IMG/VR virus record: IMGVR_UViG_3300045988_023742
Span: 32,001-96,000 of that record
DNA length: 64,000 bases
From: a virus
Strand: one strand, 5' to 3'
Part shown: positions 1-64,000 of the stretch, piece after piece
How the letters are laid out: each line of letters begins with the position of its first letter
Position numbering within the stretch: position 1 is the stretch's first letter
Position numbers and translations under genes: made by a program
The notes under the pieces: generated by a model
Database searches by the model: none
The model's input: only the letters and a program-made list of their open reading frames with translations
Told to the model about the DNA's origin: nothing

Positions 1-1296
1 GCACAATCTCAACAGTCTGTTACTACTCCTACTATTGCAGAAGGTCAGGTAAAATCAGGTAATGCCATAGTTACTGATACTGGTGTAGTTCTTGATGGTA
101 AACCTAGTACTCCTACTAATCCTGCAAGAGAAAGAGCTGCTAATATAACAACTCAGATAGAAGATGATTCTAAGCATATAAAATTAGCTGATGATAATTC
201 TGGATACATTGATACAAGAACAGGAAAGAAATATGCTAGAGTTACTTCTGTAATTTCTGCTGATGAAAGAGCTGGAGAAAGATTTGACCCTAATAGTCCT
301 TGGGTTGTACCTTCTACTAATATAGGTACAGGCTTTGATGAATTTGTTAGAGACTTCTTTGCTGGAAAATTAGATAATATGACATCTGAGCAATTAGCTG
401 AAAGTTATCCAAATGCCACAAAAGAAGCACTACAAAAGTTTAAAGAACAATTAATGGGTCTTAGAAATAACTTTATATCAAATGGTCTTACAATAGTTCC
501 AAGAGATGTAACAGTTACAGGCTCATTAGATGTATTAGATTCCAATGGTAAGATACATACAGTAGATGTTGCAGGAACACTTGACTTGCTTGCTTATGAT
601 GGAAATGGAAACTTCTTTATCTTTGATATGAAGACAAATAGAAGTGGTATAGACCAACATAAACAAGAAAAGTATTCAAGGCAGCTATCATTGTATAAGA
701 AGTTCTTAGAAAATAAATATGGAATACAAGTTAAGTCACTTAACTTAATTCCTATTGGTGTTGAATATCCAGCTCCATCAGGTTGGAAGAATGGTTCAGC
801 AGATTATTCAGTATCTCCTGAAAAGGCTAATCAGTTAATGATTGATGGCAAAAACTATACAGGTGCAAATCCTATATTGCAAGATACTATTGCAGTAAAT
901 TATACAGAACCTCATATAGTTTGGGAGAAAATGACAGATGAAGAAAGAGCAATGTTTGGTGAGATTGAAAATACTGTCAAAGCAGAGACTAATGACGAAG
1001 CTAAACCAACAGAAGCTATACCTTCAGAGTCTCCAACTGAAACTGTAGACCCTATTTTAGGAACTCCATTTAATGAGGATTACTTGGGAAATATGTTTGG
1101 AATAGAGGTTACTGAACTAAATCATTATAGCATGGATATTACAACTAGGTCTACACCTATACCAGAGAAATATCAATGGAATAATTTAACTCAGGAACAA
1201 AGGGAAGGAATTGAAATGCAAGGTTTCAATGAGACTTCTTGGTCCTCACTTGAGGATGAAGAAATGGAGCATAAATTAAAATGCTTAGGATTATAA
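1..1296 (+). CDS. C-terminal part of a larger protein (5' end outside window) with PD-(D/E)XK-like nuclease motifs
   Basis: Frame 1 is open from base 1 into the listed 379..1296 ORF. GTLDLLAYD...FIFDMKT plus QLSLYKKF resemble the D..(D/E)xK and QxxxY motifs of RecB/Cas4-type nucleases. A hairpin terminator follows. Confidence 0.6.
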   Translation, partial: AQSQQSVTTPTIAEGQVKSGNAIVTDTGVVLDGKPSTPTNPARERAANITTQIEDDSKHIKLADDNSGYIDTRTGKKYARVTSVISADERAGERFDPNSPWVVPSTNIGTGFDEFVRDFFAGKLDNMTSEQLAESYPNATKEALQKFKEQLMGLRNNFISNGLTIVPRDVTVTGSLDVLDSNGKIHTVDVAGTLDLLAYDGNGNFFIFDMKTNRSGIDQHKQEKYSRQLSLYKKFLENKYGIQVKSLNLIPIGVEYPAPSGWKNGSADYSVSPEKANQLMIDGKNYTGANPILQDTIAVNYTEPHIVWEKMTDEERAMFGEIENTVKAETNDEAKPTEAIPSESPTETVDPILGTPFNEDYLGNMFGIEVTELNHYSMDITTRSTPIPEKYQWNNLTQEQREGIEMQGFNETSWSSLEDEEMEHKLKCLGL

Positions 1297-1312
1297 AGCT
1301 TTTGAAAAAAAG

Positions 1313-1345
1313 AAAGGGTAGGGAGGATTAACCTCTCTACCCTTT
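1313..1345. terminator. Bidirectional hairpin terminator between convergent genes
   Basis: AAAGGGTAGGGAGG-attaa-CCTCTCTACCCTTT stem-loop with flanking A/T runs, between the stop at 1296 (+) and the stop at 1360 (-). Confidence 0.6.
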
Positions 1346-1359
1346 TTATTTTATAGTTA

Positions 1360-4300
1360 TTATCTTGCCCTCATATTCTGACCATAATCAAATGATTTGG
1401 CTGCTTCATAAGGTTGTTGTAATGTATATACACTTCTAAGATATGGAAACATTCTCCAGAAATGAACATAAGCTTTTGCATCTCCTTCATCATATCTATC
1501 TTCTTTGGAAGATTGATAATAGAAATAAGAATCATCTTCATCAGCAAATGGAAGACCACCAAACTGTATACCCATCTTGGTTATATCAACAAGTGCTGAC
1601 ATACCAACAGGAGTTAAATCAGTAATAGTAGTTGCTTCAGTCCACAATCCCATAGGAGTATTATATGCTTGTTGTTCTCTATTTAATCTATTTGCAAAGT
1701 AATAGAGAATACCTGCAACCTGACTATCTTCATCATCATCGTCATCATCTCCATCTCCCTTAGCTGTTAGAGCTTTTAGTAGTACTAGTAGACTAATTAA
1801 TAAAGCATCACCAAAGTTTCTCCTCATATTAGCAACTTGGTTCTCAGAGAATCCTGCTCTATACATATCAAGCTTAGCTCTTTTTGTCATAGGTAAGCAT
1901 ATAGCTCTCATAGTCATCATAAAGCCACCTTTATCAGTAAAACCATTCCAAATAACCTTACCAAGAGTATTAAGAGAACCTTCTACATCATGTCCTAAAG
2001 CAACACTATAGTGACTAGCTGCATACCTTCTTTCAATCATACCAAGAGCATAACCTCTCATGGCTAAGACAGCATTACCAAACCAATTCTGTTGAAAAGC
2101 AACCTTATCTTGGTTATTATAAATACCATGCATTCTATTATTAATTTCTCTACACTTATCCATGAAAGCTGATTCATCATCAATATTCCATGTTAAGTTA
2201 TAAGCATCATCTTCCAATGAATGTATAGTATTCTCAGTGTCTGCTATATTATAGCCCTTTCTATTGAGATAATCTTGTTGTTCTTGAGTAAGATGTATTA
2301 CTGCTCCAAATGGTCCAGCACTTGCTGAATTTTGCAATTGAGATAATATAGATGTAATCAACTTATGCTCTTTTGCTCCTTCTTTATTCTTATAGAAAGT
2401 GCCATTAAGAGCTAATGTTTTACCACCTTTATTACCTTGAGTATCCTCATTATCTACAACTTGATAAGCTTCCCATAAGGATATTCTTTTACCACTTTCA
2501 TCATATACTTTAGTTTTATATGCACTTGCCAAGTATGATATAGATTGCATATAGTGGTCCCCTGACTTATATGGCAAGAATATACTTTCATTAAACATAT
2601 TATAGAGCCTTCTATACTTAGAATTAACAGTATGCCAATCTCTTTGTTTAGTTCTACTCTCTCCTAACACATTAAAGTGTCTTATGAAAAGATTTACTTT
2701 ATCTTCTTTAAACTCTTTACCATAGTTCCACCAGTTCTTTCCAAAGCTGCTAAAATATAGTTTATTTGCCATACCAAACTCTTTTAGATTGAAATACTCA
2801 GCTGCTATTGCTTCCTTGAATATTTCATTAAAACCAGTCATAGTATTAACAGAACCACCTATAACATTACCACCTAGAAAATATTTAGAGGCAAAACTAG
2901 ATAGAGTAGAAATAACTTTCTCAACTATTATACCCTTAAATATCTTAGTTTTACTAGAACTAACACCATAGACTTGCTTATCTAGAAATTTCAAGTATCT
3001 ATTATATGCTCTAGAAGTACCTTCTTCCTTGGTTCTTTCTTTTTCAGACTTGTCACCTCCAACTTTTCTTTCAGATAAAACTTCTCTACCAACTTCAAGA
3101 GTATCTACAACTTGATTCATTGCTAAATAGGTATTAGCCATGCCAGCATAAGCTAAGGTAGAATGAAATATATCTGTAGAAAGTTCATTCATATTTTGCA
3201 ATTTATTTACGCCATAAATAGGAAGTCTATGTATCTTTTCTTTTTCATGGGCTAGAGTATTAGCAAATCTTTCTTCTTCTTCAGAATTATATGTTTGGTC
3301 ACTACCAAAGTCAGTATCTTCACTACTTTCACAGAAGGTATCTCTTAGTTTACTTCTTAAAGCACTACCTACTGCTTTATCAATTCTACTATTCTGATTT
3401 CTAACAATGTTAGTGAAAGTACCCTTGAATTGAGGCATTCTTACTGCCAATGTACTACCTTCAGGCAATCTATCATCAAGACTTGTCTTCAATATCATAA
3501 AGTCATTGTACCAAGCTCTTAATCCTTGATGATTAGCCATAAAAACATCAAAGTCATAATTCCTATATTGGTCATTAGGAATATACTTCATTTGATTTGA
3601 ATCCCAAGTACTATTATTTTTATGCCAATCCTTAGCTAATGGTCTAAAATATGTATCCCATCTTAGAGCTTTCTCAAACTCTGTAAGGTCATCTATATTT
3701 GGAATACTTTTCTTGAAATTCTCAAATTCAGCATCTTTAAATTCTTTCCAATCTCTCTCATACTCTCCCCAATGGTATTCTGAAATTATATTTCCAGTAA
3801 GAGTCCCATCATCAAATCTTTCAAAAAGGTCTGACTGTTTCACCCCTTCAATATCATTAAATCTTTTTTCTAGAACTCTAAGTTCATCCCAAGCAAGATT
3901 AGTTAGATTATCAGCTTGCATATTAGCCATCTTAGTAGCTTTATCTGCAATTTGACCTATAATATCAGGGTTATTAGACATAGAACCTAAGAACCTTTCA
4001 AACATATTAATATCACTCTCCATACTCTCTAGTACAGAACTTAGGTCAACTCTACCTCCCTTTTGTAGAAATATTCTCTTTGTTTTTCCATCAGGATTCT
4101 TTTTCTGATGCTTCATATTCCATATAACTTTAGATGCTCTATATACATATTTAGAGCCTAAAGTACTCTCACAGAACTTAAGGAAGAATTGCTTCTCTTT
4201 TGTCATTAACTCTGATACTAGATACTCATTAGCATCATTAAGTTCTCTTGCTACCTTAGTTAAATCTATTGTTTGAATATTACCAACAGAATCTGTAACT

Positions 4301-5769
4301 TGTATATTACTAACATCTCCTGTTAATGATTCTTTGCCTGGCAATACTTTCATAGCTTCAGTAACCAATCTTTGTAGATTGAGACTTGCACTTACAAAAG
4401 TATGAACTTGTCTAAGTTTCCTACCATTATCTGACATATTATTATAGAAATCAGCAGTATTAAGGAAGTCAACAGAATCCAATAGATTATTAATTTCCTT
4501 ACCTTGCCCTATCATATCACTTATCATTGATAGAGCCTCTGCTATTCCATCAAGTGCCATGTTATCAGATAAAGTAGTATTAGGAGCAGCATTAATTGCA
4601 GTTAGTCTTCCTGACTCTGCTACACCCAATATAGCATTTACTTTAGCTGTAAGAGCATCATTACTTATGGCTTTAAGCTTAGCAGCTGTTAGAGCTAGAT
4701 TATTGACAACAGTTCTAAATACCTTTGTATTAAGGGAGCTATTAGCACTATATAGAGTTTCTCTTGTTTCAAGAGCATTATCAATGTTGCCTTGTGGATT
4801 TTCAGACATAAAATCTCTTGCAATTCTCTTAGCAATATCTTCTGCTTCTATAGTTGCCTTAGCAATATCATTACCTTTGAATGAGTAGAATATCTTCTTT
4901 GCAAGACTAACAACTCTATCAGCAAGTCTTCCCCAAGGAGTAGTCTTATCTACTTCATCCATTATAGCTTGACCAACAAGATGCCCAGCAGTTTCTCTTT
5001 TACTGTTTGCACCCATAACTTTGCTACTATATTCTTCTCCAAATATTTTTTCTTGTACATCTGGAGTAAGAAGGTTAGTAAGTCTTTCTACTAATGGACT
5101 ATTACCTAGAGATGCTACTGCAAAGTGACCTGCCTCTTCTGCTAATACAGGAGTAATATGCTCTCCATGAGCAACCCTAATAAGATTATACATTCCATCA
5201 GCAGCCTTCTTTGCATTTACAGTACTATATCTTCCATCTACTTTATCATCATTATTAAAGAACTCAACAGAAACTCCTGCTTTATTTAGATGATACATTA
5301 GGCGGTCTCTAAGAGTTCTATTTGCAATCTCTTGCTCAAGAGCCGCCTGATTAGCCTTAGTTTTAGGAACTACTGATAGTTCATACTGATTACCTACCTT
5401 CTTAATAGTAGCCATATATTCATCATTAAATTGACTATCTCTATTAAAACTTGTAAGTTTTCCTAAGGCATCATCATACTCCATTAATCCACTACCAATA
5501 TCTTTATTTAGAGTTGATAGTAACTTCTCTTGCTTAACATCTATCTTAGCAAGTTTTCTTAGTGAGTTAAATGTTATCTCACCATTCTCATCAAATTTGG
5601 CTTTATCCCTAACTTTGTCTAGGAAGTTTTTATCAGTGCCAACTCTGTAAAACTCCTTTGTCAAACCTCTATCAGAGAGGTGGTGAAGCAGGTCATTCCA
5701 TAACCTGCTTTCAACCACTTCACCTTTAGAGTTTTTGACATGACCAATAATTGAACAACTATTACTCAT
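1360..5769 (-). CDS. Very large hypothetical protein (1469 aa), probably a virion/ejected protein of the RNAP block
   Basis: Uninterrupted 1469-aa ORF directly downstream of the giant RNAP gene (10-nt gap). Contains the polyacidic tract GDGDDDDDDED. I recognise no catalytic motif. Confidence 0.7.
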   Translation of the reverse strand: MSNSCSIIGHVKNSKGEVVESRLWNDLLHHLSDRGLTKEFYRVGTDKNFLDKVRDKAKFDENGEITFNSLRKLAKIDVKQEKLLSTLNKDIGSGLMEYDDALGKLTSFNRDSQFNDEYMATIKKVGNQYELSVVPKTKANQAALEQEIANRTLRDRLMYHLNKAGVSVEFFNNDDKVDGRYSTVNAKKAADGMYNLIRVAHGEHITPVLAEEAGHFAVASLGNSPLVERLTNLLTPDVQEKIFGEEYSSKVMGANSKRETAGHLVGQAIMDEVDKTTPWGRLADRVVSLAKKIFYSFKGNDIAKATIEAEDIAKRIARDFMSENPQGNIDNALETRETLYSANSSLNTKVFRTVVNNLALTAAKLKAISNDALTAKVNAILGVAESGRLTAINAAPNTTLSDNMALDGIAEALSMISDMIGQGKEINNLLDSVDFLNTADFYNNMSDNGRKLRQVHTFVSASLNLQRLVTEAMKVLPGKESLTGDVSNIQVTDSVGNIQTIDLTKVARELNDANEYLVSELMTKEKQFFLKFCESTLGSKYVYRASKVIWNMKHQKKNPDGKTKRIFLQKGGRVDLSSVLESMESDINMFERFLGSMSNNPDIIGQIADKATKMANMQADNLTNLAWDELRVLEKRFNDIEGVKQSDLFERFDDGTLTGNIISEYHWGEYERDWKEFKDAEFENFKKSIPNIDDLTEFEKALRWDTYFRPLAKDWHKNNSTWDSNQMKYIPNDQYRNYDFDVFMANHQGLRAWYNDFMILKTSLDDRLPEGSTLAVRMPQFKGTFTNIVRNQNSRIDKAVGSALRSKLRDTFCESSEDTDFGSDQTYNSEEEERFANTLAHEKEKIHRLPIYGVNKLQNMNELSTDIFHSTLAYAGMANTYLAMNQVVDTLEVGREVLSERKVGGDKSEKERTKEEGTSRAYNRYLKFLDKQVYGVSSSKTKIFKGIIVEKVISTLSSFASKYFLGGNVIGGSVNTMTGFNEIFKEAIAAEYFNLKEFGMANKLYFSSFGKNWWNYGKEFKEDKVNLFIRHFNVLGESRTKQRDWHTVNSKYRRLYNMFNESIFLPYKSGDHYMQSISYLASAYKTKVYDESGKRISLWEAYQVVDNEDTQGNKGGKTLALNGTFYKNKEGAKEHKLITSILSQLQNSASAGPFGAVIHLTQEQQDYLNRKGYNIADTENTIHSLEDDAYNLTWNIDDESAFMDKCREINNRMHGIYNNQDKVAFQQNWFGNAVLAMRGYALGMIERRYAASHYSVALGHDVEGSLNTLGKVIWNGFTDKGGFMMTMRAICLPMTKRAKLDMYRAGFSENQVANMRRNFGDALLISLLVLLKALTAKGDGDDDDDDEDSQVAGILYYFANRLNREQQAYNTPMGLWTEATTITDLTPVGMSALVDITKMGIQFGGLPFADEDDSYFYYQSSKEDRYDEGDAKAYVHFWRMFPYLRSVYTLQQPYEAAKSFDYGQNMRAR

Positions 5770-5779
5770 ATCTTATAAA

Positions 5780-8700
5780 CTAACATGCTTTCATTGGATT
5801 ACCATTTTCATCAAGAACCACAACACCATCTACTCTACAAGCTTGTCTAAGCTCTTCTACAGAAGCTTTCAAATCAGCTTCTTCAGTATTACTTAAAGCA
5901 GCTTTAAGAACATTTGCTGTATAAAGTTCTCCTTGGTCATCTCTAATACCTGCTTTCTCATAGGCTTTACTCATTTCTTCTGCTATTTCATTTATAACAG
6001 CTTCTCTGTTAAAGCTCTCTACAGTAGACTCTCTTTCTTCAGAACTTTCTGATGTTGAACCTTCTTCAAAAGTTTCAGATACTTCTGTATCTTCTACTAT
6101 ATCTGAAGAAATATTATCACCAAAATACTGAAGAGACTGACCTTTAGTACCAAGTTTATCTACCTTATGATATGTCATTACAGAAGTCTTTGTTTCATCA
6201 AAACTATCTGCCATATAGACAACTTGACCCTGACCAGTATTAATCTTAATCATAGGAACAAATTGTCTTGACTTAGCCATCTTATTTTCTTTTAAAATGA
6301 AGTATTTACCATTTTCTTTATCAATCTTTGACAAATCTAAGGTAAATTCATTTCTAGCAACACCAGCCTGAATAGCAAGTGGCTTAAGAATATCTAAAAC
6401 AGTTTTACTTTTAGCATCTAAGCCAAATCTCTTATTATCCAAGTGATTAAGCATATACTGTCTAGCAAATGTTTCAGCATTGATGTTAAACTTATCTTCC
6501 ATTATATCATTCATAAAGTCTACATAGCTTCTATCACCATCAGCAGTTGGTACTTTAATGTTCTCTTTAACTTCAGTAGGAGCAAGATTCATAAAAGCTT
6601 TAGGGCTAAAATTAAAACCTAACTTATAGAAGTTATATAAGAACAAATCAGTAGCAATCTGTGAAGTCTCAGGATTTCTTGCTAAGTCTGCCCAGCTTTC
6701 TCTAATTTCATCCTTCATATAAGGAGCTAATCCTCCAATACCTTGGATATTAATACTAATTTCATCAGTACTTTCACCAGTAGCAGGATTCTTAACTTCT
6801 TTAACTTCAGGAATCATATAAGCAAAGATAGGTATAGACTTCATTTGAGGATTAGCCTCTAAGTGATTAAGCAAATCTTTTGCAAACCATTTAGTGTAAT
6901 ACTCTCTTGTAGTCATTAAACCATGCTGAGTTTGTTTAGGAAGAGAACCATTAAACTCACTTCTTTCTTGGTTACTTAACAAATAGACCATCATATCACT
7001 ATGAATACTATTTATAGTATCAGCATCAAGACTTCCATAATTGACAAGTCCATTTAGAGTATTTCTAGCATTAACATAAGCCATCTTATTATAAGGGAAA
7101 TATTTACTTAAAATCTCTAATGACTTTCTATTAGCATCAAACATAGCCTGCTCATAAGCAAATGGGTTACCCATCATAGTATCAAGATAATCTGAATTGC
7201 TCATAGTAGTAAGACTATTATCATCCATAATAGGAGAGTCAAGCTTGTCTGTCACTTCCATCTCAACATGACTTGCATCAGTACCAACTTCACTAAGATA
7301 CTTTTGAACTTTAAGCTGCTGAGCATAAAGGTCACCAAATGTAGAACCAACTGCATTAGATGCAGTAAACTTTGTTGATGTTACAAACTTAGATACATCA
7401 TTAGCAACTGCTGAAATATCATTGAACAAATCAAGAACTTCAAGTTGTTCAGTAGCAAATGTATTGTTATCCATAACATTACTGCCTTTTTCTCTGAGAA
7501 CTCTATCATTCAAAATATTCTTAGCAAGTTTATCCATAGAGAAATGTTCAGGATTTAGAGGCTCCTTTCTACTTCTAACAGATGCACCTTGATTCTTATA
7601 CTTTTCTCTTACCTCTCTGATAGCAGTATCAATTCCTACACTATTATTAAAGCTATATTCACATACCTCCTTGATAATAGGCTGATTAAACAGCATACCA
7701 ATTTCAGTAGTAGTATAACCAATTCTAGCAAGAACTGCACCTGCATCAGCAGTAAGAGTATTAAGATTCATAAAGTTAAGAACAGGGTCTTTTACAGCAT
7801 CCACAGAAGCAGACAGAAATTCAGCTACATTCAAGTCTACATCAACTCCATTAGGAGCATGAAGGAAGTCACTAAATCTACCATCACCGTAACTATGACC
7901 AGCAAACTCAATAGGCTTAGAAATCTTAAAAGACTTCATAAGACTAGCAAAAGCATGATTAGTATTTTGATTAGCAAATATACCAATAAGTTTACCTGCT
8001 ACTTGATTCTGCTGATTATAAGTGATAATAGTCATAGGGTCAGAAGGGTCATAATTAGGCTCTGGGTCATTGGATTTATCCTTAGCTCTGTTATTAAGAG
8101 CTTCCCAATTAACCTTCTTATTATCATCTATAATACCCTCAGTACTACCATATAGTAACTCTCTCATGATTCTAGCAGACTTAGAAGCATTAGCAAAACC
8201 ACCTGGAGTAGTTCTTTGCTTCATAGTCTCTGGGTCCATCAATCTTTGTTGAATAAGATTAATAAGCATATTATTTCTAGCAGCTCTAGTATTTTCAAGC
8301 GGAGACTTATTAAAGTCATACTCTTCAAAATCTATAAGCTTAGAAGTATCATCTGAGAATACAGCAGATAGTAGTGCATCAGTAGCTTCATCTGTAGATT
8401 GTTTCTTTAATGCTTTATATTCTCTTCTCATAAAGTAGAGCTTATCAACATCAAAGTCAAAACCTGCAATAGTAGTTCCTTGAGCTGGTACTTTAATAGT
8501 ACCTCCTGCTGTCTTTTGACTAAACCTCTTAACTCTAAGATTAAGCATTGAATAGTCTCTCTCAGTTGGGATTCTATACGCTAGAAGACTTGTAGAACCA
8601 GGAAATCTATGCTCAAGTAATGAAATCTTCTTACCCTCAGATTCAATCATCTTAAGAGTTCCATCAGGATTACAATATTCATTGAAATCAAGATGAACTT

Positions 8701-11700
8701 CATTACCTTCGCTATCCTTATATGATATGTCAAATGGAATCTCACATTCTGCATAAAGAATATTTCCTTTACCATCTGTTACATACTTTAAATCTCCATC
8801 TTCTTCATAGCCTTTAATACCCATTGCAGAAACCTGAACAGCAGAACCTCCTTTTATTTGCTGCTTATTCACAATCTTCTTGAACATACTGAAAGCCATA
8901 GCAGCAGCATCATGCTCCAAACCACCTTCAAACAAAGGCATAGCAAACTTACCATTATCAACAGCATAGGCTAGAACATTGTCCATAGACTCTCTACTGT
9001 TATTAATAACACCTTGAATCAATTTCTCACTAAGTTTATTAGCATCTGAAATACCATCCTTAAAGCTATCAAATGATTCTAAGATGTTGGCAACTATCAA
9101 TCCATTATAGAATGATACTAGGTTTCTACCATTGAGTTTAACTCTACCATGATTTCCACCAAGATTTACAGTACCATCACCACCAATATAATTCATATAA
9201 TGGTAGTCATCCATATTGATATTTGCCATAATAAGCTTTCTAACCTGTGTACCAAAGAGTTGAGAGCTATTAATATGCTCAGGAACATTAGTCTGTATTC
9301 TATAATCACCATAACTTAATTGGTGAACATAGGCTTTACTTAGAGCTTCACCTAGACTCTTTGCATCAGAAGCTTTTGAAATGTCAGTAGAACCAAATCC
9401 ACCAACCTTAACAATTTTAGTAGAACCAACTAGGTCTACATTGTTATCATCCATCCAATAAGCCATATCTCTAAGCTTACTACCTTTAGGTAAAAGTTCG
9501 GGAATTAACACTGCTTCAGCATACTTATGCTGAACTGGAATAATAACTTTGTCCTTATCATTAAGAGCAAGCTTTTCATGAGTAAACATATAAGGTTTAA
9601 TAGGCTGAAATACTACTGCCATAGATGCTATTTCAGCAAGTTTTTCTGATGGAATAGATTTTCCATTATAATCAACTTTAAGCTGTTCAATAGCCTCATA
9701 TACTTTCTGCATTTCTTCAGTCCATTGTCCTGCCATACCCATTACTTTTCTATATGACCTAAGAGTTCTATAGCCTTGTCCATCAGTCAAAGTATTCTTT
9801 TTGTATGCATCATATACATCAGAATCTTTTCCATGAACAGCAGCAATAGCTTCCATAAATTCAGGATTTGATTGTTCTGCATTTATATTAATATCATCAA
9901 AATAAACACATCTTTCAATACCATCCTCAGAGAATTTCTTACCATTACTATCAATAGCTGAAAGACTTAATAGAGAACCAGGAGCATGAATCTCTTTGTA
10001 TCTCTTCTGAAGGTCTTTAGTGCCTTTATAGAATGAAGTATCAATAGTCATGAGTTGAAGCTGATTAATAGTAGCAAACTTAACATTGTTATAAAACTCT
10101 GCAAGTTTCTCATCTAAGTTTTCAGATGTAACATCTTCTCCTAGATAAGTATATCTTTCAACCTCTACTTGCTTATTATTCCTATCAATCTCCTTTACCT
10201 TTACAGTTTCAAGAAGACCTAAGTTAGTTAACTGCTTCTTGAAATCTATAAGAGCATCAGATAAATATGCAGATATAGCCTTCTTAACCTCTGTTTCAGT
10301 CGGTCTATCACTAAGCATACTAGAATACTTTCCTACTGTACCATCAGATGCCTTATAATCTTTATTAAGGAATCCAAGAATACTAAAGGTATCTTCACTA
10401 TCAGAAAAGTTTTCCACTTTACTATAGTTTCTAGAATCAAGCCATTCATTAGTAGCTTTGACTAACTCTTGTCTTCTTCTTTCCTGTTCATAAGCATTAT
10501 AGAGACCATCCATAATCTCTTCATTGCTGTATCTCTTAGCTCTAATATATTTGCTTACACCGCTATCACCAAGAATAAATACAGGATATAATGCAGTATC
10601 AGCTTTATTGCTAAGTTCTTTGTCACTTCTGAACTCTGTAAGCATATCAATCATGTGCTGTTTGCTAGTAAAGTTCTCAAAACTCATATCAGAGGTTCCT
10701 AAGAATCTCAGATAATCAAATTGAGCAGCAAATGTATCTTCTAAGCTTACATTAGTAGGAGTATCACAACACTTAAGCAATTCTTCAAGCCACTTATTTA
10801 ATACCTTACCATTATAAGAGAAGAAAGGAGAGTCAAGATATTCATTAGCTAGGAAAGACCTAAGACCAGCTTTGTCATTTGCTTTAACATAGCTTTGAAT
10901 CTTATCAAACTTATCACCCATAAAAGATGGATTTACCTGAGAGAAAAGAGTAATGTTGTTACCTTTGCTATCCTTATGTCTTACTCTAGACTCAAGTCTC
11001 AAGCCTTCTCTATTCTTGGTAATCATTTCATGTATCTTTCTGATTTTCTCCTCAAATACACCTTCTTTCCTGGAGTTCTGACCTTTAGCTCTAACCAATG
11101 ACTTATATGGAATCTTTTCACCAGCTTCAAGTTTCTTCAACTGATTCTCAGATACACCATATTGAGCTAGTTCTTGGAGAGCATTAGTAAGTTTTCTAAG
11201 GTCTTTAGAATGATTCATTATCTCATCTAGAGTATCAGCATCCACTTCTACTCCAAGAGACTCTAAACTAGTTCTAAGGAACTCTCTTCTTTCAATAGAA
11301 GAGCCACCTCTAGAGTAGAACTTGCTTTGCTTTCCTCCTCCATACTGTTTTTGCTTATCAAAGATACTTCCAGTATTTTCCTTAGGCTGAGCAAGCCACT
11401 CATTTATCTGACTTAGAGTGTTCTTTAAGTTAGATACATTGACATTTCCTTTAGTATCAAATACAGAGGTCTTCTCATTAAGAGGCTTTCCAAGTATAAT
11501 TCTAGACATAAAGGAACCTCCTAACAAATCTTCAACTCTATTAAGAAGTTTAGTCTTATACTTTCTAAGACCTTTCTTAGAAGCTTCCTTATCTTCAACA
11601 AGAATGGAATAAGGCTGAAAGTTCTTCTTGAAATCCCTAAAGAATTGTGTTCTAAGTTGAGGATTCTTTGTTAGAGCATCTAAAATTGGAATCATCCATA

Positions 11701-12661
11701 CAGATTTAGCTTGTCCAGTTCTAGGATTTCTAAAAGCTCCCATCATTTGAGCTTCAGAGGTAATACCTCTAAGTAACTCCATAAGAGCTTGATGTACCTT
11801 AGTAGGGTCTAATGTCTGTACAAATCCAAGGTCATCTCTTTTAGGCTGAGCTTTTTGCATTACTCTACCATCAGCAGCAGTTACATCTACTATCTCCATA
11901 ACAGGAAGACTGCTAATAAGTCTTCTTACCTGATGTCCTACAGAACCAAATGAAGATTCAAGACCATTAGATGTTTGCCAAGCTTCTCTAACAGATTCAT
12001 TTGGGTCAATAAGTTGAGAGAGGTCATTATCTCCATAATTAAGTTCATCTGTCTCATCAACAAACTCCATCTTATTACCCAATTTAATTCCCTCAGTATC
12101 TCTGAGTTTCATTCTAGCAAATGCTGTTAAAGCTGACCAATTAGAGAGAACCTGATTGAACTTTGAAGCTTTCTCCATGTCACCTTTAGCTCTGAACATA
12201 GACTGCATCTGCATTATCTGATTATAGACCTTTTCAAACAGATTAAACTCTCCAACCTTTGTATCAATAATAGCTCTTCTACTAAGCTGTGGATTATTCT
12301 TCTGAATTTCATCTACAACAGCAGAAAACATAGCAGCAATCATATTTACTCTATTAAAGCGTTCTTCTGCTGTAAATACTTTTCTCAATCTTTTATAGCT
12401 TGGAGCTAAATTAGTACCAATACTATTAATTTTAGCTTGATTTCCAATCTTAATCTCCTGTCTGAATTTAGCAAGAGTTAATGCAGCTTCATCAAGGTTA
12501 GTTGTGTCTAGAGGATTATTTTGATTAACTTCATCATACATACCTCTAAGTGTAGCAACTCTAAAGGGGTTAAACTTATCACTAGCATTACCTCTCCATC
12601 CTAATTTAGTTGCTAATACATCATCTATTCCCTTTTGTGGGATATAACAAAAATTTGCCAT
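5780..12661 (-). CDS. Giant single-chain RNA polymerase (crAss-like virion RNAP type)
   Basis: 2293-aa ORF. AGFDFDVDKLYF (nt 8444-8458 encode DFDVD) matches the DxDxD metal-binding loop of two-barrel RNAPs, as in crAss-like phage RNAPs. Size and genome context fit. Confidence 0.8.
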   Translation of the reverse strand: MANFCYIPQKGIDDVLATKLGWRGNASDKFNPFRVATLRGMYDEVNQNNPLDTTNLDEAALTLAKFRQEIKIGNQAKINSIGTNLAPSYKRLRKVFTAEERFNRVNMIAAMFSAVVDEIQKNNPQLSRRAIIDTKVGEFNLFEKVYNQIMQMQSMFRAKGDMEKASKFNQVLSNWSALTAFARMKLRDTEGIKLGNKMEFVDETDELNYGDNDLSQLIDPNESVREAWQTSNGLESSFGSVGHQVRRLISSLPVMEIVDVTAADGRVMQKAQPKRDDLGFVQTLDPTKVHQALMELLRGITSEAQMMGAFRNPRTGQAKSVWMIPILDALTKNPQLRTQFFRDFKKNFQPYSILVEDKEASKKGLRKYKTKLLNRVEDLLGGSFMSRIILGKPLNEKTSVFDTKGNVNVSNLKNTLSQINEWLAQPKENTGSIFDKQKQYGGGKQSKFYSRGGSSIERREFLRTSLESLGVEVDADTLDEIMNHSKDLRKLTNALQELAQYGVSENQLKKLEAGEKIPYKSLVRAKGQNSRKEGVFEEKIRKIHEMITKNREGLRLESRVRHKDSKGNNITLFSQVNPSFMGDKFDKIQSYVKANDKAGLRSFLANEYLDSPFFSYNGKVLNKWLEELLKCCDTPTNVSLEDTFAAQFDYLRFLGTSDMSFENFTSKQHMIDMLTEFRSDKELSNKADTALYPVFILGDSGVSKYIRAKRYSNEEIMDGLYNAYEQERRRQELVKATNEWLDSRNYSKVENFSDSEDTFSILGFLNKDYKASDGTVGKYSSMLSDRPTETEVKKAISAYLSDALIDFKKQLTNLGLLETVKVKEIDRNNKQVEVERYTYLGEDVTSENLDEKLAEFYNNVKFATINQLQLMTIDTSFYKGTKDLQKRYKEIHAPGSLLSLSAIDSNGKKFSEDGIERCVYFDDININAEQSNPEFMEAIAAVHGKDSDVYDAYKKNTLTDGQGYRTLRSYRKVMGMAGQWTEEMQKVYEAIEQLKVDYNGKSIPSEKLAEIASMAVVFQPIKPYMFTHEKLALNDKDKVIIPVQHKYAEAVLIPELLPKGSKLRDMAYWMDDNNVDLVGSTKIVKVGGFGSTDISKASDAKSLGEALSKAYVHQLSYGDYRIQTNVPEHINSSQLFGTQVRKLIMANINMDDYHYMNYIGGDGTVNLGGNHGRVKLNGRNLVSFYNGLIVANILESFDSFKDGISDANKLSEKLIQGVINNSRESMDNVLAYAVDNGKFAMPLFEGGLEHDAAAMAFSMFKKIVNKQQIKGGSAVQVSAMGIKGYEEDGDLKYVTDGKGNILYAECEIPFDISYKDSEGNEVHLDFNEYCNPDGTLKMIESEGKKISLLEHRFPGSTSLLAYRIPTERDYSMLNLRVKRFSQKTAGGTIKVPAQGTTIAGFDFDVDKLYFMRREYKALKKQSTDEATDALLSAVFSDDTSKLIDFEEYDFNKSPLENTRAARNNMLINLIQQRLMDPETMKQRTTPGGFANASKSARIMRELLYGSTEGIIDDNKKVNWEALNNRAKDKSNDPEPNYDPSDPMTIITYNQQNQVAGKLIGIFANQNTNHAFASLMKSFKISKPIEFAGHSYGDGRFSDFLHAPNGVDVDLNVAEFLSASVDAVKDPVLNFMNLNTLTADAGAVLARIGYTTTEIGMLFNQPIIKEVCEYSFNNSVGIDTAIREVREKYKNQGASVRSRKEPLNPEHFSMDKLAKNILNDRVLREKGSNVMDNNTFATEQLEVLDLFNDISAVANDVSKFVTSTKFTASNAVGSTFGDLYAQQLKVQKYLSEVGTDASHVEMEVTDKLDSPIMDDNSLTTMSNSDYLDTMMGNPFAYEQAMFDANRKSLEILSKYFPYNKMAYVNARNTLNGLVNYGSLDADTINSIHSDMMVYLLSNQERSEFNGSLPKQTQHGLMTTREYYTKWFAKDLLNHLEANPQMKSIPIFAYMIPEVKEVKNPATGESTDEISINIQGIGGLAPYMKDEIRESWADLARNPETSQIATDLFLYNFYKLGFNFSPKAFMNLAPTEVKENIKVPTADGDRSYVDFMNDIMEDKFNINAETFARQYMLNHLDNKRFGLDAKSKTVLDILKPLAIQAGVARNEFTLDLSKIDKENGKYFILKENKMAKSRQFVPMIKINTGQGQVVYMADSFDETKTSVMTYHKVDKLGTKGQSLQYFGDNISSDIVEDTEVSETFEEGSTSESSEERESTVESFNREAVINEIAEEMSKAYEKAGIRDDQGELYTANVLKAALSNTEEADLKASVEELRQACRVDGVVVLDENGNPMKAC

Positions 12662-12684
12662 ATAGTATAATTAAAATTTTAGTG

Positions 12685-12716
12685 CAAAGTTAATTAAATT
12701 TGCTCAGTTTACCAAA
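12685..12716 (-). promoter_or_regulatory. Bacteroidota-type promoter for the RNAP operon
   Basis: Minus strand reads TTTGgtaaactgagcaaatttaatTAACTTTG: -33 TTTG, 20-nt spacer, -7 TAnnTTTG. It lies about 25 nt upstream of the ATG at 12661. Confidence 0.6.
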
Positions 12717-12753
12717 TAAATAAGAGCAAAAGTTGATTGTTTTAAGAAAAAAT

Positions 12754-12779
12754 AAGGGAAGAGTATAAGCTCTTCCCTT
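12754..12779 (-). terminator. Rho-independent terminator
   Basis: AAGGGAAGAG/CTCTTCCCTT 10-bp stem followed on the minus strand by ATTTTTT. It lies just after the stop at 12792. Confidence 0.7.
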
Positions 12780-12791
12780 ATATATTATAAA

Positions 12792-13418
12792 TTATATGTA
12801 TATGCTGTCAGGATAATACAATAAAGTTCCCATGGAGTTCTTATGAACATCTACATCAGGAAAATTACTATTAAACTCTTTAAGATTAAAGGGTCTTACA
12901 AGTAAGTGACAACCTTGTTTTGTTGGTATAATACCAGTAAGATATAACTCTTCCCTAGTATCGCAGAATGGTAATGTAGGGTCTAACTTAAAATAGTTAT
13001 CAAACCATCCTAAGAGTAACTCCTTTATTTCCATATTATCAACATCTACAATCCATACAGGATTCCTTGAAGTTAATGCTCCTGCTGCACTATTAAGAGT
13101 CTTTCTTGGATTCTGAATATTACCTTCACATACTAATGAAGCAAGTTTTACTAACATAAGTTTCTGTAACTTTTCAAAGCTCTTTGGGCTTATATTAATA
13201 TATGCTCTTGCTCCATAGTGTTCACAAAGAAGAATCACCTCAGGCATTATTTTCCTGAGATGCTCTTCATTCTTTATGAAGTATGTTTTAATAGCTCCTT
13301 CCTTTACTTTTTCATCCTTATAGTCTTTTGCTCTACACACTATTTGCATATGGCAGAATACCTTTGGATTATCCTTTGGTAGTAAAGGAGCTATTAGTTC
13401 TAGATTATTGATTATCAT
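12792..13418 (-). CDS. Hypothetical protein with DxD / GxH / DxH motif triad
   Basis: The listed ORF 12792..13598 overlaps thyX. The internal start MIINN at 13418 gives a 14-nt overlap with the thyX stop (ATGATAATCAATAA). Motifs: VWIVDVD, TKQGCHLLV, PDVDVHKN. Confidence 0.55.
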   Translation of the reverse strand: MIINNLELIAPLLPKDNPKVFCHMQIVCRAKDYKDEKVKEGAIKTYFIKNEEHLRKIMPEVILLCEHYGARAYINISPKSFEKLQKLMLVKLASLVCEGNIQNPRKTLNSAAGALTSRNPVWIVDVDNMEIKELLLGWFDNYFKLDPTLPFCDTREELYLTGIIPTKQGCHLLVRPFNLKEFNSNFPDVDVHKNSMGTLLYYPDSIYI

Positions 13419-14274
13419 AACCAAGTTCTTTAAATCTTTTCTGTAATGGAATAGCAATCTCTCTTGCCATAGGATGAGCATCATTAGCGCATCTTCTGTA
13501 AAAGAAATTCTCCCAAGCATCTTTAAATCCACATGAAATAAGCTCCGATTTAACTGATAGAGGAAGAACTTCTCTTGCTTGTTGAGGAGTCCAACCAAGT
13601 TTTAATAAAGATAAATAAGAATTTTGAGCATTTTGTAGTGCATCCATAAATATTATTTCATCTTCATTAATTTCAAATGGAGGATAATTCTGTTCAGACC
13701 CTTCTTTAAGAGAATTACACCAATTTGGAATAACAAAAGTTACTTGGTTATCAAATTTATCCTTAGAATAATTACAATATCTAGTACTCTCAGCAAGATG
13801 ACTTAAACCTACATGAGTTCTAAATTCATCCATTATTCCTCTAGAAAGAACCATGTGAACTGTATATCTACTAGGATAATAACAATTGTCCTGCTCTGTA
13901 AAATACTCAGCTATATAAGGGCACTTCTTTATAATTTGAAGATAATGTCTATAGTTAGTTGTTATATAAGTATACTCTGGAAGTTCCTTGTACTTAATCC
14001 ATGCAGGATTATATAATTTACAATCTACTAGGTCTTGCAAAAACTCCTCAAATAGCATTCCAGAGCTTATCTTAAGATGTACAGTACCAAACTCAAGTGG
14101 TCTAGCATGGTCTCTCTTCACAAGCATATTTACAAACTTCTCATAGGAATCATCTGTAATTCTATCTTCAGATTTGTAGCATACTCTGCCACATCTTTCA
14201 ATGAACTTCTTAATGCCTATAAGACTAAAATCCTTCTGTTCAAGAATCTCAAAACTTTGTTTAATTAGTTTCAT
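13405..14274 (-). CDS. thyX: Flavin-dependent thymidylate synthase ThyX
   Basis: FRTHVGLSHLAESTRY aligns with the ThyX signature RHRxxSxxxxSxRY. The 289-aa size fits. Confidence 0.75.
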   Translation of the reverse strand: MKLIKQSFEILEQKDFSLIGIKKFIERCGRVCYKSEDRITDDSYEKFVNMLVKRDHARPLEFGTVHLKISSGMLFEEFLQDLVDCKLYNPAWIKYKELPEYTYITTNYRHYLQIIKKCPYIAEYFTEQDNCYYPSRYTVHMVLSRGIMDEFRTHVGLSHLAESTRYCNYSKDKFDNQVTFVIPNWCNSLKEGSEQNYPPFEINEDEIIFMDALQNAQNSYLSLLKLGWTPQQAREVLPLSVKSELISCGFKDAWENFFYRRCANDAHPMAREIAIPLQKRFKELGYDNQ

Positions 14275-14518
14275 ATTCCTTAATCTTACTGTTAATAACC
14301 TCTGACTTTACAATGCCATGCCAAGTCTCTAATACTTCTTCTTTATCATTAAGAAGTAGAATAGTAGGAAGACCTTTAACATTGTACTTGTCAGCTACTT
14401 CAGGATTCTCCACTACATTAATATCCTTAACAGGAGCATCAATAGGATGGTCCTTAAACTCCTTTGCTACAACTTTACATTGTCCACAACAAGGAGAATA
14501 AAACTTCATTACTTTCAT
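14261..14518 (-). CDS. Thioredoxin-like protein
   Basis: 85 aa with the CGQC redox motif (YSPCCGQCKV) and thioredoxin-like spacing (GLPTILL). Confidence 0.75.
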   Translation of the reverse strand: MKVMKFYSPCCGQCKVVAKEFKDHPIDAPVKDINVVENPEVADKYNVKGLPTILLLNDKEEVLETWHGIVKSEVINSKIKEYETN

Positions 14519-14700
14519 TTTCTGTAACTATCTAGTTGTTTATTTAAAGCATCCATTAGTGCCTGAAAACACTTGCTTACTTCAGGATTTACAACCTTTG
14601 CTTCTATAGTCATGGCACTATTGTTATAGGTCATTTTCATATCAGCAATAGGTTTAGCAAAGTGTTTATAAATTATATTAAATTTTACCTTATCTTGCAT
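14515..14700 (-). CDS. Hypothetical protein
   Basis: Listed ORF 14515..14730. I prefer the start MQDKV at 14700, which removes the overlap with the upstream small ORF. Confidence 0.45.
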   Translation of the reverse strand: MQDKVKFNIIYKHFAKPIADMKMTYNNSAMTIEAKVVNPEVSKCFQALMDALNKQLDSYRK

Positions 14701-14704
14701 ATTA

Positions 14705-14848
14705 TCAAAACTCTTCAATATAATCAGCATTTGGGAATGTCATATAAACATCATCCCATGCAGCATCTCTTTCATGCTCATCATTCTCATCATAATGGTT
14801 ACTATAGGGTTCCCTATGTCCATCTTTAAAGTGAATTATAAATGTCAT
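14705..14848 (-). CDS. Small hypothetical protein (47 aa)
   Basis: Hand-translated MTFIIHFKDGHREPYSNHYDENDEHERDAAWDDVYMTFPNADYIEEF. It fills the gap between two genes and is below the track size cut-off. Confidence 0.35.
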   Translation of the reverse strand: MTFIIHFKDGHREPYSNHYDENDEHERDAAWDDVYMTFPNADYIEEF

Positions 14849-14849
14849 A

Positions 14850-15152
14850 TCATTCCTCCAAATTTACTTCAAAATCATCTTCAACCCAATCATTAAACTC
14901 TCCTACACTATTAGGGAGAGTTACTTGGTCCCTAACTGCTTGCTTTAAGTCACACTCAGAATAATCATAGCTAATACCATGATAACCATCTTCATCAGAG
15001 TATTCTTCAGCAATATAGTCAGTAACCTCTACCTCTACTGTCTTACTTAGTGTTATAGATACAGTGACCTCAATCTTTCTTGGTTCAGGGTCTACTTGGT
15101 TCCAAGGAGCATCTGAGGTATCTGAGCCAATAGGATAATCATAATTATTCAT
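14850..15152 (-). CDS. Acidic hypothetical protein (YPxGxD..APWN N-terminus)
   Basis: 100-aa ORF coupled by an ATGA overlap to the HicA-like gene. Strongly acidic. No recognisable HicB fold motifs. Confidence 0.6.
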   Translation of the reverse strand: MNNYDYPIGSDTSDAPWNQVDPEPRKIEVTVSITLSKTVEVEVTDYIAEEYSDEDGYHGISYDYSECDLKQAVRDQVTLPNSVGEFNDWVEDDFEVNLEE

Positions 15153-15352
15153 TTTCTTCGCCTTTTAATGTTTACATCTAAGTTATTTTCTTTAATAAGT
15201 CTATGAGCTATAACACTTTCTAGTTTATGAGGGATAGAGATATGTCTTCCCTTATCATTAACATATATAGCATGGTCACCACTATGTCTACTATAAGAGA
15301 ATCCATTCTTCTCTACTACCCTTATAAACTCTAATTGTGTGTATTGCTTCAT
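15149..15352 (-). CDS. hicA: HicA-like small endoribonuclease
   Basis: 67 aa. LEFIRVVEKNGF..SGDHAIYVNDKGRHISIPHK...LIKENNL parallels E. coli HicA (EFRRWLESQG..GSNH..RRSVMPRHP..ILKQLGL), including the catalytic His. Confidence 0.65.
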   Translation of the reverse strand: MKQYTQLEFIRVVEKNGFSYSRHSGDHAIYVNDKGRHISIPHKLESVIAHRLIKENNLDVNIKRRRK

Positions 15353-16077
15353 TTATACTTAGGATTATCAGGCTGTTCAGGATTTGTATTATCCCCATAC
15401 ACAGCCTTAAATTTTTCAAAATCACAGTACTTTATCTTGGTAATAACCCTCTCTCCGTTTCTAAACCTAAGACCACAGGTAGTTCTAAGAACTAAGCCCT
15501 CTGCATTAAGGTCTTTATCTTCAGAAATCTTAGACTTAAAGCCTTTCTTAACAAACTCTACAGCCTGTGGAATAGTCATATAGCCAATAAGAGGAACCAT
15601 AGGTACATTACATTTCTTAGCAATATCTTCACAGTCTTCTCTTTTAAGCCACCAGTCATTAATCTTGACATCAAAAAGAATGAAATCTACATCCTTGCTT
15701 ATATACTTTCCACCACACTTTTGAATGCCTGCACCATAGCCTTCACCATATATACATACAGTATCTTCAGGTGTCAATACAGGAAATACTTTAGCCCAGT
15801 CTACCTTGAAGAAAATACTTTCAAGCTTCTTAACAAGCTTACTAGGAAGCTCTGCTCTATTAGTTCGACCCTTGATAGTCACACCATAAATCCAAGGTTC
15901 TTTACCTTCTCCTGCTACCATAGTTACATAGATTCTGATGTTAGTGCCATCAATCTTCTCTGTACATTCCCAAAGGCAATCCTTTAAATAACTGAACTCT
16001 TCACAAGTATACTGTGAGGGAATAATAACATTCTTACCATCCCTCTTGAATAATGTATTAATTTTCTGATATTCCAT
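15349..16077 (-). CDS. ATP-dependent RNA ligase (Rnl2/Rnl5-like nucleotidyltransferase)
   Basis: Motif I KIDGTN (ligase KxDGxx), YGEGYGAGIQ, motif IV AEGLVLR, motif V ITKIKY. The N-terminal KINTLFKRD is typical of the RNA_ligase family. Confidence 0.75.
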   Translation of the reverse strand: MEYQKINTLFKRDGKNVIIPSQYTCEEFSYLKDCLWECTEKIDGTNIRIYVTMVAGEGKEPWIYGVTIKGRTNRAELPSKLVKKLESIFFKVDWAKVFPVLTPEDTVCIYGEGYGAGIQKCGGKYISKDVDFILFDVKINDWWLKREDCEDIAKKCNVPMVPLIGYMTIPQAVEFVKKGFKSKISEDKDLNAEGLVLRTTCGLRFRNGERVITKIKYCDFEKFKAVYGDNTNPEQPDNPKYK

Positions 16078-16297
16078 CTTCTTTTATTTTAATTAACCTA
16101 TCTGGATAAATGTAATCTGTCCATATATTATTTGAAGTTCTAACAACAACAACTTTCTTTGCACATAGCTTCTTTACTCTATACAATTCTACATTGTTGC
16201 TATAAGCATAGCCAATAACTAAGTCACCAACATGAAGTTGATGACCTAGTTTATCTTTGACTACTCTATGTAATTCTTCATATTCCTTCCTTGTCAT
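16058..16297 (-). CDS. Hypothetical protein
   Basis: 79-aa ORF in an operon-like tight array. Confidence 0.5.
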   Translation of the reverse strand: MTRKEYEELHRVVKDKLGHQLHVGDLVIGYAYSNNVELYRVKKLCAKKVVVVRTSNNIWTDYIYPDRLIKIKEDGISEN

Positions 16298-16532
16298 TTT
16301 CTATTCTATTTATTTCATCATTGAGATAAAAGACAGCTTTCTTTAAGTCTTCTACTCTCTTTTGTTTATCACTCATTCCTTCTTCAGACTTATGACCTGA
16401 CCTAAGAACATATTTAATTACATTTCCTAGATTGAAGTTCATGTGCCTAGTAATGTCAATGACCTCTATACCACATAACTTTTTAAGCCAAGTGTAATGA
16501 GAAGGATGATTTACTCTATCTGTATTTTCCAT
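16278..16532 (-). CDS. DUF3310-like protein
   Basis: The pattern NHPSHY...IEVIDI...FNLGNVIKYVLR...DLKKAVFYL matches the DUF3310 family common in phages. Confidence 0.6.
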   Translation of the reverse strand: MENTDRVNHPSHYTWLKKLCGIEVIDITRHMNFNLGNVIKYVLRSGHKSEEGMSDKQKRVEDLKKAVFYLNDEINRIENDKEGI

Positions 16533-16543
16533 ATTTTACGCTT

Positions 16544-18604
16544 TTAATGAATCCAATATGTTGGTAATGTTCCATCTTTAAGCCTAGATACCTCAGCATC
16601 AAGTGGGACAATCCTACAAATAAACTTTCCTGCTTTGACCATACACTCATGGAGTTTATTAGCAACTTCTTCTGCAATTTCTTCAGGAGCTTCAATATTA
16701 AACTCATCATGTGCTGGTATACAGAACTTAACCTTTCCAAACAATCCATTCTTTACTACCCAATTGAATAGATTTACTGCACATATCTTAAATATGGCAC
16801 TTCCCCTGCTCTGAATAGGATAGTTGATTGACTGTCTCTCAGAGGCAGACTTCCTTTTGAAATAGTGTCTTACCTCCTCGACAATAGGGTTAGTTGGGTC
16901 AGTAACTTTAAGTCTTCTGTAGGTATCCCAAAAGTCTTTACCAAACTTGTCTTGGGTAGACTTCAGCTCGTCATAGTCATATATATAAGCTCTATAACCA
17001 ACTTCAGGACATGTGTTTATATAGCCTAGCTGCATCACTATCTTTCTCTGATAAGCTTGATATGCTGCAACTCCCTTGAAACCCTTTCTGTAGTTAGCTT
17101 CAATCTGCCTAGCTTCTTCCTCTGGTATATGGTCTCTACCTATAAGAGTATTAGCATCACCACCATAAGCAAATGTAAACTCAGGAGCCTTAGCTTTCTT
17201 TCTCAAGTCAGGTCTAAGCTTCTTAACATCCTCTACAGGAATATCATGCAACTCTTCTGGATAAACCATCTTAGCTACCAAGCTATGCAAATCTCCGCAA
17301 CCATTAGTAAACAAGTCAATCATTGCAGTATCTTTAGCAATATTGGCAAGGATTACTGATTCCTCTCCACTATAGTCTGCACTAATCCACTTGTTACCCT
17401 TCTCAGCACAGAAGCATGCTCTAGTCTCGGCATCAGCAGGAAGATTTTGTAGATTAACCAATGGTACTTTCTTGCCTGGAATAACCTCTTTATCTTCTCC
17501 TCCACCAGAGCTATATCTATGAGTATCTGTTCCTATCTGATTGAAACTTGTATGTAATCTTCCAGTGACAGGATTTATAAGGTCAAGGAAGTTCTGACCA
17601 TAAGTACTTGTTACTTTCTGAGCAGCCTTGAACTCAAGATAGACTTCAGCTATAGGATGAACACTCTTTTGTCCTTCAATGACTGTTGCATCTACAGATT
17701 TCTTTATATCTCCTGTTGCTTTATCTCTTGTCTCAAGCTTAAAACCCAGTGACTCTAAGAATGGAATTACTTGTCTAGAGCTATTCCAATTGATATTACA
17801 AGCTGGACCAGCTTTAACAAAACCAAATAAGTCAGGCTCTACAATCTTTATGAACTTAGAAAGACTCTTATCTTCCTTATACATATCAACAACAAAGTTA
17901 TCAAGTCTTTCTTTAGCTTTATCTAGAGCTTCTTGGTCTTTAACCATCTTAGCCTTCCACCTTTCAGCATCAAGATTAACTCCACAAAACTCAAAATATG
18001 CAGTAGGAAGAATAGCTCTATTTTCTACCTCAAGAGCAAGCTTCTGACCTCTGGGGAGAAGAATTTCAAGCTGTTTGTTCATAATATCTTCTAGATACTT
18101 AACATCATTGGCAGAGTAAACTATAATCTTATCAGTGAGTTCATTTCTCCAAATGATTTCACCTCTGACAGATTTATCAAGTTCAATACCTAAATAGTTT
18201 TCTCCTGCTGACTTTAAGCTCAAACTATGCATACCACTAGGATAGCCAAGCCACCTCATCTTCTCAGCTATGAAACCATCATATAGTCTAGTAGGAACAA
18301 TACCATGATAGAACAAGAACTTTACATCAAATTTCAGATTCCAACCTATGAATAATCTGTCTGATTCTAGATATTCCTTATAGAGTGTAACATCAACAGT
18401 TGTACAGTCTATTACAACTTGGAAGTCTCGATTGCCAAGCTGTAATAATAAGAGCTTCTTGAGAAATGGGCTGAAACCCTGAGTTTCAGTATCTAGACCT
18501 ACAATAGTTAAAGGATTGAGGAGCCTCAATGACTCCTCAACACTTATAACCTTATAGGTTTCACTCTCAAATAAAGTTCTCTGACTAGTTACTAAGTAAA
18601 TCAT
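16544..18604 (-). CDS. Family A DNA polymerase with 3'-5' exonuclease domain
   Basis: Exo I LDTETQG, Exo III YSANDVKYL, Pol motif A DYSGEESVILA, motif B RKKAKAPEFTFAYGG, motif C PAHDEF. Confidence 0.9.
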   Translation of the reverse strand: MIYLVTSQRTLFESETYKVISVEESLRLLNPLTIVGLDTETQGFSPFLKKLLLLQLGNRDFQVVIDCTTVDVTLYKEYLESDRLFIGWNLKFDVKFLFYHGIVPTRLYDGFIAEKMRWLGYPSGMHSLSLKSAGENYLGIELDKSVRGEIIWRNELTDKIIVYSANDVKYLEDIMNKQLEILLPRGQKLALEVENRAILPTAYFEFCGVNLDAERWKAKMVKDQEALDKAKERLDNFVVDMYKEDKSLSKFIKIVEPDLFGFVKAGPACNINWNSSRQVIPFLESLGFKLETRDKATGDIKKSVDATVIEGQKSVHPIAEVYLEFKAAQKVTSTYGQNFLDLINPVTGRLHTSFNQIGTDTHRYSSGGGEDKEVIPGKKVPLVNLQNLPADAETRACFCAEKGNKWISADYSGEESVILANIAKDTAMIDLFTNGCGDLHSLVAKMVYPEELHDIPVEDVKKLRPDLRKKAKAPEFTFAYGGDANTLIGRDHIPEEEARQIEANYRKGFKGVAAYQAYQRKIVMQLGYINTCPEVGYRAYIYDYDELKSTQDKFGKDFWDTYRRLKVTDPTNPIVEEVRHYFKRKSASERQSINYPIQSRGSAIFKICAVNLFNWVVKNGLFGKVKFCIPAHDEFNIEAPEEIAEEVANKLHECMVKAGKFICRIVPLDAEVSRLKDGTLPTYWIH

Positions 18605-18627
18605 GTCTTAACTTCTATTAGGTAGCT

Positions 18628-19140
18628 TTATTTTGTTCTCTTGCATTTTCTCTTAGAATAAGCTACAAGTTCTTTGAAATCCATAACATAGTCATATCTA
18701 CTAAGGAAATCTCCACCAAGAACTCCATGTATTTCAATGTTAAAATCCTTCTTTATAGCTTCTAATTGCTGAGCAAGCTGTTCTGTAACTATAAAATCAG
18801 AATCATAGAACTCTTTATTATATTCTAACTTAAGAATACAATGCTTATTATTGTTTAGCATGCCACCTGCACCTACAGTTTGAACATCCTCTCCAATATT
18901 CTCTAATTTTCCTCCTATATAGTTTACTGCTTCTGGACTTATATGAGAATATGAACTTCCTGAATCAAGAAGGAAATGCAATTTCTTCTCATTACAAACA
19001 AAGGTTATAATGGGAATGTTAAGTAAGTCCATAGTCTCCTTAAATGAAATCTTCCTATAATTTTCATGGTCTTCAACCATATTTATGAAGATTGCAATAA
19101 GAATAATTAGCAGAAATATAATTATCAGCTTAAATATCAT
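18628..19140 (-). CDS. Membrane-anchored retropepsin-like aspartic protease
   Basis: N-terminal TM helix, then HFLLDSGSSYSHI (D-S/T-G active-site motif) and IHGVLGGDFL (the G-x-L-G-x-D-F-L flap/dimer motif of clan AA). Confidence 0.6.
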   Translation of the reverse strand: MIFKLIIIFLLIILIAIFINMVEDHENYRKISFKETMDLLNIPIITFVCNEKKLHFLLDSGSSYSHISPEAVNYIGGKLENIGEDVQTVGAGGMLNNNKHCILKLEYNKEFYDSDFIVTEQLAQQLEAIKKDFNIEIHGVLGGDFLSRYDYVMDFKELVAYSKRKCKRTK

Positions 19141-19670
19141 TACTTAACTCCTGTTTTTCCATGACCACCTCTGTCTGCATTACCAAGATTATCAACCCAC
19201 TCAAACTCTATCTTACTAGAGAAAAGCCACTTAAGCTTCTGCCACATGGTTGCAAACTGATTAGGCACAATTTCAAATTGACAAATTCTATCTCCCTTAT
19301 GAATAGTAATATCATCTATTGAATAACAATAGAATCCCCACTCATCATTATCTCCACAATACTTACCATCAATAAAGCCAGATGAAGCCATTACAAGTCT
19401 CAACTTCTTAGTGGTAGAACTCCTCTGCTTTATCTTTGTACTAAAGCCCTTAGGCAACTGCATTGCAATACCAAGCTTAATCAACTTCTCATCAAACTTG
19501 ACCTTTCTCCTCTTGATACCATCTTTCTGTCTAAGAATATCTGCCATAGGAGCTTCAAATGTATAGTCTTCTGCTGCTCTAAGGTCAATACAATCACCAT
19601 CTGGGTTAATAAAGGGAGCCTCATTATTTGTATAAAGTCCCTTTACAAGTTCTTTTACTTTAATTTTCAT
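19140..19670 (-). CDS. dut: dUTPase
   Basis: SSGFIDGKYCGDNDEWGF, GDRICQFEI and the C-terminal RGGHGKTG resemble dUTPase motifs 3-5. Confidence 0.75.
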   Translation of the reverse strand: MKIKVKELVKGLYTNNEAPFINPDGDCIDLRAAEDYTFEAPMADILRQKDGIKRRKVKFDEKLIKLGIAMQLPKGFSTKIKQRSSTTKKLRLVMASSGFIDGKYCGDNDEWGFYCYSIDDITIHKGDRICQFEIVPNQFATMWQKLKWLFSSKIEFEWVDNLGNADRGGHGKTGVK

Positions 19671-19691
19671 TTTACTTTATTTTATACAGAA

Positions 19692-19715
19692 AAAGGTAGC
19701 ATTTCTGCTACCTTT
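19692..19715 (-). terminator. Rho-independent terminator
   Basis: AAAGGTAGCA/TGCTACCTTT stem followed by a T-run on the minus strand. It lies between nrdG and dut. Confidence 0.6.
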
Positions 19716-19719
19716 TATA

Positions 19720-20190
19720 TTATCTCCAAAATTTTGCTGTTATGTCTTTCTTAAAAACTTTACCTTGTATAACATCTATTTCAAGCATTACTTGATTAGT
19801 TGTTCTACAATTAAGGGGTCCCTTATCTTTAATATAAGGACCAAGCTTAATATAGTTAAAGTTTTCAAGTTCTATCTCTTTACTTAGTTCCTGCCTTCCA
19901 CTATACCATGCTACCTTAAGCTCTGGATAATACTCCTTTATATCCTGTGCAATATCATCTACTTCACTTGGATTAGCATCACCTCCCATTATACAAACGC
20001 AACTTATTCCATTATTGCTATCAATAAGGTTGGTTAATGCTTCTAAATTAAGAGATTTTCCTATATCTTCTGCTAGGTAAGAAGAATGACATTCTTCACA
20101 ATGACAAGGGCAGTTGCTTATATTAATACATAGTGTGATTTCATCAGGAATTTCAGTAAAAGTAACTTTACTATCTACATATTTTAGCAT
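19720..20190 (-). CDS. nrdG: Anaerobic ribonucleotide reductase activating protein NrdG (radical SAM)
   Basis: CPCHCEEC cluster (CX3CX2C). 156 aa. ATGA-type junction with nrdD. Confidence 0.8.
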   Translation of the reverse strand: MLKYVDSKVTFTEIPDEITLCINISNCPCHCEECHSSYLAEDIGKSLNLEALTNLIDSNNGISCVCIMGGDANPSEVDDIAQDIKEYYPELKVAWYSGRQELSKEIELENFNYIKLGPYIKDKGPLNCRTTNQVMLEIDVIQGKVFKKDITAKFWR

Positions 20191-22364
20191 TACTCTATGT
20201 GTTCATAAATTCTTTTCTCAAACTCCTCTTGCCTAGGACTGCTCCAATTATCTACTGCTGTAAGATACCCTATAATTCTTGTATAGTACTTTAAACTCTT
20301 ACTGTGACAAATAGGACATTCCTTGATAGGGGCATTAACTATATGGTGACACTCCTTACACTCTGAGATAGGAATATTAAAGGTATAATAATTACAACCT
20401 TCTTCCTTAGCTATATCCATCAACTTAAGGTACTGTTCTTTGCTAAGATGTGTATCTAAGTTAATATGACAAGCTTGACCTCCACTGAGTGCAGTGCTCA
20501 CTTGCCTACCATGTAATTTAATCTTATCTAGTACTGAAGTATCATCCCAAGGATTATAGAAGTAACAGTTATAGAGATTTTGGTCTTCAGGAACAATATA
20601 ACCATCCTTTTTATCCCACTTATACAACTTCACTCCTAGGTTTTCTCCAGGAATAGCTTCTATATTAAACAAGAAAGGTCTCTTTTTATCATTGATATTA
20701 TGAGCTTTTACTTCCTCCTTAATAACATTAAATATAATAGAGAGGAACTTCTTATATTCCTCATTATTATTAGTATTAATGCCTAAGAATTTAGCAGCTT
20801 CAAAATAACCAATAACACCTATGGTAGAGTATAGTTTCTTCATGTAAATATAGCCACCATTAGATGAAGCAAGCATACCTTTATCCTCCATATCATACAA
20901 CATTGTCTTATAAGCTATATGATACTTAAATACTCTCTCAAGTATATCCTGGATATAAGCCCTAAGTCCCACATAAGGAATATCTTTATTCTTCCTAAAC
21001 TCCTCAAGGTTATTCTCCTTATAGAAGTCTTGTATAATCCTATTAAGGTTAAGGGTAATAACATTACAACTGCCAGTCATTACACCTGTCATACCTGTTG
21101 TGGAGCTAAATATATTATCTGACATCTCATTGAGAACTCTACAGCAACTTGCTAATGATGTAGGATTATCACTATTATAGCAGAAGAAGCTACCTCCTTT
21201 AGACCACTCTTCAGCACAGAGTTCCTTATAGTCTCTATCAAGAAACTCCTTATTATTGTGAACTAATGCCATAGTAGTTACAGGGAATGTAATAGGTTTA
21301 ATAAGCCTTATACCTCTCATTAATTTCATAGACATTCTCTGCAAGGTATCTATTGCTTTCCATTCAGGTTGTGTACCGTCTGGATAATAGAAATCACCAA
21401 ATAATGACTCAAAGTAATATTTATCATACCAAGAGATATTAGTAAATGGACTATTATAGCTTCTATTACCTGCTGGCTGATTAACTCCCCAAATGAATTG
21501 CTTCATTCCTTTTTCAATAGCATTTCTTATAGTTCTAGAGATAAGACAATGGGGTGAAGTGACTTCACAGTCCAACTTTTCATACCATTTAGGTCCAAAC
21601 TCCTTAACTACATAATAGTTGAGTGCAATAAAGTAGTCACCAAAAGCAACTGCTCCCTTACATTGAGAAGACAATAAGAATGCTAAGTTAGTAATCTGAC
21701 CACTAAATGATTGAATATCATTAGGCTCAGTAGGAGTGACCCCATCAATATTACCAACACCCTCAAGCATCAATGGATAAAGAGTTACTGCCATACAATA
21801 AGGCTTCAATACAGGAGTAGAGGCTTCATCATGGGTATAAATAATATGATGTTCCAAGTCTACTTCATATTGTTTTGCAACCTCAGGAAATATCCTATAG
21901 AGCATATCTTTCATCCTCTGTCTTTGAATAATCCTATTGGTACTCTTGTAAACCTCACCCTCAAGATTAGCTACATTCTTTGAAGCTACATTTGAATTAG
22001 GGTCAGTCTCTGAAGAACTAGCAGCATTATCATCAGAATCTGCATAGTTAGACATATAATCAATCCTTTCTCTAATAAATCTAGACTCTTCATGCTTATT
22101 TCTATAAATAATATAAGCCTTTGCTACATCATAAGGTGCTAAATCCATAAGAATCTTCTCTACTTCTGTCTGTATAGTAGCAACTCCTACTGTACTAGCC
22201 CCTACATGATAAGAAGGAATATAGGCTAATTCCTTCAAAACTTCTTCATCAGGCTCTTTACCTTGAGAAGCATAAGCCTTCTTGACAGAATTGATTATTT
22301 TATTCAAATCAAACTCTTCAAGTTGGCTTGCTTTATCTTTCTTTGTTCTTTTTAATACTTTCAT
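20190..22364 (-). CDS. nrdD: Anaerobic ribonucleoside-triphosphate reductase NrdD
   Basis: N-terminal ATP-cone-like region, C-terminal Zn ribbon CKECHH..CPICH, and the glycyl-radical motif RIIGYLT. Confidence 0.9.
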   Translation of the reverse strand: MKVLKRTKKDKASQLEEFDLNKIINSVKKAYASQGKEPDEEVLKELAYIPSYHVGASTVGVATIQTEVEKILMDLAPYDVAKAYIIYRNKHEESRFIRERIDYMSNYADSDDNAASSSETDPNSNVASKNVANLEGEVYKSTNRIIQRQRMKDMLYRIFPEVAKQYEVDLEHHIIYTHDEASTPVLKPYCMAVTLYPLMLEGVGNIDGVTPTEPNDIQSFSGQITNLAFLLSSQCKGAVAFGDYFIALNYYVVKEFGPKWYEKLDCEVTSPHCLISRTIRNAIEKGMKQFIWGVNQPAGNRSYNSPFTNISWYDKYYFESLFGDFYYPDGTQPEWKAIDTLQRMSMKLMRGIRLIKPITFPVTTMALVHNNKEFLDRDYKELCAEEWSKGGSFFCYNSDNPTSLASCCRVLNEMSDNIFSSTTGMTGVMTGSCNVITLNLNRIIQDFYKENNLEEFRKNKDIPYVGLRAYIQDILERVFKYHIAYKTMLYDMEDKGMLASSNGGYIYMKKLYSTIGVIGYFEAAKFLGINTNNNEEYKKFLSIIFNVIKEEVKAHNINDKKRPFLFNIEAIPGENLGVKLYKWDKKDGYIVPEDQNLYNCYFYNPWDDTSVLDKIKLHGRQVSTALSGGQACHINLDTHLSKEQYLKLMDIAKEEGCNYYTFNIPISECKECHHIVNAPIKECPICHSKSLKYYTRIIGYLTAVDNWSSPRQEEFEKRIYEHIE

Positions 22365-23413
22365 ATTTTATTAATCCAATCTTCAAGTTGATTAGGACTT
22401 ACCTTACTTATACCATCTGGAACAGTAGGTTTATCCTTTAGGTAATGTGACAGTTCCTCACCTATTGTAAATGGGTCTCTAAGAATTATCTTTGTAACCT
22501 TGCCAAGTGTTAAGTCTCCCATAGTTTCAGTTGACCTAAAATTCCATACAAGTGGTGTTAGAGTTCTTTTATTTGCTACTATGAACTTATAAGGAGCTAA
22601 TTTGAAATCCTTAAAATAAGGGTCTCTATCCATATTGTCTCTTATGATTCTCCAATATAGTCTAGCCTGTATGTCATAATGCCATTCAATGAAACTCTTA
22701 TAGAAATCCCACTCTGTTTTAGAACTAGTCTTTAAATCTACAGGGACAACTAATTTCTTATCATGAAATACAATTATCTCATCAGCCATACATCTGTAAT
22801 CAATACCATTGAAAGTTGCTTTGAACTTTAACTGATAAAACCTTTGTATACTATCATCAAACATATTGTCTGGCTCAAAGTAGAATTTGGTTGCATCAGA
22901 AGTCTCAAGCTTATCTACAGTATTTTGAACATCATTATAAGTCTGAGTACTGATAATTTTCTTTCCATCAGCTAAATATAATAGACCATAGTACCCAGCA
23001 CAGTCTTCTTTAATCTTCTTAGCTCTTGTCTTGGGTAACCAATGATTATTCCACTGTATATCTTCGATAGATGTTATAATATCATCATCAGGAATATCCT
23101 TTAGTGCATGATATTTATCCTTGAAGTCATTAAACAGCTTCTTAACAATGGTAACAAGAGTATCTGAAAGACTATTGTCAAGCTCTGCTACCATAAATAG
23201 TTGATTAAACTCTTCCTCATTACCAGTAATAAGAGTATCAACACAAGAGCCAAAAACAAGAGAAGGAGTATCTATCCTATCAAATAGTTTGTCTAGGTTA
23301 TTAAATCCTTCTCTTTCATAGCGTGCTAAAGTACTATATGACAAGGCAGGGTCTGCTCTATAAGTAGGCTCATCTACCCGCCAAGATATGTCTCTTAAGC
23401 TTTTTCTTTCCAT
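22361..23413 (-). CDS. PD-(D/E)XK family exonuclease
   Basis: GSCVDTLITG ... VPVDLKTSS (D..DxK) ... YDIQARLYW (QxxxY). 350 aa. Replication-module context. Confidence 0.6.
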   Translation of the reverse strand: MERKSLRDISWRVDEPTYRADPALSYSTLARYEREGFNNLDKLFDRIDTPSLVFGSCVDTLITGNEEEFNQLFMVAELDNSLSDTLVTIVKKLFNDFKDKYHALKDIPDDDIITSIEDIQWNNHWLPKTRAKKIKEDCAGYYGLLYLADGKKIISTQTYNDVQNTVDKLETSDATKFYFEPDNMFDDSIQRFYQLKFKATFNGIDYRCMADEIIVFHDKKLVVPVDLKTSSKTEWDFYKSFIEWHYDIQARLYWRIIRDNMDRDPYFKDFKLAPYKFIVANKRTLTPLVWNFRSTETMGDLTLGKVTKIILRDPFTIGEELSHYLKDKPTVPDGISKVSPNQLEDWINKI

Positions 23414-23697
23414 TAAAATTCCTCTTCTAAGTCATTAGAAATATCAGATAAATCCAAGTAAGAGGTATACTCTCTTACATCAAGAGTTAGCTGCTCTAAC
23501 TGACCTCTATCCACATTTAACCACTTATCTTTATGTACATCTTTGTAATCATCCCTCTTCTTCATAATAAGACAAGATTCTACTATTTCAAGAAGATTCT
23601 CAAATTGTCTATTCCTTAGGAACTGATTACATAGCTCTACATCTTTAGGTGGTAGACATTGTAGATTCTGTTGAATCCTTTGATAAAGTTGGTTCAT
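23413..23697 (-). CDS. Hypothetical protein
   Basis: 94-aa ORF. Overlaps the upstream gene by 53 nt. Confidence 0.45.
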   Translation of the reverse strand: MNQLYQRIQQNLQCLPPKDVELCNQFLRNRQFENLLEIVESCLIMKKRDDYKDVHKDKWLNVDRGQLEQLTLDVREYTSYLDLSDISNDLEEEF

Positions 23698-24184
23698 ACT
23701 CCCTGATTATTTCTATAGCTTGAAGTAGCTGTTTCTTAGTATATATCTCGAAGTATATTGAATGTTGTTTGGTTTTAATAAACCAATCATCTAGGTACTT
23801 TATAAACAGTTTCTTCTTTATATAGAAGACATCATTTTCTATACCTTTAGCTTCAATATATACATCTAATTTACCATACCTAAAGTAGAAGTCTGGTGTA
23901 TATCTAATACCAACAATCTTACCTGTCTTTAATACCAACATTCTATTTTTTACAGTGTCACCACCTTCAATTCTCTTAGCCTGCTGAGTATCTGTTTCTT
24001 TATCATAGAATGGAGTTAATGGCATGAATCCACCCCATAATTCATAGGTTCTAGGCTCATATTGTGGATTAAATCCCTGCTCTACAAGAGTATTATAAAC
24101 ACTCTTTTCAAGCTGGGATTTAAAGGTCAGATTGCCAGACTTGCACTCTGTGGCATTTCTGATTTTCTTATTACTTTTAGGCAT
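23645..24184 (-). CDS. Endonuclease (T7 endonuclease I / PD-(D/E)XK-like, possible junction resolvase)
   Basis: I use the internal start MPKSN (24184), which gives an 8-nt overlap with the upstream stop. Motifs SQLEKSVY, YTPDFYF and VYIEAKG resemble the PDF..E-x-K core. Confidence 0.5.
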   Translation of the reverse strand: MPKSNKKIRNATECKSGNLTFKSQLEKSVYNTLVEQGFNPQYEPRTYELWGGFMPLTPFYDKETDTQQAKRIEGGDTVKNRMLVLKTGKIVGIRYTPDFYFRYGKLDVYIEAKGIENDVFYIKKKLFIKYLDDWFIKTKQHSIYFEIYTKKQLLQAIEIIREYEPTLSKDSTESTMSTT

Positions 24185-24707
24185 TACTGAAAATTGACTT
24201 AAGATGCTCTCTGATAAGACTGAAAGCAATCTTAGCATCCTCAATACTTCTGAAAGCAGGAAATGCCTTATAATTCTTTACAGTCTTCTTGTTGACTTCA
24301 TGAATCCTTCCATCCTGAGGAGAGATAGCATAAATCTTCTCACTCTTATTGATGTGGTCATCATATTTCTTATCAAGCTCAATGGCAATCTCTCTCAACA
24401 CCATCTGGGTTGCAGCCCAAGGATTAGCAAGGTGAAGAGTAGCAAGGATATTCAAGAGTTTCTCCTCCTTCCAATTAGTTTTCTTAGCAAGGCTCTTGAT
24501 AGCATCATTCCAAATCTTATTGATACCATTCTCCTCTACTACATTTACTTTACCATCCTTAATAAGCTTACCCATAAGCTCCTTGGTAACAACAGCAACT
24601 CTCTGAACTTTTGCTACACTAAGAGGAGTATTTACATTTTCTATAATAAGGACTTTATCACCAAAATTAATCTCTTTGCCACTATTGGCTAAAATAAACT
24701 TCTTCAT
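24177..24707 (-). CDS. Hypothetical protein
   Basis: 176-aa ORF in the replication module. Confidence 0.6.
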   Translation of the reverse strand: MKKFILANSGKEINFGDKVLIIENVNTPLSVAKVQRVAVVTKELMGKLIKDGKVNVVEENGINKIWNDAIKSLAKKTNWKEEKLLNILATLHLANPWAATQMVLREIAIELDKKYDDHINKSEKIYAISPQDGRIHEVNKKTVKNYKAFPAFRSIEDAKIAFSLIREHLKSIFSNA

Positions 24708-24724
24708 CTTTTCTTTGTATTTAA

Positions 24725-25402
24725 TTAAAACTTTTCTTCTTTAAACCACTCTATCCTTTCTCCATAAAGGTCATAGAGTATTTTATTTATATCCTTCCAT
24801 ATATGATAAGGCATCTTTTTGTTTGTTCTTGCAAAGTATGCAGGATGTTCAATCTTGAGCACATAATTGTTCTTACTGATATAAGGCTCTAATATCTGAG
24901 CTTGACTACCAAATAAAACATAGATAATTCCTGGATTAATCATTGACATCTGCTTTAAGAAAGCAATCATAAAGGGTCTCCATTTCATCATGTGAACACC
25001 TATCTTACCAACCTCTGTAGTCAATGCTGAATTAATCATAAGAATACCTTGTTTAGCCCAACTCTCTAAAGTGGGGTCAAAGGTAATCAAATTATGTGGA
25101 ATCTCAAAATTTATAACTGATTCTTTTATTATTTGTAAGGAAGGAGATAATTTATTTTCTGGAGTATCAGATGAATTACCAAATAGAACTCCCTGAGCCA
25201 CACCTCTTTGAGGATATGGGTCTTGACTTATAAAGACAACTCTACATTTATTATAAGAACAAAGCTTGAATGCTTTAAACACATCTTTTATTGATGGGCA
25301 TAGAGTAGATTGATTAATATTTCTTAACCAACCCATTATCTTCATAGTTTCATTTCTATCTAGTACTTTCATCCAATCTCCAAAATACTCATCTATTGTC
25401 AT
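24725..25402 (-). CDS. Uracil-DNA glycosylase
   Basis: VVFISQDPYP (GQDPY water-activating loop), GVLFGN, and HPAYFA near the C-terminus (the HPSP position). Confidence 0.75.
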   Translation of the reverse strand: MTIDEYFGDWMKVLDRNETMKIMGWLRNINQSTLCPSIKDVFKAFKLCSYNKCRVVFISQDPYPQRGVAQGVLFGNSSDTPENKLSPSLQIIKESVINFEIPHNLITFDPTLESWAKQGILMINSALTTEVGKIGVHMMKWRPFMIAFLKQMSMINPGIIYVLFGSQAQILEPYISKNNYVLKIEHPAYFARTNKKMPYHIWKDINKILYDLYGERIEWFKEEKF

Positions 25403-26361
25403 AGTTCCCTACATACAATACACTCCTTGGCAATCTCAAGAAGCTTATCCTGTATGCTTTCAACTGTAATTCCAGGTATCTCAGGAATGTTAATCTTATA
25501 AGTAGAATCTTCCTTTGTTCCCATAGTACCTTCATAGATTACCTTAGTAACATAACTACAGTCAAAACCATCTTCTACATCCAATGGAATAACATTTGAT
25601 GTTTCATCATAATGTATAATATCCATAGGAAGATAAGCACAAGTTCTAAGCTTTCCATAATTATCATAAGGAGGAACAGCAACTACATCAGCAGGATTAA
25701 TAAGACAAGCTAATCCAGTATCACCATAGTAATTCTTCTTCAGCCATCCTCTACCTCCAATATGAAGTCCTGTACTACAAGTATTCTCTTGTACAGTATC
25801 ACACTTATCTCTGTCCATAGTAACCATCTCACCAATTCTAATCTTGAAAGTGTGAGAATGATGGTCAGTAAATACATTTTCCTCCTCTGTTTTATCTACA
25901 TTTCTGTAGCCAACAAAGAAACCACACCTTGAGATAGTCATACCATACTTCTGCAAGAACCAAAATAGATTCTTTCTACATCTTTCATCGGGATTAAGTG
26001 ACATAAGAGTCCAGAAGTTTCTATAAGTAGAAATCTTCAACTCATTATGCTCTTCCTCAGCCTTTATAATAGCTTTTGCAAGCTCTTCAGGCACAGAAAG
26101 ACAAGACACTTCTTCCCAATAAACAACATCACCTCTCATACTGAGGAGTTTAGACTTTTGTATCTTCTCAATTAGAGTCAAAGCATTATTATGTGACTCT
26201 ATGCTCTTTTGATATTCTGGGCATAGAAGCTTTAATACTTCTTCATCTGTTTGAGCTTCAACAACCTTCTTGAACTCATCTTCAGTAACTTCTTTCTCTA
26301 AGACTTCTCCATTTTCAAGAAAGACAGTGACTTTGTTGTCAATTTTAATTACTTTCTGCAT
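25399..26361 (-). CDS. Hypothetical protein, possibly the rIIB-like partner of the upstream ATPase
   Basis: 320 aa (T4 rIIB is about 312 aa). Translationally coupled to the 727-aa GHKL ATPase. The call rests on size and synteny only. Confidence 0.4.
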   Translation of the reverse strand: MQKVIKIDNKVTVFLENGEVLEKEVTEDEFKKVVEAQTDEEVLKLLCPEYQKSIESHNNALTLIEKIQKSKLLSMRGDVVYWEEVSCLSVPEELAKAIIKAEEEHNELKISTYRNFWTLMSLNPDERCRKNLFWFLQKYGMTISRCGFFVGYRNVDKTEEENVFTDHHSHTFKIRIGEMVTMDRDKCDTVQENTCSTGLHIGGRGWLKKNYYGDTGLACLINPADVVAVPPYDNYGKLRTCAYLPMDIIHYDETSNVIPLDVEDGFDCSYVTKVIYEGTMGTKEDSTYKINIPEIPGITVESIQDKLLEIAKECIVCREL

Positions 26362-28532
26362 AATACTCTTAAAAGTTTGTTGTTCTTTACTTTGTTATAT
26401 ATTTTAGGGTTAACCCTATAAGCTTTACTTCTAACTATAACTGCTGCCATAAGTAAACCTTTCAATGGTTCCTCTCCATCAATCTTAAGTTCAACTTCCT
26501 TACTAAGATTATTGTATATCTCAATATGGTCCTTAAACTTTTCACACATTGATTTAACATAAGGGTCTATCTTTGTGCATTTACTTGCAACTTCCATGTA
26601 AGTCCTGTTTTCACTATACTTATAATAGAAGTTAATTATGTCTTTGAATTTACTCTTTAATGGAGGAGGAACAGTGTTTAACATTTCAAAGCTACTATAA
26701 TTAGTTGGCATACCTACATCCTTGAAAGACTCAATTATGGTATGAAGCTTAACTATAGTAGGGTCTTCCTTTAATACCCAGTCTTTATTAACCAAGAATG
26801 TTGGCTTAAGCTCATGAAAAGCATCTATTATCTCTTTTCTAGCTCTAATAAATACAAATCCTCTAGCTTCTGCAATACTATACCAACTATCTGATTCCTT
26901 CATATCAGCAAGTATGACACCTTTCTTCAGGCTCTTTATATACTTTATACAGCAATCAATGTCCTTAAAGTATCTTCTTTCTCTATACTCAGGACTTTTC
27001 TGAATGTACAATATAAAGTCTTTAATCTTAACTACAGGTATCTTATTGGACTTTAATTCTTCTTTATAAGCTAAAAACTCAGTATTTGTATCTAAGTTTA
27101 TAATTTTTACTTTAGACATAATGTAATCATACATATAGCCTATAAGTATATCCTTAGATGGATAAAACTTCAAGTTTATGATATTAGCTTCTATATAACT
27201 TGTAAACTGAGTCTTATCAAAGCTTGTAATTATAGTATATTCGTCATAGTTCTCTTGTAGCCAAGACTTAGCTGCTGCTGTTAATCTAGGACTATCAATT
27301 AAAATAATTGAAGCTTCTCCCATCTTTGTTCTATCTTGTGCATTAAATGGAATCTTGTTTTGATAGAATCTATCATTATAGAATAGTCCCTTAAAGTTAG
27401 GGAGTTCCATACCAAAGAAAGAACTAAGAAAGTTCTTACAATCTCTGAGAATTGTAGAACCCTTGAATGTTAGAGTACTAGAATCAACAATAGAGCAATA
27501 GCCTTTTACTCCATAATAAGAATATACTCTGATAGGATAATAGGAATCATCCAAGGGATTATAACATATCTTGTTTGATGTTACTTTATAGTATTCATAA
27601 AGATTGTCATAGTCTTTACTGAATTTATTGCTTATCATAGCATCCAGTTCATTCCTAGCTGCTTTGATTCTGTCTTCTATTTTGCTTATTGTATCACTTG
27701 AATAAATAATACTTTCTCTATTAGGAGTAATACTTATTTCTCCAACATTAAACTTGATTACAATTCCTGAAGATTCTATATTATTCAAGAAATCCTTTGA
27801 TGCAACAGACAAGAGTCTAGTATTACAAGGATAGAGTATATTACCTAAAAGAATCTTAGTGTCTATAGACTCTGAAGCTACAGCGAAGTTATTGAATCTT
27901 TTAAGTTTAGTGTTATTTACTTTATTATCAATACCATCAACATAAACATTAGGAAAGAAAACTATATACTTTAAAGCTTTCTTATATGGGTCTATATTAG
28001 ATATGTTCTTGATAGTTACTTCAACACCATTCTTTTCTTCTGTTGGCTTCTCCATTACTAAGTTAGTGGTAATTGTATTTCCACTCTTAACCATAACATA
28101 GAGAAATGCTGTACCTTCATAGTAAGAAGTTATATATACTGTATTAGTACAAGCTAAACTTGAGTACTTTCCAATACCAAAACCTCCAATGAACTCATTA
28201 CTTTCTCTCTTAGTACTACTTCCAATATTGCAATAGACTTCTTGGAATCTCTCTGGGCTAAGACCTGTACCAAAATCTCTAATAGTTACTTCCCAACCAT
28301 TATTACCTTTCTTAAATCTGACAATAACAGGGGTATCTGTTGTTCCTGCTTCTACATGACTATCCCAAGCATTACTAACAATCTCTCTAATGAATGATTG
28401 CTCTGGGTCAGAATATAAGTTAGATGATAACAATGTGGTAATAAACTCAAGATTCTTTGGGTCTATTGAGGTCTTAAATTCTCGGATGTCTCCTAAAACT
28501 TTTATATTACCTTTATCTGCATTTATTATCAT
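26349..28532 (-). CDS. GHKL-family ATPase (rIIA-like)
   Basis: Bergerat-fold motifs: N box EIVSNAWDS, G1 IRDFGTGLS, G2 GGFGIGKYS. 727 aa, close to T4 rIIA (about 725 aa). Confidence 0.7.
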   Translation of the reverse strand: MIINADKGNIKVLGDIREFKTSIDPKNLEFITTLLSSNLYSDPEQSFIREIVSNAWDSHVEAGTTDTPVIVRFKKGNNGWEVTIRDFGTGLSPERFQEVYCNIGSSTKRESNEFIGGFGIGKYSSLACTNTVYITSYYEGTAFLYVMVKSGNTITTNLVMEKPTEEKNGVEVTIKNISNIDPYKKALKYIVFFPNVYVDGIDNKVNNTKLKRFNNFAVASESIDTKILLGNILYPCNTRLLSVASKDFLNNIESSGIVIKFNVGEISITPNRESIIYSSDTISKIEDRIKAARNELDAMISNKFSKDYDNLYEYYKVTSNKICYNPLDDSYYPIRVYSYYGVKGYCSIVDSSTLTFKGSTILRDCKNFLSSFFGMELPNFKGLFYNDRFYQNKIPFNAQDRTKMGEASIILIDSPRLTAAAKSWLQENYDEYTIITSFDKTQFTSYIEANIINLKFYPSKDILIGYMYDYIMSKVKIINLDTNTEFLAYKEELKSNKIPVVKIKDFILYIQKSPEYRERRYFKDIDCCIKYIKSLKKGVILADMKESDSWYSIAEARGFVFIRARKEIIDAFHELKPTFLVNKDWVLKEDPTIVKLHTIIESFKDVGMPTNYSSFEMLNTVPPPLKSKFKDIINFYYKYSENRTYMEVASKCTKIDPYVKSMCEKFKDHIEIYNNLSKEVELKIDGEEPLKGLLMAAVIVRSKAYRVNPKIYNKVKNNKLLRVLCRK

Positions 28533-28550
28533 ATCTTAGTGAAATAAAAA

Positions 28551-28580
28551 AGGTGAGTAGGACTTAAATCCCACTCACCT
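28551..28580 (-). terminator. Rho-independent terminator
   Basis: An 11-bp stem with one mismatch (plus strand AGGTGAGTAGGA ... TCCCACTCACCT), followed by TTTTTT on the minus strand after the stop at 28590. Confidence 0.6.
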
Positions 28581-28589
28581 AGTACTTTG

Positions 28590-28847
28590 TTAAGAGTTGA
28601 TATATGCAACTTCTGAGCCAAGAAGAATGTGTTTCTTCTTCAAGACTTCAATGAGCTTATCACACTTACAGCCTTTACCACAACCACCCTTTACTCCTCC
28701 TGTAGTTGAAGACTTATCTGTATACTTTGCAATAATAGCTTCAAGCTCTGTGTTGCCTACTCTAGTATAGTTATCACCATACTTCTTTTTAATCTCCTCT
28801 TGAAGGTTAAGCTCCTTAACCTTTGCATAAAGTTCTTTTCTACTCAT
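28590..28847 (-). CDS. Hypothetical protein
   Basis: 85-aa ORF with the Cys cluster CGKGCKC. Confidence 0.55.
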   Translation of the reverse strand: MSRKELYAKVKELNLQEEIKKKYGDNYTRVGNTELEAIIAKYTDKSSTTGGVKGGCGKGCKCDKLIEVLKKKHILLGSEVAYINS

Positions 28848-29827
28848 TTGAATAAACTTAAAATTGTTTGTTTGAACTGTTCCTTATTACCTAGAACCTT
28901 ATATAGGTCACTGATGTCCTTACCACCTTTGAATTGAGGAATTACTACATTAATGAAACCTGTTTTATTGGCTAAATGAACTCCATCCTTTAAGCCAGCT
29001 TTATCATTATCAAGACAGATGTAGATTTTGTTAAATCTTCTTTTTAGTTCATTAATAGCAGTATCACTCATTCCATAGCCCTCACCTTGAATAGATAATG
29101 ATGGAATACCTGTATTAGCCCATAGACATAAAGCATCTTTCAAGGAGGAACATATACATATTTTATCTCCTTCCTTAGGTACTTTTGTCCATAGACTAAT
29201 AACAGACCTATCATGTCTATTTGACCATTTGAAACCATTCTTATTAAATGGTTGATATATTTTCAATGTAGTTCTTCCTTCCTTAAACTCTACATAAGCA
29301 TAAGCATATTTGTCAGCTCCAAAAGCATAGCTCTTGTTGTCCTTGATAACTATCTTATGTGATATAGGATATACATCTGCATATTTCAACCATTTTAATG
29401 ATATTCCATAAGAACCCCAGTACTCTAAGTCATAATCTCGCCATTCTCTTACCTTACATTGTAGGTCAATCTGAGTATTTATCTTACAATGTCTTGTCTC
29501 AAAACTACCAACACCAACCTTAGTACCATAGGACTTATCACCTAAATCATTGTATACTCTAGCAGCTGCTTCAGCAACACTACAATTCCACATTTTAGTT
29601 AATAAAGTCCATATAGTACCTGACTCTCCAGTACTGAAATCTCTATAATTAACTTCAGTACCTTTAGGACAGTATAAAGCAAAAGAAGGCTTAGTATCTT
29701 GCCTTAGTGGACTATGTATTAAGCTAGGAATAGACTTAATATTTAGGTAGTAAGCAGCAATATCAGCTTGAGTTAAGTTACTCAAGTTTAAATAAGGTTC
29801 TTTTGATTTGCTGCCTTTACCTATCAT
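28844..29827 (-). CDS. Toprim-domain DNA primase
   Basis: IYICLDNDKAGLKDG (Toprim DxD), upstream ICSSLKDALCL, and GKDISDL. Replication context. Confidence 0.65.
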   Translation of the reverse strand: MIGKGSKSKEPYLNLSNLTQADIAAYYLNIKSIPSLIHSPLRQDTKPSFALYCPKGTEVNYRDFSTGESGTIWTLLTKMWNCSVAEAAARVYNDLGDKSYGTKVGVGSFETRHCKINTQIDLQCKVREWRDYDLEYWGSYGISLKWLKYADVYPISHKIVIKDNKSYAFGADKYAYAYVEFKEGRTTLKIYQPFNKNGFKWSNRHDRSVISLWTKVPKEGDKICICSSLKDALCLWANTGIPSLSIQGEGYGMSDTAINELKRRFNKIYICLDNDKAGLKDGVHLANKTGFINVVIPQFKGGKDISDLYKVLGNKEQFKQTILSLFK

Positions 29828-29833
29828 AGTTTA

Positions 29834-30781
29834 CTATGCAAATGGGTCAGTTGCATCCTCTGAAGGACCATCAAATGGCATATCACCTGATGGTGCAGCC
29901 TCAGGAGCAGCAGAGAAGTTAGTAGGAGTTACAGAATACTCATGAACTGTCTCAGCAGAATACTCTGTATTAAGTACCTTATTGTTCTCAGCAGCATAAG
30001 ATGCATCTGCCTGCAACATCTTGTCAAGGCTGTTATAGTTTGTAGAGGCATTGCTCATAAACTTCTTAGTATATACAGACTGGAACAACTTACCAGAGTT
30101 TGCATCTGTTCTTACACCAAGACAAACCTTTACCTTATTATTAGGCTGGAATCCAAGAATCTCCTTAATCTCTGAGAAATCACCCTTGAAGAGCTTCTCA
30201 AATGATTCTATTTCAAGCCTACACTCACAATCCTCAGGATTAACATCATTGTCAGGAACCATGCACTTTTCATCATTGTCCCACTTTGTAATATTAGGAA
30301 TACACAGGAATGCTTTGATGAAAGCAGTGAGGTCTTCCTCACCAACAAAGGCAATTCTATAATCATTGCTAATGTCAGCCTTCTTACCATTGCTGTATGT
30401 AGGAATCTCCTTGGCAGAAATCTCTGCTCCTGTTGCCCAAGCAAATCTACCATACTTATCTACCACCTGATACTTACCAGACTTAGCACCAAACTGCTTC
30501 TGATTGGTAACAAAGAGAGGCATAGTTACAAGAGGCATCTCAAAGCCAATCTTCTTCACATCAGGCTGCATTACTATACTGATTCTTACATTCTTATAGG
30601 AGTTGCCCTCAGCATCCTCTTTATCCTGTACATAAATAGGAGCTTCCTCCAAGGTAGTGTTAAAGAGCTTCTCATGCTCTGTCTTGTTAGGATTTACTGC
30701 CTTAACAAACACTGGACAAACACCAATGTATCTCTTAAACTCCTGAGCCTCCTTTGAGGCATTTCCTTTACTAATTGCCAT
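29834..30781 (-). CDS. Probable single-stranded DNA-binding protein
   Basis: Position between primase and recombinase-like ATPase. The flexible acidic C-terminal tail ends in DMPFDGPSEDATDPFA, which resembles the SSB acidic tip. Confidence 0.5.
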   Translation of the reverse strand: MAISKGNASKEAQEFKRYIGVCPVFVKAVNPNKTEHEKLFNTTLEEAPIYVQDKEDAEGNSYKNVRISIVMQPDVKKIGFEMPLVTMPLFVTNQKQFGAKSGKYQVVDKYGRFAWATGAEISAKEIPTYSNGKKADISNDYRIAFVGEEDLTAFIKAFLCIPNITKWDNDEKCMVPDNDVNPEDCECRLEIESFEKLFKGDFSEIKEILGFQPNNKVKVCLGVRTDANSGKLFQSVYTKKFMSNASTNYNSLDKMLQADASYAAENNKVLNTEYSAETVHEYSVTPTNFSAAPEAAPSGDMPFDGPSEDATDPFA

Positions 30782-30809
30782 AATTTATATTCTATTTAGT
30801 TGTTTATTA

Positions 30810-31208
30810 TTAGAGTGTTTCTGCTACTTCTGTTGCCTTCTCACTTGTCTCCTCATCATTTGCTATAGTCTCCTCAGTGTCAACAGGAGCTTCTTCCTCA
30901 GTTACAGGAGGAACAATAGTGTCAGGATAAATAAACTCAAATGTGACCTTCTTGATGATGTTACCATTCTTATCTACCTGGTCAGTAGGAGTCACTACTT
31001 TCTTGATAATGTCCTCTGTATGATAACCAGTCATAGCTACAGTAGGAGCATCAGTAAGTTCAATCTGCTGATTAATAACTGCTAATTCCTCCTCAATCTT
31101 AGCCTTTTTCTCTTCCAACTTGTTCTTCTGCTTGAGAAAACCCTCAACATTCTGAGCTGTTCTCTTCATTCTTGCCAGCTCAAACTTTGTAAATTCTTTC
31201 TTTGCCAT
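30810..31208 (-). CDS. Hypothetical coiled-coil protein
   Basis: 132-aa ORF with an acidic C-terminus. Confidence 0.55.
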   Translation of the reverse strand: MAKKEFTKFELARMKRTAQNVEGFLKQKNKLEEKKAKIEEELAVINQQIELTDAPTVAMTGYHTEDIIKKVVTPTDQVDKNGNIIKKVTFEFIYPDTIVPPVTEEEAPVDTEETIANDEETSEKATEVAETL

Positions 31209-31220
31209 TGTTTATAATGA

Positions 31221-32027
31221 TTAATTATTAATAAATACTTTTGAAGCATCAAACTTTACTTCATTATTCTCATTAGATTCTGCTACTAAAATCTTTTTAC
31301 CTCTAAGATGTGGACATCTAGCCTCTCTTATTGTATTATCTCCTCCTTCAAAAGATATATAGGTCTTATTTCCATCTCTATAGATTAATCCTATTGCATC
31401 TGCTTCTCCACAGATAATGTCTGCTGCTTTACCAGCTAAATCCACTGACATTTCAGACATTTCTTGAGAATCTTTTCTAATCTGTTTATCTTTTACATGA
31501 GTAACTAGGATTAAAGTCTCACAGAGTGGTTTAAACATATCTATCATTTGTCTGATAGCTTTCCTTAAGTAGAGATAACCACTACCATTAGGTAGAAGCC
31601 TAACATCAGCTTTAGGGTCTATTACAGGTTGACCTGTCTTAGGGTCTTTATAAAGCATACCTTTATTATCCTTTAGATAACCCCAACCAGCTCCCATAGG
31701 AGTATTTCTATAAAGCTCTGCTGCATAGGGAATACTCATTTCTTCAAGTCTAGTAGCATTATCAATAGTTATGAACCTATAAGGAGCTTTGTGTAGTTCT
31801 TTACCTTTAGCTATAATAGCAGATTTAATTTCCTGCAAGTCTTTCATTGACCTAGCTTGTACTTTCATTACAGACAATGCTCTATATCCATCCTCTAAGT
31901 CAATAATAAGATTATCATCAATAGCTGCTATAAATGAGCTTTTTCCTTGTTTTGGTCTACCCATTATAATGAGTAGTTTAGGATTGTAGTTATCTACTAC
32001 ACTCCTTTCTGTTGGTAATTGAATCAT
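31221..32027 (-). CDS. RecA-fold / AAA ATPase (Sak4-like candidate)
   Basis: Walker A GRPKQGKSS and Walker B-like ILVTHV. 268 aa. Confidence 0.6.
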   Translation of the reverse strand: MIQLPTERSVVDNYNPKLLIIMGRPKQGKSSFIAAIDDNLIIDLEDGYRALSVMKVQARSMKDLQEIKSAIIAKGKELHKAPYRFITIDNATRLEEMSIPYAAELYRNTPMGAGWGYLKDNKGMLYKDPKTGQPVIDPKADVRLLPNGSGYLYLRKAIRQMIDMFKPLCETLILVTHVKDKQIRKDSQEMSEMSVDLAGKAADIICGEADAIGLIYRDGNKTYISFEGGDNTIREARCPHLRGKKILVAESNENNEVKFDASKVFINN

Positions 32028-33201
32028 TGTGTATAAATTTATTTATTCTTGTGAACATAAAAGCTAACAATGTCACCTTAGACATCTTTGCCTTCTTCTT
32101 TCTTTCTAGTACTTCATATACCCTCTGCATACCTGCATAATCATCTGGCTTAGGCAGCTCTTTGAAGAAAGAAACTGCACCATCAAAGTATAGAGGACAT
32201 ATGTTGCCATTAGCTCCATAGTCTCTATCTTCAATGACTTCCATAAACCTAATATGATTTCTAAACTTGGTAATATCATACTTCTCATACTCAGTAAGAC
32301 CATATTTGAAAGGACTATAGAGTCCTATTACCATATTAGCATCTCTAGTGGTAGTCTTACAATCTGCAAGACCATCAGAAGACGGTTTAATCCTATTGAG
32401 TTTGAAGTTTTCAATACCTTCTTGAGCTTGAGCTTGATGCTGAATACATACAATAGTGAAGTTAAGCTGGTCTCTAAGAGTAATAAAGTACTTTGACATC
32501 TTTTCTACAGTCTCCATTTTCTTCATTCCACTCTCAGTAGACAAGTTAGAAGTATTATCAAGTATTGCTATTCTATATTCTTCAGAATCATCAGCAGTAT
32601 AGGGATTAACTGGGTCTACAATCTTCCTCTTAGATGTAGTACCATCAAGTTCCTTAACATCTACTTCTTTAAAGTTAAGATGACCATGACTCAAAGCATA
32701 GTCTCTACACTTTTTATTGATACCTGTAGGATTCTTCTCACTATCAATATATTCTACCATCTCTTCAAACTTCTTGATATATCTTTGATACCTTTCAGAA
32801 TCAAGCTTATCAAGTATTTCTTGAGGTACAGGATGGTCTTTGTCTGTACTTTCCAGTTCTGTTGGGGATATTTCTATCCTATCTAATCTATAAAGTAAAT
32901 GACATAGAAACTCAGTATACTTCTTTCTTGGACTCTCCTCAAGACAGAAATAAAGTATCTTTACTCTTACTTCAGGATGCTCTATTATAAAGAATAAAGT
33001 TTCATAGACATAAACAAAATCACAGAACTTAGTCTTTCCTACCTTTTGATTGGCAGTGCATATTATATACTTTCCCATTTGAGTTCCAGGTAAGAATACT
33101 TTAAACCTAGGAAATGGAAATGGTATACAATTATATAAGCCACTTAAAGCTCTTTGCCTTTTGTTCAATAGGAAGGACTTAACACTATCATAGTAACTCA
33201 T
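31990..33201 (-). CDS. DnaB-like replicative helicase
   Basis: Walker A NQKVGKT, Walker B IAILDNTS, and IQHQAQ. I prefer the start MSYYD at 33201 (ATGA overlap with the upstream stop). The alternative start is 33219. Confidence 0.7.
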   Translation of the reverse strand: MSYYDSVKSFLLNKRQRALSGLYNCIPFPFPRFKVFLPGTQMGKYIICTANQKVGKTKFCDFVYVYETLFFIIEHPEVRVKILYFCLEESPRKKYTEFLCHLLYRLDRIEISPTELESTDKDHPVPQEILDKLDSERYQRYIKKFEEMVEYIDSEKNPTGINKKCRDYALSHGHLNFKEVDVKELDGTTSKRKIVDPVNPYTADDSEEYRIAILDNTSNLSTESGMKKMETVEKMSKYFITLRDQLNFTIVCIQHQAQAQEGIENFKLNRIKPSSDGLADCKTTTRDANMVIGLYSPFKYGLTEYEKYDITKFRNHIRFMEVIEDRDYGANGNICPLYFDGAVSFFKELPKPDDYAGMQRVYEVLERKKKAKMSKVTLLAFMFTRINKFIHNDSITNRKECSR

Positions 33202-33803
33202 ACCATTGTAGACATCCAATCATCCTTTAAATTCTTCTCATCCTTAGCATTTTCAATAAATGCAGCAAGGTCTGAGACTTCTTCAATGTAACCTTCTCCC
33301 TCAGAATTAACTTTCCTTGTATCTTTCCAAATAAAGTACTTCAACACTCTCATGTACTGATACTTTCCATTATGAGAACTAACATAATTTTTAGCAGCTT
33401 CAATCATCTGCTCATCAGTATATTTATCCCCATAAAGTTTAAAGAATTTAGCCAATCTAAGGGTATTATCTCGTAAATTACCTTTCCAATATTGACTTGT
33501 ACCTTCCTTCTTTCCAGCAGGAAAAACTTCCATTAGAGATTTTGCAAGGTTCTCAAGTCTTTTATTATCAGGTACTGATTTATCAGCAGATAGGAGTGCC
33601 TTATCAGAAAGGTCACTCCATCTCTGGGTTACTAGAAGATTTGTTCCTAAAAGAGTGTGCTCTTCAACAAGTATCTGCTTCTCTTTCATTTGCTTTAACA
33701 GAGTCTCTATGTTTACTCCAGTTTTAACCAAAGTAATCATTAAGACTTCTGGAAGAGAAAGTTTTACCTTTTTACAAGCATCCTCATCTATAGTTATCTT
33801 CAT
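33198..33803 (-). CDS. Hypothetical protein
   Basis: 201-aa ORF between two helicase genes. Confidence 0.6.
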   Translation of the reverse strand: MKITIDEDACKKVKLSLPEVLMITLVKTGVNIETLLKQMKEKQILVEEHTLLGTNLLVTQRWSDLSDKALLSADKSVPDNKRLENLAKSLMEVFPAGKKEGTSQYWKGNLRDNTLRLAKFFKLYGDKYTDEQMIEAAKNYVSSHNGKYQYMRVLKYFIWKDTRKVNSEGEGYIEEVSDLAAFIENAKDEKNLKDDWMSTMV

Positions 33804-34975
33804 ATCTTAATCTCTTTGTAATCATTAATTACAGTAACAAGCTTAGGATTATAATTCTCAAGCATCTTATTAGCCAACTCTTCATCTCTTGTACCTACAA
33901 AATAAGGAACAATAAGAACAGGGTTCTCATGCCTAAGTAATCTACCCATCCTTTGCTTCACAATAGTGTCAGAGCTATTCAAGTTAGCATAAATACCAAC
34001 TTGACAATTTACAAGATTCATTCCTTCGTTGAGCATATTACAAGCAGTAATATGGTCTATCTTACCTTTATTAAAGGCTTCAAGATATTCCACAGACTTC
34101 TTATTCTTGCTGTTAATACAGTATTCTCCAAGCATCTCTGTCTGCTCAATACTGTTACAGAATATTAATGTTCTATGCTCACTAAGGTGTAACAAGATTT
34201 GTTGTACATAAGGAGTCTTCTTATCACTTAACCACTTCAATCTGTCACCACATAATCTAAGCCATTTGTTCTTAGCTATTTCACTTCTTGACCTTAAATA
34301 CCTTTTCTTCCAGTACTCAATCTGATTATCCAAGTCAGTAATATATTGCTTCTGAGTACAATAAATCTTAACTGGATTAGTCTTTTGTTTCATATAGCCC
34401 CACCTCATAGCCCAAGAAGATTCTATTAATCTTCCTTTGGCTTTAGGATTCTTCCAAATAACTTCTGTTGGTAAGTCAGCCCTAAGATTTAATGGTAACA
34501 TATATACTATTGGGTCTGGTAGAATATCATCATCTATCACATCCCTCAAGTCTTTCTTATATGATGTTAAATCATCAAATACTTCAATTAGTTCATCCTT
34601 GAGTTTATTACTTACTGTTGCTGACAAAAGTACACTATGCTTAATGTCAAAGTAACATAAAGCTTCTCTGCATCTTTCTGATAAGTGATGACACTCGTCA
34701 AATATAGCACAATCATACTTTCCTGCATATTTAGGAAGAGAAACATAAGTAGTCATAGTAATCTCCATATTACAGTTTGACCACCACTTCTTAATTTCAT
34801 CAGCCCAATTCTGCTTATGAACATTTCTATTCACTACAAGCAACAGAGTCTTACCTCCCAATGATTTAACTTTTTCTAGAGCTAATCTAGACTTTCCTGT
34901 ACCAGTGGCTAATTCAAGTAGCCAATTATTTCCTTCAAGCGAAAGAATCTCTTTCAGTATGTCCTCTCTTGTCAT
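33800..34975 (-). CDS. Superfamily 2 DEAD/DEAH-box helicase
   Basis: Motif I ATGTGKS, motif II FDECHH, motif VI QRMGRLLR. Confidence 0.8.
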   Translation of the reverse strand: MTREDILKEILSLEGNNWLLELATGTGKSRLALEKVKSLGGKTLLLVVNRNVHKQNWADEIKKWWSNCNMEITMTTYVSLPKYAGKYDCAIFDECHHLSERCREALCYFDIKHSVLLSATVSNKLKDELIEVFDDLTSYKKDLRDVIDDDILPDPIVYMLPLNLRADLPTEVIWKNPKAKGRLIESSWAMRWGYMKQKTNPVKIYCTQKQYITDLDNQIEYWKKRYLRSRSEIAKNKWLRLCGDRLKWLSDKKTPYVQQILLHLSEHRTLIFCNSIEQTEMLGEYCINSKNKKSVEYLEAFNKGKIDHITACNMLNEGMNLVNCQVGIYANLNSSDTIVKQRMGRLLRHENPVLIVPYFVGTRDEELANKMLENYNPKLVTVINDYKEIKI

Positions 34976-34980
34976 ATTTT

Positions 34981-35481
34981 CTATTTTTTTACAATTTCTT
35001 TTAATAATCTTGTATAACTCTTTCCTTCTGCATAGTTTATCTCTTCAAGAAAAGCATAGTAATTATTCGGAGGTTGATATTTCTTTTGAATCCACTCCTT
35101 ATAAGCTACAACACTTTCAGTCCAATGCTTGAACTTACAATATCTCTTTTCTTTACTATTATAAAGACCAAAGAGATTATTGTATTTCAAACATACCTTA
35201 GACTTGAAATGTCCTGTTTCAAGAACAGCTTGAGCATAGACAATATCTTTATGCTCTAAACCATAATAAGACAAAGCCTCCTCCAGACCCTCCTTAGGGG
35301 TCTGAGAGAAGAACTTTGGTTGCTCATTAATAATGGTATCAGCTACCTCTATTACAGGGACAGTTTCAACCTTTGGCTGTTGAGAAACTATACTCTTAAC
35401 TTGCAAGAGTAATGCAATTACTACACTCCACGGCACTACTGTAGCTGCTACAATGAGTGCTTTCAACCATTTATTTCTCAT
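34981..35481 (-). CDS. Signal-anchored N-acetylglucosaminidase-type endolysin
   Basis: N-terminal TM helix. YAQAVLETGHFKS...KYNNLFGL matches the glucosaminidase (FlgJ-type) domain core. Confidence 0.65.
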   Translation of the reverse strand: MRNKWLKALIVAATVVPWSVVIALLLQVKSIVSQQPKVETVPVIEVADTIINEQPKFFSQTPKEGLEEALSYYGLEHKDIVYAQAVLETGHFKSKVCLKYNNLFGLYNSKEKRYCKFKHWTESVVAYKEWIQKKYQPPNNYYAFLEEINYAEGKSYTRLLKEIVKK

Positions 35482-35783
35482 ATCTTTCTTGAAAAGAATT
35501 TATCCTTGAATCTCCAATATGTGTACCAATCATTACTATACAATCCATTAGGGTATGAGTAGTATTTTAACCATATAGCCCAAAATCCAATGACCTCTAT
35601 TATATTAACAAATGGTATAATACAAGTAATCAGCATGATAAGTGCTATCCACAATGGAATACCTATCTTTTCAGCTTTTTCCCAATCAAAGTGGAAGTCA
35701 CCTTTTATTGTGATTGTATAAGTATGTTTTAGTACATATATCTGGATTATGAAGGATATTAAACCAATTATAGCCCAAGTCAT
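35478..35783 (-). CDS. Multi-pass membrane protein (holin candidate)
   Basis: 101 aa with 2-3 hydrophobic helices, directly upstream of the endolysin. Confidence 0.45.
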   Translation of the reverse strand: MTWAIIGLISFIIQIYVLKHTYTITIKGDFHFDWEKAEKIGIPLWIALIMLITCIIPFVNIIEVIGFWAIWLKYYSYPNGLYSNDWYTYWRFKDKFFSRKI

Positions 35784-35785
35784 AG

Positions 35786-36571
35786 TTACTCAATGCCTTT
35801 AAACAATGTAGGCAAACTACCATATATAGGAAGCTTACCATCCCATTTATCAATCCACTGCTGCTTAAGAATCATAGGAGTCAAAGCCTGTGTTCTAAGT
35901 CTATTAGCTTCTGCTTCAGCCTGTGCTGCAACTACCTTTTTCTCTGCCTCTGCCTTTACTACAGCTAACTCATTCTGAGCCTTTTGTGCCTTTTGAATCG
36001 CAGCATTTTTGGCATTAACTGCATCAACAATAGACTGAGGATACTTCAATCCTGAAGTAAGTTGTTCTAGCTGAAAATTCTCCTTGAGCAATGCTTTAGA
36101 CAGATGTGCTTCAATAGCCTTCTCTACCATATCTCTGTTTGATACAATCTCATCAGTAGTATACTTATTGAGCTGGATTCTAAAGGCATCTTTTACATAG
36201 TTAAAGAGAGTTCCATTGATTACATCTTTCAGTTCCTTCCTATACTTCTTGAATACCTGAGGTGACTTACCATCAGCAATCTTCAATGAAATAGTAGGGT
36301 CAATACTAAACTCTGAACCATCCTTTGCATTAATTGTGAAAGCAGGATAGTCTACTGTCTGGACATAAGTAGGATACTCATAAACCTGCTCAGTGAATGG
36401 ATTATACCACACTGCACCAGTAACCAAAGATACATCATCTACACCCTTGTCAGAGCCATAGAGATTCACTTTAATACCTTCACAACCTGCATCTACTCTC
36501 TCATAACCACATGAGGACATTCCCAACATGGTAAATACTGCCATAAGGCACATAATTACTTTACTCTTCAT
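35786..36571 (-). CDS. SPFH/band-7 (prohibitin-like) lipoprotein
   Basis: Lipoprotein signal MLGMSSCGY. Ala/Glu-rich C-terminal coil AQKAQNELAVVKAEAEKKVVAAQAEAEANRLR, typical of SPFH domain proteins. Confidence 0.65.
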   Translation of the reverse strand: MKSKVIMCLMAVFTMLGMSSCGYERVDAGCEGIKVNLYGSDKGVDDVSLVTGAVWYNPFTEQVYEYPTYVQTVDYPAFTINAKDGSEFSIDPTISLKIADGKSPQVFKKYRKELKDVINGTLFNYVKDAFRIQLNKYTTDEIVSNRDMVEKAIEAHLSKALLKENFQLEQLTSGLKYPQSIVDAVNAKNAAIQKAQKAQNELAVVKAEAEKKVVAAQAEAEANRLRTQALTPMILKQQWIDKWDGKLPIYGSLPTLFKGIE

Positions 36572-36752
36572 TTTCTTTTGTTTTAATTAATTTAATTATT
36601 ACTTCTACACCTATCCATATAGCTACTATGAACAATACAATTCCTGCAATGTTAGCAGCTGTATTACTCATGGTGAGTAATTGAGTAACAGCATTTAGTG
36701 CTATGAATAAACACAGCACTAAACATACTACCTTGATAATGAATTTTCTCAT
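36561..36752 (-). CDS. Small membrane protein
   Basis: 63 aa with two hydrophobic helices. Confidence 0.5.
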   Translation of the reverse strand: MRKFIIKVVCLVLCLFIALNAVTQLLTMSNTAANIAGIVLFIVAIWIGVEVIIKLIKTKENEE

Positions 36753-36756
36753 ATTA

Positions 36757-36963
36757 TTAGTCCCAAAACCAAATATACCTAGCCACCATCTTCCTCATAG
36801 ATATATGACCTTCTAAAGTCTTCCAGAGTTTTTTGTGTCTAAAGTACTTAAACTTTGCTTTCTCCCTATTTTTACCACCTATTACCTTGTATCTATGCCA
36901 TGTTCCACGTTGATATTTACGAAGGTATTTGTGTGGTATTTTATACTTCTTTCCTTTACTCAT
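36757..36963 (-). CDS. Small highly basic protein
   Basis: 68-aa Lys/Arg-rich ORF. Confidence 0.4.
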   Translation of the reverse strand: MSKGKKYKIPHKYLRKYQRGTWHRYKVIGGKNREKAKFKYFRHKKLWKTLEGHISMRKMVARYIWFWD

Positions 36964-37151
36964 ATTGTAAATAGATGTATATAACTTCTTACCACTTCTG
37001 GCTTATTGATAAGATAGTTCCATTGGTGCTTGTTATACCATAGTAGAACCTTATACCTATTATCTACTACTATTATATCTATTGATGGCTCATAATGATT
37101 AAATAGGACCATCACGTATATTATGAGTATTACTATAATACATATCTTCAT
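36960..37151 (-). CDS. Small membrane protein
   Basis: 63 aa with an N-terminal TM helix. Confidence 0.4.
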   Translation of the reverse strand: MKICIIVILIIYVMVLFNHYEPSIDIIVVDNRYKVLLWYNKHQWNYLINKPEVVRSYIHLFTI

Positions 37152-37176
37152 AATTAAATTACTGTGTACAAAAAGA

Positions 37177-37210
37177 AGAGCTAAGTAGGATTTGTACCCT
37201 ACAAAGCTCT
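37177..37210 (-). terminator. Rho-independent terminator
   Basis: Nested stem AGAGCT..GTAGG-loop-CCTAC..AGCTCT followed by TCTTTTT on the minus strand. Confidence 0.55.
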
Positions 37211-37216
37211 ATTGGT

Positions 37217-37615
37217 TTAATCTCCAAGGATATTATAGCTAAAGCCTATAGCACCCATATCATGAGCAATGAGTTCACAATGCTTCTTGATTCTAGCATC
37301 TTCTGACATTGTGTCCCATACTCTGATAAGTTTGCCTTTAACCTTGGCAATAACCTTGTTGTACTTAGGACTTGTTGATTCTTCAAGCATAGCTTCATAA
37401 GCTTCTTGAGACATCTTCAATACCTGTTTTGCAGGCATTGACTTTCTTGTCCTAAATGTAATAACCTCAGGACCTTTGTCCTTCTTTGATTTGTAACTCT
37501 TAAAGAGCATCTTATGCTCTTCAGTTAACTCTTCTGGTTTGTTTTCAGCCACCTGCTGGCTTACCATAATACTTCCTGGAAGTACTAAGATAAGACTCAA
37601 TTTTGGTTCTATCAT
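37217..37615 (-). CDS. Hypothetical protein
   Basis: 132-aa ORF. The start is uncertain. Confidence 0.5.
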   Translation of the reverse strand: MIEPKLSLILVLPGSIMVSQQVAENKPEELTEEHKMLFKSYKSKKDKGPEVITFRTRKSMPAKQVLKMSQEAYEAMLEESTSPKYNKVIAKVKGKLIRVWDTMSEDARIKKHCELIAHDMGAIGFSYNILGD

Positions 37616-37618
37616 AAA

Positions 37619-37960
37619 TTAGTTGTAAATGTCATTGTCTGCACCCTTCTTCACCTTCTCCTTAAGGATTTCCTTTATAACTTCAAGGAACTTTGCCTTA
37701 GATATTGACTTTGCAGTATCCATAAGTGCCATAAACTCTTTTGGAGGCATAGCAATCATTACAGAGATGATAACAGTCGATACAAGAAGAGCACTCTTTC
37801 CAGAGAAGCCTTTAGTGAGGTTTACTACATCCTCAATCTTAACATTCTCTTCTTCGTACTGTTTCTTGTTCTCTTTATAAGCTGACTTAAATGCTTCAAG
37901 TACCTTCTTGATGTCTTCTTCATTGATGATAGACATCTGGTTTTTTTTGTTTGTTGCCAT
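37619..37960 (-). CDS. Hypothetical protein
   Basis: 113-aa ORF, the first gene downstream of the tRNA cluster. Confidence 0.55.
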   Translation of the reverse strand: MATNKKNQMSIINEEDIKKVLEAFKSAYKENKKQYEEENVKIEDVVNLTKGFSGKSALLVSTVIISVMIAMPPKEFMALMDTAKSISKAKFLEVIKEILKEKVKKGADNDIYN

Positions 37961-38010
37961 AATTTTGTTTATTAAAATTAATATGAAATTAATAAATGTT
38001 TTCTAAAAAT

Positions 38011-38122
38011 AGCTACTTAATTGATACATTTGAAGTGTATTGCATTAACCACTATGCTAATTATCCATTCAGAAGAATAATATAGGACTTGAACCTATGA
38101 AATAATAGTATTGTAAGTAGCT
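38011..38122 (-). tRNA. Circularly permuted tRNA gene, anticodon UCA (opal suppressor type)
   Basis: Minus strand order: stem half AGCTACT, TACAATACTATTATTTC, then the 3' half ATAGG-TTCAAGT-CCTAT-ATTATTC (38074-38098), an 8-nt linker, then the 5' half GGATAAT-TA-GCAT-AGTGGTTA-ATGC-A-ATACA-CTTCAAA-TGTAT-CAATT (38019-38066), A, and stem half AGTAGCT. The acceptor halves pair 7/7 (one G-U). Confidence 0.6.
38107..38122 (-). repeat. Stem+TACAAYAYT element, copy g
   Basis: Minus strand AGCTACT-TACAATACT. The partner AGTAGCT lies at 38011-38017, on the far side of the permuted tRNA. Confidence 0.7.
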
Positions 38123-38126
38123 GAAG

Positions 38127-38252
38127 TAAGGCAGAGAAGAATCGAACTTCTGTTACAGGTACTAAATTTTTATTAATATAAATTAGTATTGTAAGTATCA
38201 TTAGATACTAATATTATTATAACCTGTGTCCTGACCACTAGACGACTGCCTT
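38127..38252 (-). tRNA. Glu-family tRNA gene interrupted by a 61-nt segment between the anticodon-stem strands
   Basis: 5' part AAGGCAG-TC-GTCT-AGTGGTCA-GGAC-A-CAGGT (38222-38252). 3' part ACCTG-TAAC-AGAAG-TTCGATT-CTTCT-CTGCCTT-A (38127-38160). 61 nt lie between them (38161-38221) instead of a 7-nt loop, and they carry the conserved hairpin + TACAATACT element. Confidence 0.6.
38185..38209 (-). repeat. Stem+TACAAYAYT element, copy f (local hairpin)
   Basis: Minus strand AGTATC-TAAT-GATACT-TACAATACT, inside the interrupted Glu-family tRNA. Confidence 0.7.
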
Positions 38253-38272
38253 ATGAAATTGGCACTATTCTT

Positions 38273-38346
38273 TATGCACTGATGGGATTGAACCATCTCT
38301 GATTGTACCAAAAAACAATTGTCCTAACCAATTAGACTAAACGCAA
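38273..38346 (-). tRNA. tRNA-Gln(UUG)-like with an apparent 8-nt anticodon loop
   Basis: TTGCGTT-TA-GTCT-AATTGGTTA-GGAC-A-ATTGT-TTTTTGGT-ACAAT-CAGA-GATGG-TTCAATC-CCATC-AGTGCAT-A. Flanked by the covarying stem TTGGCACT / AGTGCCAA. Confidence 0.6.
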
Positions 38347-38351
38347 AATTT

Positions 38352-38368
38352 ACTATTGTAAGTGCCAA
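38352..38368 (-). repeat. Stem+TACAAYAYT element, copy e
   Basis: Minus strand TTGGCACT-TACAATAGT. The partner AGTGCCAA lies at 38259-38266, just 3' of the tRNA. Confidence 0.7.
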
Positions 38369-38372
38369 AAAG

Positions 38373-38483
38373 TGGGGAAGGTAGGACTCGAACCTACATA
38401 GTGATAGTTTATGAAACCTATTGCTTATTGATTTAGTATTGTAAGTATCTAAGATACTATTAAACCATTTTAGCTACTTCCCC
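38373..38483 (-). tRNA. tRNA-like gene interrupted after the D arm (contains a TTCATAA, CAU-type loop)
   Basis: Perfect acceptor GGGGAAG/CTTCCCC, D arm GCTA-AAATGGTTTAA-TAGT and T arm GTAGG-TTCGAGT-CCTAC. About 55 nt lie between the D and T arms, including AGTATC-TTA-GATACT-TACAATACT. Confidence 0.45.
38435..38458 (-). repeat. Stem+TACAAYAYT element, copy d (local hairpin)
   Basis: Minus strand AGTATC-TTA-GATACT-TACAATACT, inside the second interrupted tRNA-like gene. Confidence 0.7.
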
Positions 38484-38500
38484 TTGTATAGTCACTATTT

Positions 38501-38573
38501 ATATACATGTTAGAATCGAACTAACTACACTTGAATTACAAATTCAATGCTCTACCAAATGAGCTAATGCTAT
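38501..38573 (-). tRNA. tRNA-Thr(UGU), imperfect acceptor stem
   Basis: ATAGCAT-TA-GCTC-ATTTGGTA-GAGC-A-TTGAA-TTTGTAA-TTCAA-GTGTA-GTTAG-TTCGATT-CTAAC-ATGTATA. The acceptor pairs fully only if one A is bulged. Flanking stem AGTCACT / AGTGACT. Confidence 0.6.
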
Positions 38574-38574
38574 T

Positions 38575-38590
38575 AGTATTGTAAGTGACT
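38575..38590 (-). repeat. Stem+TACAAYAYT element, copy c
   Basis: Minus strand AGTCACT-TACAATACT. The partner AGTGACT lies at 38490-38496. Confidence 0.7.
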
Positions 38591-38612
38591 GAATATCTGT
38601 AGACACTAAATT

Positions 38613-38686
38613 ATCACATTGTTGGAATCGAACCAACTACTATCTGCTTAAAAGGCTGATGCTCTAACCAAATGAGCTAAATGTTA
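38613..38686 (-). tRNA. tRNA-Lys(UUU)
   Basis: TAACATT-TA-GCTC-ATTTGGTTA-GAGC-A-TCAGC-CTTTTAA-GCAGA-TAGTA-GTTGG-TTCGATT-CCAAC-AATGTGA. Flanking stem TAGACACT / AGTGTCTA. Confidence 0.65.
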
Positions 38687-38690
38687 TAAT

Positions 38691-38707
38691 AATATTGTAA
38701 GTGTCTA
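38691..38707 (-). repeat. Stem+TACAAYAYT element, copy b
   Basis: Minus strand TAGACACT-TACAATATT. The partner AGTGTCTA lies at 38600-38607. Confidence 0.7.
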
Positions 38708-38712
38708 ATGGT

Positions 38713-38743
38713 GAATGTAGGAGGTCTCTCTCCTCCTACATTC
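38713..38743 (-). other. Perfect 12-bp hairpin (terminator or structured RNA)
   Basis: GAATGTAGGAGG-7 nt-CCTCCTACATTC. No U-tract follows it on the minus strand. Confidence 0.5.
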
Positions 38744-38800
38744 TATTGATACTTGTTGTTGAACATTAATACGCTATTCTAATCTATGAAATACAGTTAT

Positions 38801-38815
38801 AATGTTGTAAGTATC
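38801..38815 (-). repeat. Stem+TACAAYAYT element, copy a
   Basis: Minus strand GATACT-TACAACATT, right after the stop of the vWA gene. A possible partner AGTATC lies at 38748-38753. Confidence 0.55.
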
Positions 38816-38824
38816 ATTAGGTCC

Positions 38825-40648
38825 TTAAAGGACATTTTCTCTCACTATGTCATATCTATTACTCCTGAACAATGACTGTAAAGGAGTATAAACATCCATA
38901 ATATCCATATCTTTGAAGTTAGTTAAGAACTGCTCAATCTGTGCTACATTAGCAGGGATATAAATCATGTTCTCAATACCTTCAAATCTGTTGATAGAAG
39001 CACTTCTGAAGCCCCAATCACCATCTACATCAATAGCTACAATATATGGCTTAAATCCAAAGTATCTTTGACACTTCATCATAAAGTCATTCATTGAAGC
39101 TTCAGGAGACCACAATGAGTTCCACTCACCATCACTGATGATAGTCCATACAGGATAGTTCTTCAGAGCATCAAGTATCTGAGGGTTATTCTGACACTCC
39201 CTATGCAAATCATCAGGTATTTTACTTATGTTAGTACCACCACCTTGGAATACTGCATTACAGAAGTTCCTAATAGATTGATAGTTCTCACAGAAGCTCT
39301 TCTTAGGGTCAACAAAAGGAGTCTGCTTTACCTTTACTGTTTCACTTCTGATGAAAGAGTTTACAGAGTTATTCTTTCTGTCTATACAAGTATGCCAATG
39401 ACTATTAGTATTGAAGAAACCAAGTAAGTTTCTACCATCATCATCTGGGTTCTTACATAAACATACAGAAGCTAAGAATGTAGCAAAGTTGAAAGGTTTA
39501 CCTCTCATAGAACCTGAATCATCTATGATTACAAGACTATTATAAGGAAGATTGACCTTAGTCATGAAGGTTTCAAGCTTTAGCTCATCTACATTGTCAT
39601 TACAGATGTCATTATATAGCTCTTTGAAATTAGTAGCTCCTGTATTGACCTTAGCCTGCTTTGCAACTTTCTTCAACTTGATTTTATCCTCTTCTGTAGC
39701 TTGCCCCTGTCTAACTTTTTCCTCTAGAACTCTCTGTTCCTCTTGTTTAGACTCCTTGTACTTCTCCCATTCAGTGAGCCAAGGCTGGAACTTAGAATAT
39801 TTATCCTTCTCAGTATCTTTAATCTTACTGTAAAGGATTCTATTCTTAACTCTAAACCTTGCCTGTGAAGGAAGCTTGTCAAACCAATCAATAAATGATT
39901 GTTTGTCAAACTCATTGATTTTACCTGTAGAGAATAGTACTGACTCAAGGTCACCATTGTAATCCTTTCTCCACTTCCTATAGTCCTTGAAGTTAGCATA
40001 GTTCTCATTTACTTCATACTCCCAACCCATAAGTTCTGAGAGCATTATAAGCAACTTAACCTTATCTTCCATTACCTTTTTAGTCTCAGGAAGCATCTTG
40101 CTATGACCACTTCTTTTGCTTACTCTAGGAAGTGTCAAGAATTTAGCAACAAGAGTTTTATTGAAAGGATTATTACCATTGATAACCTTATAGAGATAGC
40201 TTGCAATAACCTCCCTATATTTTGCCTCAGCAAAGAGATTATGTATTCTAATAACTCTAGAGCCTTTAGTCTGTACTCTATTTCTGAACAGCAAATCAAA
40301 GCAAGTATATTCATTGAATAAACCTGCTTCAAGGAACTTCACAAATTGAGCTTGATGCTTATTCCACATCCAATCAAGAACTACTTGGAAACCTTCTCTA
40401 TTGGCATTACCACCACTATCCTTCTTAACACCCTTAAAGATGTTATGCTGTCTAGCTGTAATATCACCAATTGAGAAAAGTAAACTAAAGAACATTTGCT
40501 TATGTTCTTTATTTCCTCGAACTTCTGACCAGCAAGCATCAAGTAATGATGCATCAATTGTGTTGCCTACACTCTGAAAGAGTTTAAGGCAATTTCTTAA
40601 TCCATAAAAAGGATTATCGTTACTTTTGTTTAACTTTACCTGTACCAT
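38825..40648 (-). CDS. von Willebrand factor A domain protein (DUF2828-like; helical N-terminal region + C-terminal vWA)
   Basis: MIDAS motif VIIDDSGSM (DxSxS) in the C-terminal half. The long helical N-terminal region with LLFSIGDITARQ resembles DUF2828-type phage/eukaryote proteins. Confidence 0.7.
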   Translation of the reverse strand: MVQVKLNKSNDNPFYGLRNCLKLFQSVGNTIDASLLDACWSEVRGNKEHKQMFFSLLFSIGDITARQHNIFKGVKKDSGGNANREGFQVVLDWMWNKHQAQFVKFLEAGLFNEYTCFDLLFRNRVQTKGSRVIRIHNLFAEAKYREVIASYLYKVINGNNPFNKTLVAKFLTLPRVSKRSGHSKMLPETKKVMEDKVKLLIMLSELMGWEYEVNENYANFKDYRKWRKDYNGDLESVLFSTGKINEFDKQSFIDWFDKLPSQARFRVKNRILYSKIKDTEKDKYSKFQPWLTEWEKYKESKQEEQRVLEEKVRQGQATEEDKIKLKKVAKQAKVNTGATNFKELYNDICNDNVDELKLETFMTKVNLPYNSLVIIDDSGSMRGKPFNFATFLASVCLCKNPDDDGRNLLGFFNTNSHWHTCIDRKNNSVNSFIRSETVKVKQTPFVDPKKSFCENYQSIRNFCNAVFQGGGTNISKIPDDLHRECQNNPQILDALKNYPVWTIISDGEWNSLWSPEASMNDFMMKCQRYFGFKPYIVAIDVDGDWGFRSASINRFEGIENMIYIPANVAQIEQFLTNFKDMDIMDVYTPLQSLFRSNRYDIVRENVL

Positions 40649-40671
40649 TCTGCTAATGTTTTATTTTATTT

Positions 40672-40689
40672 TTGTAAGTAACGTAGTTA
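40672..40689 (-). repeat. Stem+TACAA element, copy h, upstream of a protein gene
   Basis: Minus strand TAAC-TAC-GTTACT-TACAAAAAT. The ACTTACAA core ends about 23 nt upstream of the ATG at 40648. Confidence 0.5.
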
Positions 40690-40735
40690 GGATATTCTTT
40701 TCTATCTTTGAACTATATATGTCTTCCTTATACTA

Positions 40736-41179
40736 CTAGAAAGTTTCAGTTTCACTCATAGCTGAAAGCTCTGCTTCAAGCTCCTTAATCTTATCTTCAG
40801 GTGACTTCTGAGATTCTTTAAGAGCTTTAAGTTTAGCTGTAAGTTCAGCTTTCTTCTGAGCATTTTCCTCAACTTCCATTCTATGCCTCTTGTAACCTAT
40901 TACTAGGTTTACAAGCTCCTTCTGTTCCTTAGCAGTATCTAACTGCCTTGCATTAGAATTGCTTGCAACCCACTCATCTTGACTTTCAAGCTGCTTAATC
41001 TTGTTAGATAAAGCAAGTCTGATGTTATTAAGAGAGTTGATTGTAGTAGTGTGGAGCAACTCAACTACATTGATAGGTGTGCCAAGCTTAGAATTTACTG
41101 TGTCGTTGCTAAGCAACATAGTAAGAAGCAATGAACACATCTTATCAAAGTGTTCTTTTGTGAAATTAATCTTTGCCAT
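40736..41179 (-). CDS. Hypothetical coiled-coil protein
   Basis: 147-aa ORF. Confidence 0.6.
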   Translation of the reverse strand: MAKINFTKEHFDKMCSLLLTMLLSNDTVNSKLGTPINVVELLHTTTINSLNNIRLALSNKIKQLESQDEWVASNSNARQLDTAKEQKELVNLVIGYKRHRMEVEENAQKKAELTAKLKALKESQKSPEDKIKELEAELSAMSETETF

Positions 41180-41343
41180 TAGATATTGATTTTATAGTAT
41201 TCTTTACCATTTTCCTTGAGTTCCTTGACATACTCAATGTCAATCTTATCATTACATGAGTAGGAGTTTACAATCATAACTTCCTTACTCTCATCAAGGT
41301 TCTTCAATGCCTCTCGAAGGTCTTTTACTGTAAATTTTGCCAT
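41179..41343 (-). CDS. Small hypothetical protein (54 aa)
   Basis: Hand-translated MAKFTVKDLREALKNLDESKEVMIVNSYSCNDKIDIEYVKELKENGKEYYKINI. TAATG overlap with the next gene. Confidence 0.4.
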   Translation of the reverse strand: MAKFTVKDLREALKNLDESKEVMIVNSYSCNDKIDIEYVKELKENGKEYYKINI

Positions 41344-41405
41344 AGTTTTCTAACTTAATAAGTTATTCTACATAGAAGTAAGTAAATGTTATAAGCTACT
41401 TTATA

Positions 41406-41436
41406 ATTGGGATGCTCATTACAGAAACATCCCAAT
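41406..41436 (-). terminator. Hairpin terminator
   Basis: ATTGGGATG-13 nt-CATCCCAAT, 9-bp stem, about 50 nt after the stop at 41484. Confidence 0.5.
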
Positions 41437-41483
41437 TTACTTATAAACTCTCTTAAGTCTACTTTGTACTTATACATGACTTC

Positions 41484-42146
41484 TTAGTAGCCACTAATAA
41501 TTTCAAAGTCTACCATATCACCATACTTGGCTTCAGTGATAAGCATACCAAAGTACTTTCCAAGATGCTGAGCAATCTCTTTATTTGCACAACCTAGGAA
41601 CCCGATATTAGCATTAGCATCACCCACACCATTGCTAGAGTTGAAGTAACCCAAGCCAGCATTACCACCATTATAAGCGTAGCCACCAAGAACATTATAT
41701 TCTTCCCCTTCACTCTTAATCTTGCCTATTACCTCTATTTTACCTGAGTTAATCTCACTCTTATAGTAAGTAGAACTCTTAGTTACAAATGGATTGTAAG
41801 GATAATAGATGTAAGAGTCTTCTGGGTCTTTTGTGAGATGCAAATCCTGACCTAAGTTAAGAGCTTTTCTGATGATGTTTAACTTGAACATAGCAGCAGA
41901 TGCTTTACTAATTGTGGCTATGTTGTTAGCATTAATAAGACATAACATATAATCAAGATTAAGAGCCATACAAGCCTTCTTAAAAGTTGTAATGCTCTTA
42001 AAGTTATATGTCAACTCATCTTTGTCAAAGGCTTGAAGTGCAATCTCTTTGAGTGTTGCATTTCCACTGTTGAACCACTCTTTAGCCTTATTAAGAGTGA
42101 CAGTTACATTTCTTTCTTTCATGTTATTTATATTAATTAATCCCAA
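41484..42146 (-). CDS. Hypothetical protein
   Basis: 220-aa ORF. Confidence 0.6.
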   Translation of the reverse strand: MGLININNMKERNVTVTLNKAKEWFNSGNATLKEIALQAFDKDELTYNFKSITTFKKACMALNLDYMLCLINANNIATISKASAAMFKLNIIRKALNLGQDLHLTKDPEDSYIYYPYNPFVTKSSTYYKSEINSGKIEVIGKIKSEGEEYNVLGGYAYNGGNAGLGYFNSSNGVGDANANIGFLGCANKEIAQHLGKYFGMLITEAKYGDMVDFEIISGY

Positions 42147-42322
42147 ATATACGCTTCATACTCACATCTAAGCTCCATTTCAGCTTGCTTAGCTTCTTCA
42201 AGATATATACTTAAGAAGTGTGAACATTCATCAAAACTTTCAATGTTTCCATCAAATTCAATGTACAACCATTGTTCACAGTATCTTACTGCTGATTGTT
42301 GCTTTTCAGTTGACTTTCTCAT
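42137..42322 (-). CDS. Hypothetical protein
   Basis: 61-aa ORF. Confidence 0.45.
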   Translation of the reverse strand: MRKSTEKQQSAVRYCEQWLYIEFDGNIESFDECSHFLSIYLEEAKQAEMELRCEYEAYIWD

Positions 42323-42423
42323 TAGTTCTAGATATTAGATATTCCTCAAAGATATTCCCTATTACAGGTCTATCCTTGAGAAATATTGTTCTACTTCAAT
42401 CCTATTAGCTTTTTGATTCTAGC

Positions 42424-42705
42424 CTATAGTGTATTCTTCTCTGGCTGAACAGTAGAACTTCCACTATTCTTTCTGTTCTTATAGATAGTCTTAGGACCTA
42501 CTGCTAAGAAACTTACACCCAATTTAGCTGGATTATTTGCAGGAGCTATAACTTGATACCAATGTATATAACAGGCATTACTTGTTCTACCTTCAAGCTT
42601 AGTTGCAGCATATCTGCAAGCTTCTTTAATGTTATGAGGATTAGCTGTAATAGCCTGGACTAGAATATTATTCTCCTCATCAGTCCATCTTTTCTTTGTT
42701 ATCAT
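42424..42705 (-). CDS. Myb/SANT-like DNA-binding protein
   Basis: KRWTDEENNILVQAI...NACYIHWYQV shows the W..E...L / W spacing of Myb-type HTH repeats. Confidence 0.55.
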   Translation of the reverse strand: MITKKRWTDEENNILVQAITANPHNIKEACRYAATKLEGRTSNACYIHWYQVIAPANNPAKLGVSFLAVGPKTIYKNRKNSGSSTVQPEKNTL

Positions 42706-42743
42706 ACTCTTGTTTGCTTTATTATTCTTATTTCTTGTTTTTG

Positions 42744-42815
42744 TGCCCTTAGTAAGACTCGAACTTACATTCCAAGTTTAGGAAACTTGTGCTCTATCCA
42801 TTGAACTATAAGGAC
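42744..42815 (-). tRNA. tRNA-Arg(CCU)
   Basis: GTCCTTA-TA-GTTC-AATGGATA-GAGC-A-CAAGT-TTCCTAA-ACTTG-GAAT-GTAAG-TTCGAGT-CTTAC-TAAGGGC-A. Confidence 0.8.
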
Positions 42816-42946
42816 AGTTGGGGCTTTTTATTCTTCAAGTGTGTGCCCTCTTCTATTCCTTCTTCACACTTATGGCTATAGAAGTAACTAGCTAGCTTAG
42901 TACTTTAGATTCACCATACTCTTTACACTTTGCAACCCTCAAAGTG

Positions 42947-43126
42947 TCAGTTAGAAAACAATGCTATTACATCTTCAAAAGTATATTCAACCTTATTTAA
43001 ATCTAGTGATTTAGTAGGTTTAATAACCTTTGAAGACTCTTTATTGTATTCTCTAGCAACAACATCAACCTCTTCATCTAATAAAGAATGGTTTATTGCA
43101 AAGTAATATAGTTCTTTAATTGTCAT
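42947..43126 (-). CDS. Small hypothetical protein (59 aa)
   Basis: Hand-translated MTIKELYYFAINHSLLDEEVDVVAREYNKESSKVIKPTKSLDLNKVEYTFEDVIALFSN. Followed by the hairpin CACTTTG-7 nt-CAAAGTG. Confidence 0.4.
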   Translation of the reverse strand: MTIKELYYFAINHSLLDEEVDVVAREYNKESSKVIKPTKSLDLNKVEYTFEDVIALFSN

Positions 43127-43141
43127 AACTATTAACTTTTG

Positions 43142-43215
43142 TGCATCCAGTGAGACTCGAACTCACAACCCACAGCTTAGAAGGCTGTTGCTCTAATCCA
43201 TTGAGCTATGGATGC
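43142..43215 (-). tRNA. tRNA-Arg(UCU)
   Basis: GCATCCA-TA-GCTC-AATGGATTA-GAGC-A-ACAGC-CTTCTAA-GCTGT-GGGTT-GTGAG-TTCGAGT-CTCAC-TGGATGC-A. Confidence 0.85.
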
Positions 43216-43280
43216 TTCAATTAGATTATTTCTAAACCATGTATGTTACAGTATTTATCAGCTAGCTCTCTTAATGCAAG

Positions 43281-43354
43281 TGGGTCAATAGGGACTTGAA
43301 CCCTAAACCTTCACATTATGAGTGTGCTGCTCTAACCACTTGAGCTATAGACCC
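43281..43354 (-). tRNA. tRNA-Met/Ile2(CAU)
   Basis: GGGTCTA-TA-GCTC-AAGTGGTTA-GAGC-A-GCACA-CTCATAA-TGTGA-AGGTT-TAGGG-TTCAAGT-CCCTA-TTGACCC-A. Confidence 0.8.
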
Positions 43355-43421
43355 TAAATGCTATTACTTCACAGTAATAGCACATCCTAAAAACAATCTT
43401 TAACCTTATAATAACTAAAAC

Positions 43422-43661
43422 CTAATCTTTATCTAGTTTAAGTGTCTTATTAAATAGATTATAACCAGACACTATCTTGTACTCTTCTTTAGTAATAGTA
43501 TAGAAACAAGCTAAAATGAGCATAATATTTAATACTATCATACCAAAGAACCAACCATAACCTTTGTATGCAATACTATCTATACCACAAACAGAGAGTA
43601 TTACTATGAGTGCTGAAACCCATAGTAATATACCTTTGAGAATTAACTTAATACTTTTCAT
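43422..43661 (-). CDS. Membrane protein
   Basis: 79 aa with two TM helices. Confidence 0.5.
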   Translation of the reverse strand: MKSIKLILKGILLWVSALIVILSVCGIDSIAYKGYGWFFGMIVLNIMLILACFYTITKEEYKIVSGYNLFNKTLKLDKD

Positions 43662-43957
43662 GATTTCTTAAAGTTTAATTCTTTCTGTATTTGCTCTTTT
43701 ACCTCTTTTGAGAGGTATTGCTTGTAGTCTTTTCCAGTCTTTGCAGACTTTCTATTGATATATACTGCACCACTCTTGGTAATATAGATAGGATATTTAT
43801 TACCTTTCTTATCTTCCCAAGTATATTTAGTTTGCTGTCCTTCACTCTTTGTAGTTTGAGTAGTTGTAGACTTAAAAGTATTACCTTCTCTTGCTACTTG
43901 AGCATAGCTTGTACAGCTTAATAAAGCCATAAACAAGCAGAAAATGAGCTTTTTCAT
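43658..43957 (-). CDS. Secreted/lipoprotein-like small protein
   Basis: Signal peptide MKKLIFCLFMALLSCTSYAQ with a lipobox-like LLSC. Confidence 0.55.
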   Translation of the reverse strand: MKKLIFCLFMALLSCTSYAQVAREGNTFKSTTTQTTKSEGQQTKYTWEDKKGNKYPIYITKSGAVYINRKSAKTGKDYKQYLSKEVKEQIQKELNFKKS

Positions 43958-44172
43958 TATTTATTTTGCTGATTTTTACTTTCCATTATGATGTAAATTA
44001 CAAGCCAAAAGACTATATTTGCACCAATGATTACTGTTGTATCTTCCATTGTTTCAGTAAAAATAGTTATGAATAACCATTTAACTTTTGCTTTTGCTTA
44101 GGAGAGAAAGGCAATAAGGTAGGGAGAGATATAGTCAACCTCTCCTACCTATTACCTTATGACTTCAAAGCA

Positions 44173-44457
44173 TTAAGCCTCAACTCTGAAGATGTCAGAC
44201 TCACCTGACTTCTCAAGAGTGAGAAGCTTAGCAGATGCCAAGTCAATAGAATCACCTACTGCCTTAGCTGAGTTCTGTGACAGTGGGATGAATGTCTGTC
44301 CACCACCTACCATAGTAAAGCAAACTGAATTGCCATACTGTGATGCCACTACTACTGCTGATGCAACTGCTGCAACTTCCTCTGGTGAGAAAGCTCGTGA
44401 AGACTTAAGATTCCACTTACCAGCATACACTCTCAATGAACTAAAGATATTAGCCAT
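44173..44457 (-). CDS. Hypothetical protein, MNIF..RVYAGKW family, paralog 1
   Basis: 94 aa, clearly similar over its full length to the product of 44921..45202 (MANIFSSLRVYAGKW..SQYGNSV.FTMVGGG..IPL.QNS..LEKSGE.DI.RV). Confidence 0.6.
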   Translation of the reverse strand: MANIFSSLRVYAGKWNLKSSRAFSPEEVAAVASAVVVASQYGNSVCFTMVGGGQTFIPLSQNSAKAVGDSIDLASAKLLTLEKSGESDIFRVEA

Positions 44458-44555
44458 ATTATTTCACCTATGCCCTTAGGATTTATTTTGGTATCTAGCA
44501 CACCTGTTGTTTGTTGAATGTTGTTTGTTGTATAACCCCAATGCCCTTGGGGTTG

Positions 44556-44582
44556 TCAGTAGCCAAGGAGGAGTAATTAGCC
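44556..44582 (-). promoter_or_regulatory. Intergenic motif copy R1 (candidate phage promoter)
   Basis: Plus strand TCAGTAGCCAAGGAGGAGTAATTAGCC. Minus strand GGCTAATTACTCCTCCTTGGCTACTGA. Confidence 0.4.
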
Positions 44583-44633
44583 AAAGAGATAAGAAATATA
44601 TAATATCTTTTGGCAATGACTTACTTCGCCTTG

Positions 44634-44660
44634 TCAAGAGCAAAGGAGGAGTAATTAGCC
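44634..44660 (-). promoter_or_regulatory. Intergenic motif copy R2
   Basis: Plus strand TCAAGAGCAAAGGAGGAGTAATTAGCC. The 18-nt core is identical to R1, 78 nt away. Confidence 0.4.
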
Positions 44661-44920
44661 TAACTTAATACACATTGCAATTAGCTCCTTGCTACTACCT
44701 TTCCCTTACCTTTATCTCTTTGCTTTTGGCTCTTGCTTCTGCCTCCCATTCCCTTGATAAGAAAGAAAAGAACCAAAAGAAAGAATTAATCCTAACTATA
44801 ACTATTATTTTCTTTATATATTTCTTTTCTTTATATTACTTTCTTTTCTTGCTTCTATCTAAGGGGAGAAAAAAGAAAGGGCAAGAAGACTAATGTCTTC
44901 TCACCCAAAGATGCTAACTA

Positions 44921-45202
44921 TTATATAGTAACTCTATAAATGTCAGCTTCACCACTCTTCTCAAGAGTAGTGAGTTTAGCCTTAGTGAGGTCTATAACCT
45001 CACCAGTAGCACAGTTAGAGTTCTGGTCAAGTGGAATATAAGTTAATCCACCACCAACCATAGTGAACTGAACTGAGTTACCATACTGTGATGGTACTAC
45101 TACAGCCTGAGAAACCTGTGAGATTTCCTCATCAGTAAAGTTTCTAGTCTCTTTAACAGACCACTTACCAGCATAAACACGAAGATTACTAAAGATATTC
45201 AT
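44921..45202 (-). CDS. Hypothetical protein, MNIF..RVYAGKW family, paralog 2
   Basis: The track ORF starts at a GTG (45220). The ATG at 45202 (MNIFSNLRVYAGKW) aligns with the paralog N-terminus. Confidence 0.6.
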   Translation of the reverse strand: MNIFSNLRVYAGKWSVKETRNFTDEEISQVSQAVVVPSQYGNSVQFTMVGGGLTYIPLDQNSNCATGEVIDLTKAKLTTLEKSGEADIYRVTI

Positions 45203-45255
45203 AATAAAATGACGGTTCACCTAAGCACCGTAAGGTTCAAAGTTAATATTAAAGT

Positions 45256-45282
45256 TCAAGAAGAGAGGAGGATTAATTAGCC
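45256..45282 (-). promoter_or_regulatory. Intergenic motif copy R3
   Basis: Plus strand TCAAGAAGAGAGGAGGATTAATTAGCC. It overlaps the stop of 45273..45521 and lies 55-80 nt upstream of the ATG at 45202. Confidence 0.4.
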
Positions 45283-45521
45283 TCCTGAAAGAGAGAGTCT
45301 AGTTTAGCTCTAGACTCATAATAATTATGAGGGTCAAAAGCATCAACCCAATCATACTGAGCATCAAGAGTGTCAAGCAACTCCTCAGTGTGCTTATTAT
45401 AAGAATCATAAGCATCAATGAGTTCATTATTTTCTCTTACAGTGATGTTTTGGCACACCAAAAAGCCTGCACAAAATGCTACTATAGCAGCAAGTGTGCA
45501 AAGTACTAGTGACTTTCTCAT
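45273..45521 (-). CDS. Small signal-anchored protein
   Basis: 82 aa with an N-terminal hydrophobic helix. Confidence 0.55.
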   Translation of the reverse strand: MRKSLVLCTLAAIVAFCAGFLVCQNITVRENNELIDAYDSYNKHTEELLDTLDAQYDWVDAFDPHNYYESRAKLDSLFQEAN

Positions 45522-45662
45522 TTACTTTAAATTAATGGTTTTAGTGTTCAATCTCTTAAGATATTCATCATACTTCTGAGCCTCTTCCTTATTAACGGGA
45601 AGCTCCTCATAAACACCATCAGACACATAAACTCTAGTAACAAATCTATCAAAGATATTCAT
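45522..45662 (-). CDS. Small hypothetical protein (46 aa) with MNIF N-terminus
   Basis: Hand-translated MNIFDRFVTRVYVSDGVYEELPVNKEEAQKYDEYLKRLNTKTINLK. Its stop directly abuts the next ATG (TAAATG). Confidence 0.35.
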   Translation of the reverse strand: MNIFDRFVTRVYVSDGVYEELPVNKEEAQKYDEYLKRLNTKTINLK

Positions 45663-45690
45663 TTTAATAATATTTTAGTTAATAATTAAA

Positions 45691-45717
45691 TCAAAGTAGA
45701 AGGAGGAGATATTAGCT
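45691..45717 (-). promoter_or_regulatory. Intergenic motif copy R4
   Basis: Plus strand TCAAAGTAGAAGGAGGAGATATTAGCT, 30-55 nt upstream of the ATG at 45662. Confidence 0.4.
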
Positions 45718-45727
45718 TCTCCAATAT

Positions 45728-45904
45728 TTATTTAAAGTTTAAGTCATACTCCTCTTCAGTGAGGATTTCTTCTGCTAGACTGACTGCTTCTGTAACAGGC
45801 ATATCATAGCACTGCTTGACTTCATTCCAAGTTCCATACTCTTCTGTGATGTGTCTCAAGAGACTTAGACCATGCTTGGTCTTCAAGAAATTGTTTGTTT
45901 TCAT
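45728..45904 (-). CDS. Hypothetical protein (58 aa)
   Basis: I use the internal start MKTNNFLK at 45904. The track extension to 45964 is hydrophobic read-through of the promoter region. Confidence 0.45.
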   Translation of the reverse strand: MKTNNFLKTKHGLSLLRHITEEYGTWNEVKQCYDMPVTEAVSLAEEILTEEEYDLNFK

Positions 45905-45960
45905 TTGTCTTGTATTTAAAAAGTGAAACAATGTGACAAGAGCCAGGGGAGTGACCCAAG

Positions 45961-45987
45961 TCAAGCAAGGGGGAGGGGTGGTTAGCT
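45961..45987 (-). promoter_or_regulatory. Intergenic motif copy R5 (divergent)
   Basis: Plus strand TCAAGCAAGGGGGAGGGGTGGTTAGCT. This is a degenerate version of R1-R4, about 60-85 nt upstream of the ATG at 45904. Confidence 0.3.
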
Positions 45988-46104
45988 GGTATTATCAACC
46001 ACTTCTATAAATACCAAACTTCAAAAAAAATTTCAGAAAATTTTTCTCAAAGTACCTCTAAACATAAATAATTTACTTATAGTATGAAAAAAGTTACTGA
46101 AAAA

Positions 46105-46136
46105 TTTGGTAGTTTCAAATATTATTTGTACCTTTG
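46105..46136 (+). promoter_or_regulatory. Bacteroidota-type promoter for tRNA array 1
   Basis: TTTGgtagtttcaaatattatttgTACCTTTG: -33 TTTG, 20-nt spacer, -7 TAnnTTTG. Near-identical cassette at 48353-48384. Confidence 0.65.
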
Positions 46137-46154
46137 CACTCAGTTAATAAACAA

Positions 46155-46226
46155 TGCCTCTTAGTGTAATGGTTAGCACACAAGTTTTTGGCACTTAGAG
46201 TAGGGGTTCAAATCCTCTAGGGGCAA
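46155..46226 (+). tRNA. tRNA-Gln(UUG)
   Basis: TGCCTCT-TA-GTGT-AATGGTTA-GCAC-A-CAAGT-TTTTGGC-ACTTA-GAGT-AGGGG-TTCAAAT-CCTCT-AGGGGCA-A. Confidence 0.75.
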
Positions 46227-46299
46227 CTAGAAAGTTAGTTGTTTGTTTGTTGTTTATATTGATTAACCTCCTTAATCTGTGAAGATGAAAGAGGTGCAT

Positions 46300-46371
46300 A
46301 GAGCTATCATCTAGTGGTAAGGATGCAAGGTTTTCAACCTTGTCACAGGGGTTCAAATCCCCTTGGCTCTA
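46300..46371 (+). tRNA. tRNA-Glu(UUC)
   Basis: AGAGCTA-TC-ATCT-AGTGGTAA-GGAT-G-CAAGG-TTTTCAA-CCTTG-TCAC-AGGGG-TTCAAAT-CCCCT-TGGCTCT-A. Confidence 0.85.
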
Positions 46372-46377
46372 CTATAT

Positions 46378-46450
46378 AGGCTATGTGGTGTGATGGTTTG
46401 CATATCACACTGTCAATGTGAATGATAGGGTTCAATTCCCTCATAGTCTG
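46378..46450 (+). tRNA. tRNA-Asp(GUC)
   Basis: Anticodon arm TCACA-CTGTCAA-TGTGA, T loop TTCAATT, acceptor GGCTATG/CATAGTC. The ends are uncertain by 1-2 nt. Confidence 0.7.
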
Positions 46451-46454
46451 CAAT

Positions 46455-46545
46455 GGAGGTTTAAGCCTAATTGGTAAGGCAGTAGTCCTGAAAACTACTA
46501 GTAATCACTAATAGTGATGTGCAAGTTCGAGTCTTGTAGCCTCCT
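46455..46545 (+). tRNA. tRNA-Ser(UGA), long variable arm
   Basis: GGAGGTT...GTAGT-CCTGAAA-ACTAC, long variable arm, GCAAG-TTCGAGT-CTTGT-AGCCTCC-T. Confidence 0.8.
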
Positions 46546-46549
46546 CAAT

Positions 46550-46633
46550 GGAGAGTAAATCCTAGAGGTCTAGGAACCAATCTGCTAAATTGTGTGCTAA
46601 TTAATAAGTGTATTTCGAGTATACTTCTCTCCG
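46550..46633 (+). tRNA. tRNA-Ser(GCU), long variable arm
   Basis: GGAGAGT...CCAAT-CTGCTAA-ATTGT, long variable arm, T loop TTCGAGT, 3' TCTCTCC-G. Confidence 0.7.
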
Positions 46634-46640
46634 CTTTAAT

Positions 46641-46713
46641 ATAGTAGTAATGCAATAGGTAGCATACTGCATTTGGGATGCAGTAGTTGTAGGTTCAAGT
46701 CATATCTACTATA
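46641..46713 (+). tRNA. tRNA-Pro(UGG)
   Basis: ATAGTAG-TA-ATGC-AATAGGTA-GCAT-A-CTGCA-TTTGGGA-TGCAG...TTCAAGT...CTACTAT-A. Confidence 0.75.
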
Positions 46714-46717
46714 CTAT

Positions 46718-46791
46718 GGGGCAAGTGATGTAATTGGCTAACATACTTCCTTTGCAAGGAAGAATTAAGGGTTCAAGTCCCTCTTGCTCCA
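46718..46791 (+). tRNA. tRNA-Ala(UGC)
   Basis: GGGGCAA...CTTCC-TTTGCAA-GGAAG...TTCAAGT...TTGCTCC-A. The G3:U70 alanine identity pair is present. Confidence 0.85.
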
Positions 46792-46851
46792 CACTAACTA
46801 TAGTGATAGTTAAGTTGATAATTCACATTATTAACTCTAAATTATATTGAT

Positions 46852-46956
46852 ATGAAAAAGATTTTATCTTTAATTAAGAAAGGTGTAAATGCTTATTTAA
46901 ATGCTTTGGCTAAATGTCCTTACACACCATCAGGAACTATTCCAGTAGGAATCTAG
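46852..46956 (+). CDS. Very small ORF (34 aa) inside the tRNA array
   Basis: MKKILSLIKKGVNAYLNALAKCPYTPSGTIPVGI. The only ATG-initiated ORF I noticed in a 200-nt gap of the array. It ends in a GGAACT..AGTTCC hairpin. Confidence 0.2.
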   Translation: MKKILSLIKKGVNAYLNALAKCPYTPSGTIPVGI

Positions 46957-46991
46957 TTCCTTTGATGTAGAGTTGATAATATAATATATTT

Positions 46992-47065
46992 GGGTCCTTA
47001 GCTCAATAGGTTAGAGCAATTGACTGTTAATCAATAGGTTGTGGGTTCAAGTCCCACAGGTCCCG
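46992..47065 (+). tRNA. tRNA-Asn(GUU)
   Basis: GGGTCCT-TA-GCTC-AATAGGTTA-GAGC-A-ATTGA-CTGTTAA-TCAAT-AGGTT-GTGGG-TTCAAGT-CCCAC-AGGTCCC-G. Confidence 0.85.
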
Positions 47066-47072
47066 CATAAAT

Positions 47073-47144
47073 GGGTAGATAGTTTAATGGTAAAACCCTA
47101 GTCTCCAAAACTAGAAGATGTGAGTTCGAGTCTTACTCTATCTG
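47073..47144 (+). tRNA. tRNA-Trp(CCA)
   Basis: GGGTAGA-TA-GTTT-AATGGTA-AAAC-C-CTAGT-CTCCAAA-ACTAG...TTCGAGT...TCTATCT-G. Confidence 0.8.
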
Positions 47145-47148
47145 CAAT

Positions 47149-47221
47149 GGGAAAGTAGCAAAGATGGTCTATGCAGAGGACTGAAAATCCTTGGATGTAA
47201 GTTAGATTCTTACCTTTCCCA
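47149..47221 (+). tRNA. tRNA-Phe(GAA)
   Basis: GGGAAAG...GAGGA-CTGAAAA-TCCTT-GGATG-TAAG... T loop TTAGATT ...CTTTCCC-A. Confidence 0.8.
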
Positions 47222-47226
47222 CATAA

Positions 47227-47300
47227 GGGTATATAACTCAGTTGGTTAGAGTACTTGACTGATATTCAAGAAGTCATAGGTTCAAATCCTATTATACCCA
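47227..47300 (+). tRNA. tRNA-Ile(GAU)
   Basis: GGGTATA-TA-ACTC-AGTTGGTTA-GAGT-A-CTTGA-CTGATAT-TCAAG-AAGTC-ATAGG-TTCAAAT-CCTAT-TATACCC-A. Confidence 0.85.
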
Positions 47301-47302
47301 CT

Positions 47303-47375
47303 GTGTTAGTAGCTCAATTGGCAGAGCAAAGGTTTGTGGTTCCTTAGGTTGTGGGTTCAAATCCCATCTAACACC
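47303..47375 (+). tRNA. tRNA-His(GUG)
   Basis: GTGTTAG-TA-GCTC-AATTGGCA-GAGC...TTGTGGT loop...GTGGG-TTCAAAT-CCCAT-CTAACAC-C. Confidence 0.8.
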
Positions 47376-47394
47376 CTAATTATGTATATATAAT

Positions 47395-47700
47395 ATGGTA
47401 GTAACAGACAACACTATAATAGAATCAGCTACTCCAAAGTATCCTGAATTAATGAGTTCAGATGCTGAAGATAAGCTAAAGAAAGCTTTCTACAATCTAA
47501 GAGAAAGTAAATCTAAACTATCTAAACTTCGTATGGAAGTAATAGAATTAGAGACAAAAGTTAAGAAAGAAGAAGAGTCATATAGGAATATATCTGACCT
47601 ATTTGAAATAACATTTGCTAAGAAAGAAATACAAGAAATAAAGAATACAGTTAATATGGGGATTATTAATCCAAGTGACTATAGAAATACTAATATATAA
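47395..47700 (+). CDS. Hypothetical coiled-coil protein
   Basis: 101-aa ORF between the two tRNA arrays. Confidence 0.55.
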   Translation: MVVTDNTIIESATPKYPELMSSDAEDKLKKAFYNLRESKSKLSKLRMEVIELETKVKKEEESYRNISDLFEITFAKKEIQEIKNTVNMGIINPSDYRNTNI

Positions 47701-47701
47701 T

Positions 47702-47932
47702 ATGTGGTTATTGGAAAGTAATAGACCTAAACATCTACTCTATGCAATACCTTCAGCCTTCATAGGTACTATATTATTCAGTACTGGTTTAGCTTTTGGT
47801 ATGGAGTTTAAAGACAAACAATATGGTGGTAAGTTTGATTGGATTGATATAGCTGCCACAGAAATAGGTGGATTAATAGGTCAATCTTTGCAGATTATCT
47901 TTATTCTAGTACTAAAGAATCTACTAGTATAA
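47702..47932 (+). CDS. Small membrane protein
   Basis: The start MWLLES sits right after the upstream TAA. Two TM helices. Confidence 0.5.
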   Translation: MWLLESNRPKHLLYAIPSAFIGTILFSTGLAFGMEFKDKQYGGKFDWIDIAATEIGGLIGQSLQIIFILVLKNLLV

Positions 47933-47940
47933 ATAATGAT

Positions 47941-48026
47941 GCCTCCATGTTGGAATAGGTATACAAGAGGCACTTAAAATGCCTTGAGCAGTAATGCTCA
48001 TGTGGGTTCAAGTCCCACTGGAGGTA
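47941..48026 (+). tRNA. tRNA-Leu(UAA), long variable arm
   Basis: GCCTCCA...AGGCA-CTTAAAA-TGCCT, variable arm TGAGCAGTAATGCTCA, GTGGG-TTCAAGT-CCCAC-TGGAGGT-A. Confidence 0.8.
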
Positions 48027-48031
48027 CTTAT

Positions 48032-48103
48032 GCTTCCTTAGTTCAATGGATAGAACAAGACACTTCTAATGTTTAAATGAAAGTTCGATTCTTTCAGGAA
48101 GTA
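48032..48103 (+). tRNA. tRNA-Arg(UCU)
   Basis: GCTTCCT-TA-GTTC-AATGGATA-GAAC-A-AGACA-CTTCTAA-TGTTT-AAAT-GAAAG-TTCGATT-CTTTC-AGGAAGT-A. Confidence 0.85.
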
Positions 48104-48239
48104 CCTAATAAAGCTATAAATTCTAGAATAATGTAGCAACGTAACTCTTAGGGTTTCTGAGTATAAAATACTTGTAGAGTAAGACTAGTCCCTTTTGGAT
48201 GTCGTAGAATCCACCTTTAGCCAAGGGAGTTGGCTATAT

Positions 48240-48321
48240 ACCCTCTTGATGGAATGGTAGACATAAAGGTCTTAGAAGCCTTGACCATAATGGTGTAAGA
48301 GTTCGAGTCTCTTAGGGGGTA
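48240..48321 (+). tRNA. tRNA-Leu(UAG), long variable arm
   Basis: ACCCTCT...AAGGT-CTTAGAA-GCCTT, variable arm, AAGAG-TTCGAGT-CTCTT-AGGGGGT-A. Confidence 0.7.
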
Positions 48322-48352
48322 CTAAAAATAATTGTAAAAAGTTGCTAAAAAG

Positions 48353-48384
48353 TTTGGTAGTTTCAAATAAATTGCTTACCTTTG
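48353..48384 (+). promoter_or_regulatory. Bacteroidota-type promoter (second copy of the cassette)
   Basis: TTTGgtagtttcaaataaattgctTACCTTTG. The upstream aaaaagttgctaaaaag also matches the 46.09-kb copy. Confidence 0.65.
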
Positions 48385-48398
48385 CAACTGTTAAAGAT

Positions 48399-48471
48399 GG
48401 TCTTTTAGTATAAAGGTTTAGTATCCTTGCTTTGTAACCAAGGGATGTAAGTTCGAGTCTTACAGGGACCT
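48399..48471 (+). tRNA. tRNA-Thr(UGU)
   Basis: GGTCTTT-TA-GTAT-AAAGGTTTA-GTAT-C-CTTGC-TTTGTAA-CCAAG-GGAT-GTAAG-TTCGAGT-CTTAC-AGGGACC-T (C31:C39 mismatch). Confidence 0.7.
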
Positions 48472-48473
48472 CT

Positions 48474-48548
48474 ACTATAAAATAGATTGTATAGGTTAAT
48501 GCGGTAATATCTATACACTCTATGCCTACTGGAGAACTATTTTATAGT
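48474..48548 (+). ncRNA. Candidate 75-nt structured RNA (three-way junction)
   Basis: 12-bp closing stem ACTATAAAATAG / CTATTTTATAGT enclosing the hairpins TGTATAG..CTATACA (7 bp) and CTCT..GGAG. It does not fold as a tRNA. Confidence 0.3.
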
Positions 48549-48564
48549 TTATTGTAGGCTATAT

Positions 48565-48637
48565 ACAGGGATGTTAGCAGTGGTAGCTAGTTAGCCTCAT
48601 AAGCTAAAGGTCGTGGGTTCGACTCCCACTCCCTGAA
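48565..48637 (+). tRNA. tRNA-Met(CAU)
   Basis: D arm TAGC-AGTGGTA-GCTA, anticodon arm TTAGC-CTCATAA-GCTAA, T arm GTGGG-TTCGACT-CCCAC, 3' TCCCTGA. The 5' end is uncertain by 1 nt. Confidence 0.75.
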
Positions 48638-48832
48638 GACTTACATAGAAAGAACCTCCACGTGGTGTAAGTTGGGTAATGCTAATCTTTCTAGTTTAAT
48701 TCTCAAAAGAATGAAACATGGGGTACATATATCAAATGGATATGCAAAAACCCTTAATGGAGGAGTTAGACAGAAAATAAGTAGGTGTGCTAAGGGAAAA
48801 CTGAAAACTGCTTATAAATTTATTTGGAAGAT
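48638..48832 (+). mobile_element. About 195-nt insertion bounded by a 17-nt duplication of the tRNA-Met 3' end; homing-endonuclease remnant
   Basis: GACTCCCACTCCCTGAA occurs at 48621-48637 and again at 48833-48849. The interior encodes a NUMOD/IENR-like DNA-binding tail. Confidence 0.45.
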
Positions 48833-48848
48833 GACTCCCACTCCCTGA
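48711..48848 (+). pseudogene. Truncated homing-endonuclease-like ORF (45 aa)
   Basis: MKHGVHISNGYAKTLNGGVRQKISRCAKGKLKTAYKFIWKMTPTP. The segment I-S-x-C-x-x-G-K-x-K-T-A-Y-x-F-x-W resembles the HTH module of phage HNH/GIY-YIG homing endonucleases. No catalytic domain is present. Confidence 0.4.
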
Positions 48849-48862
48849 ACTATATAAATAAT

Positions 48863-49000
48863 ATGATGCAAATATTAAATGCACCTAATCTAAGACAGCT
48901 TGTAAGACAAGCAAATGATTTAGGTATAACTAAGGAAGAAGTAGTAACTATCCAACAATCTCAAGGACAGTTCTACTTAGTATATTATAGTAAAGAATAA
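48863..49000 (+). CDS. Small hypothetical protein (45 aa)
   Basis: MMQILNAPNLRQLVRQANDLGITKEEVVTIQQSQGQFYLVYYSKE. It is the first ORF of the rightward protein-coding operon. Confidence 0.35.
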   Translation: MMQILNAPNLRQLVRQANDLGITKEEVVTIQQSQGQFYLVYYSKE

Positions 49001-49005
49001 CTACT

Positions 49006-49209
49006 ATGGCGGATAATAATGAGTTCAATAATGAACCTGTCTTTTATTGCAAGCATTGTCTATCACTAAAAATAAAGTCAGTTCCTGGTATGGAAGAACT
49101 AGATTATTGTGATGAATGTGGTGCTACAGATATTGGTAAAACTGATATAAACACATGGAGACAGATGTATATAGATAAATTTGGTTTTGATTATTTAGAC
49201 AAATTTTAA
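49006..49209 (+). CDS. Zinc-ribbon protein
   Basis: CKHC...CDEC pairs in a 67-aa ORF. Confidence 0.55.
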   Translation: MADNNEFNNEPVFYCKHCLSLKIKSVPGMEELDYCDECGATDIGKTDINTWRQMYIDKFGFDYLDKF

Positions 49210-49210
49210 T

Positions 49211-49441
49211 ATGGAAGAGACAAAAATGACAGTAGAGCAGGTTAAATCTGCTGCAAATGAACAAATTAGTATTCTGTATCAGAAGTTGCAGGAGGCTAAT
49301 CTAGCTAACACTTTCAAAAGACTTGACTATCTATTTAAGATAGTTGAAGGTAATTTTAGTGAGGAATTGAAGGCTAAGGCAAGAGTGGAGATTGACCACA
49401 TTGTATTTGGTTATCCTCAGGAAGATAAGAAAGAGGAGTAA
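49211..49441 (+). CDS. Hypothetical protein
   Basis: 76-aa ORF. Confidence 0.5.
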   Translation: MEETKMTVEQVKSAANEQISILYQKLQEANLANTFKRLDYLFKIVEGNFSEELKAKARVEIDHIVFGYPQEDKKEE

Positions 49442-49444
49442 ACA

Positions 49445-49831
49445 ATGGTTGGGAAAGTTAATAATGTTATAGGACTTTCCCAATCACCATTAGGTGATGA
49501 GTTCTTTAAGTGCTGGTTTATATTCTTAAGACCTCTACATCATCTTACTGATAGGGAGATAGATGTTATAGCATCATTCACTAAGCATAGATATGAACTA
49601 TCAAAAGTAATTACTGACAGTTCATTACTAGATACAGTACTTATGAGTGAAGAGACTAAGAGAAAGGTTAGAGAAGACTGTAATATAACACTGGCACACT
49701 TTCAAGTTATAATGGGTAAATTGAGGAAGAATAAAGTTATCATAGATAATAAGATTAATCCTAAATTAATACCTAATATAAGTGAAGATTCAAAGAGCTT
49801 ACAACTTCTAGTTATATTTCCTATAAAATGA
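49445..49831 (+). CDS. Hypothetical protein
   Basis: 128-aa ORF. Confidence 0.55.
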   Translation: MVGKVNNVIGLSQSPLGDEFFKCWFIFLRPLHHLTDREIDVIASFTKHRYELSKVITDSSLLDTVLMSEETKRKVREDCNITLAHFQVIMGKLRKNKVIIDNKINPKLIPNISEDSKSLQLLVIFPIK

Positions 49832-50100
49832 AAAAGAACATTATCTTAAGTGTCTCTAAGGATTTAGGAATATCACCTGATGTTGTTGAGAAAGTATATA
49901 GAGCTTATTGGTTGTATATTAAAACAACCATAGAAGCCTTACCTCTGAAAGAAGACCTTACAGAGGAAGAGTTCCTTAAGTTAAGGACTAATTTCAACAT
50001 TCCTTCACTGGGGAAATTAAGTTGCACTTTGGATAAATACAAAGGAACTAAGAGTAGATTTAAATTAATAGAGAAGTTTAGAAATGCTGAAAATAAATAG
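49828..50100 (+). CDS. Hypothetical protein, possibly HU/IHF-like
   Basis: 90 aa. The N-terminal helix pattern (LSVSKDLGISPDVVEKVYRAYWLYI) and the later FNIPSLGKL weakly resemble HU/IHF. Confidence 0.35.
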   Translation: MKKNIILSVSKDLGISPDVVEKVYRAYWLYIKTTIEALPLKEDLTEEEFLKLRTNFNIPSLGKLSCTLDKYKGTKSRFKLIEKFRNAENK

Positions 50101-50506
50101 TATTAAACCACTGTTTAACAAGATAGTAACTACTTGTGATACTTATGAGTCTGATAAGACAGAGGGTGGTATTATTGTTAAAACAGATGGTACAATTAAG
50201 GAGTATCAAAGAGTTGAGGCAATTGGTTCAACTGTAAGAGATATAAAGGTTGGAGACCTTGTACTTATTAATCCTAAGAGATACATTGTGCCTCAACATA
50301 AGGAGAAGAGAGATGAATCTCTGAAGGGTGTTATTGGTGATGAATTAACTATGGGTGTAAACTTCCCTATGGTTGAGTATGGTGGTAAGAGACATCTACT
50401 TATTTATGACCAAGATATTGATTATATTATTGATGGAGAGGAAGTTAAAGATGAGCAGCCTAAGTCATCATTGATACTCCCAGAGGACAAGAAGATTATT
50501 GTTTAA
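50084..50506 (+). CDS. GroES/gp31-like co-chaperonin candidate
   Basis: IKPLFNKIV..TEGGIIV...VEAIGSTVRDIKVGDLVLI parallels GroES (PLxDRVLV..TxGGIxLP..VxAVGxG..VKxGDxVLF). Confidence 0.4.
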   Translation: MLKINSIKPLFNKIVTTCDTYESDKTEGGIIVKTDGTIKEYQRVEAIGSTVRDIKVGDLVLINPKRYIVPQHKEKRDESLKGVIGDELTMGVNFPMVEYGGKRHLLIYDQDIDYIIDGEEVKDEQPKSSLILPEDKKIIV

Positions 50507-50553
50507 CATAAAGCTCATGATTAAATTCATGAGCTTTTTTAGTTTATAGAAAT

Positions 50554-51105
50554 ATGAAGTTATTTAAATATGAAGGATATAAAGTAGTTATATCTGAAGA
50601 AGCTTTTGCTTTAAAAGTATTTAGACAAATATGGAATAGAGACAGAAGTGTAAATAAGGATAAAGCTATTATGGAGTTGGGTTACATCTATTTTATGGTT
50701 GACCCTAGAAGTGACTATCAATATCTAGTAGATGAAGATGAGAGGTCTAAAGCTATAATAGAAGGAGAAGGATTGCCTAATGGATGGAAGCCTGATAAAG
50801 TCATAACTGAGGCTATGGAGTTCTATTCTAGGTTTAAACCAACTGCTGCATTGCTACTTGAGGATACAAGATATGCTGTGGATAAACTTAGAAAACTGCT
50901 AAGAGAAATAGACTTGAATCAACTAGATGATAAGGGAAAACCTATTTATACACTTAACTCTGTTACTGCAACTATTAAGCAAGTACCTAGTTTAGCTAAA
51001 GACCTAGATGAAGCAGAAAAGGCTCTTGCATCTGAAATGAGAAGTGAAGGTAAGATGAGAGGTCAAGGTGAGAAGACAATATTTGAAGATAACTTGGATT
51101 TATGA
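50554..51105 (+). CDS. Hypothetical protein
   Basis: 183-aa ORF upstream of the terminase. It could be a small terminase subunit by position only. Confidence 0.5.
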   Translation: MKLFKYEGYKVVISEEAFALKVFRQIWNRDRSVNKDKAIMELGYIYFMVDPRSDYQYLVDEDERSKAIIEGEGLPNGWKPDKVITEAMEFYSRFKPTAALLLEDTRYAVDKLRKLLREIDLNQLDDKGKPIYTLNSVTATIKQVPSLAKDLDEAEKALASEMRSEGKMRGQGEKTIFEDNLDL

Positions 51106-51398
51106 TAAGGGTAGAAGATATTGTAGAGGCTATAGGTAAAGACTTAAATACTACTTTAGTATTACACAAGAGTATAGAAACTCATCCTAGATTTAAAGTA
51201 TATAAAATATATTCCTATGGTCTATATGCTATAGAAGATGATAAAATTATGTTACTTTCATTCAAAGTAAATAAAAATTCATCTACTGATAACATGGCAG
51301 AAGCTTGGGATGATTGTGACAAACAGTTTATCAGTTATATAGTAAGTTGGTTGTCAAGTGACATATATAAGAAATTGAAGAATGATAGAAGTAAATAA
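51102..51398 (+). CDS. Hypothetical protein
   Basis: 98-aa ORF. Confidence 0.5.
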   Translation: MIRVEDIVEAIGKDLNTTLVLHKSIETHPRFKVYKIYSYGLYAIEDDKIMLLSFKVNKNSSTDNMAEAWDDCDKQFISYIVSWLSSDIYKKLKNDRSK

Positions 51399-53634
51399 AT
51401 ACCAAACACCTCTTACTGATAAACTACTTGATACTTTACCAGATGAAGTAAGAGACCAACTATTTGACATTATTAATAATGTAGAGTTTGTCAAGAGGTT
51501 AATATCTCCTAGTAGAGGTTATGCTAAGGACAGACCAAGAGATGAAAGTGGAAAGATTATTGTAGATTTAGCTAATCCACATATATTAGAGAACATGGAT
51601 TACTTTAGACCAACAGCTTTACATTATGAAAAATATGGTACTCTTACTAATTTGAGACCTAATGCTAATCCAAATAGTGCTTATGGTAAATGGGTAAGAG
51701 AGGAGAAGAGAAGATGTTGGGAAGGTTATGTAAGAGAGAGTGATGGAGAATGGGTTACAGGTTATATGTATTGGTTCTTAAATTACTCTCCTATTATGTT
51801 ATCTAAAATAAGAAAAGGTTCTAAAAGAGCAGATAGAATTGAGGCTCTACCAGAGTGTTGGGAAGGAATTTATTGGAGATTTCATTGTATGGACCAAGCT
51901 TCAAATGGTGGTATATACAATAATTTCCAAGGAGGTCAGCACATGGCTGAACTTGCATCTAGAGGTAAGGGTAAGAGTTATAGTTTAGCATCTATACTTA
52001 ATCATATCTTTGTATTAGGAGAGAATGAAGAAGCACATGAGAAGGTAAAAGGTATTGTTACTGCTTATCAGAAAGAATATCTTACAAAGGATGGTGTATT
52101 AAATAAGTTTGTAGATATGGCTAATTTCTGTGCATCTAATACTCAATTTCCTAGAAAGAGATTGAAAAACTCATTACAAGAAATGACTTGGATAATGGGT
52201 TATAAAGATGCAGAACTTGATATTGAGAAGGGTACTCAGAATACAGTACTTGGTGTATCATCAAAGGATGATGAATCTAAGTTGAGAGGTAAGAGAGCTG
52301 CTAAAATACTTATAGAAGAGTTTGGTACATTTCCTAGATTAACAGACCTTTATAATGTGTTGTTACCTTCTGTTCAAGAAGGTGATATTGTATTTGGTCA
52401 GATATATATGCTTGGTACTGCTGGTGATAATGAATCAGACTTTGCTGGTGCTCAGGAAATTATGTATAACCCAAAAGGTTATAATATGTATGCATTACCT
52501 AATGTGTTTGATAAATTTAATCAAGGAAGACCATACTTTGTATTTTTCTTTCCTGGTTATATAAATAGAAAGGGATGTTACAATCATGATGGAGTATCTG
52601 ATGTAATCAAAGCCTTAATAGAGATTCTATTAAATAGGTATAGAGTAAAGTATAATTCTACTGACCCTAATACAATCATTAAAACTATTGCTGAAGTCCC
52701 TATTACTCCAGCAGAAGCTATTGTAAAGACAGGTGTTAATATGTTCCCTGTTGCTGACCTTACAGAAAGATTAGGTCAATTAGATAGTAACCCAAGAGAA
52801 TATGATGATGTATATACTGGAGATTTAACTCTTAATAATAGTGGTATAGTAGAATTTAGACCTACAAGTGATATGCCTATTAGAGAGTTTCCTCATAAGG
52901 ACAATAAGATTGAGGGTGCATTTGAGATATTCCAAATGCCTGAAATAGATAAAAGAACAGGAAAGGCTTATAATGCTAGATACATACTTGGCTGTGACCC
53001 TTATGATGATGATGAATCAAATACTATGTCTCTAGGTTCTGTTTGGGTACTAGACCTATGGACTGATAAGATTGTAGCTGAGTATACTGGTAGACCCCCC
53101 TTTGCTGATGATTTCTTTGAGAAAGTAAGAAGACTATGCTTATTTTATAATGGTAGAATGAACTATGAGAATAATAAGAAAGGTCTATTTGCGTATTTCT
53201 CTAGAATGAATTGTACCTATCTTTTAACAGACCAATTAGAGTTCTTGAAGGATAAACAGATGATTAAAGATACTGGTTATGGTAATAAAGCTAAAGGTAC
53301 TAATGCTACAGAAGCTATAAATGCTTTTGCTAGGAATAGACTTAGAGCTTGGTTGCTTAAACCAACTACAGTCATACAAGTTGTAGATGGAGAAGAAACT
53401 GAAGTTGATATTCCAAATCTATTTACACTTAGAAGTAGAGCATTCATTAAAGAGCTAATAAATTATAATAGTGAAGGTAACTTTGATAGAATATCAGCAG
53501 CAGGAATGTTGATGCTTCTTAGAGAAGATAGAATAATTCTTTATCAAGGAAAGGTATCTAAGGAAAAGCAAGAAGCTGCTAATTCTAGCTATTTAGGTAA
53601 TGACCCATTCTTTAAGAGGAACTATAAACAGTAA
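51382..53634 (+). CDS. terL: Terminase large subunit
   Basis: Walker A SRGKGKS, Walker B KILIEEFG, nuclease-domain acidic motif GCDPYDDD. 750 aa. Confidence 0.85.
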   Translation: MIEVNKYQTPLTDKLLDTLPDEVRDQLFDIINNVEFVKRLISPSRGYAKDRPRDESGKIIVDLANPHILENMDYFRPTALHYEKYGTLTNLRPNANPNSAYGKWVREEKRRCWEGYVRESDGEWVTGYMYWFLNYSPIMLSKIRKGSKRADRIEALPECWEGIYWRFHCMDQASNGGIYNNFQGGQHMAELASRGKGKSYSLASILNHIFVLGENEEAHEKVKGIVTAYQKEYLTKDGVLNKFVDMANFCASNTQFPRKRLKNSLQEMTWIMGYKDAELDIEKGTQNTVLGVSSKDDESKLRGKRAAKILIEEFGTFPRLTDLYNVLLPSVQEGDIVFGQIYMLGTAGDNESDFAGAQEIMYNPKGYNMYALPNVFDKFNQGRPYFVFFFPGYINRKGCYNHDGVSDVIKALIEILLNRYRVKYNSTDPNTIIKTIAEVPITPAEAIVKTGVNMFPVADLTERLGQLDSNPREYDDVYTGDLTLNNSGIVEFRPTSDMPIREFPHKDNKIEGAFEIFQMPEIDKRTGKAYNARYILGCDPYDDDESNTMSLGSVWVLDLWTDKIVAEYTGRPPFADDFFEKVRRLCLFYNGRMNYENNKKGLFAYFSRMNCTYLLTDQLEFLKDKQMIKDTGYGNKAKGTNATEAINAFARNRLRAWLLKPTTVIQVVDGEETEVDIPNLFTLRSRAFIKELINYNSEGNFDRISAAGMLMLLREDRIILYQGKVSKEKQEAANSSYLGNDPFFKRNYKQ

Positions 53635-53655
53635 ATTTAGTAAAAAATAGTAAAT

Positions 53656-53690
53656 AATTCACTTAGATTCTTGTCTAAGTGAATTTTTTT
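53656..53690 (+). terminator. Rho-independent terminator
   Basis: AATTCACTTAGA-ttcttg-TCTAAGTGAATT followed by TTTTT. Confidence 0.7.
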
Positions 53691-53701
53691 ATGTACCTTT
53701 G
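53670..53701 (+). promoter_or_regulatory. Bacteroidota-type promoter for the portal/tail operon
   Basis: -7 TACCTTTG at 53694-53701, with cTTG 20 nt upstream. It overlaps the terminator hairpin. Confidence 0.55.
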
Positions 53702-53724
53702 CAGAGTTAAATTATTAAAGAGCT

Positions 53725-56136
53725 ATGAGTGAATTTTTGCAGTTTCCACCTCAGCAGCTTCCTATGAGTAAGAAGACAAAGAAATGGAGAAAGCAGATTC
53801 TTGATTGGGGTTCTAATAGAGCTACAATTACTAGTTCATTAGTTAGGAAAAGTGTAATACACAAAAGGATTAATTATGACTTGTTGAATGGTATAGTACA
53901 TCTTAATGATATGATGACTATTATCAATCCAGATAATATACAGGCACAATTCATTCCTAGTAAGATTCAACATTATCCTATTATGAACTCTAAACTCAAT
54001 GTTCTGAGAGGTGAGGAGTCTAAAAGAGTCTTTGACTTTAGGGTTGTTATTACTAATCCTAACTCTATCTCAGAGATTGAGAATAACAAGAAGCAAGCTT
54101 TACTTCAAGACTTACAACAAGCAGTTGCTGATACTTCTCAGTCAGAGGAGGAATTTAATGCTAGGCTAGAAAAGTTAAATGATTATTATACATTTGAGTG
54201 GCAAGATATGAGAGAGATAAGAGCTAATGCTCTACTTAATCATTATTCTAAAGAATATAATATGCCACTTATGTTCAATAAGGGGTTCATGGATGCTATG
54301 ACAGTTGCAGAAGAGATATATCAATGTGACATTGTAGGAGGTGAACCTGTTATTGAAAGACTTAATCCAAACAAGGTTAGAGTCTATAAGTCAGGATATT
54401 CTAATAGAATAGAAGATGCTGATGTTATTGTTATAGAAGACTATTGGAGTCCAGGTAAGATAATTGATACATACTATGATGTTCTTAGTAAGAAGGATAT
54501 GGAGTATATTGAAAAATTACCTAATAAAATGGACCAAGGTTCAATAGATTCTATGGATAATGTAGACCCAAGACATGAGTTCATTAGAGTTAATGATGGA
54601 GTTGCAGGAGATGCTATTTATAAGGATGGTTTCTTCTGGAGTCCAAATGGAAATGCTAGTGGTGAAAGTGATTCTATGTTACCTTATGATATAGAAGGAA
54701 ACATTAGAGTTGTTAGAATGTTTTGGAAGTCTAGAAGGAGAATTAAGAAGATTAAATACTATGATGAACATGGTGAAGAGCAATTTAAGTTTAGGGATGA
54801 AAACTATGTAGCTAATACTGATTTAGGTGAAGAAGAGCAAATACTTTATATTAATGAAGCTTGGGAAGGTACTAGAATAGGTGAGGACATCTATGTTAAT
54901 ATGAGACCAAGAGTAGTTCAATATAATAGATTAAGTAATCCTTCAAGATGTCACTTTGGTATTATAGGTTCTATTTATAATCTTAATGATGATAAACCAT
55001 TTTCATTAGTAGATATGATGAAGCCATTTAGTTATCTTTATGATGCTATCCATGACAGACTCAATAAACTATTAGCCAAGAATTGGGGTAAGATAGTTAC
55101 TCTAGACCTAGCTAAAGTTCCTGCTGGATGGGATGTAGAGAAATGGCTTTATTTTGCAAAGACAAATAACATTGCAGTAGTAGATAGTTTCAAAGAAGGT
55201 AACATTGGTGCAGCTACTGGTAAATTAGCTGGTGCTATGAATAATGCTTCTAGTGGAGTTATTGATGCTGAGCTTGGTAACTCTATACAACAGAACATTA
55301 ATCTACTTGAATTTATCAAGATGGAAATGTCTGATGTAGCAGGCATTTCTAAGCAAAGAGAAGGTCAGATTTCAAATAGAGAAACTGTAGGTGGTGTAGA
55401 AAGAGCTACATTGCAATCTTCACATATTACTGAATGGCTATTTATAATCCATGAGGATGTTAAGAAAAGAGTTTTGGAGTGCTTTCTTGAGACAGCTAAG
55501 ATAGCTCTTAGAAGTAGAAGTAAGAAGTTCCAATATATTCTTTCTGATGGCTCTATGAAGGTTATGGACATTGATGGTGATGAATTTGCTGAGGCTGATT
55601 ATGGTCTTGTAGTTGATAACAGTAATGCTATACAAGAGTTACAACAAAAAATGGATATGTTGGCTCAGGCAGCTCTACAAAATCAAACATTAAACTTCTC
55701 TACTATCATGAAACTATATAATAGTTGTTCTATGGCTGAGAAACAAAGAATGGTTGAGAGAAATGAACAGGAGCTAATACAGAGACAACAAGAAGCACAG
55801 CAGCAGCAACTTCAACAGCAGCAACAACAAGCTGAAATGGAAGCTCAAGCTAAGGAACAAGAGATGCAATTGAAAGATATGATGAATCAAAGAGATAATG
55901 AAACTAAGATTCTAGTAGCTACAATATCTGCTAACTCAAATCAGGAGAGTGATGATGGTATTCAAGAGCAACCATTCTCAGAAGAAGCTAGAGCTAATCT
56001 TATGGAAAAGATGAGAGAGTTTGATGCTAAGTTAAAGCTTGATAGAGAGAAACTCAACTTAGATAGAGAGAGGGCTAAAACTGATGCTGAATTAAAAAGA
56101 AAGGCACTTAATAAGAAACCTCAAACTAGTAAATAA
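53725..56136 (+). CDS. Probable portal protein
   Basis: 803 aa, directly after terL. Gln-rich C-terminal coiled coil. The call rests on size and position only. Confidence 0.6.
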   Translation: MSEFLQFPPQQLPMSKKTKKWRKQILDWGSNRATITSSLVRKSVIHKRINYDLLNGIVHLNDMMTIINPDNIQAQFIPSKIQHYPIMNSKLNVLRGEESKRVFDFRVVITNPNSISEIENNKKQALLQDLQQAVADTSQSEEEFNARLEKLNDYYTFEWQDMREIRANALLNHYSKEYNMPLMFNKGFMDAMTVAEEIYQCDIVGGEPVIERLNPNKVRVYKSGYSNRIEDADVIVIEDYWSPGKIIDTYYDVLSKKDMEYIEKLPNKMDQGSIDSMDNVDPRHEFIRVNDGVAGDAIYKDGFFWSPNGNASGESDSMLPYDIEGNIRVVRMFWKSRRRIKKIKYYDEHGEEQFKFRDENYVANTDLGEEEQILYINEAWEGTRIGEDIYVNMRPRVVQYNRLSNPSRCHFGIIGSIYNLNDDKPFSLVDMMKPFSYLYDAIHDRLNKLLAKNWGKIVTLDLAKVPAGWDVEKWLYFAKTNNIAVVDSFKEGNIGAATGKLAGAMNNASSGVIDAELGNSIQQNINLLEFIKMEMSDVAGISKQREGQISNRETVGGVERATLQSSHITEWLFIIHEDVKKRVLECFLETAKIALRSRSKKFQYILSDGSMKVMDIDGDEFAEADYGLVVDNSNAIQELQQKMDMLAQAALQNQTLNFSTIMKLYNSCSMAEKQRMVERNEQELIQRQQEAQQQQLQQQQQQAEMEAQAKEQEMQLKDMMNQRDNETKILVATISANSNQESDDGIQEQPFSEEARANLMEKMREFDAKLKLDREKLNLDRERAKTDAELKRKALNKKPQTSK

Positions 56137-56138
56137 AT

Positions 56139-59100
56139 ATGGCATTATTTATAACAAATGAAGACCTAGAAAGGATAAAGCAGTACCTTATTGAAAATGG
56201 TATTAAGGATTCACAGTTTGAGGAACAATCTCAAATTAGAGGTGATGATTGGATAACATTAGTAGGTACTGAGGGTAACAAGAAACTCAAGATGAAAACA
56301 TTGCTCAACCTTATTATTAAGGAAGGTCAACATGACTTTAATAAGAGTGGTGTTATGGTAGTTGATACCTTAATAGAGCTTGAAAATTTTGATGCTAAGA
56401 TATATGGTAACCTTGTTTATGTAAGAGAAACTGATAGCTACTATAGCTATAGTAAAACAGGACAATGGGAACAAATACTTAAAGTCTATGTAGGACATGA
56501 AGAGCCAAAAGACCCAAATGTTCTATGGATAGACTTAGAGGATGATACTACATTATCTGCATCTGCCGATAATGAAGTTTTAGAACTTCAGAAACAAGTG
56601 CAGGAACTTACTTTGAAAGTAAAGGATATTAGTAGATTAGTAACTACTGGTATTGTTCCAGGTGATGTAAAGCACAGCTATAGAAGAGCTATAATGTCTA
56701 CAGCAGAACCCATTAAACCTGATGATGCAGAGGGTGGTGAAGAAGAGGATGATAGTGAATGGAAACCTGATACTGAAGTATCAGAACCTACTGTATTTCA
56801 TAATGCTGCAAAGCAAGATACTTCAATAAATTTTGCTCAAAATAAGCAAGACTTAGTAGATGGTGAAATGCTCTTCTATACAGATAAGAAGAAGTTTGTA
56901 ATCTACTATGGAGGTAAATTCTATGCTGCTTCTTCTGGAGGTAATACAGGAGGTGGCAGTGGAGTTACAGCAGAAGAATTACAGGACTTAGCTTTAGACC
57001 ACATGACTTTTGCTTGTGGAACTAAGCAATTTAGAGCTAGATGTAATTCTGATGGTATTTGGACAGTAACAGAATATAATGCTGAAGAAACAGCTCCAGG
57101 TAGTCCATTAGCATCTTGGGGAGTTTATATAGAACATCTGTTATGTATAAACTCTGTATTCTGTGGAGGAGAAGGTTCTGAAGAAGCTTTAGTATCACAT
57201 AACTTTGTAGAATTAGCTAATGGTTCTAAGGAGGATATTAATCTTAAAGGACTATATCTATTGTATACAGATGGTTCAAGAGAGAATGCTTCAGACATTG
57301 GTTATATTTGGAAAGTGCTACCACTTGAAGGTGTGATAAAAGCTGGCTCTACATTCTTAATTAGAGGAAATCAGTGTAACACATTAAAGTCTAGTATGAT
57401 AAAAGTAGATAGCTCTGATATGGAATGGGATATATCATTCAATCAAGGTAATTCTAGCTTCTACTTATGTGCTGGAATAGGATTTCAAGAATTACTTGAT
57501 AATAATACCTTAGGTAACCCTTGGGTTAAGAACCAAGTAAAAGTAGGTTATATTGATTCTTGTGGCTTTGGAGAAGGTTCTGTTGGTGAAGGTTCTAAGC
57601 AATTCCTTGTAGATAGTGACTGGAATAAGGTGTTGTTTGTAAGATGGTTTATGCTTGAACCTGCTAAACAAGGTAATAAAGCCTATGCAGCAAGACAGAC
57701 TACAGCTCTGTGGACATATATAGACTTGGAGAGGCAGTCTACTAGAGAAGGTAATAGTGTTCAGTACTACTATCCAGATTATATGAAAGAGAGATTTGCA
57801 CCTATGGCTTCAACAAAAGGTAAGACCTTCTTCACTAATAAGACTACATTTAATCCAAGACAAGCTAATTATCTTAATACTACCTTTGGTATTCAAGCTA
57901 CAGATAATGGAAATGGTGCTACTAGATGTTTTAACTGGGTATCTGTTGGTTACTATGATGAATATGTTGAAATAAGAAAGAAAGGAATTTCTGATTGGAC
58001 TAGACATTATTCTATAACAGAAAAGAATAGCAGCAATACTGCTACTATCAATAAGTTTATCGAGCATTATAAGAGGTTAAGATGGATAGCATCTGATGGA
58101 ACTATAGTCACTACTCATAAATGTATTGTAAGTGGTCTTACAAAAGGAGACTATGAGTACAGAGTTGGTAGAGATGATGACCCATATTATGTAAATGAAC
58201 CATTGGAGTTTAAGGTATTAGCTAATAGTGATGTTACAAGTTTTACTTATGCTCAAGTAACAGACCAACAAGGGTTCAATTGGGCAGAATATCAAGCTTG
58301 GAAAAAGTCAGCTATGATGCTTTCAAGAGAAGAGCCAGATATTCAATTCACTGTTAATACAGGTGATATAACTCAAAGTGGTAATAGAGTAAGTGAGTGG
58401 TTAGATTATTATGATGGAAGGAAATCACTCAACAATCTAGTTGAAATGTTCTCTATTGGTAATAATGACTTGTGTGGTCACAATGCAACAGAGCTTACTG
58501 ATGGAGAGGATGCAACTTCTAAGTATAATCATATCAATGTTCTTAGATACTTTACATTTGAGCTGGACCCAGATAATACTTATGAAGTAGAGTGGAATGG
58601 AGTTAAGTATCCTATATACTCTTTATATTCATTTAATTATGGTGATTTCCACTTTGTATCTTTAAATTCAGAGATAGCAATAGCATCCAGTAAAATGTAC
58701 AAGGACTGGAGTAGTGATACTTATGCAGGTGATAGAACATTTGCTGAGGCAGCTAATGCACAGATAGAGGCTTGGTTTATTAAAGACCTTCAAAAGTGGT
58801 CTGGTAAAGACACTCCAACTGACTGTGCTAAGTGTATAGTTTATATGCATGAAATGCCTTTTACCATTGTTACTTATGACTTTATGCAAGGTTCTGGCTC
58901 AAGAGCAGGTTCTCACTTAAATACTCTTAATGCTAATGGTAACTATAGATTCTCTAGACTATTCAAGAAGTTTGGTATAAGGCTTGTAATGGGTGGACAT
59001 AAGCATACTTATTGTCTAAGTAAACCTATATATGATGCTCCTTCAAACTATATTACAGCAGCTAATAAAGTAGATAGTACTATTGACATTATGGGTGCTA

Positions 59101-59582
59101 TGGAGGATAGCTTATCTAGAAAGCCTGTTATACAAGTTACAAGTGCTAAGGATGTTCAAACCAATGACTATGCTAGATATGAAGTAGTAGATAAAATTAC
59201 TGCTCCTACTTATGTAATGTCTCAAGCTACTGGTTACAAACTAGTATCAAATAAGGAGCAACCATCAGGAAATGCTTATACAATACCTTGGTTGATGGCT
59301 TACTTTAAAGCTAGTACAAATGCTAGTAGTCCTACTGAAAATGTAGCTCAGCATAAACCTATGTACATTAGATATGATGTTACTCCTACTGAAATCAAGG
59401 TTACAGCAACACAAGTAGAGAATGTGTGGAATGTAAATACTGAGAATAATACAAAATCTCTTGATATGAATAAACAGCTATCTGATTTAAGTATAACTAA
59501 GATGACACTTAGTACTACTTCAAATGAAGATATTGCTGCATATAATATAACTGATATAAAATCTTACACAATAACTTTGTGA
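56139..59582 (+). CDS. Large structural-module protein with calcineurin-like metallophosphatase domain
   Basis: Motifs NTGDITQSGN, SIGNNDL and MGGHKHTY (GDxxxxG / GNH(D/E)-like / GHxH) in the C-terminal half of a 1147-aa ORF. Confidence 0.6.
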   Translation: MALFITNEDLERIKQYLIENGIKDSQFEEQSQIRGDDWITLVGTEGNKKLKMKTLLNLIIKEGQHDFNKSGVMVVDTLIELENFDAKIYGNLVYVRETDSYYSYSKTGQWEQILKVYVGHEEPKDPNVLWIDLEDDTTLSASADNEVLELQKQVQELTLKVKDISRLVTTGIVPGDVKHSYRRAIMSTAEPIKPDDAEGGEEEDDSEWKPDTEVSEPTVFHNAAKQDTSINFAQNKQDLVDGEMLFYTDKKKFVIYYGGKFYAASSGGNTGGGSGVTAEELQDLALDHMTFACGTKQFRARCNSDGIWTVTEYNAEETAPGSPLASWGVYIEHLLCINSVFCGGEGSEEALVSHNFVELANGSKEDINLKGLYLLYTDGSRENASDIGYIWKVLPLEGVIKAGSTFLIRGNQCNTLKSSMIKVDSSDMEWDISFNQGNSSFYLCAGIGFQELLDNNTLGNPWVKNQVKVGYIDSCGFGEGSVGEGSKQFLVDSDWNKVLFVRWFMLEPAKQGNKAYAARQTTALWTYIDLERQSTREGNSVQYYYPDYMKERFAPMASTKGKTFFTNKTTFNPRQANYLNTTFGIQATDNGNGATRCFNWVSVGYYDEYVEIRKKGISDWTRHYSITEKNSSNTATINKFIEHYKRLRWIASDGTIVTTHKCIVSGLTKGDYEYRVGRDDDPYYVNEPLEFKVLANSDVTSFTYAQVTDQQGFNWAEYQAWKKSAMMLSREEPDIQFTVNTGDITQSGNRVSEWLDYYDGRKSLNNLVEMFSIGNNDLCGHNATELTDGEDATSKYNHINVLRYFTFELDPDNTYEVEWNGVKYPIYSLYSFNYGDFHFVSLNSEIAIASSKMYKDWSSDTYAGDRTFAEAANAQIEAWFIKDLQKWSGKDTPTDCAKCIVYMHEMPFTIVTYDFMQGSGSRAGSHLNTLNANGNYRFSRLFKKFGIRLVMGGHKHTYCLSKPIYDAPSNYITAANKVDSTIDIMGAMEDSLSRKPVIQVTSAKDVQTNDYARYEVVDKITAPTYVMSQATGYKLVSNKEQPSGNAYTIPWLMAYFKASTNASSPTENVAQHKPMYIRYDVTPTEIKVTATQVENVWNVNTENNTKSLDMNKQLSDLSITKMTLSTTSNEDIAAYNITDIKSYTITL

Positions 59583-59583
59583 T

Positions 59584-62500
59584 ATGAGTAATATAAAGAA
59601 ACAAAATTCAAATGGTAAATGGGATGTTTTAGCTTCGGGGAAAGCCACAGGAATAGCTGTGACTAACCCCAAGCTACTCCAAGAGGGTGAAACTATTGAC
59701 TCTGTAGATGGAGTTCTTGAGAAGCACCAAGATGCCATTGACAAGTTACAGCACAATGTCTCTTGGCTAGCTAAGCATGGAGGTGGAGGCTCAGGAGGCT
59801 CTGGTGGTGGAGGTGGTAGTGATGTAACTGAAGCTACTTGTGATATTACAGTTAATGACCAATTAACTGGTAGTGATATTCTTATTGATGAGAATGGATT
59901 GAAGATTAGTCTTACTAACATTAGTGTAAAGGTTACAAAGCCTTGGAATGTAACAGTGAGAATTGGTGCTACCCAAATAGCTTCTACAGTTCTATCTTTT
60001 ACTGCAAATACATTCTATCTAAGCTTAAGTAAGATTTCTCCTTATCTTACTAATCATACTGGTAACCTTACTATTGGAGCTTCTTATGAAGATGAGACTA
60101 ATGGTATATATGGTTCATCTTCATGGTCAGGAACTGTTCTTGAGGCTGTGGTTAATGTTAAAACTAGTAACTATAGTTTTAACTTAGATAAGCTTGATAC
60201 TGCTCAATTAGTATATAACTACTCTGTTGGTATTGTAGGAGCTTATACAATGACTATTTTAGTTGAAAAGGGAGGAATTGAGCTTGCTAGAAAAGAAATT
60301 CCTATTACAGTTAATAGTACTTCAGCTCAGGTTAAAACCATTGACTTAAGTAATATCATTCCAACAGGAATAGATTCTACTCAAATAGTTGGTGTATATA
60401 ATATAACTACTACATTGTCCTATGATGTTAATCCACTTGTTCAAGGAAGTACTAAGAGTACAATTACCATTGTAAGTGATGAGATTCTTATTGCTTCTAC
60501 TGTAATGAGTGAATCTCAAGATAAGCCTACTGAAGTAAGTCTTAGTGCATCTATAAATGTAGTATTCACTGCATACCTGCAAGGTGCTACTACTTTTAAG
60601 TATAAGCTACAAATAGCTAATACTATTGTCAAGCAAGATACTATAGGTTATTTTGGAACAGAAGTTAATGAATATCTTCCTGTTAATGGAGATTGGGCTG
60701 TAGAAAATGCAGTAGTTCCATTAATTCTAACAGTATCATCAGGTGAAAGGGTAGTAGAAAAGACATATTACATTAAGTTTGTAAAAGCTACAGATACTTT
60801 CTTAAGTGTATCATCTGCATCAAGAGTTCACTTGATAAGCGAAATGTTAGCTAGAAACTATAATACAGGTGAGTCTAAGTTTAACCTTACAGCAAGTGGC
60901 TATGAGCAAGGAGGTAGTAGTTATGATTTAACATCTGTTCTACAAACACTTAATGGAAATAACTTAAGTACTATAACTAAGCTTAGCAATGGTCTTCCAT
61001 ACTTAAGATTAAGTAATAGTGCTTATGCTAGTCTAGGTTCTTTTAAGTACAATGATAAGACATTTACACTTCCTAATCTTATAGTGACAGATGCCTTTAC
61101 AATGTCTATATGCTTTAAGGCTGATTATCATCCAGATGATGATAGAACTATATTATTCTGTGGTAATACTGATGCTACAACAGGAACTCTTACAAGTGGT
61201 ATTTCTATTGATGCTCATGATATTTATATCAATAATAGAAGTGTTGCTAAATTAACTGATGAATCTATTAACTCTGTTGATGTTACTTGTCAGAAAGTAA
61301 CAGCTAAAGATATAAATGATAAGGGTGAAGAAATTACTTATGATACATTTATCATTAAGGTATATGTTGATGGTGTATTAACAGCAGTTACTAAGGAAGC
61401 TTCCTTCCCATCTCTATCAGATAGCGTATATTTTGGTGGAAGAATAGCAGGAAATAAGCCTACATATCTATGTGATTGCAATATCTATAATTTTCAATTA
61501 TATGATACTGCTCTTACTGATTTTGACATAATGATTAACTATATTAATAATAAGGTTAGTACATCTTATATTAATAACCAACCTAACTTCTCAATTATAA
61601 CAGAAGAGTTAAAAACTAATTTCTGTGAAAGAGCAAGTAATGGTTCAGTTACTTCATATATGTTTAAGAATGGTGAATATACTATTGACTTCTTACTTGA
61701 TGGTAGTTCTCACTTGGATGTAACAAAGCTGAATAACTACGCTAAGGTATTAGGTATTCCAATTATGTTGATAGATGTTAGTACTGATGCTAACTGGACA
61801 TTTAATGCCTTTGTTACCCAGCAAACAGCTGGTAATGTATCTCTTCCAGAGACTTCTGGTAGAACTATTCAATATTGGGACCCTAATGGAGCTAATACAT
61901 CTATTATTAATATTACTAATGCTTCAGTAAAACTTCAAGGTACTTCTACACTATCTGACTCTGTAAAGAACTTGAATATAACAGTTCCTGAAGATACAGT
62001 ATTTATTCCTAAGGATACTTGGTTCCCTGAACAAACCTATACTCTTAAAGCTGATGTTGTAGATAGTTCACATAGTAATAATGCAGCTATTGGAGGATTT
62101 ATTAATGAGAAACTTGGATATGATGAACAGACAGGTGCTTTCTTCCCATTTGATAAAAATGCAATAGATAATGTATACACTTCTGACTATAAAAAGAAAC
62201 AACAGCCTACAGTAACATTAAAGCATACTGTAGAAGGTTTTCCAGTATTCTTGATAATGAAGTTTAATACCAATACTTCAAGTACTATCTCAGTTACTCC
62301 ACTTGGTATTTATTCATTTAATATTGGTAGAGATGCTTATAGAAACTTAGGTTTTAAAAAGGTCAATAGTATTAGTGATTCTGTTGGTGATGTTCCTGAA
62401 ATAAAGACATTCCCCTATCTTCTTGAGAGAGCTAGAATTAGTGAAACTGACTCTGATGCTAACTGGATTGAAATTAAAGATACTACATCTATAAAGGATT

Positions 62501-64000
62501 TGATTAAAGTTACCAATGCACTTCCTGAAAACTTTGATTGTTCAAAAGGTGACTTTTGGCAAGATGATACATCAATTCTTGATGCTAGATATGAGGTTAG
62601 ATTTGGTAATAAGACTGTTCCTTCTCAATATGAGAACTTTAAAACCTTTGTTAAGAATATAATGTCTCTTCCTATTGAAGGATGTAGTACAACAGATGTT
62701 CTTGGTAATAGAGACCAAAGTCAGATAACAGGAAGCTATGATAAGTATCAAGTAGATAATAAGAGTAATTATACTAAGACAGGATTGAAAAATGAATTTG
62801 TTACAGATAGTAACTCATTACCTGCTAACTTAGGATTTAATACTGATAGTTTCTACAAATACTTTGTTATTGGCTTATTGTTTGGACTTATTGATAACTT
62901 TGGTAAGAATAGTACTTATAGAAGTTGGTTAGGTGGACAATACTATATAGACTTCTATGACCTTGACTGTGCTCTTAAGGGTGATAACCAAGGAGACTTA
63001 TCTGTAACTCCTGACCTTTGGATTAAGTACTTATATAATAGTATTCAAGAAGGTAAGAACTATGGTTATGTTTGTGAGTCATTTGACCTTAATAAGACTT
63101 ATATAGGTAATGGTTCTAATAGAAGACAAACAGGTTCTGGAACAGTAGTTTCTGCTAATCATAATAAGCTATGGCTATCTCTTGATACCCCTTTCTTTAG
63201 AGGTTATAGTGGTGATACTAGTAACTCTGTTTATACTAAGTATTGGTATCAATTAAGAGAGAAGATGGATGCTCTTGCAAGTGCCGCAGGTTATGATAAC
63301 TTTGCTGATTACTTTATTGATGAGTTCTATATAAAGCAAACTAAGAGTTGTGGCCCACTTTTATTTAACTATGACTATAAACTAAAGTATTTACTTCAAT
63401 TTAGAGGTAATGAGTATAACACTACAAAAGACCTATCTAAATTACATGGTAGAAAAATTGCTGTTGCTAGAGATTGGCTAAAGAAGCATATTTCCTTCAT
63501 GGATAGTTTATTCTATTGGAGAGATAATGGACAGACTCTAAACTTTAAGAATGACTTGGATAGTAGAGGTTCTAACACTGTTCTTAATACTCCTGAGAGC
63601 TTACCAATGGTATCAAATACTCCATTACTTATATATAATAGTGTTGGTGATTCAGCTAAAACATTCTACTTCATGCAGACTAACATGAAGACCTATGTTA
63701 ATACAGCTGGCAATAGCTCTAACTCTCCACTTACTTGGAACTTCTCTAACTCTCCTAATATCATTGAATTTGGTGATTCAGAGACTCCACTTAGTTCTAT
63801 GAATATTAAGATTCTATCTTCTACTCCTAATAGTAGAAATTTGAATAGTATTGGTTACCCTTCTATAACTGACCTTCTGTTAGGTAATAATAGGAGTTTT
63901 GCTTCTTCATTCAGTTTGGAATCTTTCTCTAAAGCTAAGGTTTCAGAGTTGAGAACTATAGACTTAAGTAATACTTCTGGTGAGTCATTTACTCTAAATC
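59584..64000 (+). CDS. Tail fibre/tail spike-like giant protein with LamG (concanavalin-like) domain, 3' end outside window
   Basis: I hand-translated from the ATG at 59584 to about 60640, and again at 61081-61560, with no stop. No other + ORF is listed to the window end, which implies the frame stays open. Gly linker HGGGGSGGSGGGGGS. LamG-like DAFTMSICFKADYHPDDDRTILFCGN...VYVDGVL...YFGGRIAG...CNIYNFQLYDTALTDFD. Confidence 0.6.
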   Translation, partial: MSNIKKQNSNGKWDVLASGKATGIAVTNPKLLQEGETIDSVDGVLEKHQDAIDKLQHNVSWLAKHGGGGSGGSGGGGGSDVTEATCDITVNDQLTGSDILIDENGLKISLTNISVKVTKPWNVTVRIGATQIASTVLSFTANTFYLSLSKISPYLTNHTGNLTIGASYEDETNGIYGSSSWSGTVLEAVVNVKTSNYSFNLDKLDTAQLVYNYSVGIVGAYTMTILVEKGGIELARKEIPITVNSTSAQVKTIDLSNIIPTGIDSTQIVGVYNITTTLSYDVNPLVQGSTKSTITIVSDEILIASTVMSESQDKPTEVSLSASINVVFTAYLQGATTFKYKLQIANTIVKQDTIGYFGTEVNEYLPVNGDWAVENAVVPLILTVSSGERVVEKTYYIKFVKATDTFLSVSSASRVHLISEMLARNYNTGESKFNLTASGYEQGGSSYDLTSVLQTLNGNNLSTITKLSNGLPYLRLSNSAYASLGSFKYNDKTFTLPNLIVTDAFTMSICFKADYHPDDDRTILFCGNTDATTGTLTSGISIDAHDIYINNRSVAKLTDESINSVDVTCQKVTAKDINDKGEEITYDTFIIKVYVDGVLTAVTKEASFPSLSDSVYFGGRIAGNKPTYLCDCNIYNFQLYDTALTDFDIMINYINNKVSTSYINNQPNFSIITEELKTNFCERASNGSVTSYMFKNGEYTIDFLLDGSSHLDVTKLNNYAKVLGIPIMLIDVSTDANWTFNAFVTQQTAGNVSLPETSGRTIQYWDPNGANTSIINITNASVKLQGTSTLSDSVKNLNITVPEDTVFIPKDTWFPEQTYTLKADVVDSSHSNNAAIGGFINEKLGYDEQTGAFFPFDKNAIDNVYTSDYKKKQQPTVTLKHTVEGFPVFLIMKFNTNTSSTISVTPLGIYSFNIGRDAYRNLGFKKVNSISDSVGDVPEIKTFPYLLERARISETDSDANWIEIKDTTSIKDLIKVTNALPENFDCSKGDFWQDDTSILDARYEVRFGNKTVPSQYENFKTFVKNIMSLPIEGCSTTDVLGNRDQSQITGSYDKYQVDNKSNYTKTGLKNEFVTDSNSLPANLGFNTDSFYKYFVIGLLFGLIDNFGKNSTYRSWLGGQYYIDFYDLDCALKGDNQGDLSVTPDLWIKYLYNSIQEGKNYGYVCESFDLNKTYIGNGSNRRQTGSGTVVSANHNKLWLSLDTPFFRGYSGDTSNSVYTKYWYQLREKMDALASAAGYDNFADYFIDEFYIKQTKSCGPLLFNYDYKLKYLLQFRGNEYNTTKDLSKLHGRKIAVARDWLKKHISFMDSLFYWRDNGQTLNFKNDLDSRGSNTVLNTPESLPMVSNTPLLIYNSVGDSAKTFYFMQTNMKTYVNTAGNSSNSPLTWNFSNSPNIIEFGDSETPLSSMNIKILSSTPNSRNLNSIGYPSITDLLLGNNRSFASSFSLESFSKAKVSELRTIDLSNTSGESFTLN

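Follow-up and report, generated by a model that had tools for sequence, protein, structure and literature searches.

A repeated helix-plus-motif element beside a Ro60-like gene suggests Y-like RNAs built on tRNA scaffolds in a crAss-phage

More than 250 bacteria and phages encode Y RNAs beside Ro60, with at least one Y RNA per species carrying a tRNA-like domain, and Ro60 contacts these RNAs chiefly through a conserved motif on their 5' strand. In Mycobacterium smegmatis, RNase P cleaves the Y RNA YrlA, which acquires CCA in vivo without splicing, and both halves remain protein-bound after the cut; several Y RNAs arise from one precursor (PMC4201824). The crAss001 gene product gp96 is a TROVE domain protein encoded by an early gene (PMC8375218), for which no RNA partner was reported in the literature we searched. 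tRNA genes in which the 3' half comes first, inserts at non-canonical positions, break-flanking sequences that form a helix, and interrupted and permuted forms that are circular permutations of each other are known from the bulge-helix-bulge tRNAs of Archaea and Cyanidioschyzon merolae and the split tRNAs of Nanoarchaeum. The RNase III leader-trailer stems of rRNA and tRNA operons likewise pair distant complementary segments around a structured RNA. We compared to these systems a 64,000-nt stretch of viral DNA (the window; positions 32,001 to 96,000 of IMG/VR record IMGVR_UViG_3300045988_023742), in which a preliminary description had reported a stem-plus-motif element associated with a tRNA cluster. 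The gene directly upstream of this array is the following:

38825-40648, minus strand: ORF607, 607 amino acids, Ro60/Rsr-like and divergent as judged from profile matches.

The N-terminal domain of ORF607 is alpha-helical, and its C-terminal domain is of the vWA type with a DDSGSM MIDAS motif. It matches PHROG 850 with E=5.6e-4, as do 61 of 69 diverse members of its family (best E=3.7e-21), and the same PHROG contains the Ro-like gp220 of Bxz1 (2.8e-140) and crAss001 gp96 (9e-33). An hhalign comparison of ORF607 with Bxz1 Ro yields 81% probability (E=1.2e-5), and the gene is syntenic with gp96, upstream of SPFH, HKD-nuclease and helicase genes. The ORF607 family gave no match to Pfam TROVE, PDB sequence and fold searches with ORF607 returned nothing significant, and the AF2 model is mediocre (pLDDT 70). 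By these sequence relationships ORF607 is a divergent Ro60/TROVE-vWA protein, and we predict it to be the element's protein partner.

The minus strand between 38011 and 38816 contains seven copies of nnnnACT-TACAAYAKT, each with an AGTnnnn partner located 56-98 nt downstream or in a local hairpin. On machine reverse complement, six copies read exactly ACTTACAAYAYT (starts 38812, 38702, 38586, 38446, 38196 and 38118), while the seventh (start 38363) has one mismatch (ACTTACAATAGT). An eighth copy at 40.67 kb, ACTTACAAAAAT, deviates in the YAY part of the pattern. The number of copies given earlier, seven in the cluster and one at 40.67 kb, thus stands. All five stem pairs listed there are correct: TAGACACT/AGTGTCTA (partner at +92), AGTCACT/AGTGACT (+87), TTGGCACT/AGTGCCAA (+94), AGCTACT/AGTAGCT (+98) and GATACT/AGTATC, which is used at +56 and in two local hairpins whose loops measure 3 and 4 nt. 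At 40.67 kb, CGTTACT is paired with AGTAACG at +52, so that the pair spans the ATG of ORF607. Minimum free energy (MFE) folds close the arms in 8/8 units. The element is a base-paired RNA module, in which the single-stranded UACAAUAYU runs straight on from the 5' strand of a 7-8 bp helix (5'-N-G-N-Y-A-C-U with 5'-A-G-U-R-N-C-N), giving an overall shape of one short helix with a 9-nt extension on one side only. The 3' arm is followed by an A and then a U-rich stretch, and leader-trailer pairing lengthens the helix in the long-spacer units. The motif is found 0-13 nt upstream of tRNA 5' ends and ~20 nt upstream of the ORF607 ATG. The units and one accompanying hairpin are as follows:

40618-40683, minus strand: U0, the copy located on the mRNA leader of ORF607, with 5' arm CGUUACU (40677-40683), motif UACAAAAAU (40668-40676) and 3' arm AGUAACG (40618-40624, codons Ser-Asn-Asp of ORF607), enclosing the AUG at 40646-40648.
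38747-38816, minus strand: U1, helix UGAUACU/AGUAUCA plus UACAACAUU, with a 47-nt hairpin and not a tRNA as cargo.
38716-38740, minus strand: a conserved GC-rich hairpin, UGUAGGAGG...CCUCCUACA, between U1 and U2.
38600-38707, minus strand: U2, helix UAGACACU/AGUGUCUA plus UACAAUAUU, enclosing tRNA-Lys(UUU) at 38612-38687.
38490-38590, minus strand: U3, helix AGUCACU/AGUGACU plus UACAAUACU, with a Thr(UGU)-like tRNA inside (38502-38573).
38373-38483, minus strand: u4, a tRNA-like gene whose D loop contains the element in hairpin form (AGUAUC 38453-38458, GAUACU 38444-38449, motif 38435-38443).
38259-38368, minus strand: U5, helix UUGGCACU/AGUGCCAA plus UACAAUAGU, with a Gln-like tRNA inside (38272-38347).
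38127-38252, minus strand: u6, a Glu-like tRNA body in which the element forms a hairpin at the anticodon-loop position (AGUAUC 38204-38209, GAUACU 38194-38199, motif 38185-38193).
38011-38122, minus strand: U7, helix AGCUACU/AGUAGCU plus UACAAUACU, with a circularly permuted tRNA-like domain inside.

The tRNA-Lys(UUU) of U2 is found by ARAGORN and scores 55 bits with the Rfam tRNA model (fold of the whole unit, z=-4.0), the Thr(UGU)-like tRNA of U3 scores 51.3 bits, and the Gln-like tRNA of U5, assigned with ARAGORN and Rfam tRNA, has an 8-nt anticodon loop. When the hairpin, the motif and 9 nt are deleted from u4, a perfect D arm results, and the same deletion in its orthologues from related loci L124 and L130 yields a canonical tRNA-Lys. 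ARAGORN -i reads u6 as tRNA(uua) with a 54-nt insert, across which the anticodon stem covaries (C27-G43 in the window, U27-A43 in L124). In U7, a T arm, a loop-closed acceptor hairpin, UA, a D arm and an anticodon-like arm follow each other, and the MFE fold takes the shape of a permuted cloverleaf. Fifteen homologues show covariation in the T arm and acceptor hairpin (compensatory pairs 8/17), and the permuted unit has no anticodon arm in L121, L126 and L127. The fold of U1, with its arms closed, has z=-2.4, and the GC-rich hairpin next to it takes the compensatory form UAUAGGAGG/CCUCCUAUA in relatives. All three arrangements described before are thus present, with the stem halves enclosing a tRNA, forming a hairpin inside a tRNA gene or enclosing a tRNA whose 3' half comes first, and the latter two are indeed circular permutations of one topology. 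The proposed association with tRNA genes holds for the genes that carry the element, but short non-tRNA cargo and the start codon of one mRNA also lie within it, and the leftward tRNAs at 42.7-43.4 kb are without it. The window is tiled by ORFs under translation table 11, and stop-codon recoding is not apparent; the anticodons UCA (U7) and UUA (u6) are therefore unlikely to be suppressors.

We analyzed the pairing in 26 related IMG/VR loci, in which ACTTACAA occurs 167 times on the sense strand. Of these copies, 153 (92%) have a perfectly matching partner of 6 bp or more and 130 one of 7 bp or more, versus 11% and 5.5% of control sites. Only 8 copies are located on the antisense strand, a bias of 167 to 8, and 0 of them are paired. 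A further test did not select on complementarity but took the 33 unique tRNAs with the motif at most 32 nt upstream; every one has AGT at most 22 nt downstream, and all four free helix positions are complementary in 30/33, compared with 14% for shuffled partners. The 25 different arm sequences are all Watson-Crick paired, and the helix stops sharply at 7-8 bp. The complementary arm, 35-115 nt downstream, covaries with the 5' arm in the related loci, and compensatory changes distinguish orthologues of U3 (AGUUACU/AGUAACU in L125), U5 (UUGGUACU/AGUACCAA in L127, L129 and L130) and U0, which is kept in nearly all relatives with C-G, U-A or A-U as its outermost pair. Identical arms can hold different cargo; AGACACT, which encloses tRNA-Lys in some phages, has a 40-nt cargo in others. 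Pairing at the RNA level is under selection, as had been argued from the window's compensatory changes, and the covarying stems are present in the related loci examined. The interrupted tRNA genes are under selection as well, because their covarying stems are kept.

All IMG/VR contigs with at least three paired elements have the Ro-like gene, down to 36% identity, and in cr116_1 we found neither this gene nor any paired element. In crAss001, UUACUUCAA occurs four times on the sense strand, each time just 3' of a helix, with all copies in an unannotated ~900-nt gap after gp96; two copies fall within tRNA-like genes that have inserts of 82 and 103 nt. crAss001 is an independent lineage with the same grammar, a helix plus UUACUUCAA. 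gp96 shares its genomic position and PHROG family with ORF607, and in both phages 800-900 nt of non-coding sequence with insert-bearing tRNA-like genes and a repeated helix-plus-UAC... motif follow the Ro-like gene. In contrast, gp96 comprises 472 amino acids with a recognisable TROVE domain and ORF607 607 amino acids without one, and the motif is UUACUUCAA there and UACAAUAYU in the window. The motif (UACAAUAYU here, UACUUCAA in crAss001) changes in parallel with the highly diverged Ro-like proteins.

The preliminary description knew of no equivalent in bacteria or phages, a statement not supported in view of the YrlA-type architecture of bacterial and phage Y RNAs encoded beside Ro60 genes, in which a terminal stem that binds protein surrounds the tRNA-like domain. 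We compared the array with YrlA from Salmonella, M. smegmatis and mycobacteriophages such as Bxz1 (Rfam RF02553). U7 follows the Rfam consensus in running from T arm through acceptor hairpin to D arm, and the closed hairpin contains a 7-bp acceptor stem usable by RNase P and the CCA-adding enzyme. Like YrlA, the array adjoins a Ro60-like gene, its stems form from distant 5' and 3' segments, and conservation resides mostly on the 5' strand; the production of several Y RNAs from one precursor (PMC4201824) is a further likeness. However, the cluster gave no match to the Rfam YrlA model even at E<=10, and, on direct reading, the sequence in place of the known Ro site GNCGAA(N)G is a different one, the NGNYACU helix plus UACAAUAYU. 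Unlike YrlA, these phages have 4-8 arrayed modules per genome, the module is also found on the ends of apparently complete tRNAs and as a hairpin inside D or anticodon loops, one copy covers the start codon of the Ro-like gene itself, and ORF607 is too diverged for Pfam TROVE.

Most likely, the fusions to tRNAs and tRNA mimics are the crAss-phage version of bacterial Y RNAs and not a tRNA splicing signal. We assign a probability of about 60% to the element being a putative docking site of ORF607, and the cluster would therefore be an array of phage Y-like RNAs. Three topologies join the module to a tRNA or tRNA mimic. In U2, U3 and U5 it sits at the acceptor end, where leader pairs with trailer; as an additional arm, it extends from the D loop in u4 and replaces the anticodon loop in u6; and in U7 it closes a tRNA-like domain that is circularly permuted like that of bacterial YrlA. 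U1 carries a hairpin only. The array and the Ro-like gene are probably co-transcribed in an early transcript, and the tRNA-like domains may be cut by host RNase P, trimmed at the 3' end and given CCA as in M. smegmatis YrlA, with permuted units giving two-piece RNAs held together by helix and acceptor stem. The Ro-like protein would then bind the helix and motif, mostly via the conserved 5' strand, and the copy around the ORF607 AUG may allow for feedback repression.

Several cargoes have canonical 7-nt anticodon loops, in which C32-U33...A37-A38 is constant and the triplet alone changes. They look like real decoders, and a pure protein tether would not need such loops. The anticodon stem of u6 is conserved, though decoding requires removal of the insert. 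We counted these observations against the docking-site reading.

The splicing reading favored previously appears rather unlikely. Here, an endonuclease that recognizes the helix and motif would cut, and the ends would be rejoined by an RNA ligase, so that the u4 and u6 inserts are spliced out, enclosed units are circularised and U7, once processed by RNase P and at its 3' end, yields a functional tRNA in colinear order. The D arm of u4 and the canonical tRNA-Lys of L124 and L130 are consistent with it, as are the ARAGORN scores of u6 as an intron-containing tRNA (108-119) and of permuted units once rotated (117-123), the stems that covary across inserts, and the PF09414 RNA ligase (15349-16077) and HicA-like RNase (15149-15352), both correctly located before. 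However, the ligase/HicA pair is 94% identical in the element-less cr116_1, and a Pfam or PHROGs scan covering 26 ORFs around the cluster and the ligase identified no splicing endonuclease, EndA-type or other. A bulge-helix-bulge was not found, nor is there a fixed junction rule, as the distance from element to implied junction varies. Excision would be destructive or pointless at an mRNA start codon and around short non-tRNA cargo, some permuted units lack the anticodon arm entirely, a colinear junction was not found in IMG/VR or JGI contigs (a weak test), and the same topologies occur in unspliced Y RNAs. The locus thus shares its gene arrangements with bulge-helix-bulge and split tRNAs but differs in geometry, in placing the element on non-tRNA cargo and mRNA, and in having as covarying partner a Ro60-like gene, with ligation not required.

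A plain processing signal, at which a host or phage endoribonuclease cuts the polycistronic transcript and trims the ORF607 leader with the Ro-like protein uninvolved, is unlikely. While the helices at unit boundaries, the A and U-rich stretch after the 3' arm and the leader-trailer extension would suit such a site, it leaves unexplained the copies buried as hairpins within tRNA-like genes, the strict co-occurrence with the Ro-like gene and the change from UACAAUAYU to UACUUCAA alongside diverged Ro-like proteins. RNase III requires duplexes far longer than 7-8 bp, making the RNase III-like alternative raised earlier a poor fit; its leader-trailer stems also differ from the short, sharply ending helix with its conserved single-stranded 9-mer and internal-hairpin copies. 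The other earlier alternative, with TACAAT as a -10-like or phage-RNAP promoter before each small gene and ORF607, is very unlikely, even though the motif is strand-specific, lies closely upstream of tRNAs and the ORF607 ATG, and has TAYAAW variants resembling a -10 hexamer. A promoter has no role for the covarying downstream arm, seven in 800 nt with two inside tRNA-like genes are implausible, and a sigma-70 scan was not enriched (10 found versus 11.9 expected). Bacteroides promoters have a TAnnTTTG -7 consensus, which the motif does not match, and its crAss001 counterpart UACUUCAA is not -10-like. Cassettes flanked by inverted repeats and the exchange of cargo within the same arms could point to a MITE- or attC-like mobile or recombination element inserted at the DNA level in and around tRNA genes. 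This is highly improbable given the asymmetric 9-mer on one arm only, the strict strand bias, the lack of a recombinase or transposase among the scanned neighbours, the covarying stems kept in interrupted genes and the arm located within conserved coding sequence.

Returning to the Y-like RNAs, we can only speculate that their purpose may be tRNA handling, protection or mimicry during infection. Anticodon triplets turn over fast, which hints at a conflict with the host over tRNAs.

We located the copies of the element by script and compared their arms. Each consists of a 7-8 bp helix, with a 5' arm ending in ACU and a 3' arm starting with AGU, and of a single-stranded 9-mer, UACAAUAYU. On the minus strand of the window, positions 38011-38816 contain six exact copies of ACTTACAAYAYT and one copy of ACTTACAATAGT with a single mismatch, and an eighth, looser copy, ACTTACAAAAAT, is found at 40668-40679 (minus strand). 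For every stem in the window, the script returned AGT followed by the complement of the 3-5 variable bases that precede ACT. The partner arm lies 56-98 nt downstream in units U1, U2, U3, U5 and U7, and 15-16 nt upstream in u4 and u6, where it generates a local hairpin. In U0, CGTTACT pairs with AGTAACG located 52 nt downstream, and this pairing spans the ATG of the adjoining gene, ORF 38825-40648 (minus strand, 607 aa; ORF607). All stems derived by hand in the preliminary description were recovered by the script, and the arms are closed in the minimum-free-energy folds of all eight units (ViennaRNA). The observation thus holds as a whole, and its extent is much broader than first reported.

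Element-bearing units of the window, all on the minus strand (U1 to U7 within 38011-38816), with the anticodon triplets found among orthologues; triplets were compared between 38011-38590 and the orthologous units in relatives L121-L130
U0, 40618-40683: mRNA start as cargo
U1: 47-nt hairpin as cargo
U2: tRNA-Lys(UUU) as cargo (Rfam, ARAGORN)
U3: Thr(UGU)-like tRNA as cargo (Rfam, ARAGORN); triplets UGU, GGU, CAU, UAU
u4: tRNA-like gene with hairpin and motif within the D loop; triplets CAU, UUU
U5: Gln-like tRNA with an 8-nt anticodon loop as cargo (Rfam, ARAGORN)
u6: Glu-like body with hairpin and motif in place of the anticodon loop; triplets UUA, UGG, UUC
U7: T arm, 3' acceptor strand, short linker, 5' acceptor strand, D arm, anticodon-like arm; triplets UCA, GUU, UUU, GUC, GAU

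A GC-rich hairpin (UGUAGGAGG-agagaga-CCUCCUACA) is located between U1 and U2 at 38716-38740 (minus strand); it is kept in L121-L131 with compensatory changes (UAUAGGAGG/CCUCCUAUA), and no U-tract is found 3' of it.

We compared the cluster to 26 IMG/VR loci encoding homologues of ORF607 (loci of relatives carry L numbers). The same kind of cluster is found directly downstream of the homologue, on the same strand, in all 26. Of 167 sense-strand copies of ACTTACAA in these loci, 153 have a perfect partner of 6 bp or more, and for 130 the match reaches 7 bp or more, compared with 11% and 5.5% of control sites, and none of the eight antisense copies is paired. We surveyed 151 non-identical elements, 121 of the enclosing and 30 of the hairpin type. 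The helix consensus is 5'-N-G-N-Y-A-C-U with 5'-A-G-U-R-N-C-N; the 5' strand then continues as U-A-C-A-A-(U/A)-A-N-(U/C), and in the surveyed elements the 3' arm is directly followed by an A and a U-rich stretch. The 7-nt arms comprise 25 different sequences, all Watson-Crick, with three or four pair types at each of helix positions 4, 5 and 7. The helix ends sharply after 7-8 bp, and the next pair is mismatched in 121/121 enclosing copies. For a test without selection on complementarity, we took every ARAGORN tRNA with the motif at most 32 nt upstream (33 unique). AGT is present within 22 nt past the tRNA in all 33, and the four free positions are all complementary in 30 of these units, compared with 14% when partners are shuffled. 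Compensatory changes are also found between orthologues. The U3 arms AGTCACT/AGTGACT are doubly substituted to AGTTACT/AGTAACT in L125, the orthologous arms TTGGCACT/AGTGCCAA become TTGGTACT/AGTACCAA in L127, L129 and L130, and the outer pair of U0 is C-G, T-A or A-T across relatives, despite its coding 3' arm. The controls, the unselected test and the compensatory changes together indicate that pairing of the element is under selection, and the covarying stems anticipated for related phages are borne out by the 153 paired copies and by these changes. Both the strand bias and the asymmetry of the conserved 9-mer suggest that the element acts as RNA. Asymmetry between G-U and A-C pairs, a test for RNA versus DNA pairing, is uninformative in the window's lineage because its helices are entirely Watson-Crick; G-U pairs occur only in the helices of phage crAss001. 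Enclosed distances are bimodal (~43-59 nt and 74-116 nt). One arm pair, AGACACU/AGUGUCU, encloses tRNA-Lys in the window (38600-38707, minus strand), L006 and L132, and a ~40-nt non-tRNA cargo in L121-L127 (e.g. L121 5413-5478, L122 5937-6001); cargo is therefore exchangeable or losable, with the helix being kept.

U7 folds into a permuted cloverleaf. Its gene order (3' half, linker, 5' half) recurs in relatives, where at least 20 units have a large cargo that is a permuted tRNA-like domain. In 15 homologues of U7, the T arm and acceptor hairpin covary, with 8/17 pairs compensatory, and the u6 anticodon stem covaries across its insert; judging from this covariation, these RNAs are not decaying. 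The anticodon arm is missing from the U7-type unit in L121, L126 and L127. Between close relatives, the triplet is swapped and the unit body and loop framework (C32, U33, A37, A38) are kept; 8-nt loops are present in two units, 38273-38346 and u4. This pattern argues that something, for example a synthetase, nuclease or ribosome, "sees" the anticodon, and the kept framework with swapped triplets keeps a decoder or decoy role alive for some units. Standard-code ORFs tile the window without breaks, and it is thus unlikely that UCA (U7) and UUA (u6) are needed as suppressors. A second tRNA cluster at 46155-48638 (plus strand) consists of 16 tightly packed canonical genes and contains no copy of the element, which is therefore the mark of a separate class of tRNA-like genes and not of phage tRNAs generally. 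At the final base of its tRNA-Met (48564-48638) begins a candidate HDV-like ribozyme (48638-48694, plus strand), which scores 23.2 bits against Rfam RF02682 (gathering score 44; E=0.024 in a 300-nt search) and which resembles the HDV-like ribozymes reported beside gut-phage tRNAs. Other, element-free tRNAs (42743-43354) lie near a 93-aa ORF of the early region (42424-42705, minus strand) with a Myb-like DNA-binding domain (PF00249, E=9e-6).

We next considered the neighboring gene. The cluster begins 9 nt past the ORF607 stop codon, and a Ro-like gene adjoins the cluster in each of the 26 related loci, as it does in crAss001. Pfam and PDB sequence and profile searches with ORF607 returned no match, and Pfam TROVE does not match its family. 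A DxSxS (MIDAS) motif is found in the C-terminal vWA domain, with Asp-376, Ser-378 and Ser-380 invariant; distant family members give weak Pfam VWA matches, and profile comparison with the vWA domain of Bxz1 Ro yields 81% probability (E=1.2e-5, hhalign). The predicted fold (AF2; pLDDT 70, pTM 0.47) is all-helical in its N-terminal half and alpha/beta in its C-terminal half. Its best fold matches are HEAT/ARM solenoids in the PDB (Foldseek), which are weak (E>0.02), and a phage vWFA protein in BFVD (E=3.7e-4); for a Ro60-type ring of HEAT-like repeats, these matches are not decisive. The sole PHROG match of ORF607 is family 850, "RNA-binding protein", which includes gp220 of mycobacteriophage Bxz1 (annotated Ro-like RNA binding protein, E=2.8e-140) and crAss001 gp96 (annotated TROVE domain protein, E=9e-33). 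Family 850 is matched by 61 of 69 diverse ORF607-family representatives (best E=3.7e-21), with some alignments collinear over both domains, and is the only PHROG family recurring among the 69. As tblastn of ORF607 against GenBank phages gave no match, we drew the crAss001 link from PHROGs and synteny: ORF607 takes the position of gp96, with two small ORFs and then SPFH/band-7, HKD-nuclease and helicase genes downstream. ORF607 is thus probably a strongly diverged Ro60/Rsr-type protein. In distant relatives, tmRNA genes (Rfam RF00023, 49-70 bits) are located a few kb upstream of the Ro-like gene (L006 5507-5902, L140 2689-3201, L146 2647-3198).

Scans of IMG/VR with 14- and 15-mers returned mostly chance matches and were useful only once filtered for paired copies. 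In the 14-mer scan, every contig with at least three paired elements also encodes a homologue of ORF607, with identities as low as 36%. In cr116_1, the closest phage in GenBank, a homologue of ORF607 is lacking and a non-Ro gene takes that position; the paired element is absent from the 100 kb examined. In the cultured phage crAss001, the following region occupies the position of the cluster.

L265 7965-8870 (MH675552 95,964-96,870), minus strand: ~900-nt unannotated gap after the TROVE gene gp96

This gap contains four sense-strand copies of UUACUUCAA, with 0.38 expected, and all four sit just 3' of a helix. Two lie within tRNA-like genes whose inserts measure 82 and 103 nt, and another surrounds a short cargo. 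The gap is the counterpart of the window's cluster; an element around the gp96 start codon is not evident. That the motif differs where the Ro-like protein is also very different is the outcome expected from protein-RNA co-evolution.

The RNA partners of Ro60, the Y RNAs, are encoded beside Ro60 genes in >250 bacteria and phages, and at least one Y RNA per species (YrlA) contains a tRNA-like domain (Chen et al. 2014, PMC4201824). The main Ro60 contact is a conserved motif located on the 5' strand of the stem into which the two ends of the RNA pair; YrlA of Mycobacterium smegmatis, whose acceptor stem is 7 bp long, is cut by RNase P and has CCA added in vivo, with the two resulting pieces remaining protein-bound (PMC4201824). 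We aligned the Rfam YrlA consensus (RF02553) to Bxz1, where it lies 190 nt upstream of the Ro gene and shows the order closing stem, T arm, acceptor-like hairpin, UA, D arm, closing stem. U7 shares this order of T arm, acceptor-like hairpin and D arm, enclosed by a stem, and like Y RNAs the cluster adjoins a Ro60/Rsr-like gene. In L121, L126 and L127, the conserved helix replaces the missing anticodon arm, which is also the situation in YrlA. However, the GNCGAA(N0-1)G Ro-site motif of YrlA is absent near the 5' end when the cluster is read by eye; the cluster's own 5'-strand consensus, NGNYACU-UACAAUAYU, is a different sequence in an analogous position. RF02553 has no match in 37990-38860 even at E<=10, tRNA providing the only Rfam matches. 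Modules attached to the ends of complete tRNAs, or placed within D or anticodon loops, go beyond the Y RNAs described. In the literature, we found neither permuted or intron-containing phage tRNAs nor Ro60/Y RNA in crAss-like phages, except for the mention of the crAss001 TROVE gene as an early gene.

Our preferred reading, to which we assign a probability of about 0.6, is that the helix and UACAAUAYU form a docking module for the Ro60-like protein, and that the cluster is an array of Y-like RNAs with tRNAs and tRNA mimics as scaffolds. U0 would then probably be a feedback copy on the mRNA of the Ro-like protein itself, making the system autoregulatory. The other arrangements may represent modules of a protein-binding helix and a tRNA-like domain, joined at different points, and the Y-like RNAs may be cut by RNase P and gain CCA. 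What the analysis itself shows is that the arms pair and covary, how the units are built, that they go with the Ro-like gene, and the family to which its protein is linked; binding and biological role, like processing and autoregulation, are inferred.

The preliminary description had instead proposed that the element directs removal of tRNA introns and joining of permuted genes, a relationship for which it knew no bacterial or phage equivalent. The 3'-half-first order on which it relied is real (U7 and the units in relatives), and several units behave accordingly in silico: the u4 D arm is restored when exactly the hairpin, the motif and 9 nt are taken out, ARAGORN accepts u6 as intron-containing, and permuted units, once rotated, score on par with normal tRNAs. 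However, as YrlA has the order of U7, the "permuted tRNA" does have a bacterial and phage counterpart, one that needs no splicing. The geometry, one helix of 7-8 bp of which only one strand is extended, by 9 nt, also does not match a bulge-helix-bulge, in which two 3-nt bulges lie on opposite strands, 4 bp apart. When deletions and rotations were enumerated by brute force and scored with ARAGORN, the best junctions fell 0-15 nt before AGU and 0-29 nt after the motif, following no common rule across units; the products were good tRNAs but the offsets were inconsistent, and we accordingly rejected a ruler-type cut site. The element moreover brackets an mRNA start and non-tRNA cargo. A search for colinear or spliced U7 junctions yielded nothing beyond chance matches in IMG/VR and no match at all in JGI contigs, a test of little power because the lineage is present on just two JGI contigs. 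Among the part of the window's ORFs that was scanned, no splicing endonuclease was found, and the only ligase is a PF09414 protein. This ligase and the HicA-like ORF had been put forward as candidate enzymes, but both are 94% identical in cr116_1, which lacks the element, and we discarded them as dedicated enzymes. Beside the ligase, three short overlapping ORFs (79, 84 and 77 aa) are found at 16058-16749 (minus strand), of which the middle one is a DUF3310 protein matching the C-terminal parts of PHROG 'nucleotide kinase' families.

The alternative of a promoter before each small gene, also raised initially, leaves the covarying downstream arm unaccounted for and is at odds with the copies inside genes. 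The motif does not match the sigma-70/Bacteroides-type two-hexamer consensus (10 sites, 11.9 expected from shuffles), a promoter and terminator scan showed no enrichment, and no predicted promoter site is centered on it. We consider it improbable that the embedded units are real decoders that mature via the Ro-like RNP, either by guided cutting and ligation or as two-piece tRNAs clamped by the helix. Were the guided route true, a bacterial virus would have true tRNA introns and permuted tRNA genes. With either route, fast-switching anticodons (UCA, UUA, GUU, GUC, UUU, GAU, CAU and others) could allow the phage to re-tune or replace tRNAs that are targets of host anticodon nucleases.

Element-bearing genes are missed or mis-called by tRNA finders, and "suppressor" anticodons that such programs list for crAss-like genomes may not belong to decoders. 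On the preferred reading, the Ro60-Y RNA system would be extended by a new, predicted recognition motif, by arrays of up to eight modules, by module topologies undescribed for Y RNAs and by a likely autoregulatory copy on the Ro-like mRNA. Members of the Crassvirales rank with the most abundant human gut viruses, but little has been characterised of their early genes; a concrete, testable candidate RNA partner is thereby gained for the TROVE protein of crAss001 and its relatives. As crAss001 is cultured and RNA-seq data exist (PMC8375218), the question is directly testable. A lytic phage with many Y-like variants, whose triplets change rapidly and possibly in connection with conflicts over tRNA, would provide a natural experiment on tRNA mimicry by Y RNAs.

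Follow-up and report, generated by a model that had tools for sequence, protein, structure and literature searches.

A circularly permuted, tRNA-shaped RNA gene beside a divergent Ro60 homolog in a crAss-like phage: a candidate Y RNA of the YrlA type

Circularly permuted tRNA genes, in which the 3' half lies upstream of the 5' half across a short linker, are described from Cyanidioschyzon merolae, some green algae and Thermofilum pendens, and tandem duplication is their accepted origin. The C. merolae and Thermofilum genes rely on a bulge-helix-bulge (BHB), a splicing endonuclease and a ligase, by way of a circular intermediate. In archaea and red algae, it is the co-occurrence of flanking, intronic and permuted forms that defines the BHB/EndA system; we know of no EndA in a bacterial host. 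A permuted tRNA-like gene also gives rise to the two-piece tmRNA (permuted ssrA) of alpha-proteobacteria and cyanobacteria, which is functional without ligation. Modules of Ro60 and Y RNA are known from bacteria and a few phages, and the role of the tRNA-like end of the bacterial Y RNA YrlA is, to our knowledge, still open.

YrlA genes share the strand of the Ro60 gene, from which they are no more than 4 kb away, and have a conserved motif close to the 5' end; in M. smegmatis, YrlA is cut in vivo by RNase P and receives a CCA end, which leaves two fragments (PMC4201824, Chen et al. 2014). Phage pairs of Ro60 and Y RNA include that of the Thermus phage phiLo (PMC12135203). The stop-codon-recoded crAss-like and Lak phages encode suppressor tRNAs, some of them with HDV-like theta ribozymes (PMC10879173).

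The locus described here lies in the window (the whole 64-kb stretch of DNA that was analysed) of a crAss-like phage. As in the YrlA/Ro60 systems of Salmonella, M. smegmatis, mycobacteriophages and phiLo, the RNA lies less than 1 kb from a Ro60 homolog on the same strand, and several such RNAs occur per locus. Its 5' and 3' ends pair in a stem, a conserved motif lies near the 5' end, and the modules follow in the YrlA order of T arm, loop-closed acceptor stem and D arm. As in the permuted genes of C. merolae and Thermofilum, a canonical cloverleaf is restored from the two halves, the unit's ends pair together, and intron-containing tRNAs with the same junction element lie alongside; unlike there, the host is a bacterium, the break falls in the variable region, the anticodon varies, and where they have the BHB there is only a plain helix bearing a sequence motif. 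The two-piece tmRNA shares the permuted tRNA-like gene, the excised linker from the CCA end to the 5' end and the two base-paired chains, which are predicted here, whereas its tag reading frame and pseudoknots have no counterpart. The suppressor tRNAs of recoded phages likewise carry a stop-complementary anticodon within a tRNA cluster of crAss-like phages, yet those tRNAs are colinear and of the ordinary kind, in genomes that contain in-frame stops, while the present gene is permuted, with a variable anticodon and no recoding in the 64-kb window. In topology and context it agrees with YrlA-type Y RNAs, and not with the algal and archaeal permuted tRNAs.

The permuted unit and its homologs

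The unit was read on the minus strand from 38122 to 38011, where a T arm and a 3' acceptor strand are followed by an 8-nt linker and then by a 5' acceptor strand, a D arm and an anticodon arm with the anticodon UCA. Its parts are as follows.

38122-38116, minus strand: closing strand X, the 5' strand, AGCTACT (AGCUACU), overlapping the conserved motif GNYACU
38115-38106, minus strand: single-stranded conserved tail TACAATACTA (also written UACAAUACUA), 3' of strand X
38098-38082, minus strand: T arm, ATAGG-TTCAAGT-CCTAT
38081-38075, minus strand: 3' acceptor strand, ATTATTC
38074-38067, minus strand: linker TTCTGAAT from the tRNA 3' end to the 5' end, 8 nt, made up of the discriminator U and 7 nt
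38066-38060, minus strand: 5' acceptor strand, GGATAAT
38057-38042, minus strand: D arm, GCAT-AGTGGTTA-ATGC, with G18G19 and G15 present
38040-38024, minus strand: anticodon arm, ATACA-CTTCAAA-TGTAT, with the anticodon TCA (UCA) at 38033-38031
38017-38011, minus strand: closing strand Y, the 3' strand, AGTAGCT (AGUAGCU), partner of strand X

Every segment quoted in the earlier note on this DNA, which had proposed a circularly permuted opal suppressor tRNA gene, was found at its coordinates on the minus strand, and the pairings that it had described held. The acceptor strands GGATAAT and ATTATTC pair at 7/7 positions with one G-U, and strand X pairs 7/7 with 38011-38017, or over 9 bp when the next two pairs are counted. 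Strand X and the tail together form the cassette signature ACTTACAATACTA, and the C at 38099, beside the T arm, takes the role of nucleotide 48. The minimum free energy structure obtained with RNAfold for 38126-38008 of the minus strand comprised the proposed AGCTACT/AGTAGCT closing stem (9 bp), the T hairpin, the acceptor hairpin, the D arm and the anticodon arm, at -22.7 kcal/mol (z = -2.65). All of the tRNA hallmarks were present, namely U8, G18G19, a TTCRANY T loop, a 7-nt CU-NNN-AA loop, a 7-bp acceptor and R15:Y48. The paired termini form an uninterrupted helix of 7-9 bp without 3-nt bulges, and no BHB was seen there.

A pattern scan for a T arm, then a 7/7 acceptor across a linker of 2-12 nt, then a D arm returned one site in the 64-kb window, which was this unit, against 0.005 per simulated 64-kb window (1/200), making the arrangement ∼200-fold rarer by chance. 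The expectation that standard finders would overlook the gene was borne out: ARAGORN did not report it in the window, and the Rfam tRNA model saw the 5' piece only, as a T-armless match of 31.5 bits at 38010-38066. After in-silico rejoining, ARAGORN called a tRNA with a score of 115. At gathering and permissive thresholds, Rfam gave tRNA matches only, with no Y_RNA, YrlA, HDV-like or other ribozyme, and neither ARAGORN nor Rfam matched tmRNA or tmRNA_permuted at this site. A theta (HDV-like) ribozyme beside the unit, as seen by phage suppressor tRNAs (PMC10879173), was considered and rejected, having neither sequence nor Rfam support.

Homologous permuted units, 13-14 of them distinct, were identified in related crAss-like phages (L numbers below) whose Ro60-like protein is 49-98% identical. 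Pairing was retained at 98/98 positions of the closing helix, 70/70 of the T, 95/98 of the acceptor, 50/50 of the D and 69/70 of the anticodon helix, compared with 0.40-0.83 for mismatched partners, and all five helices were kept by covariation across 13 homologous units. The Levitt pair N15:N48 (R15:Y48), which spans the two gene pieces, covaried or matched in 13/13 units. Once rejoined, 13/13 units were called as tRNAs with scores of 105-119. Several linkers of the relatives begin with N-CCA (GCCA in L004, L021 and L023, TCCA in L013, ACCA in L017). The pieces are not decayed fragments of two tRNAs, an outcome that the earlier note had named as fatal to its proposal, because 14 distinct acceptor helices among the relatives pair at 95/98 positions (0.68 when mismatched) and N15:N48 covaries throughout. 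The permuted tRNA-shaped gene, with its break in the variable region, proved genuine and selected.

The cassette array and the neighbouring gene

The permuted unit was found to be the seventh and last cassette of an array that immediately follows a 607-aa gene on the same strand, starting 9 nt past the stop codon of that gene. The two ends of each cassette pair with one another in a covarying helix of 7-8 bp that brackets it, and the 5' strand of this helix carries the conserved motif (W)GNYACU-UACAA, the UACAA being unpaired. The other cassettes and the associated features are listed below.

38825-40648, minus strand: divergent Ro60 homolog, 607 aa, TROVE and vWA with a DxSGS MIDAS motif
40618-40683, minus strand: helix CGUUACU (40683-40677) / AGUAACG (40624-40618) with a UACAA tail, of the same type as the cassette helices
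38747-38816, minus strand: cassette 1, helix TGAUACU/AGUAUCA around a 56-nt non-tRNA cargo
38600-38707, minus strand: cassette 2, helix UAGACACU/AGUGUCUA around an ordinary tRNA-Lys(UUU) at 38613-38686
38490-38590, minus strand: cassette 3, helix AGUCACU/AGUGACU around a tRNA-Thr(UGU) at 38502-38573
38373-38483, minus strand: cassette 4, a tRNA(CAU) into which the local hairpin form of the element (AGUAUCU 38458-38452 / AGAUACU 38450-38444) is inserted past the D loop, then the tail
38259-38368, minus strand: cassette 5, helix UUGGCACU/AGUGCCAA around a tRNA with an 8-nt anticodon loop at 38273-38346
38127-38252, minus strand: cassette 6, a tRNA-like gene with the hairpin form of the element (AGUAUC 38209-38204 / GAUACU 38199-38194) splitting its anticodon loop, then the tail and a spacer
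15349-16077, minus strand: phage RNA ligase, PF09414, 65.9 bits against a cut-off of 27

UACAA was invariant in 125 distinct motif instances, which were themselves selected on ACTTA[CT]AA, with G at -3 in 94% and Y at -1 in 98%. The helix reached at least 7 bp in 131/171 motif instances, compared with 40/171 when the 5' halves were swapped. The motif always lies on the coding strand and is restricted to the array beside the Ro60-like gene and to the start of that gene; it was absent from the other 20 tRNAs of the window and from all other genes and tRNA arrays there. A scan of 185,579 genomes for TACTTACAATACTA returned scattered single chance matches only. Within the helix at 40618-40683 lie the 5' UTR, the start codon (40648-40646) and codons one to nine of the Ro60-like gene. 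Covariation was seen for this helix in L005, L018, L020 and L022, and L158, a distant relative, has it too (TTCACT...AGTGAA); in L016, the motif runs straight into the start codon.

When the element was removed in silico from cassette 4 of L004, L008 and L009, the resulting tRNAs scored best of all (122-125), with the conserved AAGCA supplying the 3' strand of the D stem, which the AGU of the element overlaps. The splice sites of cassette 6 were ambiguous, and no consistent placement was found. Decay of the cargo was also observed in the array, cassette 5 of L002 being a remnant and cassette 2 being non-tRNA in L001-L003. The RNA ligase lies 22 kb from the array with no positional linkage, and could be an accessory only if RNA ends are joined.

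Several comparisons show that the 607-aa protein is a divergent Ro60 homolog; it is the putative partner of the cassette RNAs. PHROG 850 represents the Ro60 family, because Bxz1 gp220, which is TROVE and vWA_Ro60, matches it at 2.8e-140. It was matched by 13/16 members of the 607-aa family at up to 1e-5; P0244 did so at 2.6e-18 over residues 88-588, nearly its full length, and P0132 at 3e-10, while the window protein itself reached only E 5.6e-4. In Foldseek, a first AlphaFold2 model, built from 19 close sequences (pLDDT 72), returned nothing beyond vWA and HEAT noise. With a second model from a deeper alignment (pLDDT 82.5), the top PDB match was D. radiodurans Rsr (2NVO; E 5.5e-5, 627 aligned columns), the sole full-length match, at low TM-scores of 0.26-0.30. 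With hhalign, the vWA region aligned with the Ro60 vWA at 82% probability. Pfam and NCBIfam gave no TROVE or Ro60 match, HMMER against the PDB found nothing with either the single sequence or a profile, and tblastn against GenBank phages gave no match. The nucleotide likeness of the region to cr116_1 is limited to 61 bp.

Anticodon variation and the search for UGA recoding

The anticodon UCA sits in a canonical 7-nt loop, CUUCAAA, as the earlier note had read it. On the same scaffold, UCA, UUU, GUU, GUC and GAU were found among phages whose neighbouring protein is 91-98% identical. The variation among near-identical relatives was confined to the anticodon triplet and the linker, and within the anticodon arm to the triplet only. 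These five anticodons occurred over 11 contigs and the arm was absent in five more, a census that is small because the anticodon-arm scans of IMG/VR and metagenomes gave 10 contigs only. The arm was cleanly deleted in L001, L006, L007, L009 and L010. The arm-less versions are under purifying selection: when L020 6044 was compared with L026 7252, the structured part was identical and the spacers had diverged. A diversity-generating retroelement was considered as the source of the anticodon variation and rejected, since the window holds no second copy of the anticodon arm to act as a template.

The reading as a dedicated opal suppressor is not supported, given this exchange of anticodons among near-identical phages and the five deletions of the arm. 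Standard-code frames of at least 100 aa cover 54.1 of the 64 kb, TGA terminates 12 of the 46 long ORFs in the window, and reading TGA as a sense codon merged no large ORF. The search for in-frame TGA revealed no UGA recoding in the 64-kb window, which leaves the speculation about a read-through switch unsupported. The UCA triplet is most likely a passing state and not what the gene is for. Ordinary tRNAs elsewhere in the window already supply several of the sister-strain anticodons GUC, GUU and GAU. L003 is without the tRNA-Lys of cassette 2 and its permuted unit carries UUU, and L023 holds an ordinary cassette tRNA with UCA.

Possible roles of the cassette RNAs

The RNA is best explained by a context that the earlier note had missed, namely the adjacent Ro60 homolog and the six sister cassettes with the same closing helix. 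On balance, we lean towards the permuted unit being one of several tRNA-shaped Y RNAs of a divergent Ro60 in a crAss-like phage, and not a dedicated suppressor. Transcription of the array would accompany or follow that of the Ro60 gene, and every unit would then take the L-shape that its fold and conservation indicate. Judging from position, topology and co-occurrence, the Ro60-like protein may bind the helix and UACAA handle, and binding to the same handle around its own start codon could result in autoregulation. Host RNase P, together with 3' trimming or CCA addition, may then open the acceptor linker, the place where cleavage and trimming are predicted; this step is proposed because the relatives encode N-CCA linkers and M. 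smegmatis YrlA is so processed. The product would be a two-piece RNA in which the acceptor and closing helices, together with contacts between the D and T loops, hold the pieces to each other. Ligation is probably not required for maturation, which would result in a two-piece tRNA-like RNP. An obligatory route of cleavage and ligation, as suggested earlier, is not supported, given the missing BHB and the bacterial precedents, M. smegmatis YrlA and the two-piece tmRNA, that function as two pieces. Between strains, it is the exposed anticodon loop that changes fastest, so that the RNP most likely engages an anticodon-reading partner, candidates being the translation apparatus or a host tRNA-targeting factor.

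Several observations count against a Y RNA or set the locus apart from the known ones. The motif GNYACUUACAA is unlike the known Y RNA motifs, which read GNCGAA (GNCGAAN0-1G in full) or, in animals, GGUCCGA; the protein is too divergent for Pfam TROVE and comes with the weak PHROG 850 match and low Rsr TM-scores given above, and the Rfam Y_RNA and YrlA models gave no match at E <= 10 or E <= 1. Known YrlA RNAs have no anticodon arm, whereas many units here keep the full arm with a fast-changing anticodon, and up to seven cassettes stand in tandem. Unlike in YrlA, the stem also flanks complete tRNAs that occupy the same cassettes, brackets the start codon of the protein and interrupts two other tRNA genes in an intron-like manner, from which excision gives excellent tRNAs. 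Such an intron-like element fits a processing signal as well as a protein handle.

The unit could instead be a decoding-competent permuted tRNA that is aminoacylated and reads UGA here and Lys, Asn, Asp or Ile codons in the sister strains. Its mature form would be in two pieces or sealed in the variable region, with the closing helix merely holding or presenting the ends. The full set of tRNA hallmarks including R15:Y48, the N-CCA directly after the acceptor in five lineages and the RNA ligase encoded by the phage agree with this, as do the anticodon-only change, which resembles selection on decoding, the UUU unit of L003 and the ordinary UCA tRNA of L023. Against it, TGA is a frequent true stop and the 64 kb are not recoded, the anticodon arm is dispensable in several lineages that keep the remainder of the unit, the variable region would bear an open arm of 30-50 nt, and several of the sister anticodons are already supplied. 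We regard decoding as unlikely, and it is compatible with a Y RNA, not exclusive of it.

A quite unlikely alternative takes the helix and UACAA as a signal for processing or splicing that would function like the archaeal BHB, with a nuclease cutting there and a ligase joining the ends. It would account together for the leader-trailer helices around tRNAs, the intron-like insertions in two tRNAs and the permuted gene, the same three-way co-occurrence as in BHB/EndA, and it draws on the scores after excision from cassette 4, the overlap of the element with the D stem there and the PF09414 ligase in the genome. However, the helix is plain, 7-8 bp without bulges, no endonuclease candidate was identified, the ligase is distant, and the sites in cassette 6 cannot be placed consistently. 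Besides tRNAs, the element brackets non-tRNA cargos and the start codon of an mRNA, and its specific tie to the Ro60-like gene would be left unexplained.

It is highly improbable that ACTTACAATA acts as a promoter of the phage in which TACAAT forms the -10 box, the two pieces being separately transcribed halves of a split tRNA. The motif does end 0-4 nt upstream of three tRNA 5' ends and ∼20 nt upstream of the Ro60-like start codon, is on the coding strand without exception, and resembles a -10 hexamer. However, the variable bases that immediately precede ACT covary with a partner lying 40-115 nt downstream; these bases are therefore in the same RNA and transcription starts upstream of the motif, and the promoter reading was rejected on this covariation. 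There was also no conserved -35, sigma-70-like sites were not enriched, the motif is missing from the other genes and tRNA arrays of the window, and the L016 start codon follows it directly. That the two pieces are decaying, functionless remnants of a tandem tRNA duplication is hardly credible: tandem duplication and the cargo decay in the array would suit it, but phages whose protein identity falls to 49% still share the layout, their sequences differ, and every helix as well as the 15:48 pair shows compensatory changes. The variation is limited to anticodon and linker, and for practical purposes the comparisons have refuted this reading already.

Two more far-reaching readings are possible, though on the unlikely side. 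If the cassettes are aminoacylatable two-piece tRNAs delivered or shielded by the phage Ro60, their anticodons would be swapped rapidly under selection, and the RNAs could serve as decoys or replacements against host anticodon nucleases or reprogram decoding strain by strain, UGA and possibly UAA read-through included. If instead the helix and UACAA are a BHB-independent signal for cutting and joining tRNAs, a bacterial-virus system would generate both intron-containing and permuted tRNA genes.

With the cassettes read as Y RNAs of a divergent Ro60, the locus bears on Crassvirales, which are among the most abundant viruses of the human gut. In the literature searched, we found no description of a Ro60 and Y RNA module in Crassvirales, of a Ro60 so divergent that Pfam and NCBIfam models miss it, of up to seven cassettes per genome, or of a complete-tRNA mimic with the anticodon as its fastest-evolving part. 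As far as we know, bacterial viruses would gain here their first family of permuted genes that are fully tRNA-like. The tRNA finders miss or halve such genes, and censuses of phage tRNAs and suppressors are therefore biased. The variable anticodon further leads to a testable prediction, that the effector end of these Y RNAs would be read through the anticodon.

Structure, conservation and anticodons of the permuted unit

A permuted tRNA-shaped gene had been proposed for 38011-38122 in the earlier note, and the minus-strand sequence matched the described layout exactly. The unit, the seventh cassette of the array downstream of a 607-aa ORF, reads AGCTACT-TACAATACTATTATTTC-ATAGG-TTCAAGT-CCTAT-ATTATTC-TTCTGAAT from 38122 and continues with GGATAAT-TA-GCAT-AGTGGTTA-ATGC-A-ATACA-CTTCAAA-TGTAT-CAATTA-AGTAGCT, ending at 38011. 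At its minimum free energy (-22.7 kcal/mol, z = -2.65), the 119-nt RNA alone forms a closing stem of 9 bp, the T and acceptor hairpins, and the D and anticodon arms. ARAGORN called 21 tRNAs in the window, the permuted unit not being among them, and the Rfam tRNA model matched its 5' piece alone (31.5 bits), with the T arm scored as missing. A scan for a T arm, followed by a 7/7 acceptor over a 2-12 nt linker and then a D arm, found the unit as the sole match in the window; 1/200 simulated windows matched.

Through the 607-aa ORF, 26 related viral loci were gathered (protein identity 49-98%). The same permuted unit was present in the close relatives L002-L005 and L031-L036, and units of quite different sequence were carried by distant loci (L013, L014, L016, L017, L019, L020, L022, L023 and L026). 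Compensatory change keeps every helix across 14 permuted units; mismatched partners, used as the control, gave a paired fraction of 0.40-0.83.

Paired positions in the helices of 14 permuted units
Closing helix: 98/98
T helix: 70/70
Acceptor helix: 95/98 (14 distinct helices)
D helix: 50/50
Anticodon helix: 69/70

The tertiary Levitt pair (15:48), in which N15 of the downstream piece matches the nucleotide right before the T stem in the upstream piece, was found in 13/13 units (six G:C, seven A:U). After in-silico rejoining, all 13 were called as tRNAs by ARAGORN (scores 105-119), and none was called in native order. The preserved helices, the Levitt pair and the rejoined tRNA calls therefore exclude a reading of the unit as two decayed fragments, and the permuted tRNA-shaped gene is borne out by its fold, its conservation and its tertiary pair. 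Versions lacking the anticodon arm occurred in L001, L006, L007, L009, L010, L020 (at 6044) and L021 (at 5900); between the armless units of L020 and L026, the structured part was identical and the spacers had diverged. The linker starts with N-CCA in five lineages, which is consistent with exposure of a tRNA-like 3' end.

Variation of the permuted units is focused on the anticodon. When seven distinct units were aligned, the triplet and one D-loop indel made up all variation over the 45 nt that run from the D arm through the anticodon arm.

Anticodons of the permuted unit
UCA: window, L031
UUU: L003, L032
GUC: L004, L033-35
GUU: L002
GAU: L005, L036

Anticodon-only switching was also observed in cassette 4 (CAU in L008, UUU in L009 and L004) and in another permuted scaffold (CAA in L019, GAA in L020, GAG in L026). 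No second anticodon-arm copy usable as a mutagenesis template was found. This switching, together with the lack of visible UGA recoding within the 64-kb window, indicates that the UCA triplet represents one of the states of a rapidly changing site and does not reflect a conserved suppressor function. The timed opal-suppressor switch requiring ligation, on which the earlier note had speculated, is thus not supported: the window is without UGA recoding, the anticodon varies and a bulge-helix-bulge motif is absent. Anticodons that read stop codons are nonetheless seen again in the cassette family, one being the UCA (opal) of an ordinary cassette-flanked tRNA of L023 (749-821); other unusual anticodons in such tRNAs were AAU (L019, 6511-6583) and GGG (L020, 6463-6535).

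The cassette array and its closing helix

The 13-mer ACTTACAATACTA occurs in seven copies in 38106-38812 (minus strand) and once more at 40667-40679. Its core, ACTTACAA, was present in all related loci, on the coding strand, within the tRNA array and ~30 nt ahead of the 607-aa ORF. An AGT-led sequence 40-115 nt downstream pairs with the 4-5 bases preceding the ACT of the motif, giving the helix a consensus of (W)GNYACU-UACAA in its 5' strand and AGURNC in its 3' strand. Pairing of at least 7 bp was found in 131/171 instances, against 40/171 when 5' halves were swapped between instances. As the variable bases covary, the two strands necessarily lie on one RNA, which argues against the motif being a promoter only; sigma-70-like sites were also not enriched. 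The helix is a general feature of the array.

Arrangements of the helix in the window (coordinates of the tRNA gene or unit concerned; for the start codon, of the helix strands)
38613-38686, minus: encloses an ordinary tRNA-Lys
38502-38573, minus: encloses tRNA-Thr(UGU)
38483-38373, minus: hairpin form interrupting a tRNA gene after the D loop (cassette 4)
38273-38346, minus: encloses a tRNA with an 8-nt anticodon loop
38252-38127, minus: hairpin form interrupting a tRNA gene in the anticodon loop (cassette 6)
38122-38011, minus: encloses the permuted unit
40683-40677 with 40624-40618, minus: lies on both sides of the 607-aa ORF's start codon
One cassette of the window: encloses non-tRNA cargo

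The insert in cassettes 4 and 6 has the form AGUAUC-loop-GAUACU-UACAAUACUA plus a spacer. Its removal in silico from relatives of cassette 4 yielded tRNAs scoring 122-125 (Lys UUU or Met CAU). For cassette 6 of the window, the best excision gave anticodon UUA (ochre); relatives were ambiguous, and UUA was inconsistent among them. The ACTTACAA element was wholly absent from 20 other tRNA genes of the window (arrays 42743-43354, minus, and 46155-48638, plus), the motif being confined to the array and the start of the adjacent Ro60-like gene itself.

Several cargoes were unusual. The tRNA at 38272-38347 (minus) has the 8-nt anticodon loop UUUUUGGU, for which ARAGORN gives a 4-base anticodon 'tttg'; its L004 homolog is called as Gln UUG. 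The tRNA-Thr(UGU) has a one-nucleotide acceptor-stem defect (Rfam 51 bits, no ARAGORN call), and a second Thr(UGU) lies at 48399-48472, so the cassette tRNAs in part duplicate the ordinary set. Between cassettes of L004 (~5925-6072) we observed a ~150-nt tRNA-like gene with a long internal insertion (GCCTATCAT...GGGTTCGAATCCC...ATGATAGGCGCA), not called by ARAGORN. Upstream of the Ro60-like gene of L020, a tmRNA gene (2689-3201; Rfam 51.5 bits; ARAGORN tag VNIKKGLY*) is preceded by the cassette motif at 2573; the permuted-tmRNA model scored 43.3 bits on 2609-2825, slightly below threshold.

The neighbouring gene is a divergent Ro60 homolog

The 607-aa ORF (38825-40648, minus) lies just upstream of the array. 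Pfam and NCBIfam returned nothing except weak vWA matches; a DxSGSM MIDAS motif was visible in the family alignment. PHROG 850 ('RNA-binding protein') was matched by 13/16 family members, and this group is confirmed as the Ro60 family because Mycobacteriophage Bxz1 gp220, which carries TROVE and vWA_Ro60 (Pfam), matches it at 2.8e-140. Among distant members, P0244 (8.8e-20 against the family profile, hence in the family) matched PHROG 850 at 2.6e-18 over nearly its full length, and P0132 at 3e-10. In a profile-profile comparison with a Ro60 alignment, the vWA domain aligned over its entire length (82% probability, E 1e-5). Of two AlphaFold2 models, the first was of too low quality to use; the second, from 47 diverse sequences, reached pLDDT 82.5 and pTM 0.71. 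Its best PDB match, and sole full-length one, was D. radiodurans Rsr (2NVO; E 5.5e-5, 627 columns), with low TM-scores of 0.26-0.30. Together, these results show a divergent Ro60 homolog adjoining the array.

The start-codon helix of this gene (40618-40683, minus; CGUUACU/AGUAACG plus a UACAA tail) spans the 5' UTR, the start codon and the first nine codons. Compensatory changes were seen in L005, L018, L020 and L022, of which GAT to AAT in L005 alters the amino acid, and a version is present in the very distant relative L158. Judged from sequence, the helix looks like an autoregulatory operator. In L022 (5519-6757; also L024 and L026), a ~1.2 kb insertion, probably a self-splicing intron or intein, splits the Ro60-like ORF after the conserved ...WTIISD; it carries the gene of a 239-aa homing endonuclease of the LAGLIDADG type, and the C-terminal part of the ORF continues downstream of it.

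Relation to Y RNAs and a proposed maturation

YrlA Y RNAs are encoded on the same strand as Ro60, at most 4 kb away, with a stem formed by the paired ends, a conserved motif close to the 5' end that Ro60 contacts, and a tRNA-like domain of T arm, acceptor stem and D arm (PMC4201824). In M. smegmatis, RNase P cuts the 7-bp acceptor of YrlA and CCA is added in vivo, giving two fragments (PMC4201824). Pairs of Ro60 and Y RNA are known from phage (PMC12135203). The permuted unit shares the topology and genomic context of YrlA, and the anticodon-armless units are identical to YrlA in topology. However, the motif differs from that of known Y RNAs, the permuted unit has a complete anticodon arm and was not matched by the Rfam Y-RNA models, ordinary tRNAs share the cassettes, and some copies of the element are intron-like. 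In the literature searched, neither permuted tRNA genes nor Ro60 modules were described for crAss-like phages.

Maturation of the cassette RNAs by cleavage and ligation is possible, given that excision of the element in silico gives excellent tRNAs and that an RNA ligase gene (15349-16077, minus; 242 aa, PF09414, 65.9 bits) is present in the phage; against this, the bulge-helix-bulge motif is absent and no nuclease candidate was found. The ligase gene lies among nucleotide-metabolism genes (thymidylate synthase, DNA polymerase, dUTPase, NrdD/G), and rIIA- and rIIB-like genes (PHROG 612, 609) are located at 25399-28532 (minus) of this crAss-like genome.

The permuted unit and its array are best regarded as a Crassvirales variant of the Ro60 / YrlA Y-RNA system. 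The Ro60-like protein would bind the helix and UACAA handle and, through them, repress its own mRNA. RNase P, 3' trimming and CCA addition would open the linker to leave a two-piece RNP, whose anticodon end would engage an anticodon-reading partner.

Follow-up and report, generated by a model that had tools for sequence, protein, structure and literature searches.

A tRNA gene of a crAss-like phage interrupted in its anticodon loop by a recurrent helix-plus-motif module, a possible RNA-level intervening element

Disrupted tRNA genes whose transcripts are processed through a bulge-helix-bulge (BHB) comprise archaeal introns at canonical and non-canonical positions, the split tRNAs of Nanoarchaeum, and the permuted genes of the alga Cyanidioschyzon merolae and of some archaea. 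To our knowledge, permuted tRNA genes have been described in certain archaea and a small number of algae and nowhere else, and group I introns are the one kind of intervening sequence recorded so far in tRNA genes of bacteria and phages. The hallmark of these introns is a catalytic core (P3-P9) within roughly 200 nt or more. We know of no tRNA-disruption system of the BHB kind in phages of Bacteroidales.

A different point of comparison is offered by the YrlA RNAs, which are tRNA-like and are encoded beside Ro60 (Rsr) in bacteria and phages (PMC4201824). Their helix carries the conserved element GNCGAAN0-1G, and the YrlA RNA of M. smegmatis is cut by RNase P and then receives CCA (PMC4201824). 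Phage-encoded Ro60 with nearby Y-like RNAs has also been recorded (PMC12135203).

The window, the whole stretch of 64,000 nucleotides analysed here, belongs to a gut crAss-like phage, and every tRNA of the cluster described below carries exactly one copy of a module made of a short helix and a conserved single-stranded motif (M). The module lies around the tRNA in three units, in the D loop in one, in the anticodon loop in U6 and around a permuted tRNA in one. All eight copies in the window are on the minus strand, from 38003 to 40683. The features, in the direction of transcription, are:

40736 to 41179, minus strand: p147, a protein of 147 aa that looks like a coiled coil
40618 to 40683, minus strand: module copy in the leader of the vWA gene, CGTTACT-TACAAAAATA, ribosome-binding region, ATG (40648), AGTAACG in codons 9-11
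38825 to 40648, minus strand: vWA607, a protein of 607 aa with a helical N-terminal domain and a C-terminal vWA domain with MIDAS
38747 to 38816, minus strand: U1, TGATACT-TACAACATTA, 46 nt of non-tRNA cargo, then AGTATCA
38740-38716, minus strand: G+C-rich hairpin following U1
38600 to 38707, minus strand: U2, TAGACACT-TACAATATTA, tRNA-Lys(UUU) at 38687-38612, then AGTGTCTA
38490 to 38590, minus strand: U3, AGTCACT-TACAATACTA, tRNA(UGU) at 38573-38501, then AGTGACT
38373 to 38483, minus strand: U4, tRNA gene with anticodon region TTTCATAA (CAU)
38458-38434, minus strand: interruption of the U4 D loop, AGTATC-TTA-GATACT-TACAATACTA
38259 to 38368, minus strand: U5, TTGGCACT-TACAATAGTA, tRNA at 38346-38274 with an 8-nt anticodon loop TTTTTGGT, then AGTGCCAA
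38127 to 38252, minus strand: U6, Glu-family tRNA gene interrupted in the anticodon loop
38252-38222, minus strand: 5' exon of U6, AAGGCAG TC GTC TAGTGGTCAG GAC A CAGGT
38221-38161, minus strand: U6 insert of 61 nt, made up of a 12-nt AT-rich spacer, the H3 arm AGTATC, the loop TAAT, the H5 arm GATACT, motif M TACAATACTA and a 23-nt AT-rich spacer
38184 to 38209, minus strand: module core of U6, the hairpin AGTATC-TAAT-GATACT (38209-38194) followed by TACAATACTA (38193-38184)
38160-38127, minus strand: 3' exon of U6 including the discriminator A, ACCTG TAAC AGAAG TTCGATT CTTCT CTGCCTT A
38003 to 38122, minus strand: U7, circularly permuted tRNA gene; AGCTACT-TACAATACTA, T arm and 3' acceptor strand (38098-38075), linker TTCTGAAT, then 5' acceptor, D arm and anticodon arm (38066-38024), then CAATTA-AGTAGCT

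Elsewhere in the window, in an ordinary tRNA cluster, there is a weak Rfam match to YrlA (47972-48081).

The sequence-only reading had described U6 as a Glu-family tRNA body in which 61 nt replace the anticodon loop and in which all arms are canonical. Both statements were confirmed, with the exact coordinates and the minus strand given above: the stems, of 7 bp (acceptor), 3 bp (D) and 5 bp (anticodon and T alike), are Watson-Crick throughout. The close resemblance that had been noted to the phage's own tRNA-Glu(UUC) at 46300-46371 extends to a Glu-type D arm common to both genes, and amounts to 65% identity over the exons (42 of 65 positions). U6 is called neither by ARAGORN nor by the Rfam tRNA model, because of the insert; when deletions around the insert were made in silico, ARAGORN called a tRNA in 113 deletion variants. 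An uninterrupted copy of the U6 body was not found in IMG/VR. As with group I introns, it is the anticodon loop of a tRNA that is interrupted in a bacterial system. Unlike them, the insert has 61 nt rather than roughly 200 nt or more and no core, an Rfam scan of positions 36000-50000 (E<=1) returned no intron family, and the element also occurs outside tRNAs and in D loops; the earlier exclusion of a group I intron thus held. A stand-alone intron of archaeal or eukaryal type, which the size of the insert had suggested, did not hold up: no BHB can be drawn in U6, since its helix has 7 bp without paired 3-nt bulges, and the same module recurs elsewhere in the cluster. AGTATC-TAAT-GATACT-TACAATACTAAT is no peculiarity of U6, being the repeated module of the whole cluster.

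The module consists of a 7-bp helix (H), in which 5'-AGURNCU-3' pairs with 5'-AGNYACU-3', and of UACAAUAYUA directly 3' of the second arm. The latter is single-stranded, and AT-rich linkers of variable length connect the module to the tRNA body. In 28 loci the motif showed a strand bias of 208 to 25, and 147 of the 208 sites had an exact reverse-complement 7-mer in the expected zone, compared with 24 +/- 4 in a permutation control. The helix is exactly 7 bp long and 96% Watson-Crick, with G-U and A-C pairs at 13 to 6. Its central positions vary between units yet remain complementary: the variable 4 nt of the arm occur in 22 versions, every version being matched by a complement of its own, and there is one orthologous compensatory change (GGCACT/AGTGCC to GGTACT/AGTACC). 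The spacers between module and body are not fixed (from 1 to 12 nt on the 5' side and from 0 to 34 nt on the 3' side, sometimes including additional helices), so that cutting beside the module alone cannot yield canonical loops. A fixed-distance splice rule (1-2 nt before the 5' arm, 5-7 nt after the motif) fitted the D-loop and permuted units only, failed for U6 and for inserts at position 26, and was abandoned. A spliceosome- or group II-like reading of the window's copy (GUAUC ... UACUAAU ... UAG) was also rejected, because relatives have no terminal AG and the product would have no 7-nt loop. Scanning IMG/VR with the bare 14-nt motif gave mostly chance single matches, the useful ones being L026 and L094 only. 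We take to be coincidental the resemblance of the complement TAGTATTGTA to the circovirus/nanovirus origin nonamer TAGTATTAC, the identity of AUACUUAC with the 5' end of U1 snRNA, and the likeness of a 7-bp helix with UACA to an acceptor stem with NCCA.

After folding of the RNA the module takes three equivalent topologies. Around a whole tRNA, H extends the acceptor end; as a hairpin, its adjacent arms lie in the D loop, at position 26/27 or, in U6, in the anticodon loop; and in the permuted form the arms flank a tRNA in which a short linker connects the acceptor ends. U7 has its 3' half upstream of its 5' half with a short linker between them, and circularisation restores the cloverleaf. Its anticodon loop is CTTCAAA (anticodon UCA), it has a partial Rfam tRNA match at 38010-38066, and when its cargo was doubled ARAGORN called tRNA(UCA) in 76 of 100 trimmed versions. 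In relatives it keeps C32 U33 ... A37 A38 while the anticodon varies (UCA, GUU, UUU, GUC, GAU), and 13 further distinct permuted tRNAs of U7 type were found. Relatives also contain 33 hairpin-form copies inside tRNA bodies. For those in the D loop and at position 26/27, deletion of the module restored tRNAs called by ARAGORN with a stable anticodon, and in L138 it gave a clean tRNA-Glu(UUC). Searches of IMG/VR for uninterrupted copies of U4 returned chance matches only. Fourteen distinct flank-form cargos, when circularised, are tRNAs broken between the anticodon arm and the T arm.

The U6 body with an insert at the same place was found in 10 distinct variants on other contigs, and by comparison of these sequences the conjunction of body and insert position is far beyond chance. 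Exon differences among them are limited to position 20, the 27-43 pair, position 39, the 30-40 pair (one G-U wobble) and the discriminator (one change). The acceptor, D and T helices are invariant, the 27-43 pair is compensatory (C-G in three, U-A in seven), and five of the six pairs of the module hairpin are invariant. The exons are thus near-invariant, while the spacers carry substitutions and indels and a neighbouring protein diverges to 81% identity among the same relatives. Comparison with orthologs had been proposed as a check on U6, and it shows no decay towards a pseudogene, given the near-invariant exons and the compensatory change. On this evidence U6 is neither a group I intron nor a pseudogene. 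Position 31 pairs with 39 in the window's copy alone, the other nine of the ten variants having a mismatch there. Folding of the ten variants yielded no shared extra helix from the AT-rich spacers.

The 23-nt spacer of U6 ends in TTAGT, a putative anticodon UUA followed by G37 and U38. The placing of the anticodon at the 3' end of the insert, at first a supposition, gained comparative support: the last five inserted nucleotides are NNN-R-T in the 10 variants and in one more distant homologue, and GGTT is invariant on the 5' side of the insert in the same set. The triplet changes fast (TTA, GTG, TGG, TTG, TAG, TTC, GTT, TCG, TCA and CGG), and the near-identical pairs WIN/L154 and L151/L155 differ almost solely in it; the window's own triplet is UUA. 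U33 is not consistently available in the variants, and no exact junction is derivable from them. The proposal that UUA makes U6 a suppressor stays speculative, as the window shows no TAA recoding. No gene in it looks interrupted, and long-ORF totals rise by 8-25%, to a similar extent whichever stop is made coding, so that recoding is not indicated.

Some 28 related crAss-like contigs also have the module system, with 179 modules, and the position of the island is stable across relatives. It is absent from the close relative cr116_1, and no GenBank phage record was found with this cluster. Modules are also kept around non-tRNA cargos of about 40 nt and in an mRNA leader, and on analysis these placements would be no less compatible with a binding site than with a splice signal. 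The leader is that of the vWA gene, whose start codon is enclosed by a module copy. This copy is present in 25 of the 28 loci of the module search, and changes of its seventh pair are matched in most copies. The genes of p147 and vWA607 accompany the cluster in all 27 loci, that of p147 lying upstream on the same strand throughout and directly adjacent in 23. Among bacterial genomes, the vWA gene has its sole relative on a MAG contig of 5 kb. The MIDAS motif of vWA607 is DDSGSM (residues 376-381), and the protein is a candidate partner of the module. No nuclease-like domain was found in it, and no nuclease or ligase family was detected near its gene with Pfam (four neighbouring ORFs) or PHROGs (seven).

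The reading that we prefer, at a probability of about 0.45, is that the 61 nt may be an RNA-level intervening element, working like the BHB in tRNA disruption through a different motif. The bodies of the cluster appear from their sequences to be selected as decoding tRNAs. As for cleavage and ligation, the responsible enzymes and the exact junction, we infer that a factor would recognise helix and motif, the best candidate being the co-inherited pair of p147 and the vWA/MIDAS protein, and would direct removal of the module and then joining of the ends. For internal copies this would amount to splicing, and for flanked tRNAs to plain release; a permuted unit would first become a circle, which RNase P and RNase Z would then open at the acceptor linker. 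In the mature loop of U6 the invariant ...CAGGUU would be joined to the last 5-6 inserted nucleotides, (U)UUAGU, giving the anticodon UUA. The predicted junctions are CAGGUU|(U)UUAGUACCUG or CAGGUU|UUUAGUACCUG for U6, GGUUUA(AU)|AAGCAAUAGG for U4 and, for circular U7, UGUAUCAAU...|...AUAGGUUCAAG.

Such processing would follow the same logic as the BHB in archaea and C. merolae. Like those systems, the phage has one structural motif in three arrangements (at various sites inside tRNAs, around permuted tRNAs and around intact RNAs), permuted tRNAs with the 3' half before the 5' half and mutually pairing flanks, and an insert of tens of nucleotides. Unlike in those systems, the genes are carried by a bacteriophage of Bacteroidales, and no EndA-like endonuclease or ligase was found among the neighbouring ORFs scanned. 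The BHB is purely structural, with 4 bp between two 3-nt bulges that lie on opposite strands where exon and intron meet, whereas the phage helix is fully paired over 7 bp, with a conserved single strand of 10 nt on one side and 1-5 nt on the other; the phage motif is conserved in sequence, and variable linkers separate it from the tRNA body. The leader and trailer of U7 likewise form the 7-bp helix with UACAAUA in place of a BHB.

The main rival, which we consider rather unlikely, is that nothing is spliced and that helix and motif form a Y-RNA-like ribonucleoprotein handle, a permanent site for the vWA/MIDAS protein with or without p147, on bodies that would be scaffolds or mimics. In U6 the handle would replace the anticodon loop as the Ro60-binding stem replaces the anticodon stem of YrlA. 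The copy at the vWA start codon would serve autoregulation, and permuted units would be YrlA-like, entered through the handle and closed at the acceptor by a loop that RNase P can open. That each RNA has one handle, that handles are conserved on non-tRNA cargo and in the mRNA leader, and that the linkers are AT-rich and variable without a fixed junction all agree with this. So do the precedents of tRNA-like YrlA RNAs encoded beside Ro60 in bacteria and phages (PMC4201824) and of phage Ro60 with nearby Y-like RNAs (PMC12135203). Here, too, tRNA-like RNAs lie directly beside a gene for a helical and vWA/MIDAS protein, systems of this type also occurring in phages, and a stem with a conserved element, putatively protein-binding in the present case, is attached to a tRNA-like domain. 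The permuted order of T arm, acceptor hairpin and D arm is shared with YrlA, and three relatives have a permuted unit without an anticodon arm, in which the helix directly follows the D arm as in the YrlA layout. Against a non-decoding scaffold, the anticodon loops of U3, U4, U7 and U6 (NNN-R-T) keep decoding features and change only in the triplet. Unlike YrlA, most of the phage bodies keep complete anticodon arms with changing anticodons, and there are many RNAs per phage locus. The cluster (37990-38830) has no Rfam match to YrlA or Y_RNA, and by eye the module contains no element resembling GNCGAAN0-1G.

Identification of vWA607 as Ro60, which that rival would favour, was pursued with Pfam, PHROGs, PDB sequences, two AlphaFold models and Foldseek, and was set aside, the outcome being a generic vWA domain with weak hints. 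Like Ro60, the protein combines a helical domain with vWA/MIDAS; in a PDB sequence search four of six weak matches, at the MIDAS strand (E 0.05-0.4), were Ro60 proteins, and a weak PHROG match is named 'RNA-binding protein'. On the other side, no TROVE or Ro60 vWA model matched in Pfam scans of the window's vWA607 and ten distant homologues, and its model (pLDDT 90) retrieved generic vWA domains from the PDB, with no Ro60 among the 50 Foldseek matches listed.

It is improbable that the module acts at the level of DNA, as the footprint of a mobile or recombining cassette, for instance one moved by a single-strand transposase that depends on hairpins or one with an integron-like site; insertion and rearrangement would then have produced the interrupted and permuted genes, which would be non-functional as precursors. 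The pair GACACT/AGTGTC does enclose different cargos, tRNA-Lys in the window and some 41 nt without a tRNA in L120-L129. The hairpin and flank forms are mutual circular permutations, as expected from excision and re-integration; the insert of L138 has a 3-nt direct repeat (TCT) and short inverted repeats at its borders; and TTAC within the motif is presumably to be counted here as the target tetranucleotide of IS608. However, transposon ends share one sequence, whereas the arms differ between copies yet remain complementary, and unlike MITEs, IS200/IS605 hairpin elements and integron attC sites the phage copies have no common terminal sequence. The arms also pair over a distance of 40-100 nt that takes in a folded tRNA, the bias is towards the strand that is transcribed, the exons of interrupted genes are under strong purifying selection with compensatory change, and the island does not move among relatives. 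No transposase, integrase, HUH-nuclease or other recombinase family was detected by Pfam in the four immediate neighbours.

Still less probable is a phage promoter, in which TACAAT would be a -10-like element with transcription starting at tRNA +1 and internal copies giving separately transcribed halves. TACAAT is one position off TATAAT, about half of the flank-form tRNAs have the start of their body 9-15 nt downstream of the motif's first T, and a module copy lies 19 nt upstream of the vWA ATG. An upstream arm outside the transcript would nevertheless leave the strict complementarity of the arms unexplained, and the copy before the vWA gene is inside the p147-vWA operon, 87 nt after the p147 stop. 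Outside the island no paired copy was seen upstream of the window's genes or at its other tRNA clusters, and a scan for sigma-70-type promoters and terminators gave nothing above chance. Bacteroidales promoters use a different -7 motif, which counts against this explanation as well. Scarcely credible, finally, is an inactivated pseudogene or a chance resemblance, for which the silence of standard tRNA finders and the mismatched 31-39 pair might be cited, since the pattern of conservation (exons held despite a neighbouring protein at 81% identity, the compensated 27-43 pair, variation concentrated in the spacers and one triplet) already contradicts it.

If the module is an RNA-level intervening element, this group of crAss-like phages might carry its own tRNA maturation pathway, independent of group I introns, with excision and ligation directed by the 7-bp helix and UACAAUA; this we put forward tentatively, with somewhat less assurance than the reading of U6 itself. 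Under such a pathway tRNA genes could be interrupted at several positions or circularly permuted. The tagged, interrupted and permuted layout is otherwise archaeal and algal only, so these phages may have an undescribed tRNA-processing system. The idea of splicing lends itself to direct tests, since junction sequences, circular intermediates and a candidate partner of two proteins all follow from it. If it is true, permuted tRNA genes and protein-dependent (or otherwise novel) tRNA splicing would be reported here for the first time from bacteria or phages, and p147 with the vWA/MIDAS protein would be part of the machinery or its regulator. Either an undescribed route of RNA cleavage and ligation or a new tRNA-mimic ribonucleoprotein in bacteria is possible.

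In an entire clade of phages abundant in the human gut, one conserved element flanks, interrupts or permutes tRNA genes. Module-bearing genes escape the standard tRNA finders, and phage tRNA repertoires are under-counted in consequence, candidate suppressor tRNAs included. These candidates bear on stop-codon recoding in crAss-like phages, which is unexplained (PMC7886860). The system may serve rapid switching of anticodons, stop-codon-reading ones among them.

Unit U6 (38252..38127, minus strand) is a Glu-family tRNA body in which a 61-nt insert, also read on the minus strand, separates two exons. The 5' exon reads AAGGCAG TC GTC TAGTGGTCAG GAC A CAGGT and the 3' exon ACCTG TAAC AGAAG TTCGATT CTTCT CTGCCTT A, with perfect pairing in 4/4 cloverleaf helices. 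The exons match the phage's own tRNA-Glu(UUC) (46300-46371) at 42/65 positions (65%), and the two genes have the Glu-type three-pair D stem in common. U6 was called neither by ARAGORN nor by the Rfam tRNA model, and 113 in-silico deletion variants around the insert were called as tRNA by ARAGORN. On these grounds the description and coordinates offered by the sequence-only reading were accurate.

The insert carries one copy of a motif, ACTTACAATACTA, of which seven lie between 38106 and 38812, all on the minus strand; elsewhere in the 64-kb window only two-mismatch matches were found. The 7–8 nt directly before each copy have their exact reverse complement a short distance off. Since every copy is preceded by such a complementary arm, the module was defined as a helix, H (arms H5 and H3), followed 3' by a single-stranded motif, M (UACAAUAYUA).

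Arm pairs of the modules in the window
TGATACT/AGTATCA
TAGACACT/AGTGTCTA
AGTCACT/AGTGACT
TTGGCACT/AGTGCCAA
AGCTACT/AGTAGCT
GATACT/AGTATC (two copies)
CGTTACT/AGTAACG (eighth copy, close upstream of the adjacent 607-aa gene)

Twenty-six loci fetched through the 607-aa protein, one found by motif scan (L026) and the window together supplied 179 modules, with the consensus A-G-N-Y-A-C-U / U-A-C-A-A-(U/A)-A-n-U-A and a G at position -6 in 169/179 copies. An exact complementary 7-mer was present in the expected zone at 147/208 motif sites, compared with 24 +/- 4 after permutation of the variable arms among sites, and the motif occurs 208 times on the gene strand versus 25 on the opposite strand. 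Helix H spans exactly 7 bp, an eighth position being random, and its pairs are Watson-Crick in 96%, with G-U commoner than A-C (13 versus 6); orthologous units display a compensatory change from GGCACT/AGTGCC to GGTACT/AGTACC. By its sequence the module is a conserved RNA-level element, its pairing kept by compensation and its copies biased to the transcribed strand.

In the cluster there is one module per tRNA (1:1), arranged in three topologies.

Module-bearing tRNA units of the window
38687-38612, minus strand: tRNA-Lys, flanking form (H5-M-tRNA-H3)
38573-38501, minus strand: tRNA(UGU), unit U3, flanking form
38346-38274, minus strand: tRNA with an 8-nt anticodon loop, unit U5, flanking form
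38483-38373, minus strand: unit U4, internal form (adjacent arms making a hairpin) in the D loop
38252-38127, minus strand: unit U6, internal form in the anticodon loop
38122-38003, minus strand: unit U7, permuted form

U7 runs in the order H5-M, T arm, 3' acceptor strand ATTATTC, 8-nt linker, 5' acceptor strand GGATAAT, D arm, anticodon arm and H3; its anticodon loop, CUUCAAA, has the anticodon UCA, which would read the stop codon UGA. When its cargo was doubled, ARAGORN found a tRNA spanning the junction in 76/100 trimmed versions, and by its sequence U7 is a circularly permuted tRNA gene. Permuted tRNAs whose break separates the anticodon arm from the T arm amount to 14 distinct cases (U7 and 13 in related contigs), with anticodons including those for Cys, Thr, Asn, Lys, Asp, Ile, Ser, Val, Leu and Phe. 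The internal copies of relatives occupy the D loop, the anticodon loop or the interval that separates D stem and anticodon stem, and removal of the module plus a short flanking helix from one of them (L138) leaves a clean tRNA-Glu(UUC). Folding turns the three topologies into one and the same structure: a tRNA body bearing the helix-plus-motif on its acceptor end, a loop or the variable region, with either the helix or the acceptor as the point of entry for the transcript. The module permits interrupted and permuted gene layouts, once per tRNA of a dedicated cluster. The other 19 tRNA genes of the phage (42743-43354, minus strand, and 46155-48638, plus strand) are ordinary, high-scoring and module-free, which sets the module-bearing genes apart as a class of their own in the same genome.

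In U4 the loop of the anticodon region, GTTTCATAAA, is oversized and lies between stems of 4 bp; in relatives it is a normal 7-nt loop with CAU or UUU. The 8-nt loop of U5, TTTTTGGT, is given a 4-base anticodon, 'tttg', by ARAGORN, and relatives have 7-nt loops (TTTTGGT, TTTGGGT) or one of 9 nt. U3, uncalled by ARAGORN and scoring 51 bits with Rfam, has ATAGCAT opposite ATGTATA in an irregular acceptor stem, which allows either 4 pairs and then three mismatches or, if one A is bulged, 7 pairs. A large viral contig of 350 kb that is unrelated (IMGVR_UViG_3300003322_000571, 1255-1420) holds a Glu-like tRNA 5' part, GGCAGTCGTCTAGTGGTAGGACA, separated by >100 nt of G+C-rich sequence from a T-arm-like GGTTCGACTCC, and may represent an interrupted tRNA gene of another kind.

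Module cargo is bimodal in length, at ~30–50 nt (not tRNA) or 70–100 nt (tRNA-sized). In the stretch 38716-38816 (minus strand), directly after the stop codon of the vWA gene, a module surrounds 46 nt of non-tRNA cargo, poorly conserved in relatives, and is followed by a 9-bp G+C-rich hairpin, TGTAGGAGG-AGAGAGA-CCTCCTACA. The helix arms of the tRNA-Lys unit hold ~41 nt of non-tRNA sequence in relatives.

In the intact anticodon loops of the cluster (38024-38687, minus strand, and loci L120-L145) the body and U33/A37/A38 are constant and the anticodon varies, which looks like rapid anticodon switching among close relatives.

Anticodons in the window and its relatives
U7 (permuted): UCA, GUU, UUU, GUC, GAU
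U3: UGU, GGU, UAU, CAU
U4: CAU, UUU
U5: UUG, UGG

Viral and metagenome contigs yielded 10 distinct U6 variants, with near-constant exons. Exon differences are limited to position 20, the 27-43 pair (compensatory; C-G in 3 variants, U-A in 7), position 39, 30-40 (one G-U wobble) and the discriminator (one change). The AT-rich spacers on either side of the module accept substitutions and indels, the 3' spacer ranging from 12 to 24 nt; the 5'-side GGTT is unchanged in all variants. The final five nt of the insert are NNN-purine-T throughout, the triplet being TTA (window), GTG, TGG (twice), TTG, TAG, TTC, GTT, TCG or TCA, and CGG in a distant homologue. Between the near-identical copies of the window and L154 the differences are position 20 and three further ones, within or beside the triplet; between L151 and L155 the single difference is within it. 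This fast-changing triplet, and the same pattern in the intact loops, are read as evidence that the anticodon of U6 lies directly 3' of the insert, a placement with which the earlier guess of UUA for the window agrees. No sign of TAA, TAG or TGA recoding was seen within the window. An exact mature loop does not follow from the sequence: U33 taken from the unchanging TT that the 5' exon supplies gives an 8-nt loop in most variants, and position -6, the second source considered, is U in only about half; the 31-39 pair forms in the window's copy only. Constant bodies with a varying anticodon or triplet are likewise read as evidence that the cluster RNAs are selected as decoders.

The phage is crAss-like, with relatives among the Steigviridae. 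Two genes accompany the cluster.

Protein genes adjoining the cluster
38825-40648, minus strand: vWA607, a 607-aa protein with a vWA domain; precedes the cluster in every locus
40736-41179, minus strand: p147, a 147-aa coiled-coil protein; upstream of vWA607 in 27/27 loci, directly adjacent in 23

This two-gene unit (38825-41179) occurs together with the module-bearing cluster in 27/27 loci, and no part of the island is present in cr116_1 (MT774389), a close relative. The vWA607 family, with 179 representatives among 1.84 billion, is narrow and essentially absent from 185,579 bacterial genomes. In a confident model of vWA607 (pLDDT 90, pTM 0.84) the N-terminal domain is helical and the C-terminal one is a vWA domain that bears a MIDAS motif; Foldseek returned generic vWA domains only, among the 50 matches listed. 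Weak hints to Ro60 came from a PHROG 'RNA-binding protein' match (E 5.6e-4) and from a PDB profile search in which Ro60 chains made up four of six weak matches, at the MIDAS strand; since Pfam scans of the window protein and ten distant homologues returned no TROVE or Ro60 vWA model, membership is not established. A leader module (40618-40683, minus strand), between the two genes, encloses the ribosome-binding region and ATG, its 3' arm falling within vWA607 codons 9–11 (Ser-Asn). It is conserved in relatives, the seventh pair being C-G, U-A or A-U and matched in most copies. This is the classic operator layout of an RNA-binding or RNA-cleaving protein that would control its own synthesis, and suggests translational autoregulation or self-cleavage of the vWA607 mRNA.

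One process could cover all forms, in which helix and motif would be recognised, the module removed and the ends joined. Internal copies would be spliced out, flanked tRNAs released, the vWA607 mRNA cut or masked, and permuted units circularised before RNase P and RNase Z opened the acceptor linker. The bulge-helix-bulge processing of archaea and Cyanidioschyzon has the same working logic, but the phage motif falls outside the bulge-helix-bulge definition. The removal model has three weak points. Among the neighbouring ORFs scanned, four with Pfam and seven with PHROGs, no nuclease or ligase was identified; the length of the linker that joins module and body is variable, and the choice of site would need the tRNA body as its reference; and modules persist around non-tRNA cargo. 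The main rival to this model holds that nothing is spliced and that the module would serve permanently as a handle for protein, in the manner of YrlA/Ro60 particles (PMC4201824, PMC12135203). Such a handle would account for linkers of variable length, for the copy in the leader and for permuted units without an anticodon arm, but is hard to fit to decoder-like evolution of the anticodon loops, above all the fast-changing triplet beside the 3' stem of U6. The maintained pairing of the arms makes a promoter less likely, and likewise a DNA-level cassette, against which the strand bias also counts; the near-constant exons do the same for a pseudogene.

Full-text literature searches returned no account of the motif, or of tRNA genes that are interrupted or permuted, in crAss-like or other phages, and the cluster is in no GenBank phage record of the collection examined. 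The finding belongs with the known disrupted tRNA genes; its biological setting and motif are new. If cleavage and ligation were confirmed, this would count as a new system of RNA processing in a bacterial setting.
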